From contig CAZPJD010000225.1 in NCBI GenBank assembly GCA_964586775.1, positions 464 to 64,463 of the forward strand: a DNA stretch of 64,000 bases, in the 5' to 3' direction. The number at the start of each line of letters is the position of its first letter. Position 1 is the stretch's first letter. Origin of the DNA: an uncultured bacterium (GTDB lineage Bacteria; Lernaellota; Lernaellaia; JACKCT01). A program made the translations under genes and the position numbers. The notes under the pieces are model-generated. The model was not told the DNA's origin. It did not search any database and saw nothing but the letters and a program-made list of their open reading frames with translations. Positions 1 through 64,000 of this stretch are shown in pieces.

Positions 1-16
1 CGGAAGGGATTTTACG

Positions 17-1492
17 TCAGGAGCGTGAACAAGATCTGGAGTCAGGTTTCTCCACCCGATACACCGCGAAGCGTCCGTCGCCCGAGCGGAAGACGCGCGT
101 GAACGCGAGGCCCAGTCGCTCGGCGGAGGGCGCGTCGGGCAGACCGAGCACCGGCGCAAAATCCACGGGGTTGTCGGGCTCGTAAGCGAGCCAGCGCGCG
201 CACGGATCGTCGAGCAGCTTTCGCAGGCCGGCCTCGTCGAACGCGCCGCCGGGCCCCGGCGCGGCCAGCACCGCGCGGCCATCGCGCAGATTCGCGTGAA
301 CGAGCAGCCACCCTTGCAGGCTCGTGCCGATCACCACGCGCTCGGGGGCTCGCGGCGTCTCGCGCAAGAACGCGGCCTGCTCCACCGCCCCGCCCGGCAC
401 GGCGAAGCGCGCGTTGTCGGCCAATGTGACGAGCGTCGAGAGCCCGATGAGGATCACCGACATCCCCGACGCGATGAACTTCTCGAACCACCGGCCGTCG
501 AGCCGCCTGGCGAGCTCCGCCGCCGCCTGCGGGATCATCATGACCACGAGCGGCATGACGTACTTGGTCTCGTTCGCGCCCATCGCGCCGCGCAGGGCCT
601 GCGTCTCGAAGACCGCGAAGGTCCACGCCGCGCTCGCCATCAGCGCCCACGCCCGGCGCGCGCGACGCAGCGTGATGAACGCGGCGAGGCCCAGCAACGC
701 CGTGGGCAGCGGCGCGTCATGCGCGAGCACCGCGGGCCACGCGATCGCCCGCTCAAAAAGCGATTTGTCCGCCATGTGGATCGCCGACACGCCCTGCGAG
801 ATGCGCAGGAAGTTCAGCGGATCGCCGGTCCGCGTCCATTGCCACGCGCACCACGTGGCGGGGAACGCCGCGCACGCGGCGACGAAGGCGAGCCCCTTGC
901 TGCGCCCGCGCCATAGCGCGAGCGCGCCGAGAATCGGCAGGGCGGCCCAGATCTCGAAGCGCGTGGCCGCCGCGACGGTGAACGCGAACCCGGCGATGGC
1001 CGCGGGCGCGACGCGCTCGGGATTCGTCCACCACGCGTCCCACGCCAAAAACGCGGCCATGACGATCGCGGCGTAGGGCATCATGTCGAGCCCGACGACC
1101 GAAAGGCGGATGCCGTGAGGGTGCGCCGTGAGCAGCACGAGGGCCAGCACGGCCTCGCGCACGCCGAAGATCCGCCGCGCGAGGAGGGCTACGATCCAAA
1201 ACAGCGCGAATGACGATATGAGCGAGAGCACGCGCGGAGCGAGGATTGGATCGGGAACGGCGGCCATGATCGCGGCGGTGAGGTAGTAGCCGACGGGGCC
1301 GTAGGCGGCGTCGGGCACCACCTCGAAATTCGCGAGCCAACGCTCGACGAAGAGGCCGCGGTCGTAAGCGTTGTGATGAAAGTCGATGCCGTTGTCCGAC
1401 GCGGCGAACACCGCGAGACGCACCGCAACGTAAACGGCGAAGACGACGAACGGCGCGACGCGCCAACCCCGCCAATTCTCGTCCGGCAGCAT
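17..1492 (-). CDS. Polytopic membrane protein, putative GT-C fold glycosyltransferase (PMT/ArnT-like, GT39/83-type) with C-terminal soluble domain
   Basis: 491 aa ORF with ~10 hydrophobic helices in the N-terminal two-thirds and a soluble C-terminal domain; 19 bp downstream of rmlD on the same strand; the function call rests on architecture only. Confidence 0.5.
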   Translation of the reverse strand: MLPDENWRGWRVAPFVVFAVYVAVRLAVFAASDNGIDFHHNAYDRGLFVERWLANFEVVPDAAYGPVGYYLTAAIMAAVPDPILAPRVLSLISSFALFWIVALLARRIFGVREAVLALVLLTAHPHGIRLSVVGLDMMPYAAIVMAAFLAWDAWWTNPERVAPAAIAGFAFTVAAATRFEIWAALPILGALALWRGRSKGLAFVAACAAFPATWCAWQWTRTGDPLNFLRISQGVSAIHMADKSLFERAIAWPAVLAHDAPLPTALLGLAAFITLRRARRAWALMASAAWTFAVFETQALRGAMGANETKYVMPLVVMMIPQAAAELARRLDGRWFEKFIASGMSVILIGLSTLVTLADNARFAVPGGAVEQAAFLRETPRAPERVVIGTSLQGWLLVHANLRDGRAVLAAPGPGGAFDEAGLRKLLDDPCARWLAYEPDNPVDFAPVLGLPDAPSAERLGLAFTRVFRSGDGRFAVYRVEKPDSRSCSRS

Positions 1493-1511
1493 TACGCCAT
1501 CCCGGCCCGGG

Positions 1512-2372
1512 TCATGCGGGCGATCCGGTGAGGTGATCGCGCAGCGCCTCGCGCCACGGGCGCATCGCGTATCCGGTCTCGCGCGTGAACCGCGAGCCGT
1601 CGAGCACCGAGTAGGCTGGGCGTTTCGCCTTGGTGGGATAGCGATCGCTCGAGCAGGCGACGACCTCGACGCCGTCGATGCCCGCGAATTCCACCACCGC
1701 GCACGCGAGGTCGTACCACGTCGCGAGCCCGGCGTTGACGATGTGGTAGATGCCCGACCCGTGGCCGTGCAGGACGCGCACGATCGCCTCGGCGAGATCC
1801 GCCGCGTAAGTGGGGCAGCCCGTTTGATCGTTCACCACCTCGAGCCGCGCCTGCTCGCGCGCCTTGCGCCGGATGGTGTCGACGAAGTTGCGTCCCAATC
1901 GCCCGTAGAGCCACGCCGTGCGGACGATGACCGCGTTTTGTGCGCCCGCGTCCATCACCGCGCGCTCGCCGTCGAGTTTCGATTGCGCGTAGATCGAAAT
2001 GGGATTCGGCAGGACGTCTTCCGTGATCGGCGCACTCGCCGTTCCGTCGAACACGTAGTCGGTGGAGATGTGCACCAAACGCCCGCTCTTTTTCGCGCAC
2101 GCGCGGGCGAGATGAGCCGGGATATCGACGTTGGCGCGCCTGGCGGCGTCGAGATTCGCCGGGTCTTCCGCGCCCTCGACGTCGGTGTATCCGGCGCAAT
2201 TGATGACCACGCCGGGCCGCAGGTCGTCCATCAACCAAGCGACGGTTTTCTCGTCGGCGAGGTCGCCGTCGGCGAGGTCCCATTCGACGGCGTTGTGACG
2301 ATAGTGTCGCAGCGCGAGAACCACCGCCCGCCCCAGCATGCCCCGCGATCCCGTGACCAGAACCCGCGTCAT
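1512..2372 (-). CDS. rmlD: dTDP-4-dehydrorhamnose reductase
   Basis: 286 aa; N-terminal Rossmann 'VLVTGSRGMLG'; 'STDYVFDG' and 'YAQSK' motifs typical of RmlD/RfbD. Confidence 0.85.
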   Translation of the reverse strand: MTRVLVTGSRGMLGRAVVLALRHYRHNAVEWDLADGDLADEKTVAWLMDDLRPGVVINCAGYTDVEGAEDPANLDAARRANVDIPAHLARACAKKSGRLVHISTDYVFDGTASAPITEDVLPNPISIYAQSKLDGERAVMDAGAQNAVIVRTAWLYGRLGRNFVDTIRRKAREQARLEVVNDQTGCPTYAADLAEAIVRVLHGHGSGIYHIVNAGLATWYDLACAVVEFAGIDGVEVVACSSDRYPTKAKRPAYSVLDGSRFTRETGYAMRPWREALRDHLTGSPA

Positions 2373-2660
2373 GACCTCACCGCATCCCGCGTCATGGCCT
2401 CACCGCGCCGCGCTTCATCGCGCCCCCGCGCCCGTTCGTGTTTCGAATGCCCGAAAGTCGTCGCGATTATAGTTCATCGCGTGGATTTTGCACGGTGGTT
2501 TCGCGACGATCGATCCGCGCTCCAGGTGATCGATGACTTCCCGCGGGTCCGGCACATCGCCCCTATCGCCACGTACGTCCGTTATGCTAGTTTTGAACGC
2601 CTGTTCGACGACGCGAGTGATGAACCGGGTCGTCCCCCTGCGCGGATGGAGGATGTTGTC

Positions 2661-4712
2661 ATGTCCCGCAAAGCGGCGGCGCTGGCCGTCATGTTGACCG
2701 TTCTGGCCGTGTGCGCGGCCGTTTTCCTGGCGTCGCCCCGGGACGACCTCGCGGCGGCGGACGTTTTCGCCAACGGCGCGATCGGCCCGCACGCGATGGA
2801 CCCCGTCCACCCGGTCGTGTTGCCCGCTCCCCAGTGGCCGCCGCGCGTCGTGAGCGCGTTTCCCAACACGTCGTACTTCTACGCCTTCGACAAGATCTAC
2901 CTGTTCGGCTACATCGATGGCACGACCTACACGCTCTACAACGCGGGCGGATCGCCGATCCAGAGCGGCACGCTCAACGACGGCGAGCACGTCGAGTTCG
3001 CCATCCTCACGGGTGTGTATCGCCTCGACGCCTCTGACCTGATCGCCGTGCTCGTGGGCAACGCCGACAACAACATCGTCGGTTACTACGCCGTCAACGA
3101 ACACTCGCTCGCCGTGGGCAACAAGTTCTACAGCTACCAGTACGCCAGCGGCCCCGACATGAAGCAGATCGCGTTCGCCTATCAGAACGGCACGACGATC
3201 CAGGCGTTCAACATGAACACCGGCGCTTCGCTCGGCACCACCACGATCAACGCGGGCGAGCACTGGGTGCTCAACACCGTTGCGAGCCGAAACAAGTACA
3301 TCAAGACGATCGCCGACAAGCCGATCTCGATCCTGAATTTCAGCGACATCGGTTACGCCGTGCCCGCGTCGACGGGCCTGTTCTCGGGCAAGCTCTTCCT
3401 GGGATACGCGGGATCGACGAGCGGCGACGGCGACGTGGTCGTGTCGAGCTTTACCGACGGCAACACCGTGACCGTGACGAACTCCACCACGAACGCCGTC
3501 ATCTTCACCGGCACGCTCGATCGCGGCGAGATGTGGCGGCAGACCTTTGCCGACATGTACTTCAAGGTCGAGTCGTCGGCCAACGTGTCGGTGAGCGTCG
3601 TGCCCTACATCGGCGCGGCGGGCGATTACCACTACATGTCCATCGCGTCGGACGACGTGGGCACGCGCATCGGCATCGATTTCTACTTCACCACCGTGAA
3701 CGGCCAGATCGACGTCTTCGCGTACGAGGACGCGACCAACGTCACCGTCACGGATACGCGCGGCACGGTGGACCCCGGCGACGACCTCGTGGCGTGGTCG
3801 GGCGCGCTCGATCAGGGCGGCCACCAGATGGTGACGTCGTACATGACGCAGTGGCACGTCGCGGCCGACAAAGGCGTGTCGGTGTTCACGAGCTTCGGAA
3901 CGCAGGCGGGTTCGGAGTTCATCCCGCTCTACGGCATCATCCTCGAGTGCGACAACGACGGCGACGGCCACGACGGGCCGCAGTGCGACGGCGACGATTG
4001 CAACGACTGGGACGACACGATCTATCCCGGCGCCGAGGAGATCAACTGCGATCGCATCGATCAGGACTGCGACGGAGAGGACCAGTGCCTGTGCGAAGGT
4101 CCCGAAGACTGCGACGACGGCATCTTCTGCAACGGCGCGGAAGAGTGCGACACGCAGACCGGGCTTTGCGGGCCGGGCGATTTCCCGTGTCCCGACGACG
4201 GCCTGTATTGCACCGGCCGCGAGCAGTGCAACGAAACGACGGACACGTGCGAGCAAAAGCAGGTGCCGAACTGCCCGGACGACGGCGCGTACTGCAACGG
4301 CGACGAGCTGTGTGACGAAGACCTCGACATGTGCGGTCACACCGGCAATCCGTGCCCCGACGACGGAGTGTTCTGCAACGGCTACGAGGAGTGCAACGAG
4401 CTGTCCGACCTGTGCGAGACGAACGTCGTGTGTGAAGACGACGGCGCGTTCTGCAACGGCGCGGAGACGTGCAACGAAGAGGCCCAGACCTGCGACCACG
4501 AGGGCAATCCCTGCCCCTCGGGCGAAATCTGTCTGGAAGACACGGACGAGTGCCTCGCCGGGGACGATGACGACATCGAGCCGCCGGCCGACGATGACGA
4601 AGAAGATCCCGGTCCGACGCCCGCCGGCGAAAAGGAAGAGGATGCGGGCTGGCCCGAGGGTCAGGTGACCGGCGGCTGCTGCGGTTGCGGAGACAACGGC
4701 ACGGACGACTGA
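2661..4712 (+). CDS. Secreted protein with beta-rich N-terminal region and C-terminal myxo-type cysteine-rich repeats plus PF11617-like metal-binding motif; acidic tail ending GGCCGCGDNGTDD
   Basis: GGAGGA RBS 8 nt upstream of ATG 2661; signal peptide MSRKAAALAVMLTVLAVCAAVFLASP; 'DCDGDDCNDWDDTIYPGAEEINCDRIDQDCDGED' then 7 x 'CPDDGxFCNGxEEC'-type repeats; the ORF-table start at 1533 is an antisense-of-rmlD extension. Confidence 0.75.
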   Translation: MSRKAAALAVMLTVLAVCAAVFLASPRDDLAAADVFANGAIGPHAMDPVHPVVLPAPQWPPRVVSAFPNTSYFYAFDKIYLFGYIDGTTYTLYNAGGSPIQSGTLNDGEHVEFAILTGVYRLDASDLIAVLVGNADNNIVGYYAVNEHSLAVGNKFYSYQYASGPDMKQIAFAYQNGTTIQAFNMNTGASLGTTTINAGEHWVLNTVASRNKYIKTIADKPISILNFSDIGYAVPASTGLFSGKLFLGYAGSTSGDGDVVVSSFTDGNTVTVTNSTTNAVIFTGTLDRGEMWRQTFADMYFKVESSANVSVSVVPYIGAAGDYHYMSIASDDVGTRIGIDFYFTTVNGQIDVFAYEDATNVTVTDTRGTVDPGDDLVAWSGALDQGGHQMVTSYMTQWHVAADKGVSVFTSFGTQAGSEFIPLYGIILECDNDGDGHDGPQCDGDDCNDWDDTIYPGAEEINCDRIDQDCDGEDQCLCEGPEDCDDGIFCNGAEECDTQTGLCGPGDFPCPDDGLYCTGREQCNETTDTCEQKQVPNCPDDGAYCNGDELCDEDLDMCGHTGNPCPDDGVFCNGYEECNELSDLCETNVVCEDDGAFCNGAETCNEEAQTCDHEGNPCPSGEICLEDTDECLAGDDDDIEPPADDDEEDPGPTPAGEKEEDAGWPEGQVTGGCCGCGDNGTDD

Positions 4713-4742
4713 ACGTCAGCCGAATTCGACTCGATCGAAGAG

Positions 4743-4774
4743 ACGGCGTCCCCTTGGGGCCGCCGTTTCCTTTG
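4743..4774. terminator. Hairpin (ACGGCG-TCCCC/GGGGC-CGCCGT) followed by TTTCCTTT between convergent genes
   Basis: GC-rich inverted repeat plus T-rich tract in the 72-bp gap between the ends of 2661..4712(+) and 4785..5771(-). Confidence 0.35.
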
Positions 4775-4784
4775 AGAGCGGCGA

Positions 4785-5771
4785 CTACAAATCCAGCACC
4801 GTCTTAAAGTGCTCGTAGATCTTGCGGTTCGCGTACGATGGAAATCCGATCGAGGTGTAGTGCGTGAGCGGCATGAAGTGGACCGTGGGCTTGCCGTAGG
4901 TGTCGCGCGTTTTCAGCACGAGCTCGCGCGGGATGATGTCGTCGATCGCGCCGTTCACCATCACGAGCCGCGCGGGGTCGATGCGGTCGGCGTAGCGCGC
5001 GGGGTCAACGGGGCCAAAGGCCGGCTCCACCGCGGCGCGAAGCTGCGCGGGCGTGATGTTCTCGCGCTCCATCACCGCGTCGCGCAGCTTGTACACGCGT
5101 GAAAACCCGCTCTCGGCCACGATGTCGGACAGGTGCGCGCCGGTGACCAGAAACCCCGCCGCCTCGACACGCCCGTCGGATTCCATCGTCAGCGCGCCGA
5201 TGATGCCGCCGAGCGAAATGCCCATCACGGCCGTCTTGTTCTTGTCCACGTATGGCAGCGTGTCGAGGTAATCGATCGCCCGGCGCGCGTCGATCACCGC
5301 CTGCCGAATCTGCATGGCGCTGTATTCGAGCGGCTTGTCAGGCTTAAAAAACGTTTCGCGCCGACGCAGCGCGATGACCGTGAAACCGCGTTCGGCGAAA
5401 TACTCGGCGTAGGGTTTGACGATATCATAGGGACCGCCCGTCGGCGGCAGCAGCACCAGCGCGGGAGTCTGCTTGTTCTCGTCCTTGGGCGAATAGAAAA
5501 ACGCCTTCGCGTTCTTCTCCTTCATCTTCTCCATGTCGCGCGCGCGCCATTTGAGGCCGCGTTCGACGTATTTGCCGTGGTCCTTCGTCTTGCCATCGAT
5601 GACGGGCGCAATCGGGTTCGCGCGGTCGTAGGCGAACTCGGGAATCTCCTCGCGCGCGAGCGCCGGCGGCGACGCGGCCATCGTCCCCTCGAAGCGGTAC
5701 GTGGCGCATCCCGACGCGAGCGCGGCAACGGCGAGCGCGAAGACGAACGAAACTCCCGCAAGACGGCGCAT
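4785..5771 (-). CDS. Lipoprotein, alpha/beta-hydrolase fold (dienelactone hydrolase/esterase-like)
   Basis: N-terminal 'FALAVAALASGC' lipobox-like signal; GxSxG nucleophile elbow 'GISLGG'; 328 aa. Confidence 0.7.
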   Translation of the reverse strand: MRRLAGVSFVFALAVAALASGCATYRFEGTMAASPPALAREEIPEFAYDRANPIAPVIDGKTKDHGKYVERGLKWRARDMEKMKEKNAKAFFYSPKDENKQTPALVLLPPTGGPYDIVKPYAEYFAERGFTVIALRRRETFFKPDKPLEYSAMQIRQAVIDARRAIDYLDTLPYVDKNKTAVMGISLGGIIGALTMESDGRVEAAGFLVTGAHLSDIVAESGFSRVYKLRDAVMERENITPAQLRAAVEPAFGPVDPARYADRIDPARLVMVNGAIDDIIPRELVLKTRDTYGKPTVHFMPLTHYTSIGFPSYANRKIYEHFKTVLDL

Positions 5772-5855
5772 GGGTGATCCCCCGAATGTGCGCGCACGTT
5801 AGCAAAGGAACGCGCCCGGCGACAACCGACGCGCGGTCCGCCGTGTCGATTCGCG

Positions 5856-5886
5856 TTGACACCGAAAAAACGCGCGTGATATGAAT
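5856..5886 (+). promoter_or_regulatory. Candidate sigma70-type promoter for parA (TTGACA-N18-TATGAAT)
   Basis: 'cgcgTTGACAccgaaaaaacgcgcgtgaTATGAATcg' about 35 bp upstream of the parA ATG in the divergent intergenic region. Confidence 0.3.
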
Positions 5887-5921
5887 CGCCGTCTTTCCTC
5901 TCCGGCGGGATTTTCCAGAGC

Positions 5922-6725
5922 ATGGCGGTCATCTCGATCACCAATCAAAAGGGCGGTGTCGGCAAAACGACCACGGCGATCAACCTGGGCGCCGGGCTCG
6001 CCCGCAAGGGCCTGCGCGTGCTGATCGTCGATCTCGACGCCCAGTGCAACGCCACGCAGTTCCTGTACCGCCGACTCGAGGATGACGAGCCGGGCGTGTG
6101 CGAGGCGCTGCTCGAGGAACGCCCCCTCGCAAAGATCGTCGTGAAGACCAATGTGGAGGGCCTCGATCTCGCCCCCGCCGGCGAAAGTCTCGCCAACGCC
6201 GATCTCAACCTCGCGAGCCTGATGGGGCGCGAGCGCTACCTGGCGAATCTGCTGGAAGACAAGACCCTGCGCGCGTACGACCACATCCTCATCGACACCG
6301 GCCCCTATCTGGGGCTGCTCACCATCAACGCCTTCGTCGCCTCCGACGCGCTGATCGTGCCGGTGAGCTGCGAATATCTGCCGCTCCTCGGGCTCAAGTT
6401 CCTGCTCGAAACCGTGGACAAGGTGAAACGCAAGCTGCACCCCGATCTCGAGATCCTGGGATTCCTGCTGACCATGGTGGACCGGCGCGAAAAAATCACG
6501 GGCGAGGTCGAGCAGGTGATGGCGAGCCGGTTCGGGGATCGGTTGTTTCAGACCCGGATTCGGATTAATACCAAGCACAAGAGCGCGCCGCACGCCCGGG
6601 AGACGATCTTCCAGTATGAGGGTTCAGCCTCGGGGAAAGGGACGCAGGATTTTGCGGCCCTGACCGAAGAGGTGCTCGCGCGTCTCGATGGAGGCAAGAC
6701 CCGTCATGGCCAAAAAGCCCGGTAG
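5922..6725 (+). CDS. parA: ParA/MinD-family P-loop ATPase (orphan ParA)
   Basis: Deviant Walker A 'NQKGGVGKTTTAINLG'; 267 aa; typical ParA length and motifs. Confidence 0.85.
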   Translation: MAVISITNQKGGVGKTTTAINLGAGLARKGLRVLIVDLDAQCNATQFLYRRLEDDEPGVCEALLEERPLAKIVVKTNVEGLDLAPAGESLANADLNLASLMGRERYLANLLEDKTLRAYDHILIDTGPYLGLLTINAFVASDALIVPVSCEYLPLLGLKFLLETVDKVKRKLHPDLEILGFLLTMVDRREKITGEVEQVMASRFGDRLFQTRIRINTKHKSAPHARETIFQYEGSASGKGTQDFAALTEEVLARLDGGKTRHGQKAR

Positions 6726-7374
6726 CAAAGGCTTCGATTCCATCTTCGACGCGACCGACGCCAAGTCGGCCAAGTCGGCGCGCGCGCGCCGGACGACCGC
6801 CAAGTCGACCCCGCCGGCCGCGTCCGCCGCGTCTGCCGCCCACGCGGCCGAGGCCAAGCCCGCGAACGGCAACGGCAACGGCAACGGATTCGAGCCCTAC
6901 GAACTCGATCGCTTCTCGGTGGTGAAAACCCTGCTCAAGACGCACGAAGACGAGGTGATCTACCGCAAGACCAAGGAAGACCGCCTGCTCATCACGGGCA
7001 TCTCCCTCGTCGCGGGCGTCGCCATCGGCGCGTTCCTCATCCGCGCTTTGTGCGGTGGCTGCGCGGGAAGCTGGATCTATTCGTTCCTCTTCCGCGTCTT
7101 TTTCTCGCTCATGGTCGGCCTCACGGGCTTCACCATCGCGGCCATGATGGAACTCAACCGCACGCGCTTGCAGGACCTGCTCGCGATCGTCGTGAAGATC
7201 CACGAACAGTTCCGGCTCTTCGACGACGGCGTGTACGACAAGTCCGGCTCGGCGTTTCTGCCCAGCACCTACAAGTTCGTCGGCAGCATCAACGACGACG
7301 AGACCAACTACGCACTTCTCGTTTTGAAGGTCGCCTCGGTCATCACGGCCGTTTTCGTCCTCTTGTTCGTCTGA
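6706..7374 (+). CDS. Membrane protein with Lys/Arg/Ala-rich disordered N-terminal tail, translationally coupled to parA
   Basis: ATG lies inside the parA 3' end (20-nt overlap); 'MAKKPGSKGFDS...AKSAKSARARRTTAKS...NGNGNGNG' followed by 3-4 TM helices. Confidence 0.55.
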   Translation: MAKKPGSKGFDSIFDATDAKSAKSARARRTTAKSTPPAASAASAAHAAEAKPANGNGNGNGFEPYELDRFSVVKTLLKTHEDEVIYRKTKEDRLLITGISLVAGVAIGAFLIRALCGGCAGSWIYSFLFRVFFSLMVGLTGFTIAAMMELNRTRLQDLLAIVVKIHEQFRLFDDGVYDKSGSAFLPSTYKFVGSINDDETNYALLVLKVASVITAVFVLLFV

Positions 7375-7438
7375 TCGCAGCGCCGCCGCCAAGGACCGCC
7401 GGGCTCGATCGGGCACCGGCGGTTTTCATTGGGACGCC

Positions 7439-9781
7439 ATGACGGATCGCGAAGCGCATTCCGATTCCCCGGCCCGTCGCGCCCCGCGCGCGTTCGGGGT
7501 GTGGTGCGTCGCGACGGGCGTCCTCACCGCGGTACAGCTCGCGCTGCCACTCGTCGGCGTGCCCGGTTACGAGGCCGCCCAAATCCAGACGATCTGGTTC
7601 GCCGTCGCCGCGGGTCACATCGCCATCGCGTGGGCAAGGCATCGCTCGAACACGCCCCTGCTCGCGACCGCCGCGACCGCCGCGCTGGCGACCGCGCTCG
7701 TCTGGCTGGCGTGCGTCGCGGCGCTGTTCGGCGCGGGATTCGCGCGCGGCGCATGCGACGCATCGCGCGACGTGTGGTGGTTTCTCATTCTGCCCGGCCC
7801 GGCCATTGCGCTGGGCGCGGCGTGGGGCGCGTTTCTGGCATCGCTCGGGCTTTCCGGTCGCCGAACGCACCTCGCTTATGTCGCCGTCGTCGCCGTCCAT
7901 CTCGCGTGGGAGCTCGCCGGCATCCGCACGCAGCCGATGACCTTTTCCTACAACGCGCTCCTCGGCTACTTCCCGGGACCGGTGTACGACCGCGCGGTGC
8001 GCATCGGCGCGACGCTTGCCGCCTCACGCGCGCTCGGCCTTTCCGAGGCGACGGCGCTCTTCGCACTGGCGGCCCTCGTCGAAGGAAAGCGCGGGCGAAA
8101 AGCCCTCGCCGCCGCGCCGGTTGCGTCGTTCGCGGCAGGTTTCGTCGCGGCGGTCGCGCTCGCGATCGTCGGACCGACCCTCGACGCCTCGACCGATCGC
8201 GCGAAGATCGACGCCACCCTCGGCGCGATTGCCCGCGGGCCGAACGTGACGATGCACTTCCCCGAGGATACGCCGCCGGACGAGGCGCGGCTGTTGCTCA
8301 TCGACCTCGAGCACCGGTTTACGCGCCAGGCGCGGTGGCTCGGCCTCGCCGAGCCCGAGCCCGTCGATGCGTACTACTACCGCTCGGCCCGCGAAAAGAA
8401 GCGGCTGACCGGCGCGGGCGACACGCAGTGGGCGAGTTGCTGGAACCGCGAGATGCACATGACGATCGAGCGGCCGCCGCACTCGGTTCTCAAGCACGAG
8501 GTCGTGCACGTGCTGGCCGAGCCGTGGGGAATTCCGGGGCTGGGGTTCTCGCGCGTGCTCGGCCTCACCGAAGGGCTCGCCGTCGCGTCCGAGGTCTGGC
8601 GCGAGGACTGGACGATCCCGTATTGGGCCGCCGCGATGAAATCCGTCGGCCGTCTGCCCGATCTCGCCGACATCTCGGGGCCCACGGGCTTCTGGCGACT
8701 TTCCGGCACACGCAGCTACCTCGCGTGGGGCGGGTTCCTCACGTGGCTGCGCGAGCGTCATTCGAACGACGCCATTGCGCGCGTGTATCGCACGGGCGAC
8801 TTTCGCGAGGCGTTCGGCAAGAGCCTTCGCGAGCTGGTGGACGAGTGGGAATCGTCGCTCGATGCGATTCGGGTCCCGCCCGATCTCCTCCGCGTCGCGG
8901 CGTATCGATTCTTCCGACCGTCTCTCTTCGAGGGCCGCTGCGCGCGAACCGTCGGCACGCTGGAAGAAGACGGCGCACGGGCGCTCGACGCGGGGCGCGC
9001 GCAAAAGTCGGTGCGTCTTTTCGCCGATGCGCTCGAACTTTCCGGCGGCGATTCGCGCAACCGGCGCGACTTCATGGCGGCCCTCGTGTCGGCGCGGAGA
9101 CTCGACCAGGCCGAGCGCGAGGCCGCAGAAATCTTCGCCGCGGAGGGCGCGGAGTTTTTCGCGACGCCCGAGCCTGGCAAGCCCGTTCACGGCAATCTGC
9201 TCGCGGCGACGCAGGCCCGGCTCACGCAGGCCGCCCTCGCGTGGCGTCGCGGAGATCGCGAATCCGCGCGGCGGTTTTACGAAGACGTGCGCGCATTCGG
9301 TGTGGGCGACGCGAATCGACGCGAGGCAATCGTGGCGCTTGACGCGCTCGGTTCCGCCGCGATCGAGCCGATGATTCGCCGCTATCTGGTGGAGCCCGAT
9401 GCCGAGGGCGCGCGTTGGCACGATCTGCACGCGGCGCTGGATGCCCGGCCCGATGACGCGGTGGCGCGTTACCTGCTCGGGCGCAGGCTCTACGGCGCGC
9501 GACGGTTTGACGACGCGGTGACGCACCTCGATGCCGCGCTCACGCTCGGTTTGCCGGACGACGCGCTGACGCGCGAGGCGTGGCGCACGCTGGGCCGCGC
9601 ACACTACGAGGCCGGGCGATTCGAGGACGCGGCGGTGGTGTTCACCGAGCGCCGACCCGCGAGTCTGTCGGAGGGTGCGCGCAAAGACGCCGACGAGTGG
9701 ATCGACCGCTGCCTGTTCGCCGCGACGTTCCCCGAAACCGTTTCGATCGAAAACGTCGGTGGAATGGGCGACGACGACTGA
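7439..9781 (+). CDS. Polytopic membrane protein with HExxH zincin-like motif and C-terminal TPR-like helical repeats
   Basis: ~6 N-terminal TM helices; 'VLKHEVVHVLAEPWG' (HExxH); C-terminal Ala/Arg/Leu-rich repeat region consistent with TPR; 780 aa. Confidence 0.6.
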   Translation: MTDREAHSDSPARRAPRAFGVWCVATGVLTAVQLALPLVGVPGYEAAQIQTIWFAVAAGHIAIAWARHRSNTPLLATAATAALATALVWLACVAALFGAGFARGACDASRDVWWFLILPGPAIALGAAWGAFLASLGLSGRRTHLAYVAVVAVHLAWELAGIRTQPMTFSYNALLGYFPGPVYDRAVRIGATLAASRALGLSEATALFALAALVEGKRGRKALAAAPVASFAAGFVAAVALAIVGPTLDASTDRAKIDATLGAIARGPNVTMHFPEDTPPDEARLLLIDLEHRFTRQARWLGLAEPEPVDAYYYRSAREKKRLTGAGDTQWASCWNREMHMTIERPPHSVLKHEVVHVLAEPWGIPGLGFSRVLGLTEGLAVASEVWREDWTIPYWAAAMKSVGRLPDLADISGPTGFWRLSGTRSYLAWGGFLTWLRERHSNDAIARVYRTGDFREAFGKSLRELVDEWESSLDAIRVPPDLLRVAAYRFFRPSLFEGRCARTVGTLEEDGARALDAGRAQKSVRLFADALELSGGDSRNRRDFMAALVSARRLDQAEREAAEIFAAEGAEFFATPEPGKPVHGNLLAATQARLTQAALAWRRGDRESARRFYEDVRAFGVGDANRREAIVALDALGSAAIEPMIRRYLVEPDAEGARWHDLHAALDARPDDAVARYLLGRRLYGARRFDDAVTHLDAALTLGLPDDALTREAWRTLGRAHYEAGRFEDAAVVFTERRPASLSEGARKDADEWIDRCLFAATFPETVSIENVGGMGDDD

Positions 9782-9830
9782 CGGTTCGCCCCTTGCCGCC
9801 GCGCGGCCCGTTCGATAACGTCCGAGACGC

Positions 9831-11189
9831 ATGACGACCGAACTGTCGATCGCCCGCGCGCGTGCCCGCGCCATCTGGCTCATCGCGGCGAGCCTCGCGT
9901 TCTTCGCTTGGATCTCGCCCGCGTTCGCGTTGCTGTTCGCCTTTACGACGCTCGTCGATCGCGCCCTCGCCCGCGCCGCCGCGCGCGAACATTCGCGGTG
10001 GATCGCCGCGGGCGCGAGCGCCCTCATGAACCTCGGCGCGATCCTCGCCTTGCACAACCTGCACCGATTCGCCGACGCCCTCGCGGCATGGCCCTCGCTG
10101 ATGGGCTCGGCGCTCAATGAGGGCGGCACCATCGCGGTGCTGCCGATCGGCTGGTCGCTGCTCTTCGCGCAAAACCTCGCCCATGTTCTGGATGTGGCGC
10201 GCGGGCGCGGGCAACCGACCGAGTGCATCCTCGAGCACGCGCTCGCCGCCGTGTTCTTCCCGCGCATGTGGGCGGGGCCGATGGTCGAACCCGTCGCGTT
10301 TGCCGCGCGAATTCGTCGGCCCGAGCGCCTCACCGGCGAACGCCTCGGCCGCGCGATCTGGCACGGCGCGCTGGGCGCGATCAAGATCGTCGCCGTCGCC
10401 GACTACCTCGCGCTCAACATGGTGGACAAGGTCTTCGATCTGCCCACGCTTTTCTCCACAACCGAGGTGGTTTTCGCGCTGGTCGCGAACGCGCTCGTCA
10501 TCGCCGCGATGTGGTCGGGCGCGTGCGACATCGCCGTCGCCGCCGGACTCGTGCTCGGCTTCGACCTGCCGCAAAGTTTCGCGTCGCCCGCCACGGCGAC
10601 GGGTCCGCGCGACCACTGGCGTCGGTTCCTCGCGCCGCTCACGGCCGCGCTTCGCGAGCACGTTTTCCGCCCGCTCGCGGGCGGGCCGAATGCTTCGCGC
10701 CTGCGCCGTGCACTCGCCGCGTTTGCGCCGCCGCTGCTGGTCGGCTGCGTCGTGGGGCCGAGCGAAACCACGCTCGCCTTCGGCGCGTTTGTCGGCGCGA
10801 CGCTGTTCGTCGCGACGCTCTTCGGACGCAAGACCTCGAACGACAAGCCGGGCATCGGCGCGCGCGCGTTCGGATGGGTTCTCACTTTCCTCGCCATGAC
10901 GGTCGCGTGGACGCTCTGGCGTGCGCACGACCTGCAAACCGTTTCCGATCTCGCGTCGATCCTGCCGCTCGGCATCTACGAAACGCCGAACCTGACCGCA
11001 ACCGTGATCGGCGTTTTTTTCGCGTCCCAGGTGGTCGCGTTCGTGCCCGCGCCATGGGTCGCGAAAACCCGCGATGCATTCGCACGTGCGCCCTGGCCCG
11101 TACAGGTCGCGGCGGGGCTCGCGGTGGCGTGGGCGCTTTGGCGCGTGAACGCGGTGTCGGAAGTGCCCTTCGTCTACGAGCGGATGTGA
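9831..11189 (+). CDS. MBOAT-family membrane-bound O-acyltransferase (AlgI/DltB/PatA-like)
   Basis: Multi-TM 452 aa; conserved MBOAT block 'PRDHWRRFLAPLTAALREHVFRPLAGG' with the catalytic His. Confidence 0.8.
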   Translation: MTTELSIARARARAIWLIAASLAFFAWISPAFALLFAFTTLVDRALARAAAREHSRWIAAGASALMNLGAILALHNLHRFADALAAWPSLMGSALNEGGTIAVLPIGWSLLFAQNLAHVLDVARGRGQPTECILEHALAAVFFPRMWAGPMVEPVAFAARIRRPERLTGERLGRAIWHGALGAIKIVAVADYLALNMVDKVFDLPTLFSTTEVVFALVANALVIAAMWSGACDIAVAAGLVLGFDLPQSFASPATATGPRDHWRRFLAPLTAALREHVFRPLAGGPNASRLRRALAAFAPPLLVGCVVGPSETTLAFGAFVGATLFVATLFGRKTSNDKPGIGARAFGWVLTFLAMTVAWTLWRAHDLQTVSDLASILPLGIYETPNLTATVIGVFFASQVVAFVPAPWVAKTRDAFARAPWPVQVAAGLAVAWALWRVNAVSEVPFVYERM

Positions 11190-11195
11190 GGATCG

Positions 11196-11696
11196 ATGCC
11201 GTCGTTTTTCGCCGATCACACCGACCTGGGCATCGGACATGCGCTCGTGACGATGGGCGATGACGACGTGGCCGCCGTCGCCGACATCATGATGGCCTCG
11301 GAGCCCTGGGCAAACTACGGCTACGAACGACGAACCATCGAGGACTTTCTGCACGGCACGATCGAGGCGGGCATGGCGCGCGTGGTGACGCCGTCGGGCG
11401 GCGCGCGCGAGGTCGTCGGCGTGGCGACGGTGCAGCCGGGTTTTTTAGGCGGGCGCTATCTGGAGCTGCTCGCGCTGCGCGCCGACCGGCGCGGGCGCGG
11501 CCTTGGGCGGCGCGTGATCGAGGCGATCTGCTACGAAATGCCCGTCCACATGCGCGACCTGTTTGTGCTCGTCGCCGATTCCAACGCGAAGGCCGTCGCG
11601 TTCTATCGTCACCTGGGATTTCGCGACGTGGGCGAGCTTCCCGGCCTCATCCGCCTCGGAAAAACCGAGCGCCTGATCTGGCTGCGGTTTCGATGA
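11196..11696 (+). CDS. GNAT-family N-acetyltransferase
   Basis: 166 aa; acetyl-CoA binding 'RRGRGLGRRVIEAI' (Q/RxxGxG/A) motif; 7 bp downstream of the MBOAT gene. Confidence 0.7.
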   Translation: MPSFFADHTDLGIGHALVTMGDDDVAAVADIMMASEPWANYGYERRTIEDFLHGTIEAGMARVVTPSGGAREVVGVATVQPGFLGGRYLELLALRADRRGRGLGRRVIEAICYEMPVHMRDLFVLVADSNAKAVAFYRHLGFRDVGELPGLIRLGKTERLIWLRFR

Positions 11697-11826
11697 CGAT
11701 GCGAATCGCATCGCCATTGGTGCCCGAACTCACCGGATCGTGCTTTCGCGGGCGGTATTTTGACATGCGTCAAGGCGGCGCCCGGAGGGGAGCGGTACCG
11801 TGCGGGCGTGTTCAGGGAGTCCGGCG

Positions 11827-12225
11827 ATGAGCCACGCACAGCACGCACCCACAGATTCCGCAGCGAATTCTCCGAAGTCGCCCATCCTTGTTTCCTACCG
11901 AAAGACGCCGCTCACCGCCCGTGACGAACAAAAGCTCGCGACCGACATCGGTATTCTCAGGGCATTCACGCATGTGTATTGCCAAAAGCTCCACGGCGCG
12001 AAAAAGGACGACCTGTGCCCCGACTGCGCGGCGCTGCTCGAGTACTCGATCGAGCGGCGCACGCGCTGTCCTCTCGACCCCAAGCCCAAGTGCAAGGAAT
12101 GCCCGGTCCACTGCTACAAACCGGCGCTGCGCAAAAAGATGCAGGACGTTATGCGCGTCGCCGGGATGCACTTCGTCTTTCGCGGACGCGTGGACTGGCT
12201 CGTGAAGTACTTCCTCGCCTCGTAA
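11827..12225 (+). CDS. Nitrous oxide-stimulated promoter family protein (YgbA-like, Cys-rich)
   Basis: 'HVYCQKLHG...LCPDCAALLEYSIERRTRCPLDPKPKCKECPVHCYKPALRKKMQDVMRVAG' matches the YgbA-family Cys pattern; start chosen at the second Met (ORF begins 11800). Confidence 0.55.
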   Translation: MSHAQHAPTDSAANSPKSPILVSYRKTPLTARDEQKLATDIGILRAFTHVYCQKLHGAKKDDLCPDCAALLEYSIERRTRCPLDPKPKCKECPVHCYKPALRKKMQDVMRVAGMHFVFRGRVDWLVKYFLAS

Positions 12226-12273
12226 TCCCCGTCGCATCCCGCCTCCACGCCCCGCCGGTCCTTCTCCCGCCGA

Positions 12274-12303
12274 TTGACGAACGCGGGAGGGGTCATCTAA
12301 TGT
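12274..12303 (+). promoter_or_regulatory. Candidate promoter for brnTA (TTGACG-N18-TAATGT)
   Basis: 'cgaTTGACGaacgcgggaggggtcatcTAATGTgtt' 20 bp upstream of the brnT ATG. Confidence 0.25.
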
Positions 12304-12323
12304 GTTACCTATCGGGGGGCGCA

Positions 12324-12599
12324 ATGCGGATCCGGGACTTCGAATGGGACGAAGGCAACGAACTGCATCTCGCTCTCGGGCACGGCATCGAGCCGGAGGA
12401 AGCCGAGGAGGTTCTCGCGTGCTCGCCGCTCGTCCGAAAAACGAAAAGGGGTCACTACGCCGCCTTCGGACGCACCGCCGCCGGTCGCCTGCTGGTGATC
12501 GTGTTCGAATTGCGTGATCGCGGCATCGCGCGGGTCATCACCGGCTGGGATATGACCCGGGCGGAACGACGCTGGTACCAAACCCGCGGAAAGGGCTGA
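12324..12599 (+). CDS. brnT: BrnT-family toxin (DUF497 ribonuclease toxin)
   Basis: 91 aa; 'MRIRDFEWDEGNELHLALGHGIEPEEAEEVL' BrnT signature; GGGGGG RBS 4 nt upstream. Confidence 0.75.
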   Translation: MRIRDFEWDEGNELHLALGHGIEPEEAEEVLACSPLVRKTKRGHYAAFGRTAAGRLLVIVFELRDRGIARVITGWDMTRAERRWYQTRGKG

Positions 12600-12602
12600 G
12601 CG

Positions 12603-12905
12603 ATGAAGAAATCGACGTCGACGCGCGTCGCCCAGGACGATGCCGCGGCCTACTACGACCGTCACGGCGTGCTCGGCGACGTGATCGATCGTCCCGTGGA
12701 ATTTGCGCTCGATGAGGAACTGCGGGACCAGATTCTCAAAGGCGAACGAAAGCGCCGCTTGAAGAACGTGTCGGTGAAACTCGATGAGGCCCAAATCGTC
12801 GCGCTGCGGAAAATCGCCACGCTCAAGTCGATTCCCTATCAGACGCTGATCCGACTGTGGCTGGCCGAAGGAATCGCGCGCGAACTGCGCATCTCGAGGA
12901 CGTAG
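12603..12905 (+). CDS. brnA: BrnA-family antitoxin (ribbon-helix-helix/CopG-like)
   Basis: 100 aa; starts 3 bp after the brnT stop; C-terminal 'KNVSVKLDEAQIVALRKIATLKSIPYQTLIRLWLAEGI' typical of BrnA. Confidence 0.75.
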   Translation: MKKSTSTRVAQDDAAAYYDRHGVLGDVIDRPVEFALDEELRDQILKGERKRRLKNVSVKLDEAQIVALRKIATLKSIPYQTLIRLWLAEGIARELRISRT

Positions 12906-12930
12906 ATCGAAAAGGCGTCGCCCGACCGCC

Positions 12931-14274
12931 CTACGCCGTCAACTCGGCTTTGCGCGCGAAGCGACGCAGCGCCCGGCGGACGAGTTTGTCGATCGAATAC
13001 GCGACGAAGAGCAGCGAATCGCGCAGATCGAAGACGGGATTCGGCAGTTTGAAATAGAACGGCAGCGTGAACATGAGCTGCTTCGCACCGATAGGGCAGC
13101 CGCCGACGCGCCGGATTTTTTTTGCGCGGATGGTCCCCTCGACGCGCGTGCACGTCCCGATCAGAAACGCCACGCCATCGCCCGCGTCCACGTCGCCCTT
13201 GAATACGCCGGTGACGATCGCGCCCTCGCGCGCCTTGGCCACCGAACCGGGTCGCCGCTTGTCGATGGTGCCCAGGCACCCCTTCACCGCGCCCAAACAC
13301 CCGCCGTGGCACAGCCGCCCGCGCACGGGATCGACGCCGGAGTAAAACCGGATCGGCGTGCGCAGCTTCTGGATGTCCTGATACTCGCTCTCGTGCCCGG
13401 CGGTCGCCGCGCGCAGCTCGTCGATCTCCACATCGCCCTCGACGCGAACATCCTCGATCTGCCGCGGCCCGTAGCCGCGCTCCATGGCCTGCATGAGATG
13501 AACGACTTGATGCGGCTCGCGATGCAACAGACGGCAGGCCACCAGATCCATCGCCACGGGATCGTCGGCCACGAGGATCGCGCCCATGGGAATCGGTCGC
13601 GGCGCGGACTCGAACCCCGTGCCGATCGTCACCGCGTCGACGATGATCGCGTCGGGGTAGCCCATCTCCAGCACGTCCACGACTTTTTCGTCCACGCGGT
13701 CGTCGTGATAGAGCATGCGCTCGTCGTGCGTGAGAATCCCGATGTTGAGTTTGAGCGAGCAGGTGACCTGGCAGAAGATGTGGTACTTCAGCTTCGGCAT
13801 CCAGATCATCGTGTCGGCCTCGGCCAATGAGCGCGCGACCTTCATCGACTTGTGATGCATCGCGCGGCGCAGCGGCACGGTGACGGTGGGCTCGGTGTTG
13901 AAGTCCACCACGCGCGCGCCGGCACGCGCGAGTTCGAAGTACCCCGCTTCGGCAAGAAAGAGCCGCGACGGCACTCCGAAACCGCTGGACTCGCCGACGG
14001 TCACGTCGTCCGCGCCGCCCGCGCGCGCCCAGCGAATCGCCTCGGCGACGATTTTGGGATCGGTGAACGAATCGTGGATGTACTTGCGATTCGCGGTGAC
14101 GACGTTGGGTTTGATGAGCACGCGCCCGCGCGGCCGGATGCCCAGATCCGCGAGGCTTTCGTTCACGATGGCGCGCACGCGGTCCGGCTCGGCGGTTTTG
14201 CAACGCCGCACGAGAACGCGGTAGGAGCGCGGTCGCGCCAGCCGTTCGTCGATCTTCGCGCGCAGATCGCTCAA
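12931..14274 (-). CDS. DUF362 domain protein
   Basis: 447 aa; 'RVLIKPNVV' DUF362 hallmark; C-terminal Cys cluster 'CHGGCLGAVKGC...CTRVEG...GGCPIG'. Confidence 0.65.
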   Translation of the reverse strand: MSDLRAKIDERLARPRSYRVLVRRCKTAEPDRVRAIVNESLADLGIRPRGRVLIKPNVVTANRKYIHDSFTDPKIVAEAIRWARAGGADDVTVGESSGFGVPSRLFLAEAGYFELARAGARVVDFNTEPTVTVPLRRAMHHKSMKVARSLAEADTMIWMPKLKYHIFCQVTCSLKLNIGILTHDERMLYHDDRVDEKVVDVLEMGYPDAIIVDAVTIGTGFESAPRPIPMGAILVADDPVAMDLVACRLLHREPHQVVHLMQAMERGYGPRQIEDVRVEGDVEIDELRAATAGHESEYQDIQKLRTPIRFYSGVDPVRGRLCHGGCLGAVKGCLGTIDKRRPGSVAKAREGAIVTGVFKGDVDAGDGVAFLIGTCTRVEGTIRAKKIRRVGGCPIGAKQLMFTLPFYFKLPNPVFDLRDSLLFVAYSIDKLVRRALRRFARKAELTA

Positions 14275-14359
14275 TCCCGACTCCGATGAACGCGATCAGG
14301 ATGCGCCGCCCGCCGCCGCGCGGTCAAGTCGCACGTTTCACAAGGGCGGCGAATGGGCG

Positions 14360-15538
14360 TCACAAATCCTCCGGCGCGGTGCACAGCGAGACGACCCCCG
14401 ATTCGGTGACGAGGCAGGTGTTCTCGATTCCCGCCGGGCCGATCGTGGGCGAGAGCGCCTTGGGCTCGATCGCGATCACCATCCCCGGTTCCACCACGCC
14501 GTCAAAGCCCGGCGCGATGACCGGCCATTCGTCGAGTTCCAGTCCCACGCCGTGGCCGAAGAAACGCACCCGGTTTTCGCCGAAGCCCATGAAGCCCTCG
14601 GGCTCGCCGCGTTCGGCGAAGATGCGCGCGCACGTATCGTAAATGTCGCGAAACGCCGCGCCGGGGACGAGTCGCGACGAGAGCTCGCGCATCGCCGCGC
14701 GGCACCACTCGTGCGCCATGCGAACCTGCGCGCCCGGTTCGCCGACAGCGAAGACGCGGGCGTCGTCGGCGTGATAGCCCAAGTGATTCGTCACCATATC
14801 GACCATCACCGTCTCGCCCTCGCGCAGCGCGCGCCGCCCCGCGCCCGAGGACCACGCGTGCAGCCCCGCCGAGCCCACGGGCCCGTCGAAGCTTGACGGC
14901 GTCGCGGCGGACTCGGCCGCGCTGACGTAAAGGATGTGCAGCCACGATCCCGGTTTGCGCAGTCGCACGTGGCCGTCATGACCAAGACGGCGCACGAGCG
15001 ACTCGACCTCGACCGAGAGGTCGATCTCCGTCACCCCCGGCGCGATCATTTCACGCACGTGCGCAAACGCCGCGTCGGCCTGCGCGGCGGCGGCGCGCAC
15101 GCACGCGATTTCCCATTCGCTTTTCACCGCGCGAAGCCGCTTCGCATCCGCCGAGATGTCGCCTGCCACCGATCCCGCGGGCAGCGCGTCCAGCACGCGC
15201 CGATACATCGCGGCGGGCCACACGTCGAGGCACGCGCCCACGCGCACCGCGCGCCCCGTGGGCGCGACGATCGCGACGATGTCGCGAATCGAGCGCAGCT
15301 CGCGCACGTCGGCGACGGGCGATTCGGCGCGCGCGCGCGAAAACGACTTGCGCGCGAGCAGCACGGCATCGCCCGAGGCGCGCACCACCAGTGTCGCGTC
15401 CTGCGTCGTGCCCGCGAAATATTGCAGGTCGGTCGGGTGCGAGATCAGCGCGGCGTCGAGCCGGCCGTCGATGCGCGCGGCCAGCGCGCGGATGCGCGAT
15501 GCGATCTCGCCGGGCGGCGGCGCGTTCGGAAAGTCCAT
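14360..15538 (-). CDS. M24-family metallopeptidase (Xaa-Pro dipeptidase/aminopeptidase-like)
   Basis: 392 aa; pita-bread fold motifs 'HGVGLELDEWP' and 'VIAIEP'; upstream of and co-oriented with the DUF362 gene. Confidence 0.8.
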   Translation of the reverse strand: MDFPNAPPPGEIASRIRALAARIDGRLDAALISHPTDLQYFAGTTQDATLVVRASGDAVLLARKSFSRARAESPVADVRELRSIRDIVAIVAPTGRAVRVGACLDVWPAAMYRRVLDALPAGSVAGDISADAKRLRAVKSEWEIACVRAAAAQADAAFAHVREMIAPGVTEIDLSVEVESLVRRLGHDGHVRLRKPGSWLHILYVSAAESAATPSSFDGPVGSAGLHAWSSGAGRRALREGETVMVDMVTNHLGYHADDARVFAVGEPGAQVRMAHEWCRAAMRELSSRLVPGAAFRDIYDTCARIFAERGEPEGFMGFGENRVRFFGHGVGLELDEWPVIAPGFDGVVEPGMVIAIEPKALSPTIGPAGIENTCLVTESGVVSLCTAPEDL

Positions 15539-15632
15539 GCTCGGCCCCGTTTCTGAATGGCGATTCAGCGACGCCTTGATCGGCGGCGCGCGCGGTGCTA
15601 TTCGAGGTTGTTATTTCGTGTTTGGGACATTC

Positions 15633-15662
15633 GATTCCTGACGGGATCACCTGATTCCTGAC
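15633..15662. promoter_or_regulatory. 10-bp direct repeat GATTCCTGAC x2 (centres 20 bp apart) in divergent promoter region upstream of the thiolase/fadJ genes
   Basis: 'tcGATTCCTGACgggatcacctGATTCCTGACaatg' about 65 bp upstream of the thiolase ATG. Confidence 0.3.
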
Positions 15663-15727
15663 AATGCGTCCGTGGCGTTTGGGGAGCAAGGCCCCCGCGC
15701 GGCGGCATGCGTCGAGGAGGCACCATC

Positions 15728-17032
15728 ATGGCGAAAAAATCCGCTCCCGCGAACGGTCGGCGCGTCGCGGTCATCGACGGCGTACGCACGCCGTTTCTGC
15801 GCGCGGGCACCGAGTTCAACGACCTCATGGCCTACGATCTGGGCCGCTACGCGGTCTCGGGGCTGCTGGGCAAGAGCGGCCTCGACCCGAACACCGTCGA
15901 CATGGTGATGATGGGGTGCGTGATCGCCGATCCCGCGACGTCGAACGTCGCGCGCGAGATCGTGCTCGCCACCGATCTGCCCGACCGCGTGCCGGCGTAC
16001 ACGATCAGCGAGGCGTGCATCTCGGCGAATCAGGCGATCTGCAACGCGGTGGATCAGATCGCGCGCGGCTACGGCGACGTGGCGATCGCGGGCGGCACCG
16101 ACATCACGTCGGACGTGCCGATCCGCTACCAAAAGCGCATGCGCCAAAAATTCCTGCGCACGCAAAAGGCCAAGGGCCTGAAGGACTACTACGAGATCTT
16201 CCACGACGTGAAGCCCGCGGATCTCGTGCCCGACCCTCCGGGCATCGCGGACTTTTTCACGGGGCTGTCGATGGGCGGCGCGTGCGACCGCATCTGCGCG
16301 CGGCTCGGCGTCACCCGCGAGGAGCAGGACCAGTTCGCGGCGCGCTCGCACCAGCTCGCGCATCAGGCGGCGGAGTCGGGCCTCTTCGACGACGAGGTCC
16401 TGACCGTCGCGCCGCCGCCGCATTTCAAGCCGGTGACGCGCGACAACGGCGTGCGCGGCGACACCACCTACGAAAAGATGGCGAAGCTGCGGCCCGCCTT
16501 CGACAAGAACTACGGCACGGTGACCGCGGGCAACGCGTCGTTTCTGACCGACGGCGCGGCGGCGGTGCTGCTGATGAGCGAGGAGAAGGCGAAGGACCTG
16601 GGCTACAGGCCCAAGGCGTACATCATCGGCCACGCGTTTCGCGGCACCGATCCGCTCGAGGAGATGCTGCTCGGCCAGACCTACGCCACGCCCATGGCGC
16701 TCGAGCGCGCGGGGATCTCGTTCGAGGATCTGGGCGTGCTCGAGATCCACGAGGCATTCGCCGGGCAGATGGTGGCGACGGTCAAGCTGCTCGAGTCGAA
16801 AGAATTCGGCGAGAGCCTCGGCATGGGCCGCGCGATCGCGAAGAAGGTGAATCCGGACATCCTCAACATCCACGGCGGATCGCTGTCGATCGGGCATCCC
16901 TTCGGCGCGACGGGCGCGCGGCTGATCCACACGTGCGCGAACCGGCTGCAACGCGAAAACAAACGCTACGGGCTCGTGGCCGCGTGCGCCCTGTCGGGCC
17001 TCGGCAACGCCACCGTGCTCGAACGGGCCTGA
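15728..17032 (+). CDS. fadI: Acetyl-CoA C-acyltransferase (3-ketoacyl-CoA thiolase, FadI/FadA-like)
   Basis: GAGGAGG RBS; thiolase N-terminal 'VAVIDGVRTPF', active-site Cys region 'TISEACISANQAI', C-terminal 'NIHGGSLSIGHPFGATGARL'. Confidence 0.85.
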   Translation: MAKKSAPANGRRVAVIDGVRTPFLRAGTEFNDLMAYDLGRYAVSGLLGKSGLDPNTVDMVMMGCVIADPATSNVAREIVLATDLPDRVPAYTISEACISANQAICNAVDQIARGYGDVAIAGGTDITSDVPIRYQKRMRQKFLRTQKAKGLKDYYEIFHDVKPADLVPDPPGIADFFTGLSMGGACDRICARLGVTREEQDQFAARSHQLAHQAAESGLFDDEVLTVAPPPHFKPVTRDNGVRGDTTYEKMAKLRPAFDKNYGTVTAGNASFLTDGAAAVLLMSEEKAKDLGYRPKAYIIGHAFRGTDPLEEMLLGQTYATPMALERAGISFEDLGVLEIHEAFAGQMVATVKLLESKEFGESLGMGRAIAKKVNPDILNIHGGSLSIGHPFGATGARLIHTCANRLQRENKRYGLVAACALSGLGNATVLERA

Positions 17033-17044
17033 GGGGGGACGACC

Positions 17045-19249
17045 ATGGTGTCGAAAAACGCGGTCGCTTCGGCGAAAAACGTGCTGAAGAACGTGCTCAC
17101 GATCGAGCGACGCGACGGCGGCGTCGCCCTCGTCTGGTTCGACGATCCCGACGACGTCGTCAACAAGCTCTCGACCAGGGTGCTTGGTGAGTTCAACGCC
17201 GTGATGGACGAGCTGGAGGCCGACGTGGCCGTCAAGGCCGTGGTGTGGATCTCGCGCAAACCCGACTGCTTCATCGCGGGGGCCGACATCGCGGAGATCC
17301 AGACGTTTTCCACCGCGGCCGACGCCGAGCGCATCAGCCGCACCGGCCATGCTGGTTTTGCGCGTATCGAAAAGAGCAAGAAGATTCACATCGCGTGCGT
17401 GTGCGGCGCGGCGCTGGGCGGCGGCACCGAGTTCGCCCTCGCCTGCCACTACCGCATCGCCGCCGATGCGCCGAAGACGATGTTCGGCCTGCCCGAGGTC
17501 AAGCTCGGTCTGTTGCCCGGCGGCGGCCGCACGCAGCGCCTTCCCCACGTGGTTGGCCTCGAGGCCGCGCTCGACCTGATGCTCACCGGCAAAAACGTCT
17601 TCGCGAAAAAGGCGCTCAAGATGCGCCTGGTGCACGAGGTCGTCTCGCCGTGGGGCCTGCCCGAGACGGCGGTCAAGGCTGCGGCGCGCCTCATCAAGGA
17701 CGGCATCCCGACGGGCAAGACCGACCCCGACTGGAAAGAGAAGATCAAGCAGGACGTCGGCCCCGCGCGCAACCTGATCCTCAAGACCGCGCTCGAAATG
17801 GTCGAACGAAAGACGTACGGCAACTACCCCGCGCCGGGGCACATCATCCGCGCGGTGCGCGCCGGGCTCGAAACGCCGGGCGAAAAGGGCTACGCGGCGG
17901 AGGCGAAGCTCTTTTCCGAGCTCGTCGTCACGCCGCAGTCCCGCCAGCTCGTGAACCTGTTCTTCGCGATGACCTCGAAAAAGAAGAGCGCGCTCGCGGC
18001 CAAGGCCGCGCCGGTGCGTCATCTGGGCGTGCTCGGCGCGGGGCTCATGGGCTCGGGCATCGCGCTCGTGTCGTCGGAGCAGGCCGAGACGCCGGTGTGC
18101 GTGAAGGACATCAGCCCCGACGCGCTCGCGGCAAGCCAGAAGTACGTGTTCCGCGCGATGGACGAAAAATTCCGCAAGCGCGCGATCAACCGCCGCGTGC
18201 GCGACCGGGTGGTCGCGCGGGTACACGGCGTGCTCGATTACGACGCCCTCGGCCGCTGCGATCTCGTCGTCGAAGCCGTCTTCGAGGACATCAAGATCAA
18301 GCACCAGGTGCTGCGCGAGGTCGAGGCCGTCACGCGCCGCGACTGCGTCTTCGCGTCGAACACGTCGGCGCTGCCCATCACGCAGATCGCCGCGGCCTCG
18401 AAGCGGCCCGAAAACGTGCTGGGCATGCACTACTTCTCGCCGGTCGAGAAGATGCCGCTGCTCGAGGTGATCCGCACCGAAAGAACGAGCGAGAGGGCGC
18501 TCGCCACCGCCGTCGCCTTCGGCATGAAACAGGGCAAGACGGTGATCGTCGTTCAGGACGGCCCGGGCTTTTACACCACACGCATCCTCGCGCCTTACAT
18601 GAACGAAACGTGCCTGCTGCTCGCCGAGGGCGCGACGATCCCCGATCTCGACCGCGCCATGCTCGCGTGGGGATTCCCCGTCGGGCCCGCGGCGCTCTTC
18701 GACGAGGTGGGCATCGACGTGGCGGCGCACGTGGCGGGGTTTTTGGGCGAGGCGCTGGCCAAAATCCACGGTCCCACGCCGACCAGCGACGGCATGATCA
18801 AGCTCGCCGCCGCCGGATACAAAGGACGCAAGAACAAGAAGGGCTTCTACCGCTACGACGCCGCGCCCGCGTCGCGCCTGCCGCTGGGGCTGGGCAAAAA
18901 GAAGGGCAAGCTGCCGAACGAGGCCGTGTACGCATTCTTCGGCGATCGGCCGCGCAAGACCGTGAGCGCCGCCGAGATTTCGGACCGGCTCGGCCTGGTG
19001 ATGGTGAACGAGGCGGCGTCGTGCCTGCAGGAAAAGGTGATCGAGACGCCGCAGGACGGCGACCTCGGCGCGATCCTGGGCCTCGGGTTCCCGCCGTTTC
19101 GCGGCGGGCCGTTCCGTTATGTTGACGAGCTCGGCGTGGCGAAGGTGGTGGAAAAACTCGAGCGCCTCGCCGACGCGCACGGTGCGCAGTTCGCGCCCGC
19201 GAAGATTCTGGTCGAATACGCCAAGAAGGGGCGGACGTTTTACAAATAA
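17045..19249 (+). CDS. fadJ: Fatty-acid oxidation complex alpha subunit (enoyl-CoA hydratase / 3-hydroxyacyl-CoA dehydrogenase, FadJ/FadB-like)
   Basis: 734 aa; N-terminal crotonase domain and C-terminal NAD-binding 'LGVLGAGLMGSGIA' 3-HCDH domain; 12 bp after the thiolase gene. Confidence 0.85.
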   Translation: MVSKNAVASAKNVLKNVLTIERRDGGVALVWFDDPDDVVNKLSTRVLGEFNAVMDELEADVAVKAVVWISRKPDCFIAGADIAEIQTFSTAADAERISRTGHAGFARIEKSKKIHIACVCGAALGGGTEFALACHYRIAADAPKTMFGLPEVKLGLLPGGGRTQRLPHVVGLEAALDLMLTGKNVFAKKALKMRLVHEVVSPWGLPETAVKAAARLIKDGIPTGKTDPDWKEKIKQDVGPARNLILKTALEMVERKTYGNYPAPGHIIRAVRAGLETPGEKGYAAEAKLFSELVVTPQSRQLVNLFFAMTSKKKSALAAKAAPVRHLGVLGAGLMGSGIALVSSEQAETPVCVKDISPDALAASQKYVFRAMDEKFRKRAINRRVRDRVVARVHGVLDYDALGRCDLVVEAVFEDIKIKHQVLREVEAVTRRDCVFASNTSALPITQIAAASKRPENVLGMHYFSPVEKMPLLEVIRTERTSERALATAVAFGMKQGKTVIVVQDGPGFYTTRILAPYMNETCLLLAEGATIPDLDRAMLAWGFPVGPAALFDEVGIDVAAHVAGFLGEALAKIHGPTPTSDGMIKLAAAGYKGRKNKKGFYRYDAAPASRLPLGLGKKKGKLPNEAVYAFFGDRPRKTVSAAEISDRLGLVMVNEAASCLQEKVIETPQDGDLGAILGLGFPPFRGGPFRYVDELGVAKVVEKLERLADAHGAQFAPAKILVEYAKKGRTFYK

Positions 19250-19400
19250 CGCGAACGCACCAGCAAACGCGCTTGCCAACGCGTCCCCGCGTGCGCACCA
19301 TCGGCCCGACGGGAAGCGGGAGCCGGGACTCCCCGCGGGCTGCAAACTCGCCGGGAACGCCGGGCAGGCGTTCCGTTCGGTTCGACTCCGAATCCCGTCT

Positions 19401-19570
19401 GTGCGGAACCCTCGCAGGTCATGTGGCACAGCCGCCCCCGGCGGTGCGGAACCTTTGCGGGTCATGTGGCACAGCCGCCCCCGCGGTGCGGAACCTTTGC
19501 GGGTCATGTGGCACAGCTGCCCCCCGGCTGTGCGGAACTCTTGCGGGTCATTTGGCACAGCCGCCCCCGG
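19401..19570 (+). repeat. Four tandem REP-like repeats (~43 bp unit: GTGCGGAACCTTTGCGGGTCATGTGGCACAGCCGCCCCCG)
   Basis: Near-identical units with 1-3 substitutions, contiguous and head-to-tail, immediately upstream of the RAYT gene; no unique spacers, so not CRISPR. Confidence 0.7.
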
Positions 19571-19588
19571 CTGTGTAAAACTCCGTTC

Positions 19589-20089
19589 ATGTCGCAACGT
19601 GAACCCAAAGCCCGATACCGGAGAAACCTTCCGCACATACAGGCTGCCGGAAAGACATTCTTCATCACGTTTCGAACGCGCCGGGATGTCGAATTGCCCG
19701 GGGACGCTCGCTCGCTGGTGCTTCAGCATTGTCTGTACGATCACGGGCGGCGCTACGAACTGATCGCCGCCGTGGTGATGCCGGATCACGTGCATCTCCT
19801 GCTCACGCCGAGACTCGAAGACGCGCTCGCCCCGTTCAGACTCGCCGCCCTCATGTCGGGAATCAAAGGATCGTCGGCACATTCCGTGAACAAAGCCATG
19901 GGACGACGCGGCCCATTGTGGCAGGACGAATCATTCGACCATGTCCTGCGTTCTGACGAAGATGCGCGTCAGGTCGGGGAATACATTTCGCTCAACCCGG
20001 TGCGCAAGGGGCTCGCCGAAACGCCCGAAGGGTATCCATGGCTTTGGCGGCGGTGGGTGGAGGGAGAAAGAGTCCAGCAGGGGCCATGA
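19589..20089 (+). CDS. REP-associated tyrosine transposase (RAYT, IS200/IS605 TnpA-like)
   Basis: 166 aa; 'YRRNLPH', HUH motif 'PDHVHLLLTP', C-terminal Tyr region 'GYPWLWRRW'; flanked by REPs. Confidence 0.8.
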   Translation: MSQREPKARYRRNLPHIQAAGKTFFITFRTRRDVELPGDARSLVLQHCLYDHGRRYELIAAVVMPDHVHLLLTPRLEDALAPFRLAALMSGIKGSSAHSVNKAMGRRGPLWQDESFDHVLRSDEDARQVGEYISLNPVRKGLAETPEGYPWLWRRWVEGERVQQGP

Positions 20090-20097
20090 GGCAAGAG

Positions 20098-20210
20098 CAC
20101 AGCCGGGGGCGGCTGTGCCACATGTCCCGCTAGGGTCCTTGCCTTTGAATGTGGAACAGGCGCCCTCGCCTGTTCGGCACTCGCACAGCCGGGGGCGACT
20201 GTGCCACATG
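20098..20210 (-). repeat. Two inverted copies of the REP core (CACAGCCGGGGGCGGCTGTGCCACATG) downstream of RAYT
   Basis: Reverse complement of the upstream REP core 'CATGTGGCACAGCCGCCCCCGGCTG' at ~20098-20124 and ~20183-20210. Confidence 0.65.
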
Positions 20211-20220
20211 ATCTTGTTCC

Positions 20221-22560
20221 TCAGATCTCGTACCAGCAGCCGTCGGCGGCGGTCATGAAGGCGTCGTCGTCGCTGTCGAGCTCGCCGGACTGATCGAGGT
20301 CCGCGCCATCGCACCAGCTATTGCCGGCGTCGCACGACGCACCCTCACCGAAGTTCGTCCACGCCGTGTCGAAGTCGGCCTGATCGTCGGCGTCCACATC
20401 GCCGTCGCCGTCGAGGTCGGGCCGCTCGCAACCCAGAACCGCCCACGAGCAGTCGAGCACGGTGGGTTCCATCGCGCAGTTGGGGATCTCGTTCAGATAG
20501 ATCGCCCCGCCGAAGCCCTGGTGCGTGATGTTGGGAATCTCCTCCCAGTCGCCGTCGACGTTGACGACCTCGTAATGATCGCCGTTGCGCTTGATCGGCT
20601 TGTCGGCCTCGGTGGGGAAGCGGTCCCAATAGCGGTCGTAGGTTTCCGGCCGATCGGCGTAGCCGTTCACCTCGGCGAGGATCTGGCTCCACAAATCCGC
20701 GTCGCTCCACAGCGCGCGCGGCGTGCTGTCGCCGCGATTCAGCACGTCCTCGAACACATCCTGATAGCGCTCGGCGCGCACCCAGCCCTGCGGGTCGTAA
20801 TCGGCGTTGCCCACGCCCGCGATGTGCGCGTACTGGGCGACCTTCTGGAGTTCCTCGATCGCCTCGTTCACGTAATTCGATGGCGGCACGGGCTGCGCCT
20901 GCGCCCAGTCGAGCGTGAGCTGCGCGCTGATGCGGTGCAGCTCGGTGATGTGGAAGAGCGCCTCGCGCGCCTCCTGCAGCAGATCGCCCTTGTTGGCGAG
21001 CTGCGCGTAATACACCAGCGCGAAGGCGGCCATCTCGGGCTGGTCGGTCGCGTCGGCGATCTGCATCAGGATGTCGGCCACGCTCGACCCGCCCAGGTTG
21101 ACGGCGATGCGCATGAGGTCTTCGAGCGACTGGCCGAGGATGTTGAGGTTGTAAATGTCGCCCCAGCCGAGGCCGATGTAGGCGTCATCCATGTTTTCGC
21201 AGGTCTTCGTCAGGTTGCCGGGAACCGGGATGCCCAGCGCCTCGAGCAGCATCTTGATCGCGATGATCTCATACGACCCCGGCGTCTCGACGGGCTCCGT
21301 GGGCGAGGTCAGGCCGTCCGCCGACATCGCCTTGGCCATGTACGACATCTGGCAGGAATTCATCGAGCCGAGCCACTCGGGGCCCTCATCCGCGCCGTCG
21401 GGGCGGATTTCGCCGGCGACGATCAGGTGGTCCTCGTCATAGGGCTCGAACTCGCCCACCGTCATCAGGTTGTAGCCCTCGCCGATGGTGCGATCGCCGA
21501 TGCGCTGCCCGGCGGCCCACGCGCGCTCGGCCGAGGCGCGCACGTCGGCGTCGGCGCCGGCGTCGTTCATCGCCTCGAGCGCGGCGAAGTAGCCCACGCC
21601 GAAATCGGGGAAGTTGTCGCGGCTGTTGTGATTGCCCCAGAAGTAGCCCTCGAAGGGCCCGAGCTGGCTGATCATGTACGACGAGCAGCAGTTCGAGATG
21701 CGCAGGTAGTAGGGCATCTCCTCGAAGACGAATGTCACGGCGTAGTCGCCGGGGCGCAGGATCGACTCGATGCGGAAGTAGTGGTCCGTCGGTTCGCCGT
21801 TGATGGCATACACACCATCGGAGAAGAACGCGTTGATGATCTCTTCTTCGAGCGTGGGCGAGTAGTCCTCGGCGGGGTCGATGGGCGCGCCGTCCAGCGT
21901 GCGCGTCACGGTGCCGCCGGGGCCGTCGATGGTGACGGTAAATCCGGTCTGCCACTCGCGGCAGGTGAGACCGTCGATGCCCTGGATTTCCTCGGCGTAG
22001 GCGAGGCCCTCGAACTGGCGGATCGCGGTGAGGGCCAGTTCGCGCGTGCGGAAGATCTTGTAGGCCTGATACGCGTTGAAGGCTGAGAAGCCGATCCAGT
22101 TGTTGTCCACCGGGTGGAGCTGGACTTCGTAGTCGCTGCCGTCCTTGGCGATGTTCGTGTGGCCCAGCGTGTGCGCGGGCACCACGTCGCCGACGAGCAT
22201 GAAGCGGTTGTACGCCTTGAGCGTGCGGCCGATGCGCTCCTTGTAATAGAGCTTGAAGGCGTCGGCCTTCGTGGTCGGATTCACCCACGGATCGAAGGGG
22301 ATGTCGTCGTCGGCGTCGTCGTCCGTCGTATCGTCGTCGGTCGTGTCGTCATCCGAGGTGTCGTCGTCGCCGGTGTCGTCATCCGGCAGCGGGGGGAACG
22401 TGTCGTCGTCGCCCGTGTCGTCGTCCGCGGCGTCGTCATCCGCCGCGTCGTCGTCCGGGGTGATCGTCGTCGGCCCGGAATCGTCGTCGTCATCGCCGCC
22501 GCACCCCGCGACAAACGCCAGAGCCATCACCACCGCCACCGCCCAACCCCACCTGTTCAT
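20221..22560 (-). CDS. Lipoprotein with N-terminal (DDDx)n acidic repeat tether and C-terminal dockerin/EF-hand-like double Ca-binding motif
   Basis: GGGAGA RBS; 'MNRWGWAVAVVMALAFVAGC' lipobox then 'GGDDDDDSGPTTITPDDDAADDDAADDDTGDDD...DDDTTDDDADDD'; C-terminus 'DLDGDGDVDADDQADF...DLDQSGELDSDDDAF'. Confidence 0.7.
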   Translation of the reverse strand: MNRWGWAVAVVMALAFVAGCGGDDDDDSGPTTITPDDDAADDDAADDDTGDDDTFPPLPDDDTGDDDTSDDDTTDDDTTDDDADDDIPFDPWVNPTTKADAFKLYYKERIGRTLKAYNRFMLVGDVVPAHTLGHTNIAKDGSDYEVQLHPVDNNWIGFSAFNAYQAYKIFRTRELALTAIRQFEGLAYAEEIQGIDGLTCREWQTGFTVTIDGPGGTVTRTLDGAPIDPAEDYSPTLEEEIINAFFSDGVYAINGEPTDHYFRIESILRPGDYAVTFVFEEMPYYLRISNCCSSYMISQLGPFEGYFWGNHNSRDNFPDFGVGYFAALEAMNDAGADADVRASAERAWAAGQRIGDRTIGEGYNLMTVGEFEPYDEDHLIVAGEIRPDGADEGPEWLGSMNSCQMSYMAKAMSADGLTSPTEPVETPGSYEIIAIKMLLEALGIPVPGNLTKTCENMDDAYIGLGWGDIYNLNILGQSLEDLMRIAVNLGGSSVADILMQIADATDQPEMAAFALVYYAQLANKGDLLQEAREALFHITELHRISAQLTLDWAQAQPVPPSNYVNEAIEELQKVAQYAHIAGVGNADYDPQGWVRAERYQDVFEDVLNRGDSTPRALWSDADLWSQILAEVNGYADRPETYDRYWDRFPTEADKPIKRNGDHYEVVNVDGDWEEIPNITHQGFGGAIYLNEIPNCAMEPTVLDCSWAVLGCERPDLDGDGDVDADDQADFDTAWTNFGEGASCDAGNSWCDGADLDQSGELDSDDDAFMTAADGCWYEI

Positions 22561-22755
22561 CGCATGTCTCCCGGTACCGAGTCCTTGAGGGATCGACATG
22601 CTACCAGAGTCGCGTCCCGCGCCCAAGGGTCGGTCGGCACACGCCCCAATCCGCTCCTAATGTCCCGCACGCCACGAACAAACCGATCGGTTCTGGATAT
22701 TCTTGTCCGGATAGGGCTCAATGACATCCCTTAGTGATTTTCATTACACGTCGAT

Positions 22756-22769
22756 TTGACCTCGGTCAA
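22756..22769. promoter_or_regulatory. Fnr/Crp-family box TTGACC-TC-GGTCAA upstream of nrfH
   Basis: Perfect 6-bp inverted repeat (TTGAC-N4-GTCAA class) about 75 bp upstream of the nrfH start, in an AT-enriched 280-bp divergent intergenic region. Confidence 0.4.
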
Positions 22770-22839
22770 AGACGGATGAACCGCGATTCAGTGATAAGAG
22801 GCCGAACGCCGGGCGAACCGGCGCGCGACGGGGGACGCA

Positions 22840-23343
22840 ATGACGCAAGGCGCGGGCACGGCGGACTCGGGAACGGCAAGAGCGGGACGGGTCACTCCGC
22901 TGATGATCGCCGCGATCGCCGCGGCGCTGACCGTGGGCATGGCGGCGGGGCTCGGCGCGTACACGTTTGTTTATGCCAAGGGCTATTCTTACATGGGCAA
23001 TGATCCGGCGTCGTGCGTGAACTGCCACATCATGAAAGACCAGTACGAGGCATGGGCGCGCAGCAGCCATCACGCGGTCGCGACCTGCAACGATTGCCAC
23101 GCGCCGCACGACCTCGTCGGCAAGTATCGTGTCAAGGCGACGAACGGCTATCACCACTCGCTCGCGTTCACGACCGGCGAATTCGCCGATCCGATCCACA
23201 TCAAGCCCGGCAACCGCGCCGTCACCGAGGCGCAGTGCCGTCACTGCCACGCCGACATCGTCCACGGCATCGACACCACGCCCGAGCCCGGCGAGGAGAT
23301 GTCGTGCGTGCGGTGCCACGCGTCGGTGGGGCATCTGCATTAG
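22840..23343 (+). CDS. nrfH: Cytochrome c nitrite reductase small subunit NrfH (NapC/NirT-family tetraheme quinol dehydrogenase)
   Basis: 167 aa; N-terminal TM helix; four CxxCH motifs (CVNCH, CNDCH, CRHCH, CVRCH). Confidence 0.85.
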   Translation: MTQGAGTADSGTARAGRVTPLMIAAIAAALTVGMAAGLGAYTFVYAKGYSYMGNDPASCVNCHIMKDQYEAWARSSHHAVATCNDCHAPHDLVGKYRVKATNGYHHSLAFTTGEFADPIHIKPGNRAVTEAQCRHCHADIVHGIDTTPEPGEEMSCVRCHASVGHLH

Positions 23344-23425
23344 GAATTTCGCGCGGCCGTCGTGCGGTCGCGCCGGGTCTTTCGAGATTGGGTCCTGTAC
23401 GGCTAACCGTCCCGGGGAGGTCCTC

Positions 23426-24940
23426 ATGAGTCCGGAAACCACGAAGAGACGCTGGCTCTCGCTGTTCCTGATGTTCGCCGTCGTCGCGGCGGTCGCCGCT
23501 GGCCTGTCGGCTTACGTGCTCACGAGCGTGATGGAGCACAAGCAGGAGGCGAAAAATCCGTTCTTCCGCGTCGTCGAGATCACCGACGACACGGGAGATC
23601 CGGCGATCTGGGGAAAGAACTTCCCGCTGCACTACGATCGCTATCTGCGCACGGCGGACATGGTGCGTACGCGTCGGGGAGGCAGCGAGGCGTTGCCGCA
23701 CACGCCGACCGACGCCGACCCGCGCAGCGTCGTGACGGTGTCGAAGATCGAGGATGACACGCGCCTGAAGCGGATGTGGGCGGGCTACGCGTTTTCCAAG
23801 GACTTTCGCGAAGAGCGCGGCCACGCCTACATGCTCGAAGACCAGATCTACACCGAGCGCCAGAAAGTCGGCCAGCCGGGCACGTGTCTGAACTGCCACG
23901 CGTCGACGTACCTGATCTACAAAGAGCTGGGCAACGGCGACATCATGGCCGGCTTCGACAAGATGAACTCGATGAAATACGACGAGGCCAAGACCTACGC
24001 CAAGCACCCGGTGGCGTGCATCGATTGCCACGACGCGCAGACCATGCAGCTTCGCATCACGCGCCCGGCGTTTATCGAGGGTATCAAGGCGCTCAAGGCG
24101 TCGCAGGGCGTGGCCGACTACGACGTGAACAAGATGGCGACGCGCCAGGAGATGCGGTCGTTCGTGTGCGGCCAGTGCCACGTCGAGTATTACTTCAAGG
24201 GCACCGAGAAGCGCCTGACCTTCCCGTGGCACGAGGGCGTGGGCGGCGAGGACATCCTCGACTACTACAACGAGCAGGGCTTCAAGGACTGGGTGCATGC
24301 CGACACGGGTGCGCCGATGCTCAAGGCGCAGCACCCCGAGTTCGAGATGTGGAACAAGGGCATTCACTCCAAGGCGGGAGTCACGTGCGCCGACTGCCAC
24401 ATGCCCTACATGCGTGAAGGCGCGATGAAGATCAGTGACCACCACGTGCGCAGCCCGCTGCTCAACATCAACAAGTCGTGCGGCACCTGCCACCGCGCCT
24501 CGGAAGAGGAACTCAAGGCGCGCGCCGAGAACATCCAGGAGACATTCTTTGGCCTGCGCAATCAGGCGATGGACGCGCTGATGGATCTGATCGACGACCT
24601 GAAGGCCGCGAAGGACGCGGGGCGGCCCGACGCCGAACTCGCCGCCGCGCGCGAATTGCAGCGCCGCGCGAGCTTCCTGATCGACTTCTGCGAGGCCGAG
24701 AACTCGACGGGCTTCCACGCGCCGCAGGAATCGACGCGCCTGCTCGGCGTGGCGATCAACTACGCCCGCGACGGCCAGCTCTCCGTGCGCGACCCGAATT
24801 ACAAGCCGAAGACCATCGCGGCGCACGAGGCCGCGATGGCGGCGAAGGCCGCGGCGACGCCCGCCGCCGCTCCAGCCGAGAAAAAGGCCGAGGGCCAGAC
24901 GGCCGCCAACGAGAAATCCCCCGGCGCAAGCGCGCTGTAA
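23426..24940 (+). CDS. nrfA: Cytochrome c552 nitrite reductase catalytic subunit NrfA (pentaheme; heme-1 motif CxxCH rather than CxxCK)
   Basis: GGGGAGG RBS; signal/TM N-terminus; five CxxCH (CLNCH, CIDCH, CGQCH, CADCH, CGTCH); active-site 'REERGHAY' region; 82 bp after nrfH. Confidence 0.85.
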   Translation: MSPETTKRRWLSLFLMFAVVAAVAAGLSAYVLTSVMEHKQEAKNPFFRVVEITDDTGDPAIWGKNFPLHYDRYLRTADMVRTRRGGSEALPHTPTDADPRSVVTVSKIEDDTRLKRMWAGYAFSKDFREERGHAYMLEDQIYTERQKVGQPGTCLNCHASTYLIYKELGNGDIMAGFDKMNSMKYDEAKTYAKHPVACIDCHDAQTMQLRITRPAFIEGIKALKASQGVADYDVNKMATRQEMRSFVCGQCHVEYYFKGTEKRLTFPWHEGVGGEDILDYYNEQGFKDWVHADTGAPMLKAQHPEFEMWNKGIHSKAGVTCADCHMPYMREGAMKISDHHVRSPLLNINKSCGTCHRASEEELKARAENIQETFFGLRNQAMDALMDLIDDLKAAKDAGRPDAELAAARELQRRASFLIDFCEAENSTGFHAPQESTRLLGVAINYARDGQLSVRDPNYKPKTIAAHEAAMAAKAAATPAAAPAEKKAEGQTAANEKSPGASAL

Positions 24941-24963
24941 CGAAAGGGACCTCTCCACTGCTG

Positions 24964-25000
24964 CGCGGCGATCGGGAACCCGGTCGCCGCGATTTTTTTT
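24964..25000 (+). terminator. Rho-independent terminator of nrfHA (GCGCGGCGATCGGG-AA-CCCGGTCGCCGCG + T8)
   Basis: 13-bp GC-rich stem followed by 'GATTTTTTTT' 24 bp after the nrfA stop. Confidence 0.6.
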
Positions 25001-25012
25001 ATGGGCGGGGAC

Positions 25013-27874
25013 TCAACAGCCGCAGCCGTCGTCGTCGTCATCGCCGCCGCCGTCCGCCGCCGACGCGTCGTCGTCCGACGTATCGTCGTCCATCGAATCG
25101 TCGTCGGTGATGTCGTCGTCCGCCGTGTCATCGTCGACCGTGTCGTCGTCGTCGGTGTCGTCGTCCAACGTATCGTCATCCGTCGTGTCGTCATCGACGG
25201 TGTCGTCGTCGACGTCGTCATCCGCGTCGTCGTCGGTATCGTCGTCGCCGGGGATCGTGGTCGTCGTGGTCGATGTCGTGGACGTGGTGGTTGCAGTCGT
25301 GGACGTGGTGGTCGTTGTCGGCGTGCCGGTGCTCGGCCATCCCACGACCTCGATGTTGTCGAGGCCCCAGTACTGCGCGTCGAGCCCCGCGTTCTTGTAA
25401 TAGAAACGCACGAAGACCTGCGGATACAGATCGGCTTCGGGCAGGTCGAAGGTCACCGCGCCCTCCTGATCCGCACCCCAGTTCACCAGATTCGTCCACG
25501 TCACCCCGTCGTAGGACCACGCCACCTGCGCGCGGTCGAGCAGGCCGTGCCGATACTCGTGCCGGAAACGCAGTTCGATGCCCTCGTGGTGCGAGCAGTC
25601 GAGCGCGGGCGTGATGAGCTGTTCGTCGAGACGCTGGAACTCGCCCGTCGTCTCCTTATCCGCGGCGACGAAGCGGTCCATCCAATGCGGCGAGCTGCGC
25701 GATCCCGCGTTGTCGCTGTTCCACGTCACGGTGTTCGATCCGCCGTCCACGATCTGCCAGGGACGCGGCTCGAGATCGAAGTTGTCGAAGAAGATGCGGT
25801 CGGGCCCGGTGGGCGACGCGGTCACCTCCACCGTGTTGCCGTCGCAGTTGCCGAAGGGATCGCACGCGCGCACCACGTAGTACCAATCCGCGCCGTTGGG
25901 CGCCCATTGATCGAGCCAGGGCGACTCGGTCGCGGTGTCGATGGGGTCGTCGAAATCCTGAGCCCCGGACGCGTCCGCGCGGTAGATGCTGTAGACCACC
26001 ACGCCCGTGTCGGCCGCGGGATCCCACGTGATCTCGGCCTCGTTGTCGAGGCCCGTCGCGCCGGTCGCGCCCGCGAATGTCGGCGCGGCGCAGTCGGCGC
26101 TTGCGATTTTCGTCTCGACGACGTTGATGCCGCCCTCGCCGTCGTTGGCGTCGGTGTAGGTGACCGTGATCGTGTCGCCGTTCGCGAGTTGCAGCACGCC
26201 GTCGGCCGCGGGCGCGCCGGTCGCGGTGGCGATCTGGCCGCGGAAGAGGCCGTCCACTTCCGCGTCCTCGGTCAGGGCGAGCGTCTCGCCGCCAGGCTCG
26301 GTCGTGCTCTTCACGTTCACGTTCAGCGTGCCCGACAGATCGCCCTCGGTCACGGTGACGCGCACGACGTCGTCGCACGAGTACAGCGCACGGTCGATGG
26401 AGAGCGTCGCGTTCGACGTGACCATCTCGGCGAGCAGCCACCAGTACGCCTCGACCACGTCGATGCGCCCGCGCCCGTAGACGTTGTCCTCGCCGGCCGC
26501 GCCCAGATCGACGGCGGTCTCGTAGAGCGCCATCTTCACCTGCTCCACCGTCGCCTCGGGAAAAGCGCCGCGCAGCAGGATCGCCGCGCCGGTCACCGCG
26601 GGCGTGGCCATCGAGGTGCCGCTCATGGTGCTGTAGTTGTTGCCCGGCACCGACGACATGACGTTGTCGCCGATCGCCGAAACCTCGGGCTTGAGCGTCA
26701 GATTGTCGCAGCGCGACGGCCCGCGCGACGAAAAACTCGTGATCGTCGTGTTGTCCTGCTTGAGCGCGCCCACCGCAAAGGTGTTGAGCGACGTCGTGAT
26801 GCGATTCCCCGGCGAACGCAGCGATTTCGCCGTGGGTCCCTCGTTGCCCGCCGCGAAGAGCACCACCACGCCCGCGGCCTCGGCCGCGTCGATCGCCGCG
26901 TAAAAGTCGTTCGCGCACGACGGATTCGGGATGCCCCACGAGTTGTTCACCGCGTCGGGCACGTCGTCCACCGTGCCGGGGTTGCCGTCGGGATCCGCCA
27001 TCCACTCGAACGCGCCGATCGCGTCGCTGTAGATGTTGCCGCCGGGTACGTCGATCGTCTTCGCGCCGATCCACTTCGCGCCCGGGGCCATGCCGATCTG
27101 GTGCCCCGCGCCGTCGTCGCCCAGGATCGTGCCGAGGGTGTGCGTGCCGTGCGAGCCGGAGTCCGTCGGGAAGGTCTCGCTGCCGACGGGATCGAACCAC
27201 GCGTGCTCGGGCAGCACGCCGCCGTCGAGCCCGCGCCACCGATCGGCGAACGCGGGGTGCGTGGCATCCGCGCCCGTGTCCTGATCGCAGGCCAGCGCGC
27301 CCGTGCCGTCGTAGCCCATCGCCCACAGCTCCGGCGCGCGCGACGCCGTGATGCTGCCCAATATGCCCGTGGCCACGTCATCGGCGGCGATCGCGTCGCC
27401 CACGGCGACCGGTTCGATCAGCTCCAGCGGCGGATCGAGATAGACATTCGCGATGTCGCGCCGCGCGCGCAGCGTTTCGATGTACGCCGCGTCGGCCTCG
27501 ATCGCGACCGCGTTGGCGATCCAGAATGGACGCACCCGGCGCACCGCCGCCCCCGCGCCCGCGAGCGTGCCCAACAGCGCGCCCTGCGTGGACGCGGCCA
27601 TGTCCTGCAATTCCTCGATGACGAGCGCGTGGCGCTGCGCCCGGGTCAGGCGCGCGTCGTCCATGAACGCGGTGAGCGCGGCCAGATCCACCGATTCGGC
27701 CATCGTGAGGTAGATGTTCAGCGTTTCGCCGGGCGCGGCGGCGGCCAGCACGTCCTCGAGCGCGTCGTCGAAACGCGCGGCGTTCGCGACGGAGGGCGAA
27801 ATCGCGAGAAGAATCAGCAGAGCGACAAAGGAAACATGGCGGGAAAAACGCAACGTGGACATGGCAACTCCCAT
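25013..27874 (-). CDS. Secreted subtilisin-like serine protease (S8) with propeptide, FN3 and jelly-roll C-terminal domains, poly-Thr linker and (DDDx)n-GCGC C-terminal tail
   Basis: Signal peptide; catalytic triad blocks 'DTGADATHPAF', 'SHGTHTLGTI', 'GTSMATPAVTG'; C-terminus 'TTTTTSTTATTTSTTSTTTTTIPGDDDTDDDADDDVDDD...DDDDDGCGC*'. Confidence 0.85.
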   Translation of the reverse strand: MGVAMSTLRFSRHVSFVALLILLAISPSVANAARFDDALEDVLAAAAPGETLNIYLTMAESVDLAALTAFMDDARLTRAQRHALVIEELQDMAASTQGALLGTLAGAGAAVRRVRPFWIANAVAIEADAAYIETLRARRDIANVYLDPPLELIEPVAVGDAIAADDVATGILGSITASRAPELWAMGYDGTGALACDQDTGADATHPAFADRWRGLDGGVLPEHAWFDPVGSETFPTDSGSHGTHTLGTILGDDGAGHQIGMAPGAKWIGAKTIDVPGGNIYSDAIGAFEWMADPDGNPGTVDDVPDAVNNSWGIPNPSCANDFYAAIDAAEAAGVVVLFAAGNEGPTAKSLRSPGNRITTSLNTFAVGALKQDNTTITSFSSRGPSRCDNLTLKPEVSAIGDNVMSSVPGNNYSTMSGTSMATPAVTGAAILLRGAFPEATVEQVKMALYETAVDLGAAGEDNVYGRGRIDVVEAYWWLLAEMVTSNATLSIDRALYSCDDVVRVTVTEGDLSGTLNVNVKSTTEPGGETLALTEDAEVDGLFRGQIATATGAPAADGVLQLANGDTITVTYTDANDGEGGINVVETKIASADCAAPTFAGATGATGLDNEAEITWDPAADTGVVVYSIYRADASGAQDFDDPIDTATESPWLDQWAPNGADWYYVVRACDPFGNCDGNTVEVTASPTGPDRIFFDNFDLEPRPWQIVDGGSNTVTWNSDNAGSRSSPHWMDRFVAADKETTGEFQRLDEQLITPALDCSHHEGIELRFRHEYRHGLLDRAQVAWSYDGVTWTNLVNWGADQEGAVTFDLPEADLYPQVFVRFYYKNAGLDAQYWGLDNIEVVGWPSTGTPTTTTTSTTATTTSTTSTTTTTIPGDDDTDDDADDDVDDDTVDDDTTDDDTLDDDTDDDDTVDDDTADDDITDDDSMDDDTSDDDASAADGGGDDDDDGCGC

Positions 27875-27967
27875 CGGGACCGGACCCGGCGGGATTCTAG
27901 CGCAATTCGCGGCGGAATTGCAGGGAGGTTGAGGGCGATTTGGTAGCGTGTCAGCGCAGTTCGACGC

Positions 27968-28231
27968 TCACGCGCTTGTCCGCGGCCGTAGCGGAATGAA
28001 GACGACCTCGGACTGCGCGCCGACTTCGGGCTTTTTGGAATGCGGAGGCGGAGCGAGCCCGCGCTCAAACTCGACGATCAGGGTCTCGTTGAGCGCGTCT
28101 TCGGCCATCTCCACGGCGTGCTCGCGCGTTTCGCCGAACGTGTTGATGTGCGGATGGTCGGGAAAAGAGACGATCACCGTTCCGCTTCGCCGGTCTTTCT
28201 TCAGGATCGCGAAGTATCCATCGTTGTCCAT
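27968..28231 (-). CDS. HicB-family (UPF0150) antitoxin-like protein, no adjacent HicA
   Basis: 87 aa 'YFAILKKDRRSGTVIVSFPDHPHINTFGETREHAVEMAEDALNETL'; 13 bp downstream of argS. Confidence 0.55.
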   Translation of the reverse strand: MDNDGYFAILKKDRRSGTVIVSFPDHPHINTFGETREHAVEMAEDALNETLIVEFERGLAPPPHSKKPEVGAQSEVVFIPLRPRTSA

Positions 28232-28244
28232 CGCTCACTGATTC

Positions 28245-29897
28245 CTACATCGCCTCGGGCGCGGCGATGCCGAGAATGGCGAGCGCGTTCGCCGTCGCCT
28301 GTTTCACCGCGGCGCATAGCGCCAGGCGCGCGGCGGTGAGGGCCGCGTCGTCGGTCAGGATGCGGTGCTGGAAGTAGTAGGGGTGGAAGAGCCCGGCGAG
28401 CTCGGACAGGTAAACGGTGAGCCGGTGCGGCTCGCGCCCCTGCGCCGACTGCGTGACGATGTTCGGCAGCTCGGCGAGGCGCTGCGCGATCTCGAGTTCC
28501 TGGGGCGCGGCGAGTTTCGCGAAGTCCACGTCCGCCGCGCGGGGAATCGCCACGCCGGCCTCGGCGGCCTTGGCGAAGATGGAGCAGATGCGCGCATGCA
28601 TATACTGCACGTAAAAGACCGGGTTCTTGTTCGACTGTTCCTTGGCGAGATCGACATCGAAGTCGAGCTGCGCGTCGTAGCGGCGCATGAGGAAGAACCA
28701 GCGCGTGGCGTCGCGGCCGACCTCTTCGCGCAATTCCTGCAACGTGTAGAACTCGCCCGCCCGGGTGGACATGCTCACGCGCTCGCCGCCGCGCATCAGG
28801 CTCACCATCTGGATCAGCAGCACCGACAGCGCGTTCGGATCGAGGCCGAGCGACGCGATCGCCGCCTTCATCCGCGCCACGTAGCCGTGGTGATCGGCGC
28901 CCCAGATGTCGATCAGCTCGTCGAAGCCGCGCGCGATCTTGTCGGCGTGATACGCCACGTCGCCCGCGAGATAGGTCTTTTCGCCGTTGCTCTTGACGAG
29001 CACGCGGTTTTTCTCGTCGCCGAAACGCATGGTGTCGAGCCATAGCGCGCCGTCGTCGTCGAACGCGAATCCGCCCTCGCGCAGCGTGCGCAGCGTGGCA
29101 TCCACCGTGCCCGCGTCGTAGAGCGTCTTCTCCGAAAAACAGCGGTCGAAACGCACCCCGAGGGCTTCGAGGTCGTCGAGAATTTCGCGCAGGATGCGCC
29201 CGCCGGTCCACAGCGAGATCTCGGGGATGTCGGCCTCGGTCACGCCGTCGCCGCGCTCGGCGCGCAGGGCGCGGGCGTGGTCGATCATGTAATCGCCCTG
29301 ATAGAGCCCCTGCTCCAGCGGCCCGGTCTTTCCCTCGATGAGCTGCCGGTAACGCAGAACCGTCGAACGCCCGAGGGTCTGGATCTGCAGGCCAGCGTCG
29401 TTGACGTAGTACTCGCGTTCGACCGCGAATCCCGCCGCGGCGATCAGGTTGGCGAGCGCGTCGCCCACCACCGCCCCGCGCCCGTGGCCGATGTGCAGAG
29501 GGCCCGTGGGATTGGCCGAGACGAACTCCACCAGCACGCGCTTCCCCGCGCCCGCCGTCGTGCGGCCGAAGTTCGCGCCCTCGGCCTCGATGCGACGCAC
29601 CACCTCGAAGACGCTCGCGGTGTTGACGAAGAGATTGATGAAGCCCGGCCCGGCGATCTCGCAGCGGCGCACCAGCCCGTCGGCGTCGCCGAGTTCTTCG
29701 ACGAGGGCGGTCGCGATTTCGCGGGGATTTTTCCCGACGGCTTTGGCGAACATCATCGCCACGTTGGTGGCATAGTCGCCGTGGTCGGCGTGCTTGGGGA
29801 TGGTGAGCTGCACGTCGGGGACGCGCGCGTCCGTGCCCCACTTCGTCGCCGCGCGCCCGAGCGCCTCGCCGATCCTCGCCGCCAGTTGCTCCTTCAT
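28245..29897 (-). CDS. argS: Arginine--tRNA ligase
   Basis: Class I 'HIGHGRGAVVGDALANL' motif, anticodon-binding C-terminal domain ending '...GIAAPEAM'; start chosen at MKEQLAARIG (the ORF extends 6 codons further to 29915). Confidence 0.9.
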   Translation of the reverse strand: MKEQLAARIGEALGRAATKWGTDARVPDVQLTIPKHADHGDYATNVAMMFAKAVGKNPREIATALVEELGDADGLVRRCEIAGPGFINLFVNTASVFEVVRRIEAEGANFGRTTAGAGKRVLVEFVSANPTGPLHIGHGRGAVVGDALANLIAAAGFAVEREYYVNDAGLQIQTLGRSTVLRYRQLIEGKTGPLEQGLYQGDYMIDHARALRAERGDGVTEADIPEISLWTGGRILREILDDLEALGVRFDRCFSEKTLYDAGTVDATLRTLREGGFAFDDDGALWLDTMRFGDEKNRVLVKSNGEKTYLAGDVAYHADKIARGFDELIDIWGADHHGYVARMKAAIASLGLDPNALSVLLIQMVSLMRGGERVSMSTRAGEFYTLQELREEVGRDATRWFFLMRRYDAQLDFDVDLAKEQSNKNPVFYVQYMHARICSIFAKAAEAGVAIPRAADVDFAKLAAPQELEIAQRLAELPNIVTQSAQGREPHRLTVYLSELAGLFHPYYFQHRILTDDAALTAARLALCAAVKQATANALAILGIAAPEAM

Positions 29898-29978
29898 CGT
29901 TCGTTCTCGCTCCAAATATTGTTTCTCGACCGCGCGATCGTCGCGGCCCTCATAACACGGTGTTCGAGACCAGACCCG

Positions 29979-31547
29979 CTAGCACCCGCATCCGTCGTCG
30001 TCGTCATCGTCGTCGTCGTCGCCGTACGCGGGGATGTCGGTGGACGTGTCGTCGTCACCGGAATCGTCATCCGCCGTATCGTCATCCGCGGTGTCGTCGT
30101 CGGAATCGTCGTCCGCCGTATCGTCGTCGCTATCGTCGTCGCTGTCGTCATCGGTGTCGTCATCGTCGGGTTCGATCAGATCGTCGTCGCCGAAGGGTCC
30201 GCCGCCGGGCAGGATGCCGTAGTACACGCCCATCCAGTAGCCGACGAGGTAGTCCATACCCGGGCCCACATAGCGCTGGTCCTCGCCGTGGTTGCAGCCC
30301 GTCTCGAAGGGCGTCGACTGCCAATACATGTCGGTCCAGTGCCGGTCGTCCAGCTCGCGCGCCTCGGCGGTGATCGGGTCGATGTTGATGAGATCGTTCA
30401 GCCACGGGTACTGGTTGCCCAGCTCGTCGAGCAGCACCGACAGCGGATCGAGCGGCATGTCCGAGCACGTGCGCGCGCGGCGGTAGCTCGGCGCGTCCCA
30501 ATATCGGCCCAACGTGTTGAAGTGGTCGTCCTCGATCCAGTCGTAATCGTCTTCCACGCAATTGCCGAGACGCAGGCAGCCGGTCACGTGCGTCGAATCG
30601 AACCAGGGGTTGTGCGTTCGTTCCACATAGGGGCGGTTGTAGGTCATCCACAGATCGTAGAGTTCCTCGAGCCGCTCGCGATCCGGCCACAGGCGAAACA
30701 CCGCCTGAAAATCCAAATGACGCAGGTTGTTGCCGTAGTACTCGGTGTACTTGTTGTATCCGGCCCAGATGTCCACCGCGAGCACGGGCCGCCACAGGTT
30801 GTACTGCTGGTCGAGCAGTTCCCAAATCTCGGGTGTGTCGATCACGTACGCGGCCTGCACGAGCCACGCGATGCGCTTCATCGGGCCGATCCACGCCGCG
30901 CCGTTGCCCGTGTATTCGCCGTTCTGGTCGGTGATGTTCCAGTCGTTCGTCGTGAGCATCTCGATCACGTCGATGATGTCGTCGCGGATGCCCGCGCGCA
31001 CGTCCTCGTGCTCGGCGAGTCCTTCGAGCGCCTGATACGAGAGCACCATGCCCCACCACCAGCCGCTGTATTGGTCGCGGCTCGTGTGATCGACCCAGTA
31101 GAGCCCCGCGAACTCGCCCTCGCCGTGATTTTTCCAGTCGTTGTCATCGCCCTGGCCGCAGTTCCACGGGGCGATGTCCTCGCCCGCGAAGCGAGCGATG
31201 TAGCCCAGCGTCTGCGTGATCGCCATGGCGGTGCGCATGTATTCGACCACGCGCAGCACCTCGTCGAGCGCGCCCTCGTCGCCCGTGGCCATGTAGCGCA
31301 GCGCCTCGGCGCCCAGGTACATGCCCGTCCAGATCATGCTGTCGCCCTGATGGTGCAGGCAGCCGATCTCGGTACGCGTCTCGTCGGTGAACTCGACCGC
31401 GCCGGTGAGCGCACCGAGGCTTCCGTTGTGCCAGGTCTCGATCCACTCCTGATACGCCTCGGCTTTGGCGTGCAGATCGGGATCGAAATCGGCCCACGCG
31501 GGGGAAACCGCGAGACAAATCGTCAGAATCAACAGCGCGCGTCGCAT
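29979..31547 (-). CDS. Secreted protein of unknown function with C-terminal (DDDx)n acidic repeat ending -DDDDDDDDDGCGC
   Basis: Signal peptide 'MRRALLILTICLAVSPAWA'; Trp/Tyr-rich globular body; tail 'DDDDTDDDSDDDSDDDTADDDSDDDTADDDTADDDSGDDDTSTDIPAYGDDDDDDDDDGCGC*'. Confidence 0.7.
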   Translation of the reverse strand: MRRALLILTICLAVSPAWADFDPDLHAKAEAYQEWIETWHNGSLGALTGAVEFTDETRTEIGCLHHQGDSMIWTGMYLGAEALRYMATGDEGALDEVLRVVEYMRTAMAITQTLGYIARFAGEDIAPWNCGQGDDNDWKNHGEGEFAGLYWVDHTSRDQYSGWWWGMVLSYQALEGLAEHEDVRAGIRDDIIDVIEMLTTNDWNITDQNGEYTGNGAAWIGPMKRIAWLVQAAYVIDTPEIWELLDQQYNLWRPVLAVDIWAGYNKYTEYYGNNLRHLDFQAVFRLWPDRERLEELYDLWMTYNRPYVERTHNPWFDSTHVTGCLRLGNCVEDDYDWIEDDHFNTLGRYWDAPSYRRARTCSDMPLDPLSVLLDELGNQYPWLNDLINIDPITAEARELDDRHWTDMYWQSTPFETGCNHGEDQRYVGPGMDYLVGYWMGVYYGILPGGGPFGDDDLIEPDDDDTDDDSDDDSDDDTADDDSDDDTADDDTADDDSGDDDTSTDIPAYGDDDDDDDDDGCGC

Positions 31548-31578
31548 CGTTCACCTCGCGAAAAGGGGTCTCGCCATG

Positions 31579-31917
31579 TCACGGCAGGCCCGGAAAGTTC
31601 TCGACGAACTGGATCTTGAGATCGGGGAAGGAATCGACGTACTGCACCTTCAGGTCCGGGAAGTTTTCGACGAACTGCCACTTGCCGCACGCATCGGGGA
31701 AGTGCTCGACGTGCTTGACCTTCAGGTCGGGGAACGACTGCACCGTCTGGATCTTGATGTCGGGGAAATTCGAGACGATCTTGACCTTGCCGTAGAGCTT
31801 GAAGCCCTTGAACGTGCAGTCGGGTCCGACCTTCTTGTCCGACGAACCCGCCGACGACGCGACCAGCGACAGCGCAATCGCGACGATCACCAGACGAACG
31901 AAAGACGGGGTGCGCAT
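31579..31917 (-). CDS. Small secreted tandem-repeat protein (~12-aa 'FPDLKVxxVExx' repeats x5-6)
   Basis: GGGAGGGAGGAG RBS; signal peptide 'MRTPSFVRLVIVAIALSLVASSAG'; DNA-level 33-36 nt tandem repeats; 31 bp upstream of the poly-D secreted protein gene on the same strand; hidden inside larger spurious ORFs in the table. Confidence 0.5.
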   Translation of the reverse strand: MRTPSFVRLVIVAIALSLVASSAGSSDKKVGPDCTFKGFKLYGKVKIVSNFPDIKIQTVQSFPDLKVKHVEHFPDACGKWQFVENFPDLKVQYVDSFPDLKIQFVENFPGLP

Positions 31918-32006
31918 GCTCCTCCCTCCCAAGGCGAGCGGGAGTTTTCCAGAACGCGAAGCGAATGTCCATGCAAAGCGCGTGAAAAGAGCGAAGGAAG
32001 AGGGAA

Positions 32007-33020
32007 TCAGATCTCGCCGCGGCCCTTCGCCGAATCGGTCAGATCGATCAACTCCGCGGGATACGGACGCAGCAGGCTCTGGCGGCGCAGGTAGTCGTAG
32101 CCTTCGCGCTCGGACCACGACGCCAGCAGGGCGATCGGCGCGGCGAGCGGCGCGCGGCGTTCGCGGTATCGCCGCACGAGCTGAAGGTAGTGGCTCTTCT
32201 CGGCGTGCGATAGCGACTTCTTGAAAAACCCGAACGCGTGCTCCAGCGCGTTGATGACCGCGCCGCGCCGCCACGGCGCGTCGAAGACCCCGGCCAGCGT
32301 TTCGGCGTAGGCGGCGAACACGTCGTCGGGCGCAAGGGCGTCGCGATTCGCCACGACGTTGCCAAGCGCTCGCATCGCCGATTCGCGTGCGGCCATGAGC
32401 AGGAACTTGTGGCGGGCGTGAAAGTCGACGAGCGCGCTGATGCGGCCGGTCGCCCTTGCGGCGCGCAGCTCGGCAAACGTGAAGATGCGAATCAGAAAGC
32501 GCTCGCGGATCACGAAGTTCGACAACCGCCCTTCGTCCTCGACCGCGCCCTCGCCGAACCGTTGCAGCACCTCGGCGGCGAACAGCCCCGCGCCCTTGCC
32601 CGACGCCATCGCATCGGCGCCGGCGTGCGCGTAGTGCTTCACGTCGCGCGGGCCGCACGAGGGCGAGCGCGACTTGAGGAGAAAGCCGTCGATCGGCCCG
32701 AGTGCGTCAAGCGTCGTCCTCGTCCACGCGCGCATGTCGTCGGTGACGTCGCGGCCCGATTCGGGCTGCACCAGTCGCGGCTCGTCGCCGCGCAGGGTGA
32801 TGCGCACCGGCGGGCGTGGCGTGCCCAGACCGATCTCGGCTTCGGGGCAGTGCGTCACGAGGTCCGCGTGCGCCGCGAGTCGCTCGACAAAGTCGTCGCG
32901 CAGAATCGCCCCGTCCCAACGGCACGCCTCGAAACCCAAACACCGGCTGACAAAGACACGGGGCCGCGCGAATGTGAGTTCGTCGGGATCGACGGTGGTG
33001 GTGCGAGGGGTCATGCGCAC
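32007..33020 (-). CDS. DUF523 (Cys-rich, TudS-like) + DUF1722 domain protein (YbgA-like)
   Basis: N-terminal 'RCLGFEACRWDG' Cys motif; C-terminal 'FHARHKFLLMA...HYLQLVRRYRE' DUF1722-like region. Confidence 0.7.
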   Translation of the reverse strand: MRMTPRTTTVDPDELTFARPRVFVSRCLGFEACRWDGAILRDDFVERLAAHADLVTHCPEAEIGLGTPRPPVRITLRGDEPRLVQPESGRDVTDDMRAWTRTTLDALGPIDGFLLKSRSPSCGPRDVKHYAHAGADAMASGKGAGLFAAEVLQRFGEGAVEDEGRLSNFVIRERFLIRIFTFAELRAARATGRISALVDFHARHKFLLMAARESAMRALGNVVANRDALAPDDVFAAYAETLAGVFDAPWRRGAVINALEHAFGFFKKSLSHAEKSHYLQLVRRYRERRAPLAAPIALLASWSEREGYDYLRRQSLLRPYPAELIDLTDSAKGRGEI

Positions 33021-33103
33021 GTTTTAGCGCGAACGCGATGCGGTGACCAGAAAGAGGGTTGGAGTATCAGGATCAGACCTCGGCGCCCGACAGCACACGA
33101 AGC

Positions 33104-33319
33104 CTAGCCAACGGCGATCTCGAGCTGCGTGACGAAGACATCGCGGCGAAGTCGTCGGCTCACCTCTTCCGCGGGCGCCGCCTCGAAAAACAACTCCAAC
33201 GCTTCGCGAAGGTTGTCGCGCGCTTCCTCGATCGTGTCGCCCTGACTGGCGATGTCCAATTCCGGACACAACGCGACGTATCCCTCTTCGTCCTGCTCGA
33301 TCACCGCGGTCATGCGCAT
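33104..33319 (-). CDS. HicB-family (UPF0150) antitoxin-like small protein, orphan
   Basis: 71 aa 'EEGYVALCPELDIASQGDTIEEARDNLREALELFFE'. Confidence 0.5.
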   Translation of the reverse strand: MRMTAVIEQDEEGYVALCPELDIASQGDTIEEARDNLREALELFFEAAPAEEVSRRLRRDVFVTQLEIAVG

Positions 33320-33471
33320 GGCGGACTCTCCTTGGATCTGTTGAATAGACTCCGGCGCTCGCGCGGCGTTGTCAATTGTTCGGGCTCGCCGTCGTCTTCG
33401 TGTTCCCCGTCTTCATTGACAGTGCCCCGCGCGCCGCTAACATCGGCGCCACGGGGAGGGCGCGCTCGCCC

Positions 33472-33894
33472 ATGTTCGACGTCGGCGGCTCCGAAATCCT
33501 GCTCATTCTCTTCCTCACGCTGCTCGTGATGGGGCCGAAGAATATCCCCAAGATCGCGCGCACGCTGGGCAAGACCATGCAGCAGGTCCGGCGCATCACC
33601 AACGAATTCAAGCATGCGATGGAAGACGAGATCCGAGTGCTGGAACTCGAGGAACTCAAGACGGAGCGCGCCAAAACTTCGGCAAATCGCCCCGCCGAGC
33701 CCGTCGCCGCGCGGTCGAATTCCGCCGATGCCGAGGGTCCCGCCACACCCGCCACGCCGGCGGGGGAGCCGGTCGTCGAGACCGTCAATCCGGCGGCGGA
33801 GATCCCGGTCGAGCGCGAGCGAACGGGAGCGCATCCCACCACGCCGTCCACCGAGACGGCGGCGCGTGGCGCGAACGACGGGGGCGCGGCGTGA
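33472..33894 (+). CDS. tatB: Sec-independent translocase TatA/TatB-family protein (TatB-like length)
   Basis: 'MFDVGGSEILLILFLTLLVMGPKNIPKIARTLGKTMQQVRRI' TM + amphipathic helix, then a long acidic/Pro-rich tail; immediately upstream of tatC. Confidence 0.75.
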   Translation: MFDVGGSEILLILFLTLLVMGPKNIPKIARTLGKTMQQVRRITNEFKHAMEDEIRVLELEELKTERAKTSANRPAEPVAARSNSADAEGPATPATPAGEPVVETVNPAAEIPVERERTGAHPTTPSTETAARGANDGGAA

Positions 33895-34673
33895 AGGAGC
33901 GCGACGCCGAGCTCGCCGGCCACATGACGCTGACGGAGCACCTGACCGAGCTGCGCAAGCGGCTGCTGTGGTGCGTGGGCGCGATCGGCGTGTGCTTTTT
34001 CGCCGCGTGGAATTTTGCGCCGCGCATCTTCGCCCTGTTCATGGAGCCGCTCACGCGCGTGCTGGGCGAGGGCCGGCAGGTGGTGTTCACGTCGCCCGCC
34101 GAGGCGTTCATCACCTACATGAAGGTCGCCGTGACGGTGGGCGTATTCGCGTCGGCGCCGGTGATCTTCTGGCAGATTTGGCGCTTCGTCGCGCCGGGGC
34201 TGTACCGCCGCGAGCGCGCGTATTTCGGCGCGGTGGTGATCGTCGGATCGTTCTTCTTCGTGGGCGGCGCGCTCTTCGGCTACTTCAGCGTCTTCCCCAT
34301 CGGATTCGCCTACTTCATCAAGACCTTCGAGACCGAAACCATCCGCGCGATGATCAGCGTGAAAGAATACTGGAGTTTCGCGCTCACGATGCTCGTGTGC
34401 TTCGGCGTCGCGTTCGAGCTTCCCGTCTTCGTGTTCTTTCTCGCGAGGGTCGGTATCGTCACGCCGCAGTGGCTCTGGAAAAACTTCCGCTACGCCGTGC
34501 TCGTCATCTTCATCGCGGCGGCGATCTTTACGCCGCCCGACATCATCTCGCAGATCACCCTCGGCGTGCCGCTCGTCATCCTCTACCTGCTCGCCACCGG
34601 CGCGGCGTATCTGTTCGGCTCGAGAAAAAAGCCGGTCGAATCCGCGGCCGACGCCGCATCCGCCGACGAGTAG
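33891..34673 (+). CDS. tatC: Twin-arginine translocase subunit TatC
   Basis: 260 aa, 6 TM; 'LTEHLTELRKRLL' N-terminus; 4-nt ATGA overlap with the upstream tat gene. Confidence 0.9.
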   Translation: MKERDAELAGHMTLTEHLTELRKRLLWCVGAIGVCFFAAWNFAPRIFALFMEPLTRVLGEGRQVVFTSPAEAFITYMKVAVTVGVFASAPVIFWQIWRFVAPGLYRRERAYFGAVVIVGSFFFVGGALFGYFSVFPIGFAYFIKTFETETIRAMISVKEYWSFALTMLVCFGVAFELPVFVFFLARVGIVTPQWLWKNFRYAVLVIFIAAAIFTPPDIISQITLGVPLVILYLLATGAAYLFGSRKKPVESAADAASADE

Positions 34674-34680
34674 GCCCCCT

Positions 34681-35325
34681 TCACCGCTTTCGCACGCGGC
34701 CCGTGCTCACGGCCCACCAGCCGTAGGCGAATCCGCCGATGTGCGCCCACCACGCCACACCCGGCGCGCCGGGGTCGCTCATGATCGATCCGAGGATTTG
34801 CATGCCGAGCCAAAGACCGATGAAGATGCGCGCACGCCAGATGAAAAAGATCGGGTAGATGACAATGAGAAAAAATCCCTTGATGCGCGCGGCGGGAAAC
34901 AGATGCAGGTATGCGCCCAGCACCGCCGCCACCGCGCCCGACGCCCCGACCATCGGCACGCGCGATCCCCGCTGCACCACCGCGTGCGCGAGGCACGCGA
35001 CCATCGCGGCGACGAGATAGAAACGCACGAACGCGCCGCGCCCCAGCCGGTCCTCGACGTTGTCGCCGAAGACCCACAGGAACAGCATGTTTCCCGCCAG
35101 ATGCGCGATGCCGCCATGCAGGAACGCGCTGGTGATCGCCGTGACCGGTGTGAGGACCGAATCCCATGCCCACGGATGCAGCAGCTGATAGGGCACCGCC
35201 GCGAAACGCAACCCCGCATCCCGCGCGCCGAGCTGCCACACGAATGCGGCGACATTCGCCGCGATGAGCAGCGTCGTCATCACCGGCGCGCGGCGCGTGG
35301 GGTTGAGGTCGCGATAGGGAATCAT
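34681..35325 (-). CDS. Rhomboid-family intramembrane serine protease
   Basis: 6-7 TM; 'GASGAV' GxSG catalytic Ser and 'AHIGGF' His helix; convergent with tatC (7 bp apart). Confidence 0.75.
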   Translation of the reverse strand: MIPYRDLNPTRRAPVMTTLLIAANVAAFVWQLGARDAGLRFAAVPYQLLHPWAWDSVLTPVTAITSAFLHGGIAHLAGNMLFLWVFGDNVEDRLGRGAFVRFYLVAAMVACLAHAVVQRGSRVPMVGASGAVAAVLGAYLHLFPAARIKGFFLIVIYPIFFIWRARIFIGLWLGMQILGSIMSDPGAPGVAWWAHIGGFAYGWWAVSTGRVRKR

Positions 35326-35432
35326 GCCCGGGCAGGAATAGCACAACGGTCGCGCGGGCGCGACGTGTCGCGCCGATCTTGTTGACGCCGACGCGGCGCG
35401 CGAGAATGATGTGGCGCGACTTTGGGGGTCGA

Positions 35433-36485
35433 ATGTCCATCGCCGCGACGACCGTGACCGAGATGTACGAACGCATGCGCGAGCGCTTGGCGCGCCTCGT
35501 GCCCGAGGCCGAGCTGCGCCTGAAGGCCGAGATCGCGTTCGAGGTCAATCGCCTCAAGGCCGAGCGCGGCGCGATCGTCCTCGGCCACAACTACATGGAG
35601 CCCGCGCTCTTCCACTCGGTCTGCGACGTGGTGGGCGATTCGCTGGAACTCTCGCGGCGCGCCGCGGCGGCGAGCGCGGACCCGATTGTGTTTTGCGGCG
35701 TGCGTTTCATGGCCGAAACGGCGAAGATCCTGAATCCCGAACGCACCGTTTTGCTGCCCGCGAAAAAAGCGGGGTGTTCGCTCGCCGACGGCATCACCGC
35801 CGAAGACGTGCGCCGACTGCGCGAGGCGTATCCCGGCGTGCCGATCGTCACCTACATCAACACCTACGCCGACGTGAAGGCCGAGGTGGACGTGGTGTGC
35901 ACGTCGGGCAACGCGGTGCGCGTGGTGAGGGCGCTCGATTCCGACCTCGTGATTTTCCTGCCCGACGAATACCTGGCGCGCAACGTCGCCGCCGAGACGG
36001 GCAAGACGATTCTCGTGCCGACGGGCGATCTGGATTCGCTCGGGGACGTGCGCGCGCGCGGCATCGGCATGATCGGCTGGCGCGCCCGCTGCGAGGTCCA
36101 CGAAAAATACACGGTGGACGACATCGCGAATGTGCGGCGGCAGTTCCCCGACGTGTACGTGCTCGCGCATCCCGAGTGCCGCCCCGAGGTCGTCGAGGCC
36201 GCGGACTATTCCGGCAGCACGACGCAGATGGTACACCAGGTGAAACAGCACGACGCGGCGCACTATCTGCTGCTCACCGAATGCAGCATGGGCGACAACA
36301 TCATCGCCGAGAACCCCGAGCGCGACATTTTGCGGATGTGCTCGGTGCGCTGCCCGCACATGAACGAGATCACGCTCGAAAACGTGCTCGATTCGCTGCG
36401 CCACGACGCGGAGACGATCGAGGTCGAGGAATCGGTGCGTGTGCGCGCGCGCAAATCGCTCGACCGGATGCTGGCGATCGGGTGA
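35433..36485 (+). CDS. nadA: Quinolinate synthase
   Basis: 'IVLGHNYM', 'VVCTSGNAV', 'HPECRPEV' NadA blocks; ~350 aa. Confidence 0.85.
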   Translation: MSIAATTVTEMYERMRERLARLVPEAELRLKAEIAFEVNRLKAERGAIVLGHNYMEPALFHSVCDVVGDSLELSRRAAAASADPIVFCGVRFMAETAKILNPERTVLLPAKKAGCSLADGITAEDVRRLREAYPGVPIVTYINTYADVKAEVDVVCTSGNAVRVVRALDSDLVIFLPDEYLARNVAAETGKTILVPTGDLDSLGDVRARGIGMIGWRARCEVHEKYTVDDIANVRRQFPDVYVLAHPECRPEVVEAADYSGSTTQMVHQVKQHDAAHYLLLTECSMGDNIIAENPERDILRMCSVRCPHMNEITLENVLDSLRHDAETIEVEESVRVRARKSLDRMLAIG

Positions 36486-36507
36486 GGGCCGAAGGAGAAT
36501 CACGAAG

Positions 36508-37902
36508 ATGCGGACCTACTGCCGGAAGGTTTTGTTCCTTCCCCTCTTGGCCGTATTGCTTCTCACCGGCTGCACAGGAGACGACGATTCGCCTTCGTCG
36601 GACTCCGGCGTAACAAGCGATGACGACTCGGCGTCGGACGACGACACGACCGCCGATGACGACGCGGCGGACGACGATCTCGCGGACGATGACGACGACG
36701 GGCCGAGTTATCGCCCGATCCTGTTCGTGCATGGATTCCTCGAAGACGGCGACGCCTTTCACGCGCAGTCGCAGCGCTTCGCCACGAACGACTACGACCT
36801 CGATCGCGTCTTCGCCGTCGATTACAACACGCTCTGGGCGACGCCGGACGCCGTCGATCTGATCGGCGGGGCGATCGACGAGATCCGCGCGCTCACCGGC
36901 GCCGACGACGTCGACCTGATCGGCCACTCGATGGGCGGGTCGATGGGCGCGGATTATCTGCAGGGCGCCCCCGCGCCGAACCACGTCGCCCACTACGCCC
37001 ACGTGGCGTCCTTCGATTTCGAAACGGCGGGCATCGACGCGCCGATCCTCAATCTGTCGTCCGAGGCCGATGCGGTGGTCGGTGCGCGAGAGATCGACGG
37101 CGCGACCAACGTGGTGCTGCCCGGCCTCGACCACCTGCAACTCGCGACGTCGCCCGAGACCTTCGAGCAGCTCTTCACCTTCTTCAACGGCGAGCCGCCC
37201 GCGACGCTCGAGGTCGAGCCCGCCTCGCCCATCACGCTCTCGGGACGCACACTCGTCTTCGGCACGAACGAGCCCGCGCCCGCGCAGATCGTGCGCATCT
37301 TCGCGGTCGATCCCGCGACGGGGGAGCGCGACGCCGCCGAGCCCGACGCGGTTTTCACGTCCGACGCGACCGGCGCGTGGGGCCCATTCGATGCTGAGCC
37401 GGACACGCACTACGAGTTCGAGATCCGCGACGAGGCCGGGCGCTGGCCGGCGGTGCGTTATTACCGCGAGCCGTTTATGCGTTCGAGCCGCCTCGTGCAC
37501 TTTCGCGTGTTGCCCGATTTCGATTCGGCGTTCGCGGTGCCGTTCAAGCTGCTACCGCTGCTGGGTGATCGCGTCGCCTTTGCCTCGCTCAACCTCAACC
37601 GCGCGGCGATCGCCGGGCGCGACACCTTCACCGTGGACGGAATCGACCTGGCGACCGAAGACGTTACGCCCGCCGACCAGAGCGTTCTCGCGGCGGTGTT
37701 CGCCGATCTCAACTTCAACGGCGCCACCGACGGACCGATCCTGCCCGGCATCGTCGGCCTCTTTCCGTTCTTCACGATCTACGATCTTTTCGCCGATCCC
37801 GGCGTCGGCGATCCCATCCCGATCGAATTCAACGGACGCACTCTGACGATCCGAGGGGACGAGGGCCCCGCCGAGTCGCTCTCCATCGCTCAATTCGACT
37901 GA
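36508..37902 (+). CDS. Lipoprotein lipase/esterase (alpha/beta-hydrolase) with N-terminal poly-Asp tether
   Basis: 'MRTYCRKVLFLPLLAVLLLTGC' lipobox followed by 'TGDDDSPSSDSGVTSDDDSASDDDTTADDDAADDDLADDDDDG'; 'ILFVHGF' and 'GHSMGGS' (GxSxG). Confidence 0.7.
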   Translation: MRTYCRKVLFLPLLAVLLLTGCTGDDDSPSSDSGVTSDDDSASDDDTTADDDAADDDLADDDDDGPSYRPILFVHGFLEDGDAFHAQSQRFATNDYDLDRVFAVDYNTLWATPDAVDLIGGAIDEIRALTGADDVDLIGHSMGGSMGADYLQGAPAPNHVAHYAHVASFDFETAGIDAPILNLSSEADAVVGAREIDGATNVVLPGLDHLQLATSPETFEQLFTFFNGEPPATLEVEPASPITLSGRTLVFGTNEPAPAQIVRIFAVDPATGERDAAEPDAVFTSDATGAWGPFDAEPDTHYEFEIRDEAGRWPAVRYYREPFMRSSRLVHFRVLPDFDSAFAVPFKLLPLLGDRVAFASLNLNRAAIAGRDTFTVDGIDLATEDVTPADQSVLAAVFADLNFNGATDGPILPGIVGLFPFFTIYDLFADPGVGDPIPIEFNGRTLTIRGDEGPAESLSIAQFD

Positions 37903-37962
37903 GCGCCGCGTCGCGCGATCCACGCGGTTGCGCGCCGTGCGCGGTTTCCCGATCATGACGCG

Positions 37963-39978
37963 GTGGGCAAGATGAACATCACGGAGCGCCGCGCGTGGAC
38001 GATCTACGGTGCGGCGTGGTGCGTCTGGCATCTGCTCGTTTTTCTCTCGACGCCCGACACCGGCCTGCACATCGGGAATCACGAAGAGGCGATGAGCGGC
38101 AACCTCGCGCGGGCGCTCGTCGAGGGCCTCGCCCTGCCCGCGTGGCATTATCAATACGCCCATCACACGCACGGCACGTTCCTTTACGGCCTGCTGCTCG
38201 CGCCGATCTACGCGATTGGCGGATCATCGATTCTGTGGGTCAAGGCGCTGGGGCTCGCGTTCGCCGCGGCAGGAACGGCGCTGTGGATCGCCCTGGTGCG
38301 CCGCGCCTTCGGGCCGCGAACGGCGGCGATCTTCGCGGCGTGGTGGCTCGTCGCCCCGCCCGCGCTGATGCGGATGCAGCACCTCGCGTGGGCGAATCAC
38401 ATGGAGAGCATCGCGTGGATCGGTGCGATGCTGCTCGTCTTCGCGGGTGCGGACGACTCCGAACCTTCTCCGAAACGCTTCGCGTGGCTCGGCGCGCTCG
38501 CGGGATTCGCGAGTTTCTTCTGCCTGCAGAGCCTGCTCGTCGCCGTGCCGCTCGCGGTCCTGACACTCTGGCGTTGGCGTCGCGCGGCAATTCGGCCCCT
38601 CGCCGCCGCCGTGCCCGCGTTCGTCGCCGCCTACAGCCCCCACTGGCTTTACCAACACGCGATGTATCGCTCCCTCAACCTCGAAGCGAAGCACCCCGAT
38701 CTCGTCGCCCGCGCACGCGCATTCGCCGAGGTCGTCCCCGAGGCGCTCGCCTACGCGTGGCCGATCGTGACATGGCTCGCGGTCGCCGCGGTCGCGGTCG
38801 CGCTCATCTTCGCCATTCGCGAATTCGCGCGCCCGGCTCGCCGCTACACCGATCGCTCCGGGCCGTGGGTGCTGCGCGCGCTCGTGCTCCACATCGCCGC
38901 GTTTTTTGCCGCCAATGTGCTGTCGACCTTTGCCGTCGAGCCCTACGCGCTCGACGTCTATCGATTCCGGTACGTCACGCCGCTCTTTCCCACGGCCATG
39001 GCGATCGCCGCGTGGGCGCTCGCGGCGTGGCCGCGATTCGCCGCCATCGTACTCGCGCCGCTGATCGTCGCCGGTGCGTTCGACGCCCGCGTGCCGCAGA
39101 CGATCGCGTCGGTGGCGGCGCAGGCGCGCGACGGGATTCCCGGCGCGTGGATGTGGGAACTGCGCGGCGACAACCTGCGCCCGATCGTCGAGCAGAACGC
39201 GCCGTTTGCGTGGGGCAACGCGCTGGAGATTCGCGGCGACCGCGACGAGACGTGGCGCGAGATCGCCGACCAGATCGGTCGTTTGCCGACCGAGTGGCGC
39301 GCGCTCGCCTGCGAGACCCTCGCGCTCGATCGCGGCGAGACCGCGCCCGATTTCGTGCGCGCGTCGTGCGGGCCGACCGCCGACGCCTCGTGGCGGCGCG
39401 GACTCGGCCGCCGACAATTACGAATCGTGTTCAACGGCATGTTCCAGGACCCGAGCCCCGAAGCCATCGGCCGCGCGTTTGGGGGCGTTTGCGCGAAGGC
39501 CGACGCCGATCTCGCGCGCGGATTCGCCTACGAATTTCTCGCGCAATACGAGGTGCGCACACACGCGCGTTTTCGCATCGAGGACGCCGCGCAGACGCGC
39601 GCGGCGGTCTCGTCGGTGCTCGCGAGCACGGACGCCGAGGCGTGCGCGGGCGCGGCGATCGCGAACGGGATGGGGCGCTTCGTCGCCGAGCTGGAGATCG
39701 ACCGCGCGCCGTTCACGACACTGTCGCGCTTCACGCCGCTCGATCCCACGCCGGAACGAATGGCGGAGTTCGAGAGCGGTTACGCCTCGGGCATGGCTCT
39801 CGCGTTCATCGCGAAGTGGCGCTGCGCGCCCGGCGATCTGCCACTGCTGCGCACGCCGCAACTCGCCCCGCGCCTTGCCGACATGAGCCTTCGTCTCGAA
39901 GCGCGCGGCGAACGCATGTGCCTCGCGCGGATGCCGGCCGACTGGACAGCGCCGGGCGCGGCCCCGACAATGCCGTGA
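37963..39978 (+). CDS. Polytopic membrane protein, putative GT-C-type glycosyltransferase (resembles 17..1492 in architecture)
   Basis: ~11 TM helices in the first ~370 aa then a soluble C-terminal domain; 671 aa. Confidence 0.55.
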   Translation: MGKMNITERRAWTIYGAAWCVWHLLVFLSTPDTGLHIGNHEEAMSGNLARALVEGLALPAWHYQYAHHTHGTFLYGLLLAPIYAIGGSSILWVKALGLAFAAAGTALWIALVRRAFGPRTAAIFAAWWLVAPPALMRMQHLAWANHMESIAWIGAMLLVFAGADDSEPSPKRFAWLGALAGFASFFCLQSLLVAVPLAVLTLWRWRRAAIRPLAAAVPAFVAAYSPHWLYQHAMYRSLNLEAKHPDLVARARAFAEVVPEALAYAWPIVTWLAVAAVAVALIFAIREFARPARRYTDRSGPWVLRALVLHIAAFFAANVLSTFAVEPYALDVYRFRYVTPLFPTAMAIAAWALAAWPRFAAIVLAPLIVAGAFDARVPQTIASVAAQARDGIPGAWMWELRGDNLRPIVEQNAPFAWGNALEIRGDRDETWREIADQIGRLPTEWRALACETLALDRGETAPDFVRASCGPTADASWRRGLGRRQLRIVFNGMFQDPSPEAIGRAFGGVCAKADADLARGFAYEFLAQYEVRTHARFRIEDAAQTRAAVSSVLASTDAEACAGAAIANGMGRFVAELEIDRAPFTTLSRFTPLDPTPERMAEFESGYASGMALAFIAKWRCAPGDLPLLRTPQLAPRLADMSLRLEARGERMCLARMPADWTAPGAAPTMP

Positions 39979-40967
39979 TGTCATTAGTCGATCCATTGAG
40001 CGATTCGGTTTCGCGCGCTCTCTCGGACGCGTTCGCGGGCGTATCGGGCCCGTTCTTTTTCGTGGGGTCCGGCAAGAACGCGGGCAAGACGACCGCGATG
40101 AACGCGGCGAACCGCGTGTTGGCGACGCGCGGCGCCGACGTGGGCGTGACGACGATCGGCCACGACGGCGAGGGGCGCGACGCGATCCTGGGCACCGAAA
40201 AGCCGCCGGTCGAGGTCTTCGCCGGCAACCTCGTGTGCCTCACGCGCCGGATGATGGACGACGCGGGCGACGCGCTCGCCCCCGTGGCGTCCACCGGATT
40301 TGTCACGCCGATGGGCGCGCTCGAGATCGCCCGCGCGCTTTACCCGGCGAACGTCGAGATCCTCGGACCCGAGACCAACGCGCGCTGTGCGGCGGTGTGC
40401 GACCAGATGCGGAGGCTGGGCGCGCGCATCGTGCTGGTCGACGGTGCGTTTTCGCGGCGCACGCAGATCGCGATGCACGACGAATCGCCGCTCGCCCTGA
40501 TTGCGTCGGGCGATTTGGGGGCGACGACCGGCGAGGTGAGGGCGACGATCCGCTATTGGGTGGAGTTGCTCGATCTGCCGCGCGCGGGCGAACCCGACGA
40601 CGAAGCGGCGGGTATCGAAACGCCGGGGGGCGTAACGGGGGCGTCGATCCTGTTCACTGACGCATGCGTGCGCGTGCGCGGTCCGCTGCTGGGCGAGACG
40701 GCGGCGAAGCTCGCGCGAATGGCGCGCAGGCGGCGGGTCGTGCTCGACGATGCCACCAAGGTGTTTTGCGAGGAGCGCGAATGGCGGGCGCTTCGCGACG
40801 CGTGCGCGTCGGTCAATGTCGTCCGCTCGTTCGATTTGCGGTTCGTCGCCGCGAACCCGACCGCGCGTTTCAAGGGGGCGTTCGACGCGGATGAGTTCGC
40901 ACGCGCGCTCAAAGACGCCGCGCCGAACAAGCCGGTGATCGATGTCGTTGCCCGAATCGTTCTTTGA
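39978..40967 (+). CDS. P-loop NTPase of unknown function
   Basis: ATG overlaps the upstream stop (TGATG); Walker A 'GSGKNAGKTT' near the N-terminus; 329 aa. Confidence 0.55.
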   Translation: MSLVDPLSDSVSRALSDAFAGVSGPFFFVGSGKNAGKTTAMNAANRVLATRGADVGVTTIGHDGEGRDAILGTEKPPVEVFAGNLVCLTRRMMDDAGDALAPVASTGFVTPMGALEIARALYPANVEILGPETNARCAAVCDQMRRLGARIVLVDGAFSRRTQIAMHDESPLALIASGDLGATTGEVRATIRYWVELLDLPRAGEPDDEAAGIETPGGVTGASILFTDACVRVRGPLLGETAAKLARMARRRRVVLDDATKVFCEEREWRALRDACASVNVVRSFDLRFVAANPTARFKGAFDADEFARALKDAAPNKPVIDVVARIVL

Positions 40968-40985
40968 CGCGTCGACGATTCCCGC

Positions 40986-41996
40986 TTACGGGAACAGCGG
41001 ATACGGCTTGCCGAGCTTGTAGCTGAGATTCGCGAAGAATCGCGTTTCGTCGTCCATATCCCGCGCCTCGAGGTAGACCTGCTCCGCGCCCGCGGTCACG
41101 TTGATGTGGTGCGTCGTGAAACGCAGCGCACCGACGATGCCGTTGCGATCTTCCTCGTTCGTGGTGCCGCGCATGAGCACGCCGTCGTATTCGACGATGA
41201 GCGTGACGAAGTTGCGCGGGTGCAGCGGGAACACCATGCCCAGATGCACCTCGCCGCTCTTTTCCTCGTAATCGCGCCCGCTCACGCCCAGGTCGCGCAG
41301 CACGAGCTGGCCGTCGGCCATGATGGCGAACGCGTACTCGGTGAAAAACAGGTCGTTGATCTCGACGCCGGTGGCGACCAGCAGCCGCGCGCCCCACGAT
41401 TTCACGTCGGATACGCCGTCCTCGTATTCGATGCCGGGCGCGATGCCGCCGAGCCCGATGGCGAGCGGCGGGAGAAAGAGCGAGGGGTGCGCATAGCCCC
41501 ACTTGAACATGCCCTCGACGCTGCCGATGCCCGCGTGGCTGGTCTGGCCGAACACGCGCTCGCGACGACCGAACTCGTCGATGCGCTCGCCGACGGCCAG
41601 GTCGGATTCGACGTAGGGGATGTGAAGTCCGAACTCGAATCCGGCGGGAATCCCCACGCCCGCATTGAAGACGTATTCGGTGCGCGTGTAATCGGGGTCG
41701 GGGTTCGTCTGCTGCAGATACGCGGTGCCGACCTCCACGGTGCCGGGATCCAGCGTGCGCGACGACGTGGTGAAGAACAGGCCCGACATGCCTTTGTAGT
41801 TTTGCGGCAGGTTGTTGACCTTGGGCTTCGCGTCCTGCACCTGCGGGCCCGACGGCGCGGCGGGTTCGACATCGGTCGTCGCCGGAGCCGCACCCTCGTC
41901 CTCATCCTCGTCCTGCGCCCACGCCGGCGCGGCGATCGTCATGATCGCGAATACGGCGACCGCGCCCCACGCCCCCATGCGCATTCCCGATTTCAT
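40986..41996 (-). CDS. Outer-membrane beta-barrel protein (signal peptide, acidic linker)
   Basis: 'MKSGMRMGAWGAVAVFAIMTIAAPAWAQDEDEDEG'; alternating hydrophobic beta-strand pattern; C-terminal '...YPLFP'; ATGA overlap with the CapD-like gene; merged into a spurious 915-aa ORF in the table. Confidence 0.6.
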   Translation of the reverse strand: MKSGMRMGAWGAVAVFAIMTIAAPAWAQDEDEDEGAAPATTDVEPAAPSGPQVQDAKPKVNNLPQNYKGMSGLFFTTSSRTLDPGTVEVGTAYLQQTNPDPDYTRTEYVFNAGVGIPAGFEFGLHIPYVESDLAVGERIDEFGRRERVFGQTSHAGIGSVEGMFKWGYAHPSLFLPPLAIGLGGIAPGIEYEDGVSDVKSWGARLLVATGVEINDLFFTEYAFAIMADGQLVLRDLGVSGRDYEEKSGEVHLGMVFPLHPRNFVTLIVEYDGVLMRGTTNEEDRNGIVGALRFTTHHINVTAGAEQVYLEARDMDDETRFFANLSYKLGKPYPLFP

Positions 41997-43930
41997 CCAT
42001 CTCTCCGCGGCGTATGCAGAACCGCCGGGGGATGCTCGTCCGTCGCCGTTTCGGCCATCCCCTGGCGCGTCAATTCTCGCATCAAAACAACCGTCTCGTC
42101 CACGCGTTCCTCGCCGGACAGCTCGATCAGCCGCCGGACCCGCTGGTCGAAATCGCGCGTGACGCCGAGCTGCGCCGCGGGTTCGGCGTAGATCTTGTCG
42201 TGCGCCGTGCGCTCCATCTTCTCCTTGCCCGTGAACAGCTCTTCGGAGAGCTTTTCGCCGGGGCGAAGGCCCACGAACTTGATCTCGATATCCTTGTCGG
42301 CGTCGAGCCCGGACAGGCGGATCAAATTGCGCGCGAGTTCCAGAATGTTGATCTGCTCGCCCATCTCCAGCACGAAGATCTCGCCACCCTGGCCCATCGC
42401 CGCCGCTTGCATCACGAGCTGCGTCGCCTCGGTGACGGTCATGAAGTAGCGCTGCGCCTTGGGGTGCGTCACCGTCACCGGCCCGCCCTCGGAAATCTGC
42501 CGGTGGAAGAGCGGAATCACCGAGCCCGACGAGCCCATCACGTTGCCGAAACGCACCGCGATGAATTTCGTCTTCGGCTGCTTTTGAGCGAGCGATTGCA
42601 GGATCATCTCGCCGATGCGCTTGGTCATGCCCATGACGTTGGTCGGGCGCACGGCCTTGTCGGTGGAGATGAAGACGAAGCGTTCGACATCGCGCTCGAT
42701 CGCGGCCATCGCCACGTTGAGCGTTCCCTCGACGTTGTTGCGCAGCGCCTCGATGGGGTGCAGCTCCATCATGGGCACATGCTTGTATGCGGCGGCGTGA
42801 AAGACCACCTGCGGCTTGTGCTCCGCCATCACCGCCAGCAGCTTCTGGCGGTCGAGAATGTCGCCGATGATGGGCAGCGTGCGGACGTGCGGGAAGTGTT
42901 GAACGAGTTCCCACTGGATCATGAACAGCGCGTTTTCGTTGCGCTCGAACAGCACGATCGTGTCGGGGTCGACGGCCGCGATCTGGCGGCACAGCTCGCT
43001 GCCGATCGAACCGCCCGCGCCGGTGATCAGAATCGTGCGTCCTTCGAGCTGCGAGCGGATCAGATCCTGATCGAGGCGCACGGTTTTGCGCCCCAGCAGG
43101 TCCTCGACCGACACCTCGCGAAGCTGCTTGACCGATACGCGCTCGTTGAGGATGTCCGCCATCGGCGGCACGATCTTGAAGCGCACGTTCGTTTCGCGGA
43201 AGCGGCTGATGAGGTCCTTGAGTTCCTTGGGCTTGAGCGACGGCGACGTGATGATGATCTCGTCGACCTTGTGGCGTTCCAGAATGCGCGGGATCTCTTC
43301 GCGACCGCCGAGGATCGACACACCGTGGATCTTGAAGCCCTTCTTCGGCGCGAAGTCGTCGATGAAACCGATCACGTTCAGGCGCAGCGCCTCGTTGTTG
43401 CGGATCTCCTTGAGCAGCTCCACGCCGATCTGACGGCTGCCGTAGATCAGCACGTTCGACCCGGCGGGGGTGCGTTCGTTGAGGAGCTTTTCGCGAAACG
43501 CGCGAAGCGAGAAACGGATGCCGCCGATGAACGTGATCGTGATGAACCAGTCGATCATGAAGATCGAGCGGGGGAAGCCCGGGAAGAAGAAGACCGCGAC
43601 GACGATGAAGGCGAGCGTCGAAACCGTGCTGGCGCGGATGATGTCCGACAGGTCGTCCATGCCGACGTACCGCCACCAGCCGCGGTACAGATCGAAGTAG
43701 TAGAACACCGCGATCTTGATCAGGATGATCCACGGTGCACTGCGCCAGAACAGACGGCCCGCCCAGCCGGAGAGATCCGAATCGAAACGCAGTGAAAACG
43801 CGAGAAAATAGCCGAAAACGATCAGGACGATCTGGCTGGAGACGATAAACACGCGCCGAAATCGCAGCACGCTGTGCCCGAACGGCGTATCCAGAAAATT
43901 TCGTCCGCGTAAATCTTCGCGAAGACCCAT
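41993..43930 (-). CDS. Polysaccharide biosynthesis protein CapD/WbpM/PglF-like (membrane-anchored UDP-sugar 4,6-dehydratase)
   Basis: 4 N-terminal TM helices, two Rossmann folds 'ILITGAGGSIGSEL', 'YKHVPMME' catalytic region; 645 aa. Confidence 0.85.
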   Translation of the reverse strand: MGLREDLRGRNFLDTPFGHSVLRFRRVFIVSSQIVLIVFGYFLAFSLRFDSDLSGWAGRLFWRSAPWIILIKIAVFYYFDLYRGWWRYVGMDDLSDIIRASTVSTLAFIVVAVFFFPGFPRSIFMIDWFITITFIGGIRFSLRAFREKLLNERTPAGSNVLIYGSRQIGVELLKEIRNNEALRLNVIGFIDDFAPKKGFKIHGVSILGGREEIPRILERHKVDEIIITSPSLKPKELKDLISRFRETNVRFKIVPPMADILNERVSVKQLREVSVEDLLGRKTVRLDQDLIRSQLEGRTILITGAGGSIGSELCRQIAAVDPDTIVLFERNENALFMIQWELVQHFPHVRTLPIIGDILDRQKLLAVMAEHKPQVVFHAAAYKHVPMMELHPIEALRNNVEGTLNVAMAAIERDVERFVFISTDKAVRPTNVMGMTKRIGEMILQSLAQKQPKTKFIAVRFGNVMGSSGSVIPLFHRQISEGGPVTVTHPKAQRYFMTVTEATQLVMQAAAMGQGGEIFVLEMGEQINILELARNLIRLSGLDADKDIEIKFVGLRPGEKLSEELFTGKEKMERTAHDKIYAEPAAQLGVTRDFDQRVRRLIELSGEERVDETVVLMRELTRQGMAETATDEHPPAVLHTPRRDG

Positions 43931-44066
43931 GGCGGGTGGTCGTCCCTTTCCGGCCCCGATCCCATCACATATCGAATCAAAATCGAGGGAAGTTTAGCGG
44001 GAGCCGCACGGAAGGGCAACACCCGAGCCAAGAAAAGTGACCGACTGGACGAATCGGTCAGACCGT

Positions 44067-44804
44067 TCAGCCCATCTTTTCGATCAGGTCCTCGGACTCG
44101 ACGACCCGGCTCACCGGCGATGGATCGATCGCGATGCGCAGAAGCGCCAGGCCGAGCTGCGCTCCAGTGATCGTCCGCCAGCGGCGACCGAAGCGCGCGA
44201 GCCCCACCGCGCCCGCCGCGCCCGAGAACGCGTCGAAAAACGTTGCGGCCGCGCGCTCGGCGGGCCGGGCGTCGTCGCGATCCGCGCCGCTGATGAACGC
44301 GGGGCGCACGATGGAGTACGGCAACCCCGAGCCGCGCACGGCCTCTTCGGCCATCCAGCGTGCCCGGCCATAGGGCGAGGTCGAGCTGGCGTTCGTGCCA
44401 ATCGCCGAGAGATACACGATGCGCGGCGAGAGTCCCGACGCCTTCGCCGCGTCGACGGTCATTTTCGTCAGCCCGAAATCCACCGCCATGTAGCTCTGCG
44501 CGCTCGCGTCGCCCCCCGCGCGGGCCACGTGCTTCGCCCGGTCGCGCGTGGTGCCGATGGCGATGACGATCGCGGCGGGTCGCTCCCGGCGAAACGTCGC
44601 CGCCAGCGATTCGGTTTCCCAAGGGGTCGCATCGACCCGAGCGCCGATGCCCTCGAACCGGCTCGACCACTCGCCGAGGCGCGGCGAATCGGGGCGAACG
44701 TGCGCGATCGTGTCGATTTCGGCGTCGCGCGCCGCGCGCACCACCTCGCGCCCGGTGTAGCCGGTCGCCCCAAGAACGAAGAGGGCGTTCGAAAAATTGG
44801 TCAT
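44067..44804 (-). CDS. NAD(P)-binding NmrA/SDR-like oxidoreductase
   Basis: 'ALFVLGATGYTGREVV' Rossmann motif; 245 aa. Confidence 0.7.
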   Translation of the reverse strand: MTNFSNALFVLGATGYTGREVVRAARDAEIDTIAHVRPDSPRLGEWSSRFEGIGARVDATPWETESLAATFRRERPAAIVIAIGTTRDRAKHVARAGGDASAQSYMAVDFGLTKMTVDAAKASGLSPRIVYLSAIGTNASSTSPYGRARWMAEEAVRGSGLPYSIVRPAFISGADRDDARPAERAAATFFDAFSGAAGAVGLARFGRRWRTITGAQLGLALLRIAIDPSPVSRVVESEDLIEKMG

Positions 44805-45080
44805 GATCTCGCGAGTTTACCACGCGTTTCGGCCCGATGTCGTGGTTATTTGGCCGTTTGCGGAATTTTCGGGCGAATCTACGGATAGAGCTTATAGAAC
44901 TTTTCATTCAGGACTTCGCGGGCGCTTCCGACAACCCAAGGGAGCAAACGTCCCGATCGAAAAACTTCGAGCCCGCCAAAACGAGACCACACGCGCTGCG
45001 CGTGGTCCGTTTATCGATTCCGAGGGTTGTCTTTGTGCGTTTTTCGGTCGGCTCAGGGATTGAGCCGTGAGGGAGGTATC

Positions 45081-47390
45081 ATGTCCCGTCTGCGTTTCCG
45101 GTCCATCAGGTCCAAGCTGCTCGCCATGGGCGTCGCGCTCGTCGCCATGCCGGTCTTCGCCCTCACCGCGATCGCCCTTTACCTGGGCGGCGGCATGCAG
45201 GGAGAGGTCGGCGAACAGATGAGTGGCATGACGAACGCGAGCCTCGGCGCGGTGCTGCAGGGCGTCAATCACATGATCGACGCGCATGTGGCGACCGTGA
45301 AACAAGAGCTGCTGTCCGGATTCAACGTCGCCAAGCGCGTGCTGGCCGATGGCGGCGGCGCCGGTCTTTCCGCCGACCAGGTCGTCGAATGGCATGCCGA
45401 GAACCAGTTCACCAAACAGGCGCAGGCGCTGAAACTGCCCCGACTGACGCTCGGGGCCGCGGCGGTCGAGCCGCTCGCGGATTTCGCGAAACGCGCGCCC
45501 GTGGTGGACGACGTGCGCGACCTGATCGGCGCGTCTTGCACCATCTTCCAGAAGATGAACGACCAGGGCGATCTTCTGCGCGTGGCGACGAACGTGAAAA
45601 AGGCCGACGGCAAACGCGCGGTGGGCACTTACATCCCCGCCGTGAACCCCGACGGCAAGCCGAACCCCGTCGCGGCGGCGATCGCGCGCGGCGAGCGCTA
45701 CGAGGGCCGTGCGAAGGTCGTCGACACGTGGATGTCCACGGTGTACGAACCGCTCAAGGACGGCGCGGGCAAGACGATCGGCGCGCTCTTCATCGGCGTA
45801 CCCATCGAGGGAAGCGGCGCGCTGCGCAAGGCGATCTACGAAACGGTTGTGGGCAAGTCGGGCTACGTGTTCGTGATCGGCGGCTCGGGCGACGAGATGG
45901 GCCACTACGTCGTCTCGAAAAACGGCGAGCGCGACGGCGAGAACATCTGGGACGCGAAGGACGCCGACGGCAAGACGTTCATTCAGGAGATGGTGAACGA
46001 AGGCAAGAAGAAAAAGCCGGGCGAGTTCGGCATCATCCGCTACGCGTGGAAGAACAAAGACGAAACCAAGGCGCGCATGAAGATCAGCGCTTACACCTAC
46101 TACGAGCCGTGGGACTGGGTCATCGGCGCCGGCGCGTATGAGGACGACTTCCACGACGTGAACCAGCGCCTCGCGGCGGGCTTCGGGCGCATGCGCAACG
46201 GCTTCATCGTCGCGGGCGTGCTGACGACGCTGCTGGGCGTGGTGTTCACCCTGATCGTCGGCAACGCCATCGCCAAGCCGGTTCGCGTGACGAACACGGT
46301 GCTCAAAGACATCGCCGAGGGCGAGGGCGATCTGACGCGCCGCCTCGACGTGACGACCGCGGACGAAGTGGGCGAGCTCGCGCGCAATTTCAATGTCTTC
46401 GCCGAAAAACTCCAGAAGTCGGTGCGCAGCGTGCTCGAAAACACCGGCGCGCTTCGCCAAACGGTGTCGAAGCTCTCCACGGTGTCGTCGGGCCTCGCGA
46501 GCGGCGCGGAAGAAACCAACACGCAGACCAACGCGGTGGCCGCGGCGACCGAGCAGATCACGGCCAACGTTTCGCACGTCAACGGCGTCACGCAGAACAT
46601 GACGACGGGCGTGAACACCATCGCATCGTCGTCGGAAGAGGTGGCGTCGAGCGTCAACTCGGTGGTGGCGTCGATCGAGGAAATGTCGGGGAGCCTGAAC
46701 GAGGTCGCGCGCAACTGCGCGAACGCGTCGACGATCGCGGGCAAGGCGGCGACCATCGCGCGGGACGCGACGGACGTGATCCAGCGCCTGGCCGAAGCCT
46801 CGAAGCGCATCGACGTTGTGGTGGAGACGATCAGCGATATCGCGGACCAGACGAACCTGCTGGCGCTCAACGCGACGATCGAGGCGGCGAGCGCGGGCGA
46901 CGCGGGCAAGGGTTTCGCGGTGGTGGCCAACGAGGTGAAGGAACTGGCGAAACAGACCGCGACGGCGACGGGCGAGATCGCGGAGCAGATCCGCGAGATG
47001 CAGGAACGCACGGGCAAGGCGGTCGAGAGCATCACGGCGGTGGTCGGCGTGGTCGGCGAGATCGACGAGATCACGCACACGATCGCCGCGACGGTGGAGG
47101 AGCAGACCGCGGCGACGAACGAGATCGCGCGGGCGATGTCGTCGGCAGCGGGCGGCGTGGCGGGCATGTCGCGCAGCGTGCAGGAACTGCGCGATCACAT
47201 CCGCAACGACGTGGCGCGGGGCATCGAGGACGTGGCGACGACTGTGACCAGCGTGTCGCGCAACATTCAGAACGTGCACCTCGCGGCGCAGGAAACGGCG
47301 CGCGGCGCGGCGGTGACGAACGAGGTTTCGGAACAGATGACCATGCTCGCCGACGAGCTCGGCCGCGTCGTCGATCAGTTCCGCGTTTAG
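45081..47390 (+). CDS. Methyl-accepting chemotaxis protein with large periplasmic Cache-like sensor, HAMP and MA domains
   Basis: GGGAGG RBS; TM1, ~330-aa periplasmic region, TM2, HAMP, and the highly conserved MCP signalling block '[39 protein letters not shown]'. Confidence 0.85.
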
Positions 47391-47412
47391 GCTTCCGATA
47401 GATTCGCGATTC

Positions 47413-47434
47413 GGGGACGGGCTCGCCCGTCCCC
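47413..47434. terminator. Perfect 9-bp hairpin GGGGACGGG-CTCG-CCCGTCCCC between the convergent MCP and DUF1015 genes
   Basis: Located in the 48-bp convergent gap; no strong T-tract, so terminator function is tentative. Confidence 0.35.
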
Positions 47435-47438
47435 ATCT

Positions 47439-48674
47439 TCATTGGCGCGCGATGCGGCGCACCACGAGCCCCGAACGCAATTTGGGCTCGAACCACGTGG
47501 ACTTGGGCGGCATGACCTCGCCCGCGTCGGCGACGGCGAGCAGGTCGTCCATCGAGGTGGCGAAACACGCGATCGCGAGGCCCGACGGCGACGCGGCGAC
47601 GCGCTGTTCCAGCTCGGCGAGCGGCCGTGCGCCGCCGACGAACTCGATGCGCGGATTCGTGCGTGGGTTGTCGATGCCCAGGATCGGCCCGAGCAACTCG
47701 TCCTGCAAAACGGCCACGTCGAGCCGCGACGCGACGGACGTGCCGTTCGGTTTTTTCTTGGGCGCGATGCGAACCCACGAACCGTCGATGAAAAGGCCGA
47801 ATTCGCCCGGGCGCTCCGGCGCGGGCGTCGCCGCGCGTTTCACGTCGAACACCCATTCGACGCGCGCCATGACGTCGGCGACCGTTCGCGACTCGAGATC
47901 CGTGACGACCCGGTGATACGGTAGGATGCGAAGCTGGTTGTGCGGAAAGATCGTGGCCATCACGCGGGCGGCGGGCGATTCGGGTGAACCGTCGCCGACG
48001 CGCCCCTCGCGCCACACACGGGTCGAAGCGGCGATGCGGTGGTGGCCGTCGGCCACATAGAGCGATTCCACGTCGGCGAAGGCCGCGAGCAGGTTCTTCA
48101 CGTCGTCGTCGCGATCCACCACCCACAGCCGGTGGCGCACGCCGTCGGCCGCGCGAAACGCGATCGTGGGTTCGGTGCGCGCATGGCCGAGGATCGCGGC
48201 ATCCACGGAAGGGTCGGAGCGGTACGCCAGATAGACCTGCCCGGTATTGGCACCCGTCGTCGCGATGTGCCGCGTGCGGTCGAGCTCCTTGTCGGGGCGC
48301 GTGAATTCGTGGCGCTTGATGACGCCCGCCTCGTATTCGGCGAGGCTCACCTCGGCGATGAGGCCGGTCTGCGTGCGCCCCTCGCGTTCGAGCTCGTACA
48401 CGTAAAACTCGGGGCGCTCGCTTTCGCGAAGAGTTCCCGCCGAGACGAGGCGGTCGAGTTCGGCGCGTGCGCGCGCGTACACGGCGTCGCCGTAGGGGTC
48501 CTCGCTCTCGGCCATGGCGGCCTCGGAACGGACCACGCGCATGAAGCTGTCGGGGTGCGTCGCCGCGATTTGCCGCGCCTCGGCGGCGTTCACGACGTCA
48601 TAGGGCGGGCACGACACATTGGCCGCGCAATCGGCCCGAACCACATCGCCTCGAAAAGGCGCGACGAACACCAT
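47439..48674 (-). CDS. DUF1015 domain protein
   Basis: Start chosen at 'MVFVAPFRGDVV' (family-typical N-terminus); 'VADGHHRIAAS' conserved motif. Confidence 0.7.
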   Translation of the reverse strand: MVFVAPFRGDVVRADCAANVSCPPYDVVNAAEARQIAATHPDSFMRVVRSEAAMAESEDPYGDAVYARARAELDRLVSAGTLRESERPEFYVYELEREGRTQTGLIAEVSLAEYEAGVIKRHEFTRPDKELDRTRHIATTGANTGQVYLAYRSDPSVDAAILGHARTEPTIAFRAADGVRHRLWVVDRDDDVKNLLAAFADVESLYVADGHHRIAASTRVWREGRVGDGSPESPAARVMATIFPHNQLRILPYHRVVTDLESRTVADVMARVEWVFDVKRAATPAPERPGEFGLFIDGSWVRIAPKKKPNGTSVASRLDVAVLQDELLGPILGIDNPRTNPRIEFVGGARPLAELEQRVAASPSGLAIACFATSMDDLLAVADAGEVMPPKSTWFEPKLRSGLVVRRIARQ

Positions 48675-48788
48675 GACGACTCCGGCGGCAAAACACCCAG
48701 GAACGGGGACGAGAAAGGGGCGAAAAAGCCGCCGGATTATAAGGAGCAAGGCCCGCGGCGCAAGGGCGCGGCAACGCCATGCCCGGAA

Positions 48789-50033
48789 TCAGGCGCAGCC
48801 GCCTCCGCCGTCCGACCCGCCGCCGTCGTCGTCGCCGCCCCCGTTTCCGCCGCCGACGCCTCCGAGACCCGTGTCGCTGTCGTCGTCATCATCGTCGTCG
48901 TCACCGGGGAACCAGCCGTCGTCGTCATCGTCGTCGGACGGCTGCGTGGTGGTGGTGGTCGAGGTCGGGATCGAGGTTGTCGTCGGGCTCGTCGTCGTGG
49001 TCGTGCCCGGGTTCGTCGTGGTCGTCGTCGCGTGCGTGGTTGTCGTCGTGTGCGTCGTGGTGGTCACGTGCGTCGTGGTGGTGGTCGTCGTCGTGGTGAC
49101 GACAACCGTGTACTTCTCCATCACATCCGACGGAAAACCCAGAGGGCCGATCGGATCGCCGCCTGCCACCCACAGTGCGTTCTGCGACACCGCCCAGCCC
49201 ACGCGGTAGCGGTTTTGCACGACGTTCGTCGTCTGCGTCCACGATCCCCCGGGGGTCGCGGTGTAACCCTTGTTCACCCAACCGCCGCTGCCGTTTTCGC
49301 CGTGCGAAAAGATCAGCTTGCCGTTCGCCGTTCCCGACGCGCCGCCCCACCAGATCGTCGGCAGGTTCGGGCACGTGTCCCACGAGTCCGTCCCCGGCGT
49401 GTACACGTCGCAGGTGTTGAGCTCCGTGTCCGTCTCATCGACGCCGCCGAACACATAGAGCTTGCCGCCCGCGACGCCGCTTCCGTGGAACCGCCGCGAG
49501 GTGGGCATGGGCGTGAGCGCTAGCCATTCGTCGTTGTCGGGATCGTAGGACCAGCACTCGGGGTGCGACAAATCATTCTGATCGCCACCGCCGCACAGGT
49601 AGAGCAATGTGCCGATCTTGTCGAAGGTGTAGGCGTAGCGCGGCCCCGGCACCGTCGCCGTCATCGTCTCGAAAAGATTCCACGTGGTCTGGTATCGATA
49701 CACCGTGCCGACCACGTTCGTGCCATCGAAACCGCCCGGGATGTAGATCCAGCCGCCCAGCTCCGTGCCGTGGCCGAGCGCCAGGGCCGCCGGAAGGTTC
49801 GCCGCGTTCGACCATGTCAGTGTCGAGATCTTGTATTTATCCGACGAACGCAGGTAGCTGCCCAGCCAGTCCATTCCGCCGAACACATAGATGTTCTGGG
49901 CATCCGCAGCCATGATCGGATCAAAGCGCTGGGTGTCCATGCCCGACATCTGCGTCCATTGGGCAGCCGCGGGCGATGCCGCGACGATTGCGAACGCGAA
50001 CGCAACAAACCACAGAAAAGCGCGAGAGCGCAT
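48789..50033 (-). CDS. Secreted Kelch-repeat beta-propeller protein with poly-Thr linker and poly-Asp/Gly C-terminal tail ending -GGGGCA
   Basis: Signal peptide 'MRSRAFLWFVAFAFAIVAASPAAAQ'; Kelch blades 'IYVFGG', 'WIYIPGG', 'LYLCGG', 'LYVFGG', 'LWVAGG'; tail 'TTTTTTTTTHVTTTTH...PSDDDDDDGWFPGDDDDDDDDSDTGLGGVGGGNGGGDDDGGGSDGGGGCA*'. Confidence 0.7.
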   Translation of the reverse strand: MRSRAFLWFVAFAFAIVAASPAAAQWTQMSGMDTQRFDPIMAADAQNIYVFGGMDWLGSYLRSSDKYKISTLTWSNAANLPAALALGHGTELGGWIYIPGGFDGTNVVGTVYRYQTTWNLFETMTATVPGPRYAYTFDKIGTLLYLCGGGDQNDLSHPECWSYDPDNDEWLALTPMPTSRRFHGSGVAGGKLYVFGGVDETDTELNTCDVYTPGTDSWDTCPNLPTIWWGGASGTANGKLIFSHGENGSGGWVNKGYTATPGGSWTQTTNVVQNRYRVGWAVSQNALWVAGGDPIGPLGFPSDVMEKYTVVVTTTTTTTTTHVTTTTHTTTTTHATTTTTNPGTTTTTSPTTTSIPTSTTTTTQPSDDDDDDGWFPGDDDDDDDDSDTGLGGVGGGNGGGDDDGGGSDGGGGCA

Positions 50034-50280
50034 TGTTCCGTCTCCCCAAAGCGGAATCACGCGTTGCCGACCACGGCCTGTGTAACACAACTGACCGGCG
50101 GTTCTCAACGGGGACGCGTGGGGGCCGCCTCCTCGCCGCCCACGGTCTGGGCAGGTGTGGGTCGTGAAGAATTCCGCCACTTGGCTTGATATCGATGTCA
50201 TCTATACTGAGTGCGATCATTGTCCATTTTCCGGGCGAGCCCCTACGCGTCCGCGCCGGCTCGTCCACGGAAGGGACCCC

Positions 50281-51987
50281 ATGACCGACGAACAAGAAGC
50301 TTTGGTCGAATCGATCGCGAAATCCACGAAGCGAACCATATCGCTCCTCTACGTTCAGCTCAGTCTGTGCCTTTATGTGTGCGTGATGCTCGCGGGCAAC
50401 GGGGCGCGAGGATATCTCGGCGCGGGCAAGGAAGTGCGGCTGCCCATTATCGATTTTCCAATCCATTATCGGGCGTTTTCCGTCATCGGGCCGTGGATGG
50501 TCGTCTCGACCTCGATGTGCCTGTATTTCGAACTGCGTCGACTGTATCGCTGGTATCAAGAACTTGCGGCGACGCGGTGCGACACCCCTCGCGATTGGAG
50601 CATCGTCGTCGAGCCGTCGATATTCGGGTCGCTGGTCCTCGATCGAGGAATGAAGAGCACCGACCGGCTGGTGCTGTCGGTGCTAGTGGGCGCGGCGATG
50701 TGGCTCGTCCCGGTCTTCACGGTATGGCTCTTCGCATGGGAGTTTTCAGCGCTCCACGGTTTCTGGTCGTCGACCTACCACGCACTGGTCGTGTTGGTGA
50801 TGACCGGGGCCGCCTTCGTCTCGGGTTTGCGTTGCGACGTTTGGGTCGATACGCAGAAGCGACGAACGCGGGCTCTCGTTTACGCCCTCCGGATCGTGCT
50901 CGCGTTCGTGCCGGTCGGCCTTGCGGCAAACTACGCGGTTGCCGCCGCGCGGGGCGAGTTCCCTCCGTTCGCCGAAGGTCGGTTCGAGTCGTTCGTTGCG
51001 CGGGCAAGCTTGCCGCTGAATCTGTCGGCGGAGCGCGCGGCGTTCGAAACCCTCGATCGCGCCGCGGAGCGACCGTCCCCCTCCGCCGAAAGGGAAATGG
51101 GCTTCGCGGAAGGGGAACGCGACGCGGGGGCCGGTGCGCCGCAATTCATCGGGGTCGAGTTGTCAGCGATGCCACTGCAATCCGCGGATCTGCGCGGGGC
51201 GGATCTGCGCGGTGTGGACTTCCGGGGTTCGGATCTCAGCGGAGCGATGCTCGAGGGTGCCGATCTGCGCGATGCGAACTTCACGAGGAGGCGCGTGGAA
51301 TATTCGGGCGATCCGCTTTCGCGGCTCGGCGTCTGGATGAGTCCCGCACATCGGCACATGGAAAAGCGGTCGGCCGCCATTGCCACCCGATGCGCTGATG
51401 AGGATGCAGACGAAGCGACCGAACCGGACGTTTGGGTCCGCTCGATCCGGGTGCCCGCGACACTGGAGCATGCACGAATGGAGAATGTGTTGGCGTCGAA
51501 CGCCCGCTTCGGTTGCGCACAGATGTCCCAAGCCCGAATGCGTCGCATCGACCTGACCCGCGCGAGCCTCAACCGCGCGGATCTGACCGGAGTGAAATTG
51601 AATGAAGCCATGATGCGAAACTCCAACCTTCGCCGGGTCGATTTGACCTGCGCGGCGCTCGACAACGCCGATCTCGGCGGCGCGGACATTTTCGGCGCCC
51701 GTCTCGATCGAACATCCCTGTGCAATGCCATCCTCGCCGTACGCGTGGTAGAGTCCGTGCAATCCGACTGCACCCCCGCATTTTCTTCCGAAGCGGACGC
51801 GGCCTTGACGCGGACACTTGGTCGGGCAGGCGTCGTACGCGATGCCCTCGTCGACGACCGGGCGATCGCGAGCATCACGAAGTCGTGGAATGCGTTGGCC
51901 AACCGCAAATGGCGCGTCACAAGGTCGAATGGATGCTGGACCGCGCGGCAGGTTCGGCCCGACGATCCCGATCCCTGCGCCGACTAA
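50281..51987 (+). CDS. Membrane protein with C-terminal pentapeptide-repeat domain
   Basis: Start chosen at MTDEQEALV; ~6 TM helices, then 'ADLRGADLRGVDFRGSDLSGAMLEGADLRDANF' and 'ADLTGVKLNEAMMRNSNLRRVDLTCAALDNADLGGADIFGARLDRTSL' pentapeptide runs. Confidence 0.6.
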   Translation: MTDEQEALVESIAKSTKRTISLLYVQLSLCLYVCVMLAGNGARGYLGAGKEVRLPIIDFPIHYRAFSVIGPWMVVSTSMCLYFELRRLYRWYQELAATRCDTPRDWSIVVEPSIFGSLVLDRGMKSTDRLVLSVLVGAAMWLVPVFTVWLFAWEFSALHGFWSSTYHALVVLVMTGAAFVSGLRCDVWVDTQKRRTRALVYALRIVLAFVPVGLAANYAVAAARGEFPPFAEGRFESFVARASLPLNLSAERAAFETLDRAAERPSPSAEREMGFAEGERDAGAGAPQFIGVELSAMPLQSADLRGADLRGVDFRGSDLSGAMLEGADLRDANFTRRRVEYSGDPLSRLGVWMSPAHRHMEKRSAAIATRCADEDADEATEPDVWVRSIRVPATLEHARMENVLASNARFGCAQMSQARMRRIDLTRASLNRADLTGVKLNEAMMRNSNLRRVDLTCAALDNADLGGADIFGARLDRTSLCNAILAVRVVESVQSDCTPAFSSEADAALTRTLGRAGVVRDALVDDRAIASITKSWNALANRKWRVTRSNGCWTARQVRPDDPDPCAD

Positions 51988-52053
51988 GGAGGCGGGACGA
52001 ATCCCTGGTCGCGCGGAAATCGCGCCGCTGCGCGCGAGCCCCGAACCACATCG

Positions 52054-52728
52054 ATGTCCGACCCGTTTGACAACGTCTCCCGGCGGCGCAATCTTTTTGC
52101 GACAGGATCGCCAATGGACGAAAGCCCGCACGACATCCTGCGCTTTCGGCACGCCATCGACCGCATCGACGCGGCGAACGACGACGATCCGCGTCGCGTG
52201 CACGACGAACGCACCGGGCGACCGATCGCCCGCGAGCGGCTGTATTCGCGGCGCATGACCGAAGCCTTGGGACGCCTCGATCGCGATGCGTCGGTCGCGC
52301 AACGGCTCGCGGTGCGCGCGCAGCACATCCGGCGCTGGATGATCGGACGCGACGAATACCCCTTGGACCGCTCCGGGTATCTGCGCTGGCGCGAAGCCCT
52401 CAAGCGTTTCCACGCTGAAACAGTGGCGGCGATCCTGCGCGATGTGGGCTATGACGAAGCGACGATCGCGCGCGTTTCGTCGCTGCTCAAAAAGGAGCGC
52501 CTTCGCACCGATCCCGAGACGCAGACCCTCGAAGACGCGGCGTGCCTCGTTTTTCTGGAGTACGAGTTTGCCGAATTCGCGCCGCGCCACGACGATGCGA
52601 AGATCGTCGAGATCGTGCGCAAGACCTGGGGCAAGATGAGTGAACGAGGCCGCGCCGCCGCGCATCAGATTGTGCCGCGGCTCGACGACTCCCTGCGATT
52701 TCTCGTCGAACGCGCGCTCGCCGAATAG
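52054..52728 (+). CDS. DUF4202-like protein
   Basis: 'LYSRRMTEALGRL...LAVRAQHIRRW...YLRWREALKRFHAETVAAILRDVGYDEATIARVSSLLKKERLRTDPETQTLEDAACLVFLE' resembles DUF4202 family members. Confidence 0.55.
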   Translation: MSDPFDNVSRRRNLFATGSPMDESPHDILRFRHAIDRIDAANDDDPRRVHDERTGRPIARERLYSRRMTEALGRLDRDASVAQRLAVRAQHIRRWMIGRDEYPLDRSGYLRWREALKRFHAETVAAILRDVGYDEATIARVSSLLKKERLRTDPETQTLEDAACLVFLEYEFAEFAPRHDDAKIVEIVRKTWGKMSERGRAAAHQIVPRLDDSLRFLVERALAE

Positions 52729-52731
52729 ATC

Positions 52732-54009
52732 TTACTTCCCGATCGCCGCCGTCAGCACGCGCGGGCCATCCGCCGTGACGAGGATGTCGTCCTCGATGCG
52801 CACACCGCCCACATCACGCCACGCGCCCAGGGCGTCCCAATTCACGCGGTCGCGGTGCGTTTCGCGGCGAACCGGGTCGTCCAGAATCGCGGGCACGAAA
52901 TAGATCCCCGGTTCGACGGTCATCAGAAAGTTCTCGGCAAGCGGCAGATCGACGCGCACGCGCGCGCCGCAGCACATTCGCCCCTCGGGCCGGCCCGACG
53001 CGCGGCCGCCCACGTCGCGCACGCTGAGGCCCACCATGTGGCCGACGCCGTGCGGGAAAAACAGCGCGATCGCACCCGACTCGAGCAGCTCGTCGTCGCC
53101 ACCGCGCACGAGGCCCGCGTCGCGCAGCCCCGTCGCCATCACGCGCGCGGCGGCGCGGTGCACGTCGTGCCATTCGACGCCGACGCGGCAGCCCTCGATG
53201 GCCGCGAGCTGCGCCGCAAGCACGATGTCGAAGATCGCCTGTTGTCGCCCGTTGAACGCGCCGGCGGCCGCGAATGTGCGCGTCACGTCGGCGGTGTAGC
53301 CGTCGATCTCGCCGCCCGCGTCCACGAGCACCACGTCGTTCTCGCCGATGACGCGCGCGCCGGGCTCGAAGTGCAGCACCGCCGCGTTCGAACCCGCGCC
53401 GACGATCGTGCCGTAGCCAACGCCGGTCGCGCCGCTGCGAAAGAACTCGGCCTCGATCTCGATCGCGACCTCGCGTTCCGTGCGCCCCGGGCGAATCATT
53501 TCGCGCGCTTTCGCGTAACCCGCCGCGGTCGCGGCGACGGCGCGTTCGACGAGCGCGATCTCGGCCGCGTCCTTGGGCCGGCGTGCCGCATCGAATCGAT
53601 CCTGAACGCTCGCCGAGATTTCGGCCTCGAACGCGATGCCGGGTACGGGCGCGCCGAGCGACGCGATGCGCCGTCCCGCCCGCGCACGCAGCCACGCGTC
53701 GAGGTGGGCGATGTCCTCACCCGGGGGCACGTCGGGCTCGCCCTCCCACAGACGTTCGTCGGCCGACGCGGGGCGTACGAAGTGCGTCCATCCGCCCATC
53801 GCGTCCCACGCCATCACGCCGCCGGGCCGACGCGAACCCGTGAGCCAGTAGTATTCGGGGTACGGGATGAAGGGATAGGTTTGATCGAGCCCACCGGGCT
53901 TGCCGATCGGCTCGCCCGCGCCGACGCACACCACGTCCGCCGCGCCGCCCATCGCGTCCGCAGCGCGCCGTTTTCTCGCTTTCAGAACGTCATCCGAAAA
54001 AACTGCCAT
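52732..54009 (-). CDS. pepP: Xaa-Pro aminopeptidase (M24B)
   Basis: N-terminal AMP_N-like domain plus pita-bread domain with 'HGVGHMVGLSVRD' and 'MTVEPGIY' motifs. Confidence 0.85.
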   Translation of the reverse strand: MAVFSDDVLKARKRRAADAMGGAADVVCVGAGEPIGKPGGLDQTYPFIPYPEYYWLTGSRRPGGVMAWDAMGGWTHFVRPASADERLWEGEPDVPPGEDIAHLDAWLRARAGRRIASLGAPVPGIAFEAEISASVQDRFDAARRPKDAAEIALVERAVAATAAGYAKAREMIRPGRTEREVAIEIEAEFFRSGATGVGYGTIVGAGSNAAVLHFEPGARVIGENDVVLVDAGGEIDGYTADVTRTFAAAGAFNGRQQAIFDIVLAAQLAAIEGCRVGVEWHDVHRAAARVMATGLRDAGLVRGGDDELLESGAIALFFPHGVGHMVGLSVRDVGGRASGRPEGRMCCGARVRVDLPLAENFLMTVEPGIYFVPAILDDPVRRETHRDRVNWDALGAWRDVGGVRIEDDILVTADGPRVLTAAIGK

Positions 54010-54128
54010 GTGGCCTCCCGTGCGCGCGCATCATACGCCGAACGACGCGAGGTGCGAACATCGAGACGGGTTCGCGGTGGCATCATCGACGCAAATGGGT
54101 GGGAGCGGTTGCGGAAAGCGCCACGGCG

Positions 54129-55397
54129 CTAGGAGAGTATCCTTTTCGGGCGCGGGCGACTTTTGGCGGTCGCGACACCTCGCCGCTCGATCAACGCGCG
54201 CGTACGCTCCACTTCCGCGGCCAGTAACTTTTCGTCGGGCAGCGCGAGACGGTACTGCGCGGCCACGACCTTGTTCGGCAAGCCCTCGAGGGCATAGCGA
54301 GCGAGCGCCGCACCCCTGCTCGTACATAGGATCAGGCCCACGGGCGGGTTCTCGTCGTCGGCCATCCAATGCTCCCGCGCGTAGTTCAGATACATATGCA
54401 TCTGCCCGGCGTCGGCGTGCGTGAACTTGCCGACCTTGAGATCGATCACGACCAGACAGCGCAGGCGGCGGTGGAAGAACAACAGATCGACGCGATACCA
54501 CTCGTCGTCGATGCGCAGACGGCGCTGGCGGCCGACGAACGCGAAGTCGCCGCCCAGTTCGAGCAGGAAGCGCTCGAGTTGTTCGATGAGCGCGCCTTCG
54601 AGTTCGCTCTCGGAATATTCGTCGCGCAGCCCCAGGAATTCGAGCACCAGCGGGTCCTTGATCTCCTCCTCGGGCGTGACGGCATCGCCGGGTCTCGGCT
54701 TCGCCCCCTTGCGGAGCATCGCCGCCTTGTTGCGCGACATCAGGGTGCGTTCGTAGAACAGGCTCGAGATCTGGCGGTCGAGCTGGCGCACGGTCCATCC
54801 GCCGCGCAGCGCCTCGGTCTCGTAGAAACGGCGCGCGTCTTCGGACACGACGGAGAGCAGGCGAACGTAGTGCGACCAAGGGAGCGGGAACGCTTGCGCC
54901 AATTCGTGTAGGCCAAGTTTCCGCGAGGAGGTCACAGGCCCAAAGGTCGAGCGGTCGCTCGCGGCGGATTTTCCAGACAGTGTCTGGCGATTCGAGGTCC
55001 CCACGCTTTTCGAAGATTTGCCAGACAGTGTCTGGCAAATGTTCTCCGGCGGATACGACTCGAAAAATGACCTCATGTTCTGAAGATTCTGACGCGAGAA
55101 TCCCCGACCGATTTTTTTCGTCAAATCACCGGCAAGCATTTCCAGCAGCCGCTTGCCGTAAGTCGCCCTCGTCTCGCCGCCCTGCTCGGTCTCGACGATC
55201 CTCCGCCCGATTTCCCAGTAGGTCGCGGTCATGACCGCATTGACGGCTCTGGCCGACGCACGCCGGGCGGACTCCAGCAGCGCCACGACATCGGAGAGGA
55301 CGCGGTCGTAGCCGCCGACCGGATTGCCGCTCGACGCGCCCGGCACCGCCGCCCGTTTTCGCGCGGGCGGAGTCCGCTTTCGCTCAGTAGCTGCCAT
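54129..55397 (-). CDS. DUF1016 / YhcG-family PDDEXK nuclease-fold protein
   Basis: N-terminal 'GYDRVLSDVVALLESAR...TYWEIGRRIVE' DUF1016_N; C-terminal 'VVIDLKVGKFTHADAGQMHMYLNYA' PDDEXK core; low-complexity Ser/Lys insert in the middle. Confidence 0.75.
   Translation of the reverse strand: MAATERKRTPPARKRAAVPGASSGNPVGGYDRVLSDVVALLESARRASARAVNAVMTATYWEIGRRIVETEQGGETRATYGKRLLEMLAGDLTKKIGRGFSRQNLQNMRSFFESYPPENICQTLSGKSSKSVGTSNRQTLSGKSAASDRSTFGPVTSSRKLGLHELAQAFPLPWSHYVRLLSVVSEDARRFYETEALRGGWTVRQLDRQISSLFYERTLMSRNKAAMLRKGAKPRPGDAVTPEEEIKDPLVLEFLGLRDEYSESELEGALIEQLERFLLELGGDFAFVGRQRRLRIDDEWYRVDLLFFHRRLRCLVVIDLKVGKFTHADAGQMHMYLNYAREHWMADDENPPVGLILCTSRGAALARYALEGLPNKVVAAQYRLALPDEKLLAAEVERTRALIERRGVATAKSRPRPKRILS
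54973..55035. repeat. Two identical 15-bp perfect palindromes CCAGACAGTGTCTGG, 48 bp apart, inside the DUF1016 CDS
   Basis: Seen directly at 54973-54987 and 55021-55035; they encode the duplicated 'QTLSGK' peptide in the low-complexity insert. Confidence 0.5.
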
Positions 55398-57606
55398 ACG
55401 CCGCGTTGAGTTCGCCGAAGTCGTAGAACAGGTCCCCGACGCCGTCGGGCGTCCACAGACTCCAGGCGAGTTCCTCGGTCGCGGGCAGCCACAGCCAGTT
55501 CGGATCGGCGAAGTCGTCGCTCGTGCCCGGCGTCGGTTTGCCGATGAAGCCCGAGCCGCCGAAGTCGCTCGCGTTCTTCATCCACATGAAGCTCTGGCTC
55601 ACGTTGTCGCCGCCGGGGCCGCCCACGTAGGACGCGATGCCCGCCGCCGAGAATTCCGTGAACGTCGAAAACGCGTAGACGTAGTTGAGGATCGCCGAGC
55701 CGTTGGCAAGCCACGCGCACCAGGTGATGCCGTCGTCTTTGGGAATCAGGCCGTAGACGCTCGGCGGCTCGGGCGGATTCTCGCCCGGCGCGGGCGCGGC
55801 GAGGCGCGAGCCGTTCTGCATCGACGCGATCATGTCGGCCCACACGAAGACGTGCGTGCCCGGCATCTGCGAACGCACCCGGCGCACGACCTCGCTCACC
55901 GAATAGCCGAACAGCTCGGCGGGGGATTTTGCCGCCGACGCGCAGACGGGGTTTTCGTTGAAGCGCGCGATGTCGGTGTGGCCGATGTGGATCGCAGTGG
56001 GTGCGAGCACATCGCGGATGTTCGCGAGCATCGGCTCTAAAATGTCCGTGTACATTCCTTCGACGAGCGGGCAGGTGTCGTCGCTATCGCCTTCGGCGCA
56101 GTCGTATCCGCGCAGCGCGCACTCGGCGATCACGCGATCGGCGTGGCCGTACCACGAAAATGCGGGCACGGGTTCCATGCCGTGGGCGCGCACGAATTCG
56201 AACAGTTCGGAGCCGTCCTCGCGCACGAACTCGTTATCGAGATCGAAGTACCAGTCGCCGGGGATGACGAGGTGCGTGAGCTTGAGCTCGCCGAGGTAGC
56301 GGATGCGGCGCTTGGCCTCGTCGGTGAGCGGCAACAGGTTTTCAACGACCGTGCCGCGGATCGGGAAATCGGGCCGATCGGCGACGGTGATCGCGGGGAT
56401 CGCTTCGGCGCTTTCGTGCTGGTTGACGACGCGCAACAGGCTGCCCGTGCCGTAGATGGCGCCGGCGAAATCCGCGCCCGCCACGGCGATGCCGCTCGCC
56501 GAGACCTCGAGCAAGTACGAACCGGGCACGGTGCCCGCGGGCAGAAAGCGCGCGTCGTTCATGGCGCGCAGCACGCCGTTGTCGTCGAGGGTGCCGATGG
56601 CGATGACGTTATCCGCGCCGGTCACATCGACCGATGGCGCGAGCGCGGGCCGCGAGCCGGTCATGCGCTCGATGGCGTCCTGCAGAAACGACGCGACATC
56701 GGCGTAGCGCGACATCTGGTCGGGCGGCAGGGCGATCACGGTTTCGGCGTTCGGGGTAAAGCCCGCCTCGGGGCGGAAGCCCGCGGGGTGCGGCTCGGGC
56801 ACGATCGCCAGCTTGTAGGGACTTTGCACATCGGCGCGGAAGCCGCGGTCGTAAATTTCGGCCTCGCTCATCGCGCGATTCCACACACGCAGGTCGTCGA
56901 CCAGCGCGTCGGGCGCGGAGCCGGTTTGCAGGCCGCCCAACAGGATCGGCACGTCGGCGTCGAAGCCGGAGACGGGGCCGCGCATCTCGGCGACGAGCGA
57001 TCCGTCGAGATACAGGCGACGCACGGCGTCGTGATCGCGGTCGCCCACGCCCTTCCACGTGACGGCGAAGTGCGTCCATCCGCTGCGCCAGATCCACGGC
57101 TTGCGGATCGAGAAGCCATAGTAGTCGAGCACGGGGCGGTCGTCGGTGGGCGTCACGCCCGCGCCGCCGATGGCGAAGACGGGCTTGTTCTTCAGGCCGT
57201 CCTTGAACATCGAAAAATTCGTCTCGTCGCCGATGGCGAGCAGGTGGCGCTTGATGCCGTCGTGCCAGACGGTCTTGGGCAGCACCCACATCTCGAGCGT
57301 GCCGTCGGTCGAGGGCACGCGGCCGATGGCCGGGGCGACGAGCTGCACGCCCTCGCCCAGCGCGATCGCGTTGCCGGTCAAACCCGGCACAAACGCCGCG
57401 TCGGCGTCGCCCGCGACCAGCGTCGCGCCCTTGGCGGCCAAGTCGTCGGCGCTCTCGAAGTCGAGCGACCACACGAGCTCGCCGCCATCGTCGTCATCGT
57501 CGTCGTCATCGCCGCCGGAGCAAGCCGACGCAATCAGCGCGACGCACGCCGCCACGCACCAAATCCCCAGCGCGCCGAATCGCGCGTCGCGAAGTTTTCG
57601 CGTCAT
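55384..57606 (-). CDS. Lipoprotein with poly-Asp tether, LamG/concanavalin-like domain and GH20-like (beta-hexosaminidase-related) domain
   Basis: 'MTRKLRDARFGALGIWCVAACVALIASAC' + 'SGGDDDDDDDDGG'; LamG-like 'LYLDGSLVAEMRG...LRVWNRAMSEAEIYDRGF'; GH20 domain-2-like 'ITVADRPDFPIRGTVVENL' and 'AIHIGHTDIA' in place of the canonical HIGGDE. Confidence 0.6.
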   Translation of the reverse strand: MTRKLRDARFGALGIWCVAACVALIASACSGGDDDDDDDDGGELVWSLDFESADDLAAKGATLVAGDADAAFVPGLTGNAIALGEGVQLVAPAIGRVPSTDGTLEMWVLPKTVWHDGIKRHLLAIGDETNFSMFKDGLKNKPVFAIGGAGVTPTDDRPVLDYYGFSIRKPWIWRSGWTHFAVTWKGVGDRDHDAVRRLYLDGSLVAEMRGPVSGFDADVPILLGGLQTGSAPDALVDDLRVWNRAMSEAEIYDRGFRADVQSPYKLAIVPEPHPAGFRPEAGFTPNAETVIALPPDQMSRYADVASFLQDAIERMTGSRPALAPSVDVTGADNVIAIGTLDDNGVLRAMNDARFLPAGTVPGSYLLEVSASGIAVAGADFAGAIYGTGSLLRVVNQHESAEAIPAITVADRPDFPIRGTVVENLLPLTDEAKRRIRYLGELKLTHLVIPGDWYFDLDNEFVREDGSELFEFVRAHGMEPVPAFSWYGHADRVIAECALRGYDCAEGDSDDTCPLVEGMYTDILEPMLANIRDVLAPTAIHIGHTDIARFNENPVCASAAKSPAELFGYSVSEVVRRVRSQMPGTHVFVWADMIASMQNGSRLAAPAPGENPPEPPSVYGLIPKDDGITWCAWLANGSAILNYVYAFSTFTEFSAAGIASYVGGPGGDNVSQSFMWMKNASDFGGSGFIGKPTPGTSDDFADPNWLWLPATEELAWSLWTPDGVGDLFYDFGELNAAYGSY

Positions 57607-57610
57607 GGAT

Positions 57611-60400
57611 CTACTCCTCCAACACGTCTGGATCGAGCGGGTCGGCCAGCCATTCGGGATCGACCAGCATGTAGAGGTTGTCCTCAATGATCTGGCCTTG
57701 GCTCTTGAGGAACAACGCGGCCTGACGGCGCGCGGCGATGGAATACATGATGGAGTAGGGGTCGAAGCGCGGGGCGAGCATGTACTCGTGGTTGTATCCC
57801 GGGTGCACGCGCCACGCCTGATGCGCCACGCTCTGCAACGGCAGGTTGCCGTTGGCGAACGACACGCGGATCTCGTTGAGCGCGCCGCGGTCGAGCAGAT
57901 TGTCCATGTGCCAATCGTCGATGACGCCCGCCGCGCGGATGATCGCCGTGCCCGCCTGCAGAGGAATCGCCGAGTCGGGCGAGCACACCTGCATGATGAA
58001 GTTCTTCGGGCCCGCCTCGGTCACCGGATCGAGGAACAGGTGCGGCGCGAAGCTGATGGGGTCGGACAGGCCGACGGCCCACTGCGCGTTGTCGATGAAC
58101 GAGCGCGCCTCGGGCGTGTTGCGATCGACGCCCAGGCCCCGGTACTCGGTGGCGAACTCGAACTTGCCGATGGGCTTCTCGGTCGCCGGATCGGTCACCG
58201 TCAGCCGCAGCCAGTCGCCCTTGTCCGCGCCCACCGCGATGGCGAAATTCCCCGTCGCGTCCACCGTCTTGTGCTTGATGACGCCGGTCTTGGTGTTTTC
58301 CATGCTGATGCGCTTGCCCGCCGCGAGGGGCACGTCGCCGATGAAGGTGTTGAACACCTCGCTGCCGAATTCGAGATCGAGCGCCTCGGCGTGATAGTTG
58401 AGGTGCGTCACGCCCTTGGCCGCGTCGGGCGTGCCGATGATCATGGGACCGAGCAGGTCGGCGCGCACGCCGTAGTTGACGTTGGGGATCGTCGTGCGCT
58501 GCAAAATGTCGGTGAGACCGCCGCCGGGCACGTTGAACACGGCGGACTTGATCTCGGGCTCCAGCGACACGAAGGGAATGCCGATCAGCGAGCCGAGGCT
58601 CATGCCGACGAACGAGATTTCACCGTCCGGCCCGGCCACGTCGAGCACGCCGTCGAGGTTGAAATCGCCCTCCTCCAGATCCAGCTTGCCGTTGCCGTTC
58701 CAATCCGTGCCCATGTTGCGCAGCACGCGCACGGCCTGGAAAAGATCGAACACGGTTTGGTGCGAGATCGCCACCGTGCGGAAGATGTCGGCCGAATAAA
58801 AGCTCTGGCCCGAGATGATGAGCCCGTCGCCGTCGAAGTCCGGCGTGCGCCCGTGCAGCATCGCGCCCAGGAACGTCTTGTCCTTCAGCACCTGCACCAG
58901 CTCTTTCGAATCGAGGCCGCTGATGTCGATGTTGGGGTAGAAGATCCCCATGATGATCTTGACAAGCAGGCTCGCCGGCACGTCGCCCAGCGGGCCGATC
59001 TCAAGGTCGTTGAAGCTGTCGAGCGCGTAGTAGATGGCGCTCACGTAAGTCTCGGGGCCGTGCTCCGCCGCGTCGATACCGATCGTCGCGATGCCCTGCT
59101 CGGCCATGTGGTTCGCCAGCGCCAGCATGTCGAGCCGGTTGCGGATGTTGGCGTGCTGGTGGAACGTGATCGGGTACGGCGGCTGCGCATAGTTGTTCTT
59201 GGCGCACGGCTTGGGCACCGCGATGTAGAACGGCACCTCCTCGGGCGCCCACTCGGCCTCGCCGGTTTCGTAGTTCACGTGAAAGACGCGGTCGTGCGTT
59301 TCGAGGAAGCTCGCGGTCGTGAACGATCCCGAGACGATGTAGTCCACGCTGTCGGTGCCGAACATGACGTCGAGCGGCACGTTCTGGCCGCCCTCGATGA
59401 ATCCGCCGATCAGATCCATGAAGCTGCCGAAGGCCCGCGCGTCCATGACGTAGTCGTTGCCGTCGGTCTCGGTGCCCATCGAGAACGGATCGAGCTGCGT
59501 GATCTTGGGGACGAGATCGTCGGCGAGGTAGTCGAATGGGCCCTCGCCGTGAAGTCCGCGCCGCAGCTCCTGCAAATGATCGGTGATCGTCGCCGTCGTG
59601 AATTCCCAACCAAACGCGATGTCCTCGGGATTCACGCCTTTTTTCGTCGCCAGAATCTCGGCGGCGTCGGTGAGCGAATCGAACTGCTCGGGGAACGTGA
59701 CCTTTTCAAAATAATCCGGCGGGCGCACCGGGAAACCGTTCTCGCCCTTCAGGCCGGTCGTCAGCACCACGGCGTATTTGCTGGCCTGCTTGAGCGGCAC
59801 GAGCGGGCGGATCAGCAGCGTGTTCGTCGCGTCCTCATACCACTCCACGCGGTTGTCCGCGGCGAAGATGACCGTGGGGTTGTCGGCGTTTTCGTCGTTC
59901 GGGAAAAACGCCTCGGGGTCCACCATGTTCTTGGGGTAGTAGCCCTTGCCCAGGTCGAGCTCGACGATGTCGCCGTAGTACTTGGAGTCGCGCTGCACGT
60001 TGACGAGGTAGATGTTCTCGTCGCGGATCGTGAACAGGTTGATCGGCATCGAGAACGACACGGCGACGTGCGAGAAGTTCGCGAAACCGTCGAGCTGACG
60101 AAGCCTCGAGCGCAGGTCGCGCCCGAGCTGCGTCTCGGCCTCCTGCGGAATGTTGACGCGAAGGCCGGTGCGCGTCGTCGGGTCGTCTTTGGCGAGGATG
60201 TTGTTGGGCTGCGGGATCAGCGAAATCGGTTTCGCGCCCGGCTCGAAGAGCACCTCGGGGCCGTCGCCGCCGGGGTTCTCGAAGTCGTAGCCCTCGGGCC
60301 GCTCATCGTCCGATTCGCCGCGGGTGCATCCCCCCGCCGTCACGAGCGCGAGCGCCAGCACCGCCAAACCTACCCACGACCAATTCGCTTTCACCACCAT
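57611..60400 (-). CDS. Large secreted (lipo)protein of unknown function with possible alpha/beta-hydrolase nucleophile elbow
   Basis: Start chosen at 'MVVKANWSWVGLAVLALALVTAGGC' (ORF extends to 60685 through an Arg-rich, unlikely segment); 'FVGMSLGSLIG' GxSxG-like; 4-bp gap to the downstream lipoprotein gene. Confidence 0.55.
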   Translation of the reverse strand: MVVKANWSWVGLAVLALALVTAGGCTRGESDDERPEGYDFENPGGDGPEVLFEPGAKPISLIPQPNNILAKDDPTTRTGLRVNIPQEAETQLGRDLRSRLRQLDGFANFSHVAVSFSMPINLFTIRDENIYLVNVQRDSKYYGDIVELDLGKGYYPKNMVDPEAFFPNDENADNPTVIFAADNRVEWYEDATNTLLIRPLVPLKQASKYAVVLTTGLKGENGFPVRPPDYFEKVTFPEQFDSLTDAAEILATKKGVNPEDIAFGWEFTTATITDHLQELRRGLHGEGPFDYLADDLVPKITQLDPFSMGTETDGNDYVMDARAFGSFMDLIGGFIEGGQNVPLDVMFGTDSVDYIVSGSFTTASFLETHDRVFHVNYETGEAEWAPEEVPFYIAVPKPCAKNNYAQPPYPITFHQHANIRNRLDMLALANHMAEQGIATIGIDAAEHGPETYVSAIYYALDSFNDLEIGPLGDVPASLLVKIIMGIFYPNIDISGLDSKELVQVLKDKTFLGAMLHGRTPDFDGDGLIISGQSFYSADIFRTVAISHQTVFDLFQAVRVLRNMGTDWNGNGKLDLEEGDFNLDGVLDVAGPDGEISFVGMSLGSLIGIPFVSLEPEIKSAVFNVPGGGLTDILQRTTIPNVNYGVRADLLGPMIIGTPDAAKGVTHLNYHAEALDLEFGSEVFNTFIGDVPLAAGKRISMENTKTGVIKHKTVDATGNFAIAVGADKGDWLRLTVTDPATEKPIGKFEFATEYRGLGVDRNTPEARSFIDNAQWAVGLSDPISFAPHLFLDPVTEAGPKNFIMQVCSPDSAIPLQAGTAIIRAAGVIDDWHMDNLLDRGALNEIRVSFANGNLPLQSVAHQAWRVHPGYNHEYMLAPRFDPYSIMYSIAARRQAALFLKSQGQIIEDNLYMLVDPEWLADPLDPDVLEE

Positions 60401-60627
60401 CCCCCAAGCCGAAGCGCGCCCCACGCACGCGCGCATCGCGACCGATGCCCTTCGCGCGGGGGTCGTCACAGGGGCGAAAGTGTACCGCTCGCGCCAAGTG
60501 CTCGCAAGCCGTTTTGAAAGGTTATTCAAATGGACGGTGTGGCGCGGCCGAGCTCGGGGACATGCAGCGCGAAGCGATGCGTGTCCCCGACCGATCAAGC
60601 CAAGCGAAGCGAGACGGGGCGCGGGCC

Positions 60628-61368
60628 TCAGCCCGGCGTGCCCCCGTTCACGATCACGGGCAGCTTCGATTTCCAGTTGTTCCAAACATCATCGTTTGTG
60701 GCGAGATCGCACATGAAGTGCGCCACATTCGCCATGTTGGTGCTGCCGGGCGCGAAGAGGCTGTTCACGAGGCCCTCGTGCGTCGCGTAGGGCGTCACGT
60801 CGCCATCCAGCAGCGAGTCGGGCCGGAGGGCCACCCACTCGACGCACGGGTTCGCCTCGCCGATGCGCTGTATCAAGAAATCCGCCGCGCGCTGGTTGTC
60901 CTTTGCCGGCGGAACCAAGGCTCGGATCAGGCCGACCACCGCCCTCTCGAACGCGCCCCGGCGCGTGTCGAGCCCGCCCGGGCGATTGACCGAGACGCTG
61001 CTCATCAGGATGAACCGCACGGGCCGCGCGGGACGCGTCGCCTCGATCGCGCGGCACAGGCGCTCGGTCGCCCGCGCCACCAGATCGCGCGGCGGGCCGA
61101 AGACGCCCCTGAAGCTGAGGACGTGGCCGAGGCACGAGATCACCGCGACGCACCCGCTCGTGTGGCGCGAAAGCTCGTCGTCCGAAAGCGAGAGCAAATC
61201 GGCGACGATCACGTCGAGGTCGGCGTGCCCCGCCACGCCCGGCGGGAGCCGATCGGCGGAACGCACGATGGCGCGCACGCGAACGCCCCGGGCGAGGAGC
61301 TGCGTCAACACGCGCCCGCCCGTGCGCCCGGTGCCGCCGACGAGAAGAACGGGTTGTGGTGTGGTCAT
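60628..61368 (-). CDS. NAD(P)H-binding SDR-family oxidoreductase (NmrA/BVR-B-like)
   Basis: 'VLLVGGTGRTGGRVLTQLLARG' Rossmann motif; 246 aa. Confidence 0.7.
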   Translation of the reverse strand: MTTPQPVLLVGGTGRTGGRVLTQLLARGVRVRAIVRSADRLPPGVAGHADLDVIVADLLSLSDDELSRHTSGCVAVISCLGHVLSFRGVFGPPRDLVARATERLCRAIEATRPARPVRFILMSSVSVNRPGGLDTRRGAFERAVVGLIRALVPPAKDNQRAADFLIQRIGEANPCVEWVALRPDSLLDGDVTPYATHEGLVNSLFAPGSTNMANVAHFMCDLATNDDVWNNWKSKLPVIVNGGTPG

Positions 61369-61530
61369 TTATCGAACCCCTCCGACCGTCTTGTAAGGCT
61401 CAATACACAAGTGCCGCAAGAGGTGGACCGGGGCGAGGCGCACGGATCACGCGCGATGTCGGCCTGACGCAACGTTTTTCGCGCGAATACCGCGGCGAAC
61501 CGGCTCGCGCTGGACGCCCCTCGTCGGCCT

Positions 61531-63096
61531 TCAGCGCGCGGAGGCCGGCGCCGGCGTTTTGGCCGGCGGCGCGTCGGCGCGTTCGCGCAGCCGCTCGAAC
61601 GCGCGTTCCACCTGCACCTGAACGTCGCGATACGACGCGAGGGGGTGGAAACCGACGGAAATGCGCGAGCCCTTTTCCACGATGGCGCTTTCGGCGCGGC
61701 GGGCCAGCTTGATCGCCTGAAGGTAGTAGCGGTTTTCGCGCAGCCAATTTCGGCCCACGCGCTTGGCATAGGATTGAATCGCCGCGCGGTAGAAGTCCAG
61801 CCGGAAGACCGACTTGATGCGTTCGCGCCACGAATAGTAGCAGCGGTGCGCGCGGATCTGGCTCCACTGCAATTCGGTCGGGCTGAGGCGTTGCGGCCGG
61901 AACACGACATGATGCCCGTCGTAAAAACTCCAGTCGCGCACGACGAGTCGATCCTCGCGCTCCAACTCGCGAAAGGTCTCGGTGCCGGGCATCGGCGTGA
62001 GGATCATGAACTGCGCGGTACGCAGCCGCTGTTTCATGGCGTATCGCCACGTGCGCCTCAGATCCGCTCCCGTGTCGGTGTCGAAGCCGAACACGAACAT
62101 GCCGTGGATGCCGATTTTGTGGCGGTGAATCGCCGCGATCGCGTTCGTGGCCTGCTCGCTCGTCTGGGCTTTTTTCATCAGGCCGAGCGTTTCGTCGGAA
62201 ATCGATTCGAACCCGATGTAGACGTGACGGCACCCGGCGGCGCTCATCAGGCGAAGGAATTCCTCGTCGCGGGCGAAGTCGATGCGCACCTGCGCGGACC
62301 ATCGCAGACCGGGGCACCGCTCGATCATCCCTTCCAGAATCCGCCGGGTACGCGGGATGTTCACGCAGAAGTTGTCGTCATAAAAGAACGCGAAATCGCG
62401 CTTGGGATCGCATTGCGCGACCTCGTTCAGCACGTCGTCGACGTCGCGATAGCGCATGCCGCGGCCGAACATGCGCGTGACGGAACAGAACGAACACGCG
62501 AACGGACAGCCGCGCGACGTCTGGATCGGTACGATACGCCAGCGCGTAACGCCGCGGCGCGCCTGGTAACCCTCAACGAGACCCATGTCGGGGATCGGAT
62601 TCGCGCGAAGGTCCACCGGCGTGAAATCCAGCGGGTTGTGGACGACTTCGCCGTCGCGCCGATATGAAAGCCCGGGCACGCCGTCGAACGGGCCGCCCGC
62701 TTCCCACGCGGTCATGAACGCCAACATCGAGCGTTCGGCTTCGCCCCGCAGGACGAAGTCGCAGTGCCGCAGAGCTTCCTCGGGCAGAAAAGTGACATGC
62801 GGCCCGCCCATGATGACGGGCACTCCGCGGGCGCGGATCTGCCGCGCCATTTCATAACCGCGCGGCGCGGTGGGGGTCAGGACCGAGATGGCCGCGAGAT
62901 CGGCGGACAGCACGGACTCGAAATCGATGTCGAGAATGTCCTCGACGTAAACGCGCGTGCGATGGCCGTGCCCGCGCAGGATCGTCGCCAACAGCACGGG
63001 ACCCAGGCGCGGAATCCCGAAGCCGGAGAAGATGTGCGAGTTCGGTGACCGGGGCTCGAGAAAAACGACGTTCGCCATGCGGGTACTTCCTGACAT
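61531..63096 (-). CDS. B12-binding domain-containing radical SAM protein
   Basis: N-terminal cobalamin-binding-like domain; 'SRGCPFACSFCS' CxxxCxxC radical SAM cluster motif; 521 aa. Confidence 0.85.
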   Translation of the reverse strand: MSGSTRMANVVFLEPRSPNSHIFSGFGIPRLGPVLLATILRGHGHRTRVYVEDILDIDFESVLSADLAAISVLTPTAPRGYEMARQIRARGVPVIMGGPHVTFLPEEALRHCDFVLRGEAERSMLAFMTAWEAGGPFDGVPGLSYRRDGEVVHNPLDFTPVDLRANPIPDMGLVEGYQARRGVTRWRIVPIQTSRGCPFACSFCSVTRMFGRGMRYRDVDDVLNEVAQCDPKRDFAFFYDDNFCVNIPRTRRILEGMIERCPGLRWSAQVRIDFARDEEFLRLMSAAGCRHVYIGFESISDETLGLMKKAQTSEQATNAIAAIHRHKIGIHGMFVFGFDTDTGADLRRTWRYAMKQRLRTAQFMILTPMPGTETFRELEREDRLVVRDWSFYDGHHVVFRPQRLSPTELQWSQIRAHRCYYSWRERIKSVFRLDFYRAAIQSYAKRVGRNWLRENRYYLQAIKLARRAESAIVEKGSRISVGFHPLASYRDVQVQVERAFERLRERADAPPAKTPAPASAR

Positions 63097-63246
63097 CGAC
63101 GGCGCCAGCGGGCCGGATATGCCGCCAGGTGGAAAACGCCCGTGGCATGCGGCCCGCTCAAGATGACGCGTTCTCCGATCGCCACCATTGTACGCGCATT
63201 TCGCCTCTTCGGCGCAAGTCTTGTTGCCCCGAGACCGCGCGCCCCG

Positions 63247-64000
63247 TTATCTCGACGGCGACCGACGCCGTTCGAATCGCTTGGGCGCGCCGGAGAAGCG
63301 CGACGGCGCGGACGGGCGGCGCGATTTGAGCGACACGTCCGGTTCGCCGCCGATCGCGCGGGTCTGCGCCACAGCCAGCGCCACGGCGTCCGGCTCGGGC
63401 GGGGCCATGCGCGCCTGGGGCAGATGCGCCGCGTTTTCGAGCGGCAGGCGCTTTTGAATCAGCTTCTCGATGGAGCGCAGCGTGGTGCGTTCGTCGGAGC
63501 CGCAAAACGACAGCGCAATGCCCGACGCCCCCGCGCGCGCGGTGCGCCCGATGCGGTGCACGTAGGATTCGGCGTCCATGGGCAGGTCATAGTTGACGAC
63601 GTGGCTGACCTCGTCGATGTCGAGGCCCCGGGCGGCGATGTCGGTGGCCACGAGCACGCGGGCCGCGCCGCTCTTGAAGGCGCGCAGGGCGTTTTCGCGC
63701 TGGCTCTGCGACTTGTTGCCGTGAATCGCGCCCGCGGCGATGGCGTAGCGCGACAGGTGCTTCACCACCTTGTCGGCGCCGTGCTTGGTCTTGGTGAAGA
63801 CGAGCGCCCGCGTCACGTCCTTCGTGTCCAGCACGCGCAGCAGCAGGCGGATCTTTTCGGGTTTTTCCACCAGATAGACCGACTGGCGAATGCGCTCGAC
63901 CGTCGTGGCCGGGGGTGTGACGGCGACGCACTCGGGCCGGTCGAGCAGGGTGTTCGCCAGCTCGCGGATGGCCGGCGGCATGGTGGCCGAAAACATCAAC
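63247..64000 (-). CDS. DEAD-box ATP-dependent RNA helicase (C-terminal part; N-terminus beyond window end)
   Basis: Helicase motifs 'MMFSATMPP' (SAT), 'ALVFTKTKHG', 'ATDIAARGLDI', 'HRIGRTARAG' with Arg-rich C-terminal tail; the ORF runs off the window. Confidence 0.85.
   Translation of the reverse strand, partial: LMFSATMPPAIRELANTLLDRPECVAVTPPATTVERIRQSVYLVEKPEKIRLLLRVLDTKDVTRALVFTKTKHGADKVVKHLSRYAIAAGAIHGNKSQSQRENALRAFKSGAARVLVATDIAARGLDIDEVSHVVNYDLPMDAESYVHRIGRTARAGASGIALSFCGSDERTTLRSIEKLIQKRLPLENAAHLPQARMAPPEPDAVALAVAQTRAIGGEPDVSLKSRRPSAPSRFSGAPKRFERRRSPSR

Follow-up and report, generated by a model that had tools for sequence, protein, structure and literature searches.

An orphan parA gene in the window (the whole 64,000-nucleotide stretch of DNA analyzed here) is translationally coupled to a gene for a lineage-specific inner-membrane protein, which we call X. 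The two appear to form a two-gene ParA positioning module in which the activator is the integral membrane protein X instead of ParB, a reading to which we assign a probability of roughly 0.55. The genes are strictly syntenic, X carries a conserved motif at its N-terminus, and ParA has kept its catalytic, peptide-pocket, and DNA-binding residues. Because this ParA has no ParB close by and always lies beside an X with a ParB-like N-terminus, the chromosome is probably a track for placing a membrane complex. The sequence-only reading had suggested ParA-based positioning of a membrane cargo rather than partitioning, and the strict synteny of the pair, with no parB or parS found at it, supports that suggestion.

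Gene organization of the parA-X pair

The parA gene (5922-6725, + strand) encodes a 267-aa Soj-type ParA/MinD-family ATPase recognized by the Pfam models AAA_31 (7e-52; 176 bits against a cut-off of 27) and CbiA (1e-23; 84 bits against a cut-off of 25.4). The gene for X (6706..7374, + strand) overlaps the 3' end of parA by exactly 20 nt, as had been read before, and encodes 222 aa plus a stop codon, so that the earlier length of 223 aa is corrected here. Its reading frame runs from the ATG at 6706 to 7374, with an alternative in-frame ATG upstream at 6688. The start was placed at 6706 since the homologues all open with MAKK or MPKK and a Shine-Dalgarno sequence, GGAGG (6690..6694, + strand), lies 11 nt upstream, inside the 3' end of parA. 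The GC3 of X is 0.90, compared with a window GC of ~0.66, indicating that the ORF is coding, and homologues were also found. The coupling recurs outside the window: in 18 of 18 loci measured, the distance from the parA stop to the X start was -20 to +3 nt, and GGAGG or AGGAG was present at the equivalent place before X.

Scanning for promoters gave no sigma-70 consensus in front of parA, and scanning for terminators gave none above background. A hairpin with a U-run is located between X and the next gene, which encodes a 780-aa protein; alone, it is not significant (z = -1.66).

ParA is a Soj-type ATPase with a conserved peptide pocket

The deviant Walker A motif reported earlier was confirmed by a regex match as KGGVGKT (residues 10-16; 5949..5969, + strand), with the signature Lys10 and the catalytic Lys15, within the sequence NQKGGVGKTT (residues 8-17). 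Both lysines were invariant across 34 + 87 (121) aligned ParA homologues. The nearest solved structures were Myxococcus xanthus ParA (MxParA; PDB 8RAY, E 3.5e-46, 40% identity) and Thermus thermophilus Soj (3.8e-44). The identity of the protein as MinD, FlhG, or BcsQ was rejected on scores far under the model cut-offs, including BcsQ-family matches (Pfam CBP_BcsQ, 5.8e-10; TIGR03371, 8e-18), and on the lack of a membrane-targeting helix; no C-terminal amphipathic or membrane-targeting helix was found in ParA, and the C-termini of the clade are short and polar.

Residue mapping showed that five of the six residues of the ParB-peptide pocket are kept (L95, L130, L132, I135, and L172), and that the sixth position (L187 in MxParA) is Lys or Arg in the clade. 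By the same mapping, R189 and K218 are the equivalents of R209 and R238 of MxParA. Within the clade, R189 is invariant and position 218 is K or R in 34 of 34 members. We take R209 of MxParA to be a DNA-binding residue from its counterpart, R189 of Soj. The R238E variant of MxParA is DNA-binding-deficient (PMC12462528). From these kept basic positions, ParA in its ATP form is predicted to be nucleoid-bound.

Domain organization of X

The N-terminal part of X comprises a ParB-like motif, MAKKPGSKGFDSIFDAT (residues 1-17; 6706..6756, + strand), defined by alignment and proposed as a ParA-binding and ATPase-activating peptide, followed by a hypervariable basic linker rich in Lys, Arg, Ala, Ser, and Pro (residues 18-53) and a hinge, NGNGNGNG (residues 54-61), which together occupy 6757..6888 (+ strand, AF2 pLDDT <50). 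An (AACGGC)4 repeat encodes the hinge. Disorder is predicted for the first ~66 residues (AF2 pLDDT <50), and residues 1-65 are rich in K, R, A, and S, with 10 K+R versus 5 D+E, which bears out the Lys/Arg/Ala/Ser-rich disordered tail described from the sequence.

The remainder of the protein is membrane-associated. A juxtamembrane helix (~69-93, H-E-x-E-x-x-Y-R-K-x-K-E-D) leads into TM1 (~94-116; together 6910..7053, + strand), as indicated by hydropathy and an AF2 helix at 69-115. TM2 (~124-148) and a conserved cytoplasmic segment (149-200) follow at 7075..7305 (+ strand; hydropathy, AF2 helices at 123-168 and 188-197), and TM3 (201-222; 7306..7371, + strand) provides a C-terminal membrane anchor with a hydropathy peak of 2.76 and an AF2 helix at 199-221. 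Hydropathy and the AF2 model thus give three TM helices where three or four had been expected, and not four. In the alignment, H80, E83, Y86, R87, K88, K90, E91, and D92 of the juxtamembrane helix are invariant. The cytoplasmic segment contains ELNRxRLQD and YKFxGSxNDDETNY, of which E149-D157 and Y189-Y202 are invariant, and this segment (149-200) is presumed to be the cargo-binding surface. No significant fold match for X was found in the PDB, the pLDDT of the AF2 model being only 60.

The N-terminal motif of X resembles the ParA-binding peptide of ParB

The consensus at the extreme N-terminus of X is an almost invariant stretch of 10 residues, K-[G/K]-[F/L]-D-x-I-F-x-x-T. Of 34 distinct full-length X homologues, 33 carry its core, D-x-I-F-x-x-T; M1, D11, I13, F14, and T17 are invariant in the alignment, K4 is conserved in at least 90%, and Arg replaces the Phe or Leu before the motif Asp in five homologues. 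One to five K/R residues lie ahead of the motif, and the basic linker lies after it.

The motif by which ParB binds ParA has been defined experimentally (PMC12462528, PMC11229316). In M. xanthus ParB, L15, L18, and I19 are among the hydrophobic residues tested for ParA binding, with R13 or K at the centre (PMC12462528). The segment K8-G9-F10-D11-S12-I13-F14 of X is in register with R13-G-L15-x-x-L18-I19 of ParB, the first hydrophobic residue of the ParB motif (hydrophobic-G-R/K-G-L-x-x-L-I/L; L11 in M. xanthus) having no counterpart in X, and the X motif also resembles MAKNKVLGRG of Helicobacter pylori ParB (HpParB; PMC11229316). By our own estimate from residue frequencies, K-G-hydrophobic-x-x-hydrophobic-hydrophobic within the first 20 residues would be expected by chance in ~0.4% of proteins.

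Partners of ParA/MinD ATPases work via a positively charged disordered N-terminus (PMC10241942, PMC11407121), and X, as judged from its sequence, appears to have the features of this class (PMC10241942), since it adjoins the ATPase, is predicted to be disordered over residues 1-66, and has a basic N-terminus. Among homologues, the linker ranges from 27 to 81 aa with no conservation in the alignment. This pairing of an invariant motif with a hypervariable linker is the hallmark of short linear interaction motifs. We propose that the activating element of X is this short N-terminal motif and not the general basic composition, and that the basic stretch behind it behaves, by its sequence pattern, as a linker. 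The earlier idea that the basic tail activates ParA was therefore strengthened in respect of the N-terminus and narrowed to the motif conserved in 33 of 34 homologues, and its emphasis on general basic composition was given up.

Distribution of X and synteny with parA

X is a rare protein. A word-index search gave 19 homologues, and a profile search returned X-like membrane proteins only, with 14 representatives among 1.84 billion proteins; all representatives that could be placed came from metagenome-assembled genomes of Candidatus Lernaellota (FEN-1099). No match for X was found in Pfam, NCBIfam, PADLOC, or PHROG, and neither Pfam nor NCBIfam detected a ParB/Srx N-terminal CTPase domain or a helix-turn-helix (HTH) in it.

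Without exception, parA was the gene next upstream of X in the recovered loci (~14 distinct), which came from 11 species-level genomes, metagenome contigs, and Ca. Alcyoniella australis. The parA orthologues share 63-74% identity, X identity drops to 38-47%, and the flanking genes vary among loci. Conservation of the downstream gene with parA, put forward earlier as a check, was thus strict in every X locus recovered. The flanks in other genomes include ffh/rpsP/trmD, glnD/recN, and recO. A plasmid or mobile-element partition locus was rejected on the basis of uniform GC, housekeeping neighbours, and the chromosomal flanks in other genomes.

Absence of parB and parS at the pair

The claim that no parB follows parA holds: ParB box II (GERRxRA) was absent from every real reading frame of the window, and no ParB/Srx domain was annotated by Pfam in the 37 window ORFs. 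Box II was also absent from 17 loci (L001-L017) within ~10 kb. The parS consensus (TGTTNCACGTGAAACA) was not found near parA, so that no parS is associated with it in the window; the only approximate matches, with 2-3 mismatches, were at 47836 and 59271, 40-52 kb away. These parS-like matches amounted to 4 strand-hits versus 0.54 expected, and as many occurred in 2 of 100 shuffles. In addition, no dnaA, gidAB, or rsmG was found in the window, which is therefore not origin-proximal. Next-tier ParA matches were listed down to 52% identity, and three ParAs sampled from this tier (54-55% identity) were orphans too.

These data bear on the possibility that ParA serves the chromosome together with a ParB-parS elsewhere, X being a membrane-anchored regulator or sink that would capture, activate, or sequester ParA on the membrane or at a pole in the manner of the landmark proteins of other bacteria, with DNA as the cargo. 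A Soj-type ATPase 40% identical to the chromosomal ParA of M. xanthus, with conserved pocket and DNA-binding residues, would suit such a role, the ParB-like peptide of X could compete with ParB, and no second parA was seen within the ~20 kb read per genome. However, chromosomal parA nearly always adjoins parB, and parB was adjacent in 0 of 17 loci; moreover, the three sampled next-tier ParAs are orphans, the window is not origin-proximal, and the parS-like 16-mers are weak and at least 40 kb off. We consider this explanation, and with it a chromosome-handling role for ParA, unlikely.

Downstream genes and the candidate cargo

The parA-X pair is usually followed by the gene for a 780-aa protein (7439..9781, + strand), with a gene for a REC-PATAN protein in between in one subclade. 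The 780-aa protein has 7 TM helices arranged in a permease-like fold of the ABC-2/ABCG type, a gluzincin HExxH...EG domain on the periplasmic side, and C-terminal TPRs. The gluzincin features comprise HExxH with a downstream Glu ligand and an M9-collagenase-like (thermolysin-like catalytic) fold. The soluble domain is predicted to be periplasmic, and any link to X would therefore run via the membrane or short loops. The family is also present without parA-X (loci L026-L028), and the gene does not adjoin parA-X in L001/L008 and L007. Neither the 780-aa gene nor the PATAN gene is obligatory in the locus, and PADLOC gave no match for either protein. The MBOAT/DltB-like (9831-11189) and GNAT (11196-11696) genes were rejected as module members, as no homologue was found in related loci. 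Most likely, the cargo is encoded in the parA-X operon, the 780-aa protein being one candidate and, in one subclade, the REC-PATAN protein a second.

The link of the operon to membrane proteins in most loci would also be expected if ParA served, in a nucleotide-dependent way, as the assembly or regulatory subunit of a machine in the membrane composed of X, the 780-aa protein, and the PATAN protein, comparable to BcsQ, FlhG, or TadZ/CpaE and acting with no nucleoid gradient or transport. The BcsQ-family matches of ParA point in the same direction, weak and sub-threshold as they are, as does the reported interaction of PATAN-REC regulators with the type IV pilus motor, a membrane motor, in cyanobacteria (bioRxiv 10.1101/2021.06.11.447907). 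Nevertheless, the best matches of ParA are to Soj/ParA and not to BcsQ, FlhG, or MinD, the BcsQ models scoring far under their cut-offs. The basic DNA-binding positions of Soj/ParA are kept clade-wide in a protein with no membrane-targeting sequence, and two of the supposed components are dispensable in the locus. An assembly role of this kind is rather unlikely.

The charge of the linker raises the further possibility that X is a DNA-binding membrane anchor, with a histone-H1-like Lys/Ala/Pro tail on the nucleoid whose tethering is regulated by ParA, that is, a membrane-bound functional ParB analogue without a centromere. Many homologues have a strongly basic linker, whose net charge reaches +23, and one homologue gave a weak match to Pfam HC2 (histone-H1-like). 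Unlike a conserved DNA-binding element, however, the linker is hypervariable: its sequence and length differ, its net charge is only +3 for the window protein and between 0 and +4 for many homologues, and X has neither an HTH nor a ParB/Srx domain, which makes such an anchor quite improbable.

Finally, the possibility of an anti-phage or toxin module, in which a P-loop ATPase would sense and a small TM protein would be the effector, was rejected as barely credible: an ATPase paired with a small membrane protein is a frequent sight in defence islands and ParA weakly matches the PADLOC candidate PDC-M28B (4.7e-07, residues 9-40), but that match spans Walker A only, PADLOC and PHROGs are blank for X, the pair occurs in chromosomal housekeeping contexts in 11 of 11 species-level genomes recovered from the lineage, and none of the annotated ORFs close to the pair in the window was recognized as a mobile-element or defence gene.

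Comparison with known ParA/MinD systems

The pair shares several elements with the chromosomal ParABS systems (Soj/ParA with Spo0J/ParB; PDB 8RAY; the H. pylori N10 peptide). ParA belongs to the same ATPase subfamily, with the deviant Walker A motif, the catalytic Asp, the basic DNA-binding positions, and five of six peptide-pocket residues, and X has a basic-G-hydrophobic-x-x-hydrophobic-hydrophobic motif, like that of ParB, at its disordered extreme N-terminus (PMC12462528, PMC11229316). Unlike ParABS, the locus has no ParB/Srx CTPase domain, HTH, or parS, and, the short motif aside, X shows no detectable homology with ParB. As X is a membrane protein with three TM helices, the cargo would be membrane-embedded rather than DNA.

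The combination of a ParA-like ATPase with a non-ParB partner encoded by the adjacent gene is reminiscent of McdA-McdB, which positions carboxysomes, and PomZ-PomX/PomY, which positions the division site in Myxococcus. In McdB and PomX/PomY, a disordered positive N-terminus activates the nucleoid-bound ATPase, and the remainder of the protein binds the protein cargo (PMC11407121, PMC10241942, PMC7993993). Those partners are soluble and their cargos are cytoplasmic, whereas X is an integral membrane protein with no sequence similarity to either, and this ATPase resembles canonical Soj far more than McdA does (E ~4e-12 for McdA versus 1e-44 to 1e-46 for Soj-type proteins).

Orphan ParA-like ATPases are likewise found in PpfA-TlpT and ParC-ParP, where they position chemoreceptor arrays, and in PpfA-TlpT it is the N-terminus of the partner that is used. 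In Vibrio, the arrays are membrane-bound (reviewed in PMC11407121). The partners in those systems are chemotaxis proteins, namely a chemoreceptor that is soluble or ParP, which is CheW-like, whereas here the operon contains no chemotaxis gene and the partner spans the membrane. MinD-MinE, FlhG, and BcsQ belong to the same deviant-Walker-A P-loop family and act on membrane-located machinery; MinD, FlhG, and BcsQ have their own means of membrane binding, a C-terminal amphipathic helix or docking to the synthase, whereas ParA here is without such a helix. To our knowledge, no described ParA system has a transmembrane cognate activator, and none came up in full-text literature searches.

Proposed mechanism and implications

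Under the preferred reading of parA-X as a positioning module, ParA-ATP dimers would cover the nucleoid, bound to it by their conserved basic surface, and X would be an inner-membrane resident whose first ~90 residues are cytoplasmic, carrying the K-G-F-D-S-I-F-x-x-T peptide on a flexible, positively charged tether of 30-80 residues. The peptide and DNA together would trigger ATP hydrolysis and the release of ParA. Repeated binding and release of X on a ParA gradient, as in a diffusion ratchet, would keep X tethered to the nucleoid and spread along it, and the cargo, bound by the juxtamembrane helix, the TM helices, and the cytoplasmic loop, would travel with it. The physical contact of ParA with X, the stimulation of the ATPase, the nucleoid's part as the matrix, what the cargo is, and the pattern produced in the cell are inferred parts of this scheme.

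Much of the bacterial cell interior is organized by ParA/MinD ATPases. Many of these are still orphans, their partners being too diverse to recognize (PMC10241942). At the parA-X locus, an ATPase and its proposed partner form a clean pair under strict conservation, the partner being embedded in the membrane. Given the shortness of the X motif and the Soj-like nature of the ATPase, the central claim is open to an in vitro test with a synthetic peptide, without culturing.

If the reading is true, the activation peptide of ParB would be transferable in nature to an unrelated scaffold, which is the "luggage tag" principle sought by synthetic biologists, and nucleoid-templated positioning would reach beyond DNA and bodies in the cytoplasm and take in machinery of the inner membrane and the periplasm. 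More tentatively, and at somewhat less than even odds, a ParA gradient on the nucleoid may position an inner-membrane complex via the polytopic X, so that in Lernaellota the chromosome would act as a ruler for the envelope, placing a periplasmic metallopeptidase/TPR machine that possibly takes part in envelope remodelling or division.

Structure and conservation of the parA-X pair

The parA gene (5922-6725, + strand) encoded a protein of 267 aa that carried NQKGGVGKTT close to the N-terminus and matched Pfam AAA_31 (7e-52) and CbiA (1e-23). The downstream ORF (6706-7374, + strand), whose 222-aa product is referred to here as X, overlapped the final 20 nt of parA in a different frame; GGAGG was located 11 nt 5' of its ATG (6690-6694, + strand). 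The GC3 of parA (0.84) and the X ORF (0.90) was above the window GC (~0.66), indicating that both are genuine coding regions.

When 5.8 billion proteins were searched by word index, 19 relatives of X were identified, all "hypothetical"; exhaustive profile searching across 1.84 billion cluster representatives yielded only 14. Among 185,579 species genomes scanned, 11 X loci were recovered, all in MAGs, three of which carried FEN-1099-type isolate labels (HK-STAS-FEN-2, FR-FEN-1099-1, and fen_1099) and the remainder just "bacterium" or "uncultured bacterium". An additional parA-X locus was found in Ca. Alcyoniella australis, a named organism within Candidatus Lernaellota (= FEN-1099) (PMC9324843). 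On present evidence, the pair is confined to one uncultured phylum.

The pairing of the two genes, proposed in the sequence-only reading, was fully conserved: an orthologous parA (63-74% identity) lay directly upstream of X in every locus recovered, though X identity dropped to 38-47% and flanking genes were unrelated. In the 18 loci with both ends present, the X start invariably lay -20 to +3 nt from the parA stop, and each had AGGAG/GGAGG within the parA 3' end. This constant synteny and tight junction argue for co-translation of parA and X in fixed proportion.

Orphan status and genomic setting

The earlier claim that parA is not followed by parB was borne out in the window, where a six-frame search found no ParB box II signature in any real reading frame and Pfam annotation of the 37 ORFs found no ParB/Srx domain. 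The genes identified include argS, tatBC, nadA, nrfA-like, and thiolase/3-hydroxyacyl-CoA dehydrogenase genes, an MCP gene, and peptidase genes. The parS-like site that the same reading had proposed looking for was also sought, and no parS consensus was present near parA; the window contained only distant, weak palindromes at 47836-47851 (TGTTCGACGTGAAACG, 2 mismatches) and 59271-59286 (3 mismatches). Four parS-like strand-hits were observed against 0.54 expected, a number reached in 2 of 100 shuffles, and the palindromes are probably due to chance. The GC content was even along the whole window. The parA-X locus is chromosomal, is not a plasmid partition cassette, and does not look origin-proximal.

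One rival explanation is that this ParA segregates the chromosome, with its ParB encoded elsewhere, and that X serves it as a membrane regulator or sink. This explanation is opposed by the absence of an adjacent parB in any of the 17 loci searched, as well as by three ParAs sampled from the next tier of relatives (54-55% identity; L023 5001-5834, L025 5001-5882, and L029 4001-4840), which were orphans too. Two of these three shared a conserved prmA-rsmE-RDD context, beyond which L025 encoded a large MshEN-domain protein. They look like another, uncharacterised clade of orphan ParAs.

Type of ParA

The nearest solved structures were the M. xanthus chromosomal ParA (MxParA, 8RAY; E 3.5e-46, 40% identity) and T. 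thermophilus Soj, and McdA, plasmid ParAs, and other relatives gave much lower scores. The ATPase is a true ParA of the Soj type. MinD, BcsQ, and FlhG-type identities were rejected, with scores well under the model cut-offs.

The MxParA residues tested for ParB-peptide binding by Thanbichler and colleagues, V116, L150, L152, L155, L187, and L192 (PMC12462528), corresponded to L95, L130, L132, I135, K167, and L172; five of the six were still hydrophobic, and these five were near-invariant across the clade. MxParA R238, altered in the R238E variant that serves as DNA-binding-deficient (PMC12462528), corresponded to K218. All 34 clade members had K or R at this position. R209 of MxParA corresponded to R189, invariant in the clade, which we take from the B. 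subtilis Soj literature to be a DNA-binding arginine. Additionally, the C-terminus was short and polar and contained no amphipathic membrane-targeting helix; by the criteria of PMC11407121, this predicts a ParA-like ATPase that binds the nucleoid, not a MinD-like one. The ATPase could instead act as a BcsQ/FlhG-like assembly factor, the nucleoid not being involved, but its Soj-like identity and the conserved basic positions matching Soj/ParA DNA-binding residues speak against this.

The X-associated ParAs carried a small clade-specific insertion near the C-terminal helix (E-G-S-A-S-G-K-G, residues ~231-238), in which Ser235 was present in 94% of the clade and was a gap in most other ParAs. This insertion may determine specificity for X.

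Architecture and N-terminal motif of X

The sequence-only description of X as a protein with a Lys/Arg/Ala/Ser-rich N-terminal region followed by TM helices was correct, except that X is 222 residues long, not 223, and has three TM segments, not "3-4" (hydropathy, residues ~94-116, 124-148, and 201-222). When X was modelled with AlphaFold2 from 19 homologues, residues 1-66 were disordered (pLDDT < 50), helices spanned 69-115, 123-168, 188-197, and 199-221, and no PDB fold matched. The 19-sequence alignment revealed, after the N-terminal motif, a hypervariable, unalignable stretch of 27-81 residues rich in Lys/Ala/Pro/Ser/Thr/Gly, with conservation resuming at a juxtamembrane helix (H-E-x-E-x-x-Y-R-K-x-K-E-D), followed by TM1 and TM2 and a conserved cytoplasmic segment (ELNRxRLQD ... 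YKFxGSxNDDETNY). The basic tail must be cytoplasmic, since ParA is to be met there and the positive-inside rule requires it; in the predicted topology, TM1 leads outward, a 7-residue periplasmic loop connects to TM2 and back to the cytoplasm, segment 149-200 is cytoplasmic, and TM3 has its end outside. Therefore, all conserved soluble surface of X would be cytoplasmic or juxtamembrane. An (AACGGC)4 hexanucleotide repeat (6865-6888) coded for the NGNGNGNG hinge (residues 54-61), and near homologues had 3-5 NG units, suggesting that tether length varies by slippage.

The basic tail could be a DNA-binding, histone-H1-like element, as a weak HC2 match in one homologue would have it, but it is hypervariable and, in many members including the window protein, weakly charged. 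A defence module was rejected, as X had no match in PADLOC or PHROGs. Pfam and NCBIfam gave no match for X either.

Residues M1, D11, I13, F14, and T17 of X were invariant in the 19-sequence alignment, and K4 nearly so. In an extended set, D-x-I-F-x-x-T began at residue 7-14 in 33 of 34 distinct full-length homologues, with 1 to 5 K/R residues ahead of it; the preceding residue was F, L, or M (28/33), position -2 was G or K, and position -3 was K in 18/33. The consensus K-G/K-F/L-D-x-I-F falls in register with the motif through which M. xanthus ParB binds ParA, of which the large hydrophobic residues L11, L15, L18, and I19 were mutated to test ParA binding and the central R13 is lysine in about half of ParBs (PMC12462528). 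A further resemblance is to MAKNKVLGRG, the peptide of H. pylori ParB that was crystallised on ParA-DNA (PMC11229316). A ParA-docking and activating peptide is the best explanation for this short invariant motif, which stands at the very N-terminus beside a hypervariable disordered stretch in a protein never found without a Soj-type ParA. It agrees with a general rule for ParA/MinD partners, which act via a positively charged, disordered N-terminus (PMC10241942). Because the match is short, the L11 equivalent is absent, and one ParA pocket residue differs, the X-ParA contact is strongly inferred rather than demonstrated.

With X as the activating partner, ParA-ATP dimers would bind the nucleoid, and the X peptide would reach them from the membrane by means of its tether, several tens of residues long. 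Peptide and DNA would jointly trigger hydrolysis and ParA release, and the resulting depletion zones would bias X movement in the membrane plane, so that X became spaced along the nucleoid together with whatever partners it binds. Alternatively, membrane sites might be transiently coupled to the chromosome.

Candidate cargo and neighbouring genes

The gene directly after X (7439-9781, + strand) encoded a 780-aa protein with 30-55% identity to the product of the gene following parA-X in most loci, either directly or after a 418-588-aa gene. The latter was absent from the window and present in one subclade (L002 8693-10417, L004 5124-6890, L018 7439-8695, and L019 7464-9212), and its product combined a PATAN/DUF4388 domain with a weakly receiver-like region at the N-terminus; TPRs in some members and faint similarity of the middle part to MshEN/PilB N-terminal c-di-GMP-binding domains (E 0.01-0.04) were also observed. 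The AlphaFold2 model of the 780-aa protein was very confident (pLDDT 91.6, pTM 0.89), with seven TM helices whose inward-facing loops were basic (RHRS, GRR, and KRGRK), predicting periplasmic C-terminal domains. The HExxH...EG residues H353, E354, H357, E378, and G379 were invariant in 37 homologues. The family also occurred without parA-X, e.g., in a Polyangiaceae MAG and two other long contigs, and its gene did not adjoin parA-X in the organism of L001/L008 or in L007. It is plausible that the 780-aa protein is a cargo or co-worker of parA-X, not an obligatory one.

The 64-nt gap before the 780-aa gene contained a GC-rich hairpin (~14 bp stem) followed by UUUUCAUU (7392-7430; MFE -32 kcal/mol, but z only -1.66 vs shuffles), which could be a partial terminator lowering the level of this gene. 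Further downstream (9831-11696, + strand), an MBOAT/DltB-like membrane acyltransferase (452 aa; TIGR04091 8.8e-07, under cut-off) and a GNAT acetyltransferase (166 aa) had no counterpart in any related locus and were not conserved with the module. Upstream, at 2703-4712 within ORF 1533-4712, was encoded a large secreted protein starting with the signal-peptide-like MSRKAAALAVMLTVLAVCAA, with Cys/Asp-rich repeats (CNG.E.C... motifs) and an acidic tail in its C-terminal half; it had no Pfam match and was not conserved beside parA in other genomes.

Comparison with known systems

In its working, the module would resemble ParABS, McdAB, PomXYZ, and PpfA-TlpT, in which a nucleoid-bound ParA is combined with an adjacent partner bearing an N-terminal activating peptide. 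However, with neither parB nor parS the locus falls outside the definition of ParABS, X lacks an Srx or HTH domain and is hence not a ParB, and it has no homology to McdB, PomX, MinE, or ParP. To our knowledge, no described ParA system has a cognate partner that is itself a polytopic membrane protein; a full-text literature search found none, absence of a report being no proof. A 2024 review applies "transmembrane" to chemoreceptor arrays only (PMC11407121). The key claim is testable with the peptide and purified ATPase. The principle of a ParA with an activating partner was expected, whereas a membrane-embedded partner and the putative natural transplantation of a ParB-like peptide were unexpected.

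Follow-up and report, generated by a model that had tools for sequence, protein, structure and literature searches.

The stretch of DNA analysed here, 64 kb in length and referred to as the window, carries an ordinary REPtron, and its REP is shared nearly letter for letter with bacteria of several other phylum labels. The locus very probably comprises a resident, vertically inherited HUH/Y1 RAYT together with clusters of its cognate REPs. The original prediction of a complete REP-RAYT unit is supported: the protein passes the RAYT model, its best match is 4ER8, the REP-contact residues are kept, and hairpins with a GTGG head flank the gene in inverted orientation. The repeat consists of ATGTGG followed by CACAGCCG-CCCC-CGGCTGTG. 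It is a REP of the short, perfect-palindrome type, with a guide-like 5' (A)TGTGG head, a GC-rich stem of 8-9 bp and a CCCY tetraloop. A REPtron is recognised by inverted REPs flanking the RAYT within +/-1 kb; at this locus they lie within 130 nt, the (-) copies starting 9 nt downstream of the gene. The upstream and downstream inverted arms extend over 33-40 nt with 90-93% complementarity. The features are listed in Table 1.

Table 1. Features of the REPtron and the adjoining tRNA, in window coordinates.
Feature	Position	Strand	Details
tRNA-Cys, tRNA-Sec-like architecture (selC*-type)	19308..19400	+	anticodon GCA, discriminator U; Rfam, ARAGORN
Direct tandem array, four ~43-bp units	19394..19575	+	each unit spacer GCGGAACCYYTGCGGGTC + REP; Tandem Repeats Finder
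REP unit 1	19420..19446	+	CATGTGG head, one stem mismatch (CGGCgGTG)
REP unit 2	19463..19488	+	GTGG head intact; 3' arm with 1-nt deletion
REP unit 3	19505..19532	+	GTGG intact; 5' arm C>T (T.G pair), extra loop C
REP unit 4, RAYT-proximal	19549..19575	+	perfect 8-9 bp stem, CCCC loop; head GTGG changed to TTGG
RAYT / TnpA-REP gene	19589..20089	+	166 aa; ATG at 19589, stop ends at 20089
Perfect REP, exact 27-mer	20098..20124	-	-14 kcal/mol, z -2.85
REP' variant	20149..20175	+	ATGTGG + (G)AACAGGCG-CCCT-CGCCTGTT(C); alone z -2.72
REP with one stem change (CACAGtCG)	20184..20210	-	z -2.85

What identifies the protein as a RAYT? Translation of the open reading frame and alignment confirm the predicted gene and its motifs, which read Y10-RRNLPH16, H67-V-H69-LL and Y132-ISLNP. 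The protein scores 95.4 bits against the NCBIfam model NF047646 (REP_Tyr_transpos), above the cut-off of 80. Its best solved relative by sequence is E. coli TnpA-REP (PDB 4ER8, E=2e-7). The 4ER8 structure contains TnpA-REP with a bound REP hairpin. A search of the PDB with the AF2 model of the RAYT (pLDDT 87, pTM 0.83) also places 4er8_A first (E=3.8e-7, TM 0.63, rmsd 3.0 A, 140 columns), with the IS200, ISDra2 and IS608 TnpA structures ranking below it.

Conservation was assessed in alignments of 17-38 homologues plus the E. coli protein (18- and 38-sequence alignments). H67, H69, Y132, N136, P137, W111 and R121 never vary, and Q112 and D117 hardly do. The HUH and tyrosine residues, whose absence had been named as an argument against a REP/RAYT system, are therefore present throughout. 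In 4ER8, HMH lines up with H67-V-H69 and Y-IYI-NP with Y132-ISL-N136-P137; W111, Q112, D117, H118 and R121 fill the columns of the GTAG-contact residues. The signature of class-2 TnpA-Y1 proteins is Y---NP, with W94/Q95/E(D)100/H101/R104 as the residues that contact GTAG (PMC6006769). Judged from the aligned sequences, the HUH motif, the Y---NP motif and the putative GTAG-contact residues of the window RAYT match this signature.

The public annotation calls a shorter RAYT of 131 aa that begins at TTG 19694 and loses the conserved N-terminal strand. The orthologue in a sister MAG (GCA_020845895.1, locus L001; protein P0001) starts at the same ATG as the 166-aa protein. The start is corrected to ATG 19589, two spurious repeat-derived ORFs are removed, and the repeats themselves are explained. 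These two ORFs, at 19273 and 19421, had been taken for translations of repeats and not genes, and the comparison agrees: one overlaps the tRNA and the array, and the other lengthens the RAYT frame at its upstream end, by a stretch that is missing in the orthologue. Many homologue ORFs open with the REP-encoded peptide VAQPPPAV. The possibility that the upstream REP of the window is likewise translated as part of the protein was rejected: the frame here is a different one (WHSRPRLC), and the orthologue begins only at the downstream ATG.

Four contiguous REP units of about 43 bp had been predicted just upstream of the RAYT. Tandem Repeats Finder recovers this array with a period of 43, 4.2 copies and 89% matches, and a repeat search spaces the four copies by 43/42/44 nt. 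The 27-mer CATGTGGCACAGCCGCCCCCGGCTGTG, with at most one mismatch, has four matches in the window, namely units 1 and 4 on the (+) strand and the two downstream copies on the (-) strand, that at 20098-20124 being exact; in 100 shuffles it has none. The REPs of units 2 and 3, which carry a 1-nt deletion and insertion, were recovered by alignment and not by the 27-mer. None of the four upstream REPs has both its head and its stem intact. Unit 4, whose REP ends 13 nt before the RAYT ATG, still forms a single-stranded DNA hairpin of -11.9 kcal/mol (z -2.58). The expected hairpin thus folds in the best copies of the locus (-11.9 to -14 kcal/mol, z about -2.6 to -2.9), but units 1-3 fold no better than shuffled sequences.

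The REP descriptor asks for GT[AG]G separated by 0-2 nt from a stem that is fully paired, measures at least 7 bp and closes in a loop of 2-5 nt. In the window REP, GTGG stands 0 nt from a stem of at least 8 bp with a 4-nt loop. The descriptor (RNAMotif) also sets a G+C rule on the basal stem (PMC6006769). The four basal stem bases, CACA, include only two G/C, and they agree with the rule only when the stem is taken to start with the final G of GTGG as its first pair. The (-) REP at 20098-20124 and REP' conform to the descriptor in full, and the remaining copies have one defect each. A scan of the window for a generic GT[AG]G next to a perfect hairpin gave two matches, where shuffles give 2.6 +/- 1.8. 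In the window, it is the specific REP sequence that is significant, and not the generic descriptor by itself. No RNA family in Rfam accounts for the repeats, and the sole relevant match is the adjacent tRNA.

Downstream of the gene, the original prediction had two inverted REPs. Both are present on the (-) strand, but a third REP on the (+) strand, REP', had been overlooked, and the order of orientations is -,+,-. The segment 20097-20136 is homologous to an upstream unit (40 nt, 90%, inverted). The stem of REP' differs from that of the main REP by compensatory changes, and REP' forms a REPIN-like long hairpin with the neighbouring REP at 20184-20210. The region 20090-20215 folds at -41.6 kcal/mol (z -6.35). 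The description of the repeats as BIME-like fits this downstream cluster, whereas the upstream array is direct tandem and not alternating.

The array starts 1-3 nt from the 3' end of a tRNA gene that had been overlooked in the earlier reading. ARAGORN calls a tRNA-Cys(gca), and the Rfam model RF01852 gives 44.6 bits (E=1.9e-7), below its gathering score of 47. The orthologous tRNA at 8066-8157 of L001 scores 48 bits and has a compensatory change in its acceptor stem. The selC*-type class of tRNA-Cys has been described (PMC5389517). The tRNA is a neighbour of the REPtron and its left boundary, and lies outside it.

Could the hairpins mainly serve host regulation, with the transposase incidental? 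Behind the tRNA they might terminate transcription or form a processing barrier, and between the RAYT and the 801-aa gene they might terminate transcription from both sides or stabilise mRNA. The array does lie directly 3' of the tRNA. Downstream, the cluster occupies the 130 nt that separate the two convergent genes, its last REP sitting 10 nt from the stop of the 801-aa gene (20221-22626, -). Secondary roles of this kind are known for REPs (PMC3733652). However, the terminator scan found no hairpin with a T-run at any REP, its three terminator-like matches lying elsewhere, and a promoter scan of 19200-20300 found no sigma-70 promoter-like site. The REP also recurs beside RAYT homologues under other-phylum labels and in 54 of the 120 best homologue ORFs, which is not expected of a locus-specific regulator. 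Moreover, its conserved single-stranded features, the GTGG head and the CCCY loop, are what TnpA-REP proteins read. A mainly regulatory role of the hairpins is improbable.

Is the RAYT a stable resident, or does it belong to an element that still copies itself? The orthologue in the sister MAG shares 81% amino acid and 79% nucleotide identity and lies at the syntenic site, between the same FadJ/tRNA and 781-aa genes. The RAYT has a dN/dS of 0.15 with a dS of 0.82, and the neighbouring genes have 0.15 with 0.46 and 0.08 with 0.52; the ratio equals that of the neighbouring fadJ-like gene. L001 has its own tandem REP array with unit boundaries that differ from those of the window, which indicates that the arrays of the two sister lineages expanded independently. 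The syntenic orthologue, its dN/dS and the separate array together indicate that the RAYT is probably a vertically inherited, selected gene and not an active IS. Its dS is above that of the neighbours, so some non-vertical history is possible. Low copy number, vertical inheritance and housekeeping-like selection are given as marks of domesticated RAYTs by Bertels et al. 2017 (PMC5581495); the window RAYT has a syntenic orthologue, neighbour-like dN/dS and one copy in 64 kb.

The same observations bear on an autonomous element of the IS200/IS605 type, in which a TnpA gene with subterminal left- and right-end hairpins would still be copying itself. The IS200 equivalog model NF033573 gives 19.4 bits, below its cut-off of 55, while the RAYT model passes, although Pfam Y1_Tnp matches the protein and the IS200, ISDra2 and IS608 TnpA structures are the next-best ones. 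The tyrosine motif is Y---NP (class 2) and not Y---Q, and the 64 kb hold neither tnpB nor a second copy. Hairpins are present at both ends of the gene, and the upstream REPs and REP', all on the (+) strand, provide a same-strand pair such as an IS200-type element needs; the well-formed flanking repeats, however, are inverted, and in other genomes the repeat is dispersed without the gene. One Planctomycetota MAG contains two copies of the REPtron that are 90% identical over 727 bp within unrelated flanks, as a mobile element might. By contrast, the orthologue at a syntenic site with 79% nucleotide identity and a dN/dS of 0.15 speaks for long residence and not recent insertion, and the plasmid and phage collections hold no close relative. 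Across the 64 kb, the hallmarks of IS200/IS605 elements (Y---Q, multiple copies, tnpB and a match to the IS200 model) are lacking, and an autonomous IS is very improbable.

While the RAYT has stayed in place, the repeats around it have changed. The 27-nt REP core is identical in the two genomes, in surrounding intergenic DNA that has diverged, and nearby synonymous sites differ by 34-50%. REP' is absent from L001, and a 1.7-kb rearrangement between the two genomes ends exactly at the array. The locus offers a clean two-genome view of REP turnover around a fixed RAYT, with independent expansions, one REP gained and a rearrangement.

Are these REPs part of a living population? Within the 64-kb window every copy lies in 19420-20210, and 20.5 kb of L001 hold none beyond its REPtron. 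This leaves a dispersed population in the organism unproven, and it would be sparse if present; the two stretches hint at a density of roughly less than 1 per 20 kb. The zero count in 64 kb and 20 kb, the damage to head or stem in all upstream REPs, and the three hairpins that fold no better than shuffles are what one would expect of a relic, in which the RAYT is kept, perhaps for another host function, and the REPs are decaying leftovers of a population nearly extinct in the lineage, of little use for finding a family across the genome. However, the RAYT is under purifying selection (dN/dS 0.15), with its catalytic and REP-contact residues all intact. Downstream, two of the REPs are perfect, and the sister has an identical 27-nt core despite the synonymous differences nearby. 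In addition, REP', with a different and internally compensated stem, appears to have arisen after the split from L001, and a donor copy elsewhere would be its simplest source. A relic REPtron is unlikely, though less so than the IS or regulatory readings.

A working REPtron would operate by analogy with the TnpA-REP systems of E. coli, Stenotrophomonas and Marinomonas. The hairpin would fold whenever the REP strand is exposed as single-stranded DNA, as can happen on the lagging-strand template. The RAYT would then bind the stem-loop and the GTGG head through its conserved W-Q...D-H..R patch, and Tyr132 would cleave nearby while the HUH histidines hold the metal. By rejoining strands, the enzyme could copy, move or rearrange REPs and REP doublets. 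The RAYT gene itself is very probably no longer a self-copying IS, and stays at one syntenic locus under purifying selection. The upstream array is best accounted for by local duplication of the REP and spacer unit, through slippage or unequal exchange at the hairpins and possibly with the aid of RAYT nicking, separately in each sister lineage. The -,+,- cluster on the other side of the gene is REPIN/BIME-like and has gained one REP of a different subfamily since the lineages split.

How far does this REP extend beyond the two sister genomes? The 17-mer comprising the head, the 5' arm and the first two loop bases continues into a complementary 3' arm in 104 of the 129 matches listed, and REPs with that arm occur in at least 50 of the 71 assemblies among these matches. 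Only two of the 119 REP loci listed carry a RAYT, the other 117 being without one, and among the listed matches single MAGs hold the same REP core on 9-11 different contigs. The assemblies are labelled Planctomycetota, Acidobacteriota, Chloroflexota and others; a Sumerlaeota-labelled MAG contributes a single dispersed match to those listed. Across the labelled phyla, the REP often occurs as tandem copies in direct orientation, with a period (32-43 bp) that is specific to the lineage. In some lineages (WOR-3 L125, L126) the REP is altered. A lineage-specific 20-mer, GCGGGTCATGTGGCACAGCC, was also tried as a probe in metagenomes and rejected: it matched 6 contigs, always inside coding sequence and without a REP hairpin or RAYT. 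In five of these six matches the frame reads PRVMWHSR.AG, which looks like a single conserved motif of a protein.

The REP also accompanies the RAYT under other labels. The same REP flanks the RAYT at five homologous loci with other-phylum labels (L003, L108, L121, L122 and L123). The 54 ORFs mentioned above continue into peptides encoded by the REP, VAQPP[PS]AV at the N end and TAEGGCAT at the C end, which points to the same REP(+)-gene-REP(-) layout. The labels of the clade that has both REP and RAYT are Planctomycetota, Acidobacteriota, Chloroflexota (Chloroflexia, Dehalococcoidia), Hydrogenedentota and the 'Deltaproteobacteria' lineage of the window. It is conceivable, and we put it forward tentatively, that (A)TGTGG-CACAGCCG-CCCY-CGGCTGTG travels with one RAYT clade (50-60% amino acid identity) across at least five phylum labels. 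The plasmid and phage collections yielded only distant RAYTs (at most 43% identity) or none, and so no vehicle for horizontal spread was identified.

Conservation of a REP across phyla would contradict the usual picture, in which REP families are lineage-specific partners of vertically inherited RAYTs. If it is real, either whole REPtrons have spread between phyla or the recognition code between protein and hairpin is unusually rigid, and the RAYT-REP pair would be a natural system for studying how REP specificity is encoded. With a perfect hairpin of 27 nt and an enzyme of 166 aa, it would also be a compact model for REP recognition and spread outside Proteobacteria. A search for the REP core string in the searchable literature and in the supplements of two REP census papers, figures lying outside the search, returned only unrelated primers. 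A GTGG in place of the GTAG head has been reported before, in Opitutus terrae GTAG-20 (PMC3733652) and in the 'marginal' arcs a-c of subclass 2.2 (PMC6006769). The window REP core was not found in the searched text and supplements of the two papers, whose GTGG family sequences stand only in figures.

How does the locus compare with known systems? The TnpA proteins of IS200/IS605 elements (IS608, ISDra2) share the fold, the chemistry and the recognition of subterminal single-stranded hairpins with a 5' guide tetranucleotide. They differ in their Y---Q motif, and they are multicopy, self-mobilising and often accompanied by tnpB, with end hairpins on the same strand. The REPtron of E. coli (TnpA-REP or RayT YafM, REP/BIME, 4ER8) resembles that of the window more closely in its HUH and Y---NP Y1 core, as the best match in sequence and fold. 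The W-Q, (E/D)-H and R contacts to the GTAG head are kept, and a single gene lies between inverted REPs. However, the two proteins are only 26-28% identical, and the window protein has D where E. coli has E100. In E. coli the REP is a long palindrome, imperfect and bulged, whose head is strictly GTAG, whereas the window REP is short, with a perfect 8-9 bp stem, a 4-nt loop and GTGG; and BIMEs alternate in E. coli, while the upstream REPs of the window are direct tandem.

The Group 3 or subclass 2.5 REPtrons of Stenotrophomonas maltophilia, Marinomonas MWYL1 and Pseudomonas share with the window the WQ motif, the D in place of E100, short perfect palindromes and a protein of about 150-166 aa. 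Changes to the head of their REPs are tolerated, and the bases of the loop are important (PMC8266576). Published motifs are DHLH, WE and YIHYNP for subclass 2.2, and DH[LF]H, WQ and YI[VI]ANP for subclass 2.5 (PMC6006769). Compared by motifs alone, the window RAYT has DHVH and YISLNP (clade consensus YIC[QE]NP) where subclass 2.5 has DH[LF]H and YI[VI]ANP. The taxa of that subclass are Xanthomonads and Pseudomonads, whereas the window comes from a 'Deltaproteobacteria'-labelled MAG with relatives mostly in Planctomycetota and Acidobacteriota.

The combination DHVH, WQ and YISLNP fits no published subclass exactly, among them 2.2 and 2.5, the counterparts of Bertels groups 2 and 3, and by motifs alone subclass 2.7 of TnpA-Y1 (Quentin et al. 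2018) is the nearest. Unlike the window RAYT, subclass 2.7 is described as coming mostly from cyanobacteria, with REPs of the 'long' kind and proteins of 213 aa at the median, and positions 3 and 4 of the Y motif differ. It does share the features [ND]HVH, WQ and YI[LR][NQ]NP, low copy number, and REPs headed by GT[AG]G.

What identifies the gene at the centre of this locus? Its product is recognised as a REP-associated tyrosine transposase (RAYT) by NCBIfam NF047646 (95.4 bits; cut-off 80) and is also matched by Pfam Y1_Tnp. The closest solved structure is 4ER8, E. coli TnpA-REP with a bound REP hairpin (E=2e-7), in which HMH and YIYINPV align with HVH and YISLNPV of the window RAYT. An AlphaFold2 model (pLDDT 87) has 4er8_A as its top fold match (TM 0.63), and the transposases of IS200, ISDra2 and IS608 rank behind it. 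An active IS200-type element is unlikely, since the IS200 equivalog model gives only 19.4 bits, below its cut-off of 55, the protein carries the Y---NP motif, tnpB is absent, and both synteny with a sister locus and the dN/dS of the gene argue against mobility of this kind.

In alignments with 17 and with 37 homologues, H67, H69, Y132, N136, P137, W111 and R121 are the same in every sequence, and Q112 and D117 in nearly every one; the HUH motif and tyrosine of the original prediction thus survive alignment. Quentin et al. list W94, Q95, E100, H101 and R104 as contacts of the GTAG head in E. coli, some subclasses having D at the E100 position (PMC6006769). The conserved residues of the window RAYT are the class-2 signature (Y---NP) together with these head-contact residues.

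The deposited annotation of the contig has a shorter RAYT (P0002; 131 aa, 19694-20089), whose TTG start at 19694 loses 35 conserved N-terminal residues, including the YRRNLPH/beta-1 segment and the invariant R12, L14, H16 and T27. The orthologue P0001 starts at an ATG equivalent to window position 19589. The correct start should be ATG 19589, not TTG 19694. Two other reading frames, already set aside as not being genes, are artefacts: ORF 19273-19578 overlaps a tRNA gene and the repeat array, and ORF 19421-20089 is the RAYT frame extended back through the REPs.

Features of the RAYT locus (window coordinates)
Feature	Position	Strand	Description
RAYT ORF	19589-20089	+	166 codons; Y-RRNLPH, PDHVHLLL and EYISLNPV in product
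Tandem array	19394-19575		Upstream of RAYT; Tandem Repeats Finder: period 43, 4.2 copies, 89% matches
REP, unit 1	19420-19446	+	27-mer with at most 1 mismatch; one stem mismatch
REP, unit 4 (nearest RAYT)	19549-19575	+	27-mer with at most 1 mismatch; perfect stem, head TTGG instead of GTGG
First downstream REP	20098-20124	-	Exact 27-mer
Third downstream REP (REP')	20149-20175	+	ATGTGG-(G)AACAGGCG-CCCT-CGCCTGTT(C); flanked by two (-) copies
Last downstream REP	20184-20210	-	27-mer with at most 1 mismatch

Upstream of the gene, a repeat search finds the four tandem copies that had been described, in register and spaced by 43, 42 and 44 nt. The 27-mer CATGTGGCACAGCCGCCCCCGGCTGTG occurs at four sites in the window with at most one mismatch and, at the same tolerance, is absent from 100 dinucleotide shuffles of it. 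The upstream units share inverted homology of up to 40 nt at 90% with the first downstream copy. Together with the RAYT motifs, these results confirm that the original observation is real and was correctly interpreted, the locus being an ordinary REP-RAYT unit.

None of the four upstream REPs is intact; unit 2 has a 1-nt deletion in its 3' arm, and a substitution and an insertion in unit 3 produce a T.G pair and an enlarged loop. Both inverted REPs expected downstream are present, but a third, REP', lies between them on the opposite strand. The stem of REP' departs from the main type at two positions, with a compensating change on the opposite arm in each case, and REP' pairs with the (-) REP after it in a long REPIN-like hairpin. 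Folding of the 126-nt downstream spacer gives -41.6 kcal/mol (z = -6.35). The proposed hairpin is borne out for unit 4 and the downstream REPs (z about -2.6 to -2.9) but not for units 1-3, which fold no better than shuffles. In overall layout, GTGG-headed perfect hairpins flank the gene in inverted orientation. Three scans of the 64 kb (a pattern with 3 mismatches, head-plus-hairpin, and loop-anchored hairpin) found no further REPs of this family outside the RAYT locus.

P0001 is encoded at L001, a locus of a sister MAG labelled Deltaproteobacteria (JADLEX010000124.1, GCA_020845895.1). It is 81% identical to the window RAYT and has the same neighbours, a fadJ-like gene and a tRNA on one side and a large convergent gene on the other. 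Three 42-bp units stand in direct tandem upstream, with a full hairpin in the gene-proximal unit only, and two inverted REPs lie downstream. The unit boundaries differ between the two loci, which suggests that the arrays expanded independently in the two lineages. Both share exactly the same 27-nt REP core, amid unalignable intergenic DNA, and REP' is found in the window only; these observations argue that the REPs are being maintained and continue to turn over.

For the RAYT pair, dN/dS is 0.15 (dS 0.82), compared with 0.15 (dS 0.46) for the fadJ-like gene and 0.08 (dS 0.52) for the downstream gene. These values mark the RAYT as a long-resident gene under selection; its dS, somewhat above those of its neighbours, leaves slight scope for a more complicated past. 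Selection on the gene, perfect conservation of the downstream REPs and the new gain of REP' make it rather unlikely that this is a relic REPtron whose REPs have all but died out, as the damaged upstream REPs and the lack of any dispersed copy in ~84 kb might suggest.

The array opens no more than 1-3 nt from where the tRNA gene (19308-19400, + strand) has its 3' end. This 93-nt tRNA is tRNA-Sec-like, with a long variable arm and extended acceptor and anticodon stems; its anticodon is GCA (Cys), its discriminator U, and ARAGORN calls it tRNA-Cys. Rfam tRNA-Sec scores it at 44.6 bits and the orthologue (L001 8066-8157), which has a compensatory acceptor-stem change, at 48 bits. Its features match the 'selC* tRNA-Cys' class described by Mukai et al. 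2017 (PMC5389517); in the window the REP array, and not a selB*/cysS* gene, comes after it. The convergent gene, 20221-22626(-), encodes 801 aa with an N-terminal Asp/Thr-rich low-complexity tract and C-terminal Asp-rich Ca-binding-like repeats. It is 92% identical in L001, where its orthologue has no Pfam match on record.

In L001, ~1.7 kb separates the tRNA from the array (8160-9860) and is missing at window 19400/19401. Two features make up this segment: a GH79-like gene (8250-9815), and a pseudo 3' end of 33 nt (…AADGCWYEV*) whose sequence repeats the terminus of the 781-aa gene downstream (direct repeat of 25 nt at 88%, 9835-9859 / 10610-10634). The rearrangement breakpoint coincides with the array edge, and in L001 this short duplication brackets the whole REPtron.

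Does the same REP occur elsewhere? Species-representative genomes were scanned with the 17-mer CATGTGGCACAGCCGCC, which runs from the head through the 5' arm to the second loop base; at least 119 loci match it, and taxa are the labels of deposited MAGs. The complementary 3' arm, absent from the query, follows at 104 of the 129 listed sites, and the loop is CCCT (66) or CCCC (20). Sites with this arm occur in 50 of 71 assemblies among the matches listed, which are mostly Planctomycetota and Acidobacteriota, with some Chloroflexia, Sumerlaeota, Hydrogenedentota and others. Among these matches a single MAG may carry the 17-mer on up to 9-11 different contigs and a RAYT is encoded at only 2 of 119 loci, which indicates that the REP is dispersed in those genomes.

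Among RAYT homologues from other phyla, a Phycisphaerales locus has a dozen core copies at its flanks, some in a 32-bp-spaced run, and one additional copy with an unrelated stem; at a Dehalococcoidia locus there is at least one window-type REP, and at a Hydrogenedentota locus REPINs lie on both sides, one on each. Hexapeptides translating the REP core appear in 54 of the best 120 RAYT-homologue ORFs, typically within VAQPP[PS]AV towards the N-terminal end and TAEGGCAT at the C-terminal one, and reveal the same REP(+)-gene-REP(-) layout as in the window. Such recurrence of one REP sequence beside homologous genes across phyla makes a purely regulatory role for the REPs quite improbable; terminator-like features were also looked for at the REPs, and none was detected. 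Different REPs accompany related enzymes: a 52-54% identical RAYT in WOR-3 (L125; 1-160, 675-940) is flanked by GTAG-CGTACCCTC…GGGTGCG, and one in a 'Pseudomonadota' MAG (L126; 3499-3585) by GTAG-headed variants that retain the inner stem and loop CCGCCG-CCCY-CGGCGG. Both represent natural specificity variants within one enzyme clade.

In one Planctomycetota MAG (CAYLQD01), two REP-RAYT-REP units (L003 622-1328, L108 605-1330) are 90% identical over 727 bp within unrelated flanking DNA, representing either a diverged whole-REPtron duplication or two strains in one bin. Direct tandem arrays or evenly spaced runs of the window-type REP also occur in Planctomycetota (L053 467-631, L115 ~6028-6067, L121 2790-2886, L067 ~4930-4977), with periods of 37, 39 and 32 bp, as do arrays of 15-nt partial units (CATGTGGCACAGCCG repeated) distant from any RAYT. 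The REP family therefore shows a recurring tendency to amplify in tandem. Metagenome matches to the 20-mer GCGGGTCATGTGGCACAGCC are of another kind: in L127-L129, L131 and L132 it lies within coding sequence, in a frame reading PRVMWHSR.AG, and these look like one conserved protein motif, while the L130 match is also coding, in an unrelated context. Such coincidental matches can contaminate REP searches that use the core.

How might the system operate? The RAYT has intact catalytic and REP-contact residues and vertical retention under purifying selection, and the REP is dispersed in other genomes. By analogy with E. coli, Stenotrophomonas and Marinomonas (PMC8266576, PMC6006769), the enzyme would recognise the folded REP strand as ssDNA, reading its stem-loop and GTGG head; its conserved CCCY loop agrees with what was found for the short perfect REPs of group 3, where the bases of the loop are critical (PMC8266576). 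Tyr132 would cleave near the REP, and rejoining of the strands would spread or rearrange REPs. The simplest, if speculative, account of the tandem arrays is that hairpins are sites of slippage or unequal exchange, perhaps with help from nicking.

By every testable criterion, the RAYT and its REPs form a REPtron, as the original prediction held. Its interest is modest and lies in the identity of the REP core across phyla, the independent direct tandem expansions and the unusual tRNA alongside. The core has no match in searchable literature text and supplements, a search that left figures aside, so its novelty is unproven. GTGG heads were known earlier from O. terrae GTAG-20 (PMC3733652) and from marginal members of subclass 2.2 (PMC6006769). 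The window motifs DHVH / WQ / YISLNP fit no published subclass exactly, the nearest being 2.7, and the clade consensus for the Tyr motif is YIC[QE]NP; in being short and perfect, the REP is like those of group 3 / subclass 2.5.

Follow-up and report, generated by a model that had tools for sequence, protein, structure and literature searches.

A helix-less poly-Asp tail with a near-terminal cysteine looks like an undescribed surface tether on exported enzymes of the Lernaellota

The question raised by this locus is why unrelated exported proteins should end in the same way. For the window, that is, the whole 64,000-nt stretch of DNA that was analysed, an earlier note had claimed that several unrelated secreted proteins close on an Asp-rich block and Gly-Cys-Gly-Cys (GCGC). 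All four tails that it described were confirmed, on an S8 protease, the protein 29979..31547, a Kelch protein and a Cys-repeat protein (Table 1), each of which has a signal peptide; the first two end in poly-Asp, GCGC and the stop codon, and the other two carry variants of this ending. To our knowledge, the established prokaryotic C-terminal sorting signals consist either of a motif, a membrane helix and a basic cluster, or of a folded domain, as in the type IX secretion system (T9SS). The tail described here looks like an undescribed form of surface tethering without the usual membrane-spanning segment, and it is found on dozens of unrelated exported enzymes.

Table 1. Positions of the C-terminal tails and of the N-terminal lipoprotein anchors in the window
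Feature	Position (nt)	Strand	Details
Cys-repeat protein 2661..4712, extended tail variant	4560..4709	+	stop TGA
Cys-repeat protein, acidic stretch	4560..4670	+	
Cys-repeat protein, GGCCGCG	4671..4691	+	
Cys-repeat protein, six extra residues	4692..4709	+	DNGTDD
Mirror-image N-terminal anchor, lipoprotein 20221..22626	22480..22515	-	lipobox FVAG-Cys-GGDDDDD, then (DDDxx)n
S8 subtilase gene	25013..27874	-	signal peptide ~27776..27874; Peptidase_S8 domain aa 199-469; tail at 3' end
S8 protein, choice-of-anchor J domain	25346..25786	-	aa 697-843; NF038128, 30.7 bits vs cutoff 30
S8 protein, poly-Thr/Ser linker	25250..25330	-	
S8 protein, poly-Asp spacer	25028..25249	-	74 aa; DDDx/DDDxx units, DDDDD at end
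S8 protein, terminal Gly-Cys-Gly-Cys	25016..25027	-	stop TGA 25013..25015
Exported protein, predicted (alpha/alpha)6-barrel fold	29979..31547	-	signal peptide MRRALLILTICLAVSPAWA; tail at 3' end
29979..31547 protein, poly-Asp spacer	29994..30191	-	66 aa; nine Asp at end; predicted disordered
29979..31547 protein, terminal Gly-Cys-Gly-Cys	29982..29993	-	stop TAG 29979..29981
Mirror-image N-terminal anchor, lipase-like lipoprotein 36439..37902	36559..36588	+	lipobox LLTG-Cys-TGDDD, then poly-Asp linker
Kelch beta-propeller gene	48789..50033	-	signal peptide; variant tail, last residues ...GGGGCA; stop TGA
Kelch protein, poly-Thr	48939..49097	-	
Kelch protein, Asp/Gly block	48798..48938	-	
Kelch protein, terminal Gly-Cys-Ala	48792..48800	-	single Cys, at -2
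Mirror-image N-terminal anchor, lipoprotein with gene end at 55384	57499..57534	-	lipobox IASA-Cys-SGGDDDDDDDD

Of the window's 393 six-frame ORFs with 80 aa or more, two end in GCGC, against an expectation of 0.001. No transmembrane segment lies 3' of the four window tails, as had been stated earlier, and no hidden helix follows the tail stop in 93 of 94 loci of relatives, the lone hydrophobic stretch, within 180 nt downstream, being the signal peptide of the next gene. In the S8 protein, the tail directly follows a choice-of-anchor J domain, a family which, by its name, neighbours alternative C-terminal anchors. The ...GGCA ending of the Kelch protein recurs in 5 of 25 unselected Asp-rich tails, and a Kelch homologue of a relative has the canonical tail. 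Endings extended like that of the Cys-repeat protein also occur in S8 orthologues (P0129, GGCGRNRDSYSN; P0152, ECCGGYDS), and homologous Cys-repeat regions in relatives carry canonical tails; the Cys-repeat protein itself is a less certain member of the class. A hairpin and a run of A lie about 20 nt from the S8 stop codon and are common to the convergent cytochrome c552 gene.

A genome collection was scanned for DDDGCGC followed by a stop codon, with counts that refer to the matches listed and are hence lower bounds. The further Asp-rich GCGC termini that the earlier note had wished to look for are present proteome-wide in the lineage, with at least 96 long ORFs that combine an Asp-rich tail with this ending. 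Among the matches listed, nearly all of these ORFs lie in seven MAGs, one of them named FEN-1099, and two MAGs hold at least 31 each, whereas the 17 listed matches in other taxa are short, non-coding-looking strings. The tail-bearing MAGs span 44 to 66% G+C, all three stop codons are in use, and 38 different 12-nt strings code for GCGC. The carriers form at least 41 sequence clusters and include Peptidase_C25, S8, M28, Kelch, RCC1, PKD, purple-acid-phosphatase N domain, DUF2961 and FGE-sulfatase families. Inspection showed a type I signal peptide in about 80 of the 84 full-length carriers (70 under a strict pattern). Absence from orthologues had been named as a ground for doubt, and the tail is kept in them down to about 35% identity. 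These observations support the tail as a recurrent, selected C-terminal tag on unrelated exported proteins of Lernaellota/FEN-1099, a phylum of which we know of no cultured member.

Within the tail, the spacer evolves fast, and the conserved feature is a Cys at -3 preceded by Gly. Among the orthologues of 29979..31547, every one of the 45 with an Asp tail has a Cys within the last three residues, the first Cys being at -3 in 41 and Gly at -4 in 37, and the tail interior has five Cys among 3640 residues. A Gly/Cys motif also ends 23 of 25 unselected Asp-tailed ORFs in the fetched loci, and, with the unselected sets pooled, the chain runs exactly two residues beyond the first Cys in 77 of the 105 tails for which the script located it. 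Positions -2 and -1 are occupied by small residues only (Gly, Cys, Ala, Ser); recognition may therefore extend to all four terminal residues together, with no trimming. The tail ends exactly in GCGC in two window proteins, as first described, but what is conserved is one Cys at -3 and not the tetrapeptide, which speaks against an essential role for a Cys-Gly-Cys disulfide or for a two-thiol metal site.

At the DNA level, the S8 block had been described as a GAC-rich repeat with a 12-nt period. The block is repetitive, but the period is not a clean one, since the units DDDx and DDDxx give a mixed 12/15-nt spacing and TRF returned periods of 15 and 45 nt with 69-79% matches. No exact repeated word in 25013..25330 exceeds 17 nt, and the one of that length lies in the poly-Thr part; across 114 tails the dominant unit is DDD plus two other residues. 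The variation in length that had been predicted was seen between close relatives; in orthologues that are 92-96% identical, most indels fall in the spacer and GCGC is unchanged.

The strongest clue to the function of the tail is provided by N-terminal lipoproteins of the form Cys-Gly-Gly-poly-Asp in the window, which had been missed earlier. The lipoprotein 20221..22626 has no C-terminal tail, and the 701 kb sampled contain 27 ORFs in which poly-Asp follows a lipobox Cys and 114 that bear the C-terminal tail, with no ORF in both groups. The two linkers are alike in composition (Asp 52% in the lipoproteins and 54% in the tails; Lys+Arg about 0.5-1%). Within one family, tail against lipobox gave the 2x2 table [[16,44],[35,1]], with a Fisher p = 1e-12 that shared ancestry inflates, because the lipobox paralogues belong largely to a single clade. 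Stronger evidence comes from the six to seven independent switches inside the close clade: where the tail is missing, six close orthologues have acquired a lipobox, and another carries a helix and RRRR in its stead. Orthologues P0034, P0036-38, P0113-115 and P0120 have neither tail nor lipobox, so anchoring is dispensable. The tail carriers were also considered as Lgt/LspA lipoproteins in their own right and rejected, because only one of the 84 full-length carriers has a site resembling the lipobox [LVI][ASTVI][GAS]C, and no ORF combines a lipobox followed by poly-Asp with a C-terminal tail; with no lipobox in the signal peptide, the known Lgt/LspA/Lnt route cannot apply. In other bacteria, lipoproteins are directed to the surface in a type II secretion-dependent way by Gly/Asp motifs that follow their Cys (PMC12802150), and acidic residues following the Cys are a lipoprotein export signal in Bacteroidota (PMC5080379, PMC6222051).

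The earlier note had also set MYXO-CTERM aside. As to membership this was right, since the tails have no helix and no Arg-rich C-terminal cluster (Lys+Arg make up 0.5% of tail residues), and TIGR03901.2 matched neither seven tails alone (four window, three orthologue) at E <= 10 nor 62 members of the aligned family at E <= 1. As to relation, it was not. The MYXO-CTERM signature is a 'generic GCGC motif' for whose invariant Cys lipidation has been proposed, followed by cleavage by an Rce1-like myxosortase, and its substrates, mostly surface hydrolases or adhesins, all bear signal peptides (PMC11980579; bioRxiv 10.1101/2023.06.07.544157); the enzyme modifying the invariant Cys of such signals is still unknown (PMC11980579). 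The tail has the same kind of short invariant-Cys motif, GCGC itself in two window proteins, and its carriers have a signal peptide. The S8 orthologues P0110, P0119, P0124 and P0126 have a Cys motif, a helix and RRR at the position of the tail and score 10.7-19.8 bits against TIGR03901.2 (cutoff 20), and a gene with a tripartite end (GGSGGCGG, helix, RRKK) shares an 8-kb block with three helix-less tails. Because GCGC is the MYXO-CTERM signature and MYXO-CTERM-like signals replace the S8 tail, the tail is best seen as that signature without its helix.

Considering all the above results, we propose, with about an even chance of being right, that the tail serves Lernaellota/FEN-1099 throughout the lineage as a C-terminal anchoring tag, attached through its Cys, probably by lipid. 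The protein would be exported via an ordinary Sec signal peptide, and its folded domain would be followed by a disordered spacer of about 30-200 residues, almost without positive charge, consisting of (DDDxx)n and then a run of about 5-9 Asp. The protein would terminate in Gly-Cys-x-x-COOH and be attached via the thiol of the Cys at -3, most likely to lipid, with the last two small residues tolerated or, CaaX-like, trimmed; a long polyanionic leash would then tether it to the membrane, probably at the cell surface. The tag would be a functional mirror image of the N-terminal lipoproteins of the lineage (lipid-Cys-Gly-Gly-Asp5-9-(DDDxx)n-domain), and in evolutionary terms it may be the MYXO-CTERM signature (GCGC) minus the helix and Arg cluster that myxosortase removes. 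A sorting or processing tag, or a thiol- or metal-mediated surface anchor, had been suggested before; a selected tag at the place where other anchors sit has held up, and a two-thiol metal site as its essential part is argued against. Anchoring has difficulties of its own, since without a helix nothing obvious keeps the Cys at the membrane for Lgt-like enzymes, and the poly-Asp chain should be repelled by anionic lipids unless cation-bridged. A motif scan found no CPBP-motif ORF in the window or among the 701 kb of sampled sequence, and no candidate transferase in the latter, although this covers too small a share of each genome to be informative. A bolder possibility, which we regard as rather doubtful, is a helix-independent extracytoplasmic 'Cys-x-x box' pathway in Lernaellota, in which a dedicated envelope enzyme would lipidate the Cys at -3 of soluble exported proteins, possibly with Rce1-like trimming. 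If true, eukaryotic CaaX/Rab processing would have a bacterial counterpart in the periplasm, and the tail would be the first C-terminal lipid-anchor signal of prokaryotes to lack a transmembrane segment; its substrates being 'pre-cleaved', the pathway would also expose the transferase postulated for MYXO-CTERM.

The near-terminal Cys could also act without lipid, in a disulfide or thiol link to an envelope partner such as an outer-membrane protein, an S-layer protein or another tail, with poly-Asp as a spacer only. In favour of such a link, the compartment that the carriers reach on export is oxidising, the strict need for only one Cys would agree with a mixed disulfide, and the lipid transferase was not found in the 701 kb sampled; moreover, the lipoprotein 20221..22626 and its orthologue end in a conserved ...GCWYEI/...GCWYDL that could supply the partner thiol. 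We nevertheless consider this tether unlikely, as it leaves unexplained both the sharp preference for -3 and the alternation with N-terminal lipoboxes and MYXO-CTERM-like signals in orthologues, and no conserved partner was identified. Retention by charge would place the binding in the poly-Asp itself, which may hold Ca2+/Mg2+/Fe, a mineral, or cation-bridged LPS or exopolymer and so keep exoenzymes near the cell or particles, the terminal Cys adding a soft-metal ligand. Poly-Asp is a strong binder of calcium minerals, the tails are 54% Asp and almost without Lys/Arg, and retention would be useful to carriers that are mostly exoenzymes. Saline and anoxic sediments and lakes are the habitat of the lineage (PMC9324843), in keeping with such a role. 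However, this account is improbable: poly-Asp after the lipidated Cys of ordinary lipoproteins is a linker and not an anchor, Asp-based binding needs neither Gly-Cys at -4/-3 nor a Cys-poor tail interior, and replacement by helix-type sorting signals points to membrane anchoring.

There is only a slim chance that the tail is purely a targeting signal, read by type II secretion or another outer-membrane translocation system before the protein is released, with the Cys serving recognition alone. MYXO-CTERM and Gly/Asp-motif lipoproteins are both type II secretion-dependent (PMC11980579, PMC12802150), and the carriers resemble T9SS or PEP-CTERM cargo sets, but the published Cys motif is needed to anchor and not to export, TraA minus MYXO-CTERM still being secreted (PMC11980579), and alternation with lipoboxes suggests anchoring. 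That the tails have no function, being slippage-made low-complexity ends or artefacts of assembly or gene calling, would suit a repetitive region of variable length; it is effectively refuted by position-specific protein conservation despite the 38 codon strings, the 44-66% G+C range and the three stop codons, by the two GCGC endings in the window against 0.001 expected, and by independent assemblies of several sources.

A conserved, proteome-wide tag that ends two residues past its key Cys departs from the motif-helix-basic design, and a helix-less tag would need a recognition step acting on the free C-terminus. A lineage without the helix and the helix-removing protease narrows the search for the Cys-modifying machinery of MYXO-CTERM-type signals, for which the tail offers naturally minimal substrates, a spacer plus four residues. 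If the tail anchors, dozens of proteases, phosphatases and carbohydrate-active enzymes per genome would be cell-tethered and not freely secreted, which would change the reading of the ecological role of exoenzymes in this uncultured phylum. The tag is also short enough for trial as a surface-display handle.

Several known systems sit at the same position on cargo of this kind. The earlier distinction from PEP-CTERM, LPXTG, GlyGly-CTERM and the T9SS domain is upheld, since the tails are predicted to be disordered and no Pfam/NCBIfam model of these or of JDVT-, Synerg- or CGP-CTERM (T9SS: PF18962) matched them; unlike the tail, these systems use a helix and basic cluster or a folded beta-sandwich domain, and a T9SS C-terminal domain replaces the tail in remote S8 homologues. 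Type I secretion RTX substrates were rejected, as the carriers have signal peptides, and DDDxx repeats in place of GGxGxD ones. For the helix-less form, neither an NCBIfam model nor a description in the literature searched was found. NF058595, the 'lipo-invert putative C-terminal anchoring domain', is a related idea judging by its name alone, found no mention in the literature searched, and matched no tail (cutoff 37 bits), its two matches in all being sub-threshold, one over the signal peptide and poly-Asp at the N-terminus of a lipoprotein (E = 0.055, 13.8 bits) and one on a member of the aligned family (E = 0.076).

The CaaX box and the Rab CXC/CC motifs are likewise helix-less and are defined by a Cys that stands a short, fixed number of residues before the carboxyl end; the first tail Cys, most often with two residues after it, is similarly close to a free C-terminus without a transmembrane segment, GCGC has the CXC form of Rab prenylation motifs, and the rare endings CSFL and CSFI resemble CaaX. 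Myxosortases are themselves Rce1 homologues (PMC11980579). However, CaaX/Rab substrates are cytosolic and the tail carriers are Sec-exported, so prenylation proper was rejected and the resemblance is formal only. With MYXO-CTERM/MrtX of Myxococcota, the tail shares an invariant Cys, often in GCGC, preceded by a disordered region, and a C-terminal place on signal-peptide-bearing surface hydrolases/adhesins, dozens per genome; the predicted mature end after myxosortase (…Gly-Cys-lipid) is close to the end that the tail encodes directly. In contrast, MYXO-CTERM has a transmembrane helix and an Arg cluster, whereas the tail stops two residues past the Cys, has an obligatory poly-Asp spacer and needs no helix-removing protease, and it belongs to a different phylum from the Myxococcota, to which MYXO-CTERM is confined according to Haft's review. 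Gly/Asp-motif lipoproteins, whether type II secretion/GspN-dependent or bearing the Bacteroidota export signal, resemble the tail in having Cys beside Gly and then acidic residues at the anchor. Although the N-terminal lipoproteins of the lineage itself have the opposite polarity, and the tail Cys, unless trimmed, is not the terminal residue of the mature chain as theirs is, they have the same poly-Asp linker, and the two forms are interchangeable among paralogues and orthologues.

The four tails claimed in the earlier note, each an acidic, mostly Asp-rich stretch with a Gly/Cys motif at or near the C-terminus of an exported protein, were all found in the sequence as described there, and its reading that no TM segment comes after them agrees with our finding that nothing hydrophobic lies downstream. 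Two GCGC endings were observed in the window, where its 393 six-frame ORFs of 80 aa or more would be expected to give 0.001. The Kelch tail belongs with the common endings that have a single Cys; the Cys-repeat tail agrees with the rare extended endings, and its membership is less secure. Canonical tails are present on relatives' homologues of both proteins. For the Cys-repeat gene, the start taken previously, Met at 2661 (MSRKAAALAVMLTVLAVCAAVF...), is plausible; a mechanical ORF begins at 1434, and its part upstream of this Met looks like non-coding or opposite-strand sequence. A hairpin and a run of A, common to the convergent cytochrome c552 gene, follow the S8 stop, and the arginyl-tRNA synthetase gene lies about 60 nt past the GCGC stop of the protein 29979..31547, here called the (alpha/alpha)6 protein after its predicted fold. 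Readthrough, recoding or a split gene giving a helix was rejected on the basis of the use of all three stop codons, the terminator after the S8 stop and the lack of a downstream helix. The 12-nt repeat suggested for the S8 Asp block is indeed periodic, but the period is imperfect and mixed (12/15 nt) rather than a clean 12.

Tail-related and other features of the window
Feature	Position	Strand	Remarks
S8 subtilase	25013..27874	-	Tail carrier
S8 poly-Thr linker	25250..25330	-	
S8 Asp block	25028..25249	-	74 residues, DDDx/DDDxx units
S8 terminal GCGC	25016..25027	-	Then TGA
(alpha/alpha)6 protein	29979..31547	-	Predicted fold; 66-residue Asp block, GCGC, TAG
Kelch protein	48789..50033	-	Poly-Thr, Asp/Gly block, ending ...GGGGCA
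Poly-Thr linker	48939..49097	-	
Cys-repeat protein	2661..4712	+	Acidic stretch, GGCCGCG, six residues
Mechanical ORF of Cys-repeat gene	1434..4712	+	
Lipoprotein, poly-Asp after lipobox Cys	22480..22515	-	
Lipoprotein, poly-Asp after lipobox Cys	36559..36588	+	
Lipoprotein, poly-Asp after lipobox Cys	57499..57534	-	
N-terminally anchored lipoprotein	20221..22626	-	Ends ...AADGCWYEI
Rhomboid	34681..35346	-	GlpG-like
TatC-like gene	33891..34673	+	Adjoins rhomboid
DltB/MBOAT-like membrane protein	9831..11189	+	Polytopic; weak, E = 9e-7
PMT_2/TPR-type large membrane proteins	7439..9781, 17..1492, 37963..39978		Beside 9831..11189
Tandem repeat	19394..19575		Four copies, 43-nt unit
33-nt coding repeat	31601..31678	-	Gene about 31579..31900

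The end of the tail is its most constant part. Among orthologues of the (alpha/alpha)6 protein, all 45 Asp-tailed members have a Cys within the last three residues; position -3 is the site of the first Cys in 41 of them, and 37 have Gly at -4. The final two residues are small ones (Gly, Cys, Ala, Ser), and nine of the 45 have a single Cys only. Gly/Cys endings (GCGC, GGCA, GCCGC, GCAC, GMCG etc.) also close 23 of 25 Asp-tailed ORFs that were chosen independently of the pattern. In the pooled set, the first Cys is followed by two residues in 77 of 105 placed tails, and rare endings run 4-12 residues, or a whole helix and RRR, past it; some S8 relatives end in GCGCWF or GCGCGF. Cys is scarce in the tail interior (5 of 3640 residues). 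Tail length varies from 26 to 203 residues, with a median of 64. Asp makes up 54% of the residues, Thr about 10% and Lys+Arg 0.5%; the main building unit is DDD followed by two further residues, and a longer Asp run (median 7) stands just before the terminal Gly-Cys. AlphaFold2 predicts the tail of the (alpha/alpha)6 protein to be disordered. Between 92-96% identical orthologues the tail accounts for 10 of the 14 gap columns in one case and all 5 in another, and the GCGC stays the same; variable length had been expected in the earlier note. Poly-Thr linkers precede poly-Asp in only some carriers, and, as the window encodes several GT-C-like membrane proteins, they raise the question of O-glycosylation.

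The terminus is widely shared within one lineage. A DNA-pattern scan for DDDGCGC-stop in 185,579 species genomes gave at least 108 loci; among the matches listed, at least 96 are the ends of long ORFs whose tails are Asp-rich, spread over seven MAGs (at least 31, 31, 22, 5, 3, 3 and 1 per MAG), which bears out the recurrence proposed in the earlier note, and the 17 listed from other taxa are either short strings or have TGG at the end. GCGC is encoded in 38 different ways, all three stop codons are used and the G+C of the tail-bearing MAGs ranges from 44 to 66%; it is therefore the peptide that is under selection, rather than base composition or a DNA repeat. The scanned pattern accounts for only a minority of endings in unselected tails and in the (alpha/alpha)6 family, and judging by the endings it misses, a genome probably encodes more than one hundred such tails. 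A phmmer census with the tail alone as query returned only 4 matches because composition correction strips its signal. Homologues of the (alpha/alpha)6 protein and of the S8 enzyme were found in Candidatus Lernaella, Candidatus Alcyoniella and 'Deltaproteobacteria' MAGs, including the FR-FEN-1099-1 assembly, which places these homologues in the phylum Lernaellota (= FEN-1099) (PMC9324843).

The carriers are exported proteins of diverse kinds. With signal peptides and gene starts called by simple rules, a type I signal peptide was seen by inspection in about 80 of the 84 full-length carriers (in 70 by strict pattern), and lipoboxes are essentially absent. Clustering of their bodies gives at least 41 groups, including C25, S8 and M28 peptidases, Kelch and RCC1 propellers, PKD, BNR, a purple-acid-phosphatase N domain, DUF2961, FGE-sulfatase and an amidase-like protein. 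The product of 29979..31547, previously an unknown Trp-rich body, matched no record in an exact look-up; it is confidently predicted to form an (alpha/alpha)6 barrel (pLDDT 89), the model has weak structural likeness to GH9/GH76 glycoside hydrolases and to sugar epimerases, and it probably represents a family of carbohydrate-active enzymes that Pfam does not yet model.

Three lipoproteins in the window have the predicted mature N-terminus Cys-Gly-Gly-Asp5-9-(DDDxx)n-domain, which mirrors the tail layout domain-(DDDxx)n-Asp5-9-Gly-Cys-Gly-Cys and has the same linker composition; this layout was absent from the earlier note. In 701 kb of related DNA there were 27 poly-Asp lipoproteins and 114 tail carriers, and no protein had both. 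In the (alpha/alpha)6 family lipobox and tail exclude each other ([[16,44],[35,1]], Fisher p = 1e-12, a value inflated by shared ancestry), and the sole member with both has no poly-Asp after the Cys. Among tail-less close orthologues, P0024, P0031, P0033, P0040, P0052 and P0060 have independently gained a lipobox, and P0039 has a helix and RRRR. Some S8 orthologues are likewise without a tail, four have a Cys motif, helix and RRR at its position (10.7-19.8 bits on the MYXO-CTERM model; cutoff 20), and remote S8 homologues have the T9SS C-terminal domain; a choice-of-anchor J domain directly precedes the S8 tail. At a relative's locus, L063:753-1922(-), a GH5-like enzyme bearing the WNEPN motif, a signal peptide and C-terminal GGSGGCGG, helix and RRKK, a signal matching no NCBIfam model, shares an 8-kb block with three helix-less DDDGCGC-stop genes. 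The N-terminally anchored lipoprotein 20221..22626, one of the three above, keeps a near-terminal Gly-Cys followed by aromatic and acidic residues, and its orthologue at a further locus (L064) ends ...AAPGCWYDL.

A motif search for CPBP/Rce1-like proteases gave none in the window and the 701 kb of related loci, a sampling too thin to inform, and the window neighbourhood contains no sortase-like gene. The rhomboid was rejected as a rhombosortase, scoring well below both the GlpG and the rhombosortase cutoffs; no link of it or of the adjoining TatC-like gene to the tails was found. MBOATs acylate substrates outside the cytoplasm, so the DltB/MBOAT-like protein may be put forward, speculatively, as an enzyme that acylates the Cys; a role in O-acylation of polysaccharide is much more probable. 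No Rfam family was found in the window, including the intergenic tandem repeat after a fatty-acid oxidation gene, whose units each carry an inverted repeat (GGCTGTGC...GCACAGCC) and which looks like a REP-type element. The 33-nt coding repeat yields 11-residue 'FPDLKVxxVxx' repeats in a small product with a signal peptide.

We infer, at about even odds, that the tail is a C-terminal anchor. The Cys at -3 would take a covalent modification, most likely a lipid, and poly-Asp would serve as a long anionic leash and possibly also as a sorting determinant. The main difficulty is that the enzyme would have to find the Cys without a helix holding it at the membrane. A disulfide or other thiol tether would also employ the near-terminal Cys and is unlikely. 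A Cys-Gly-Cys disulfide or a two-thiol metal site was rejected as the essential feature because 20-40% of tails have a single Cys; to that extent the thiol- or metal-mediated anchor suggested earlier is not borne out. Binding of cations or mineral by poly-Asp suits the Asp-rich composition but does not require the strictly placed Cys; we rate it equally unlikely. A pure export signal is less probable still, and tails without function are very improbable beside the selection on the peptide.

Comparison with known signals favours the C-terminal Cys anchor. In MYXO-CTERM an invariant-Cys signature ('generic GCGC motif') is combined with a helix and an Arg cluster; the model for it has the Cys lipidated by a possibly Lgt-like enzyme, not yet identified, after which a Rce1-like myxosortase removes the helix and type II secretion brings the protein to the surface (Guo, Haft and Wall; PMC11980579; 10.1101/2023.06.07.544157). 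The tails in effect encode the product of myxosortase cleavage. Moreover, in Acinetobacter and other bacteria, surface lipoproteins that depend on type II secretion are marked by Gly/Asp motifs beside their lipidated Cys (PMC12802150), and in Bacteroidota the signal for exporting lipoproteins to the surface consists of acidic residues beside the Cys (PMC5080379, PMC6222051). However, the tails lack the helix, the Arg cluster and an HMM match and occur in a different phylum, so they are not MYXO-CTERM members, as the earlier note held; its exclusion of other curated C-terminal signals is also upheld, the tails failing the defining tests and matching no profile. NCBIfam scans of isolated tails and 62 family members gave low-complexity noise only, and the 'lipo-invert' model did not match the tails. 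CaaX/Rab CXC boxes are formally alike, but the tail substrates are exported. In the papers searched, including the Lernaellota founding paper, we found neither the helix-less tail nor the 'lipo-invert' model described. A distinct helix-independent lipidation pathway is a tentative and rather doubtful proposal; we regard the tail as a helix-less variant within the Cys-containing C-terminal sorting signals.
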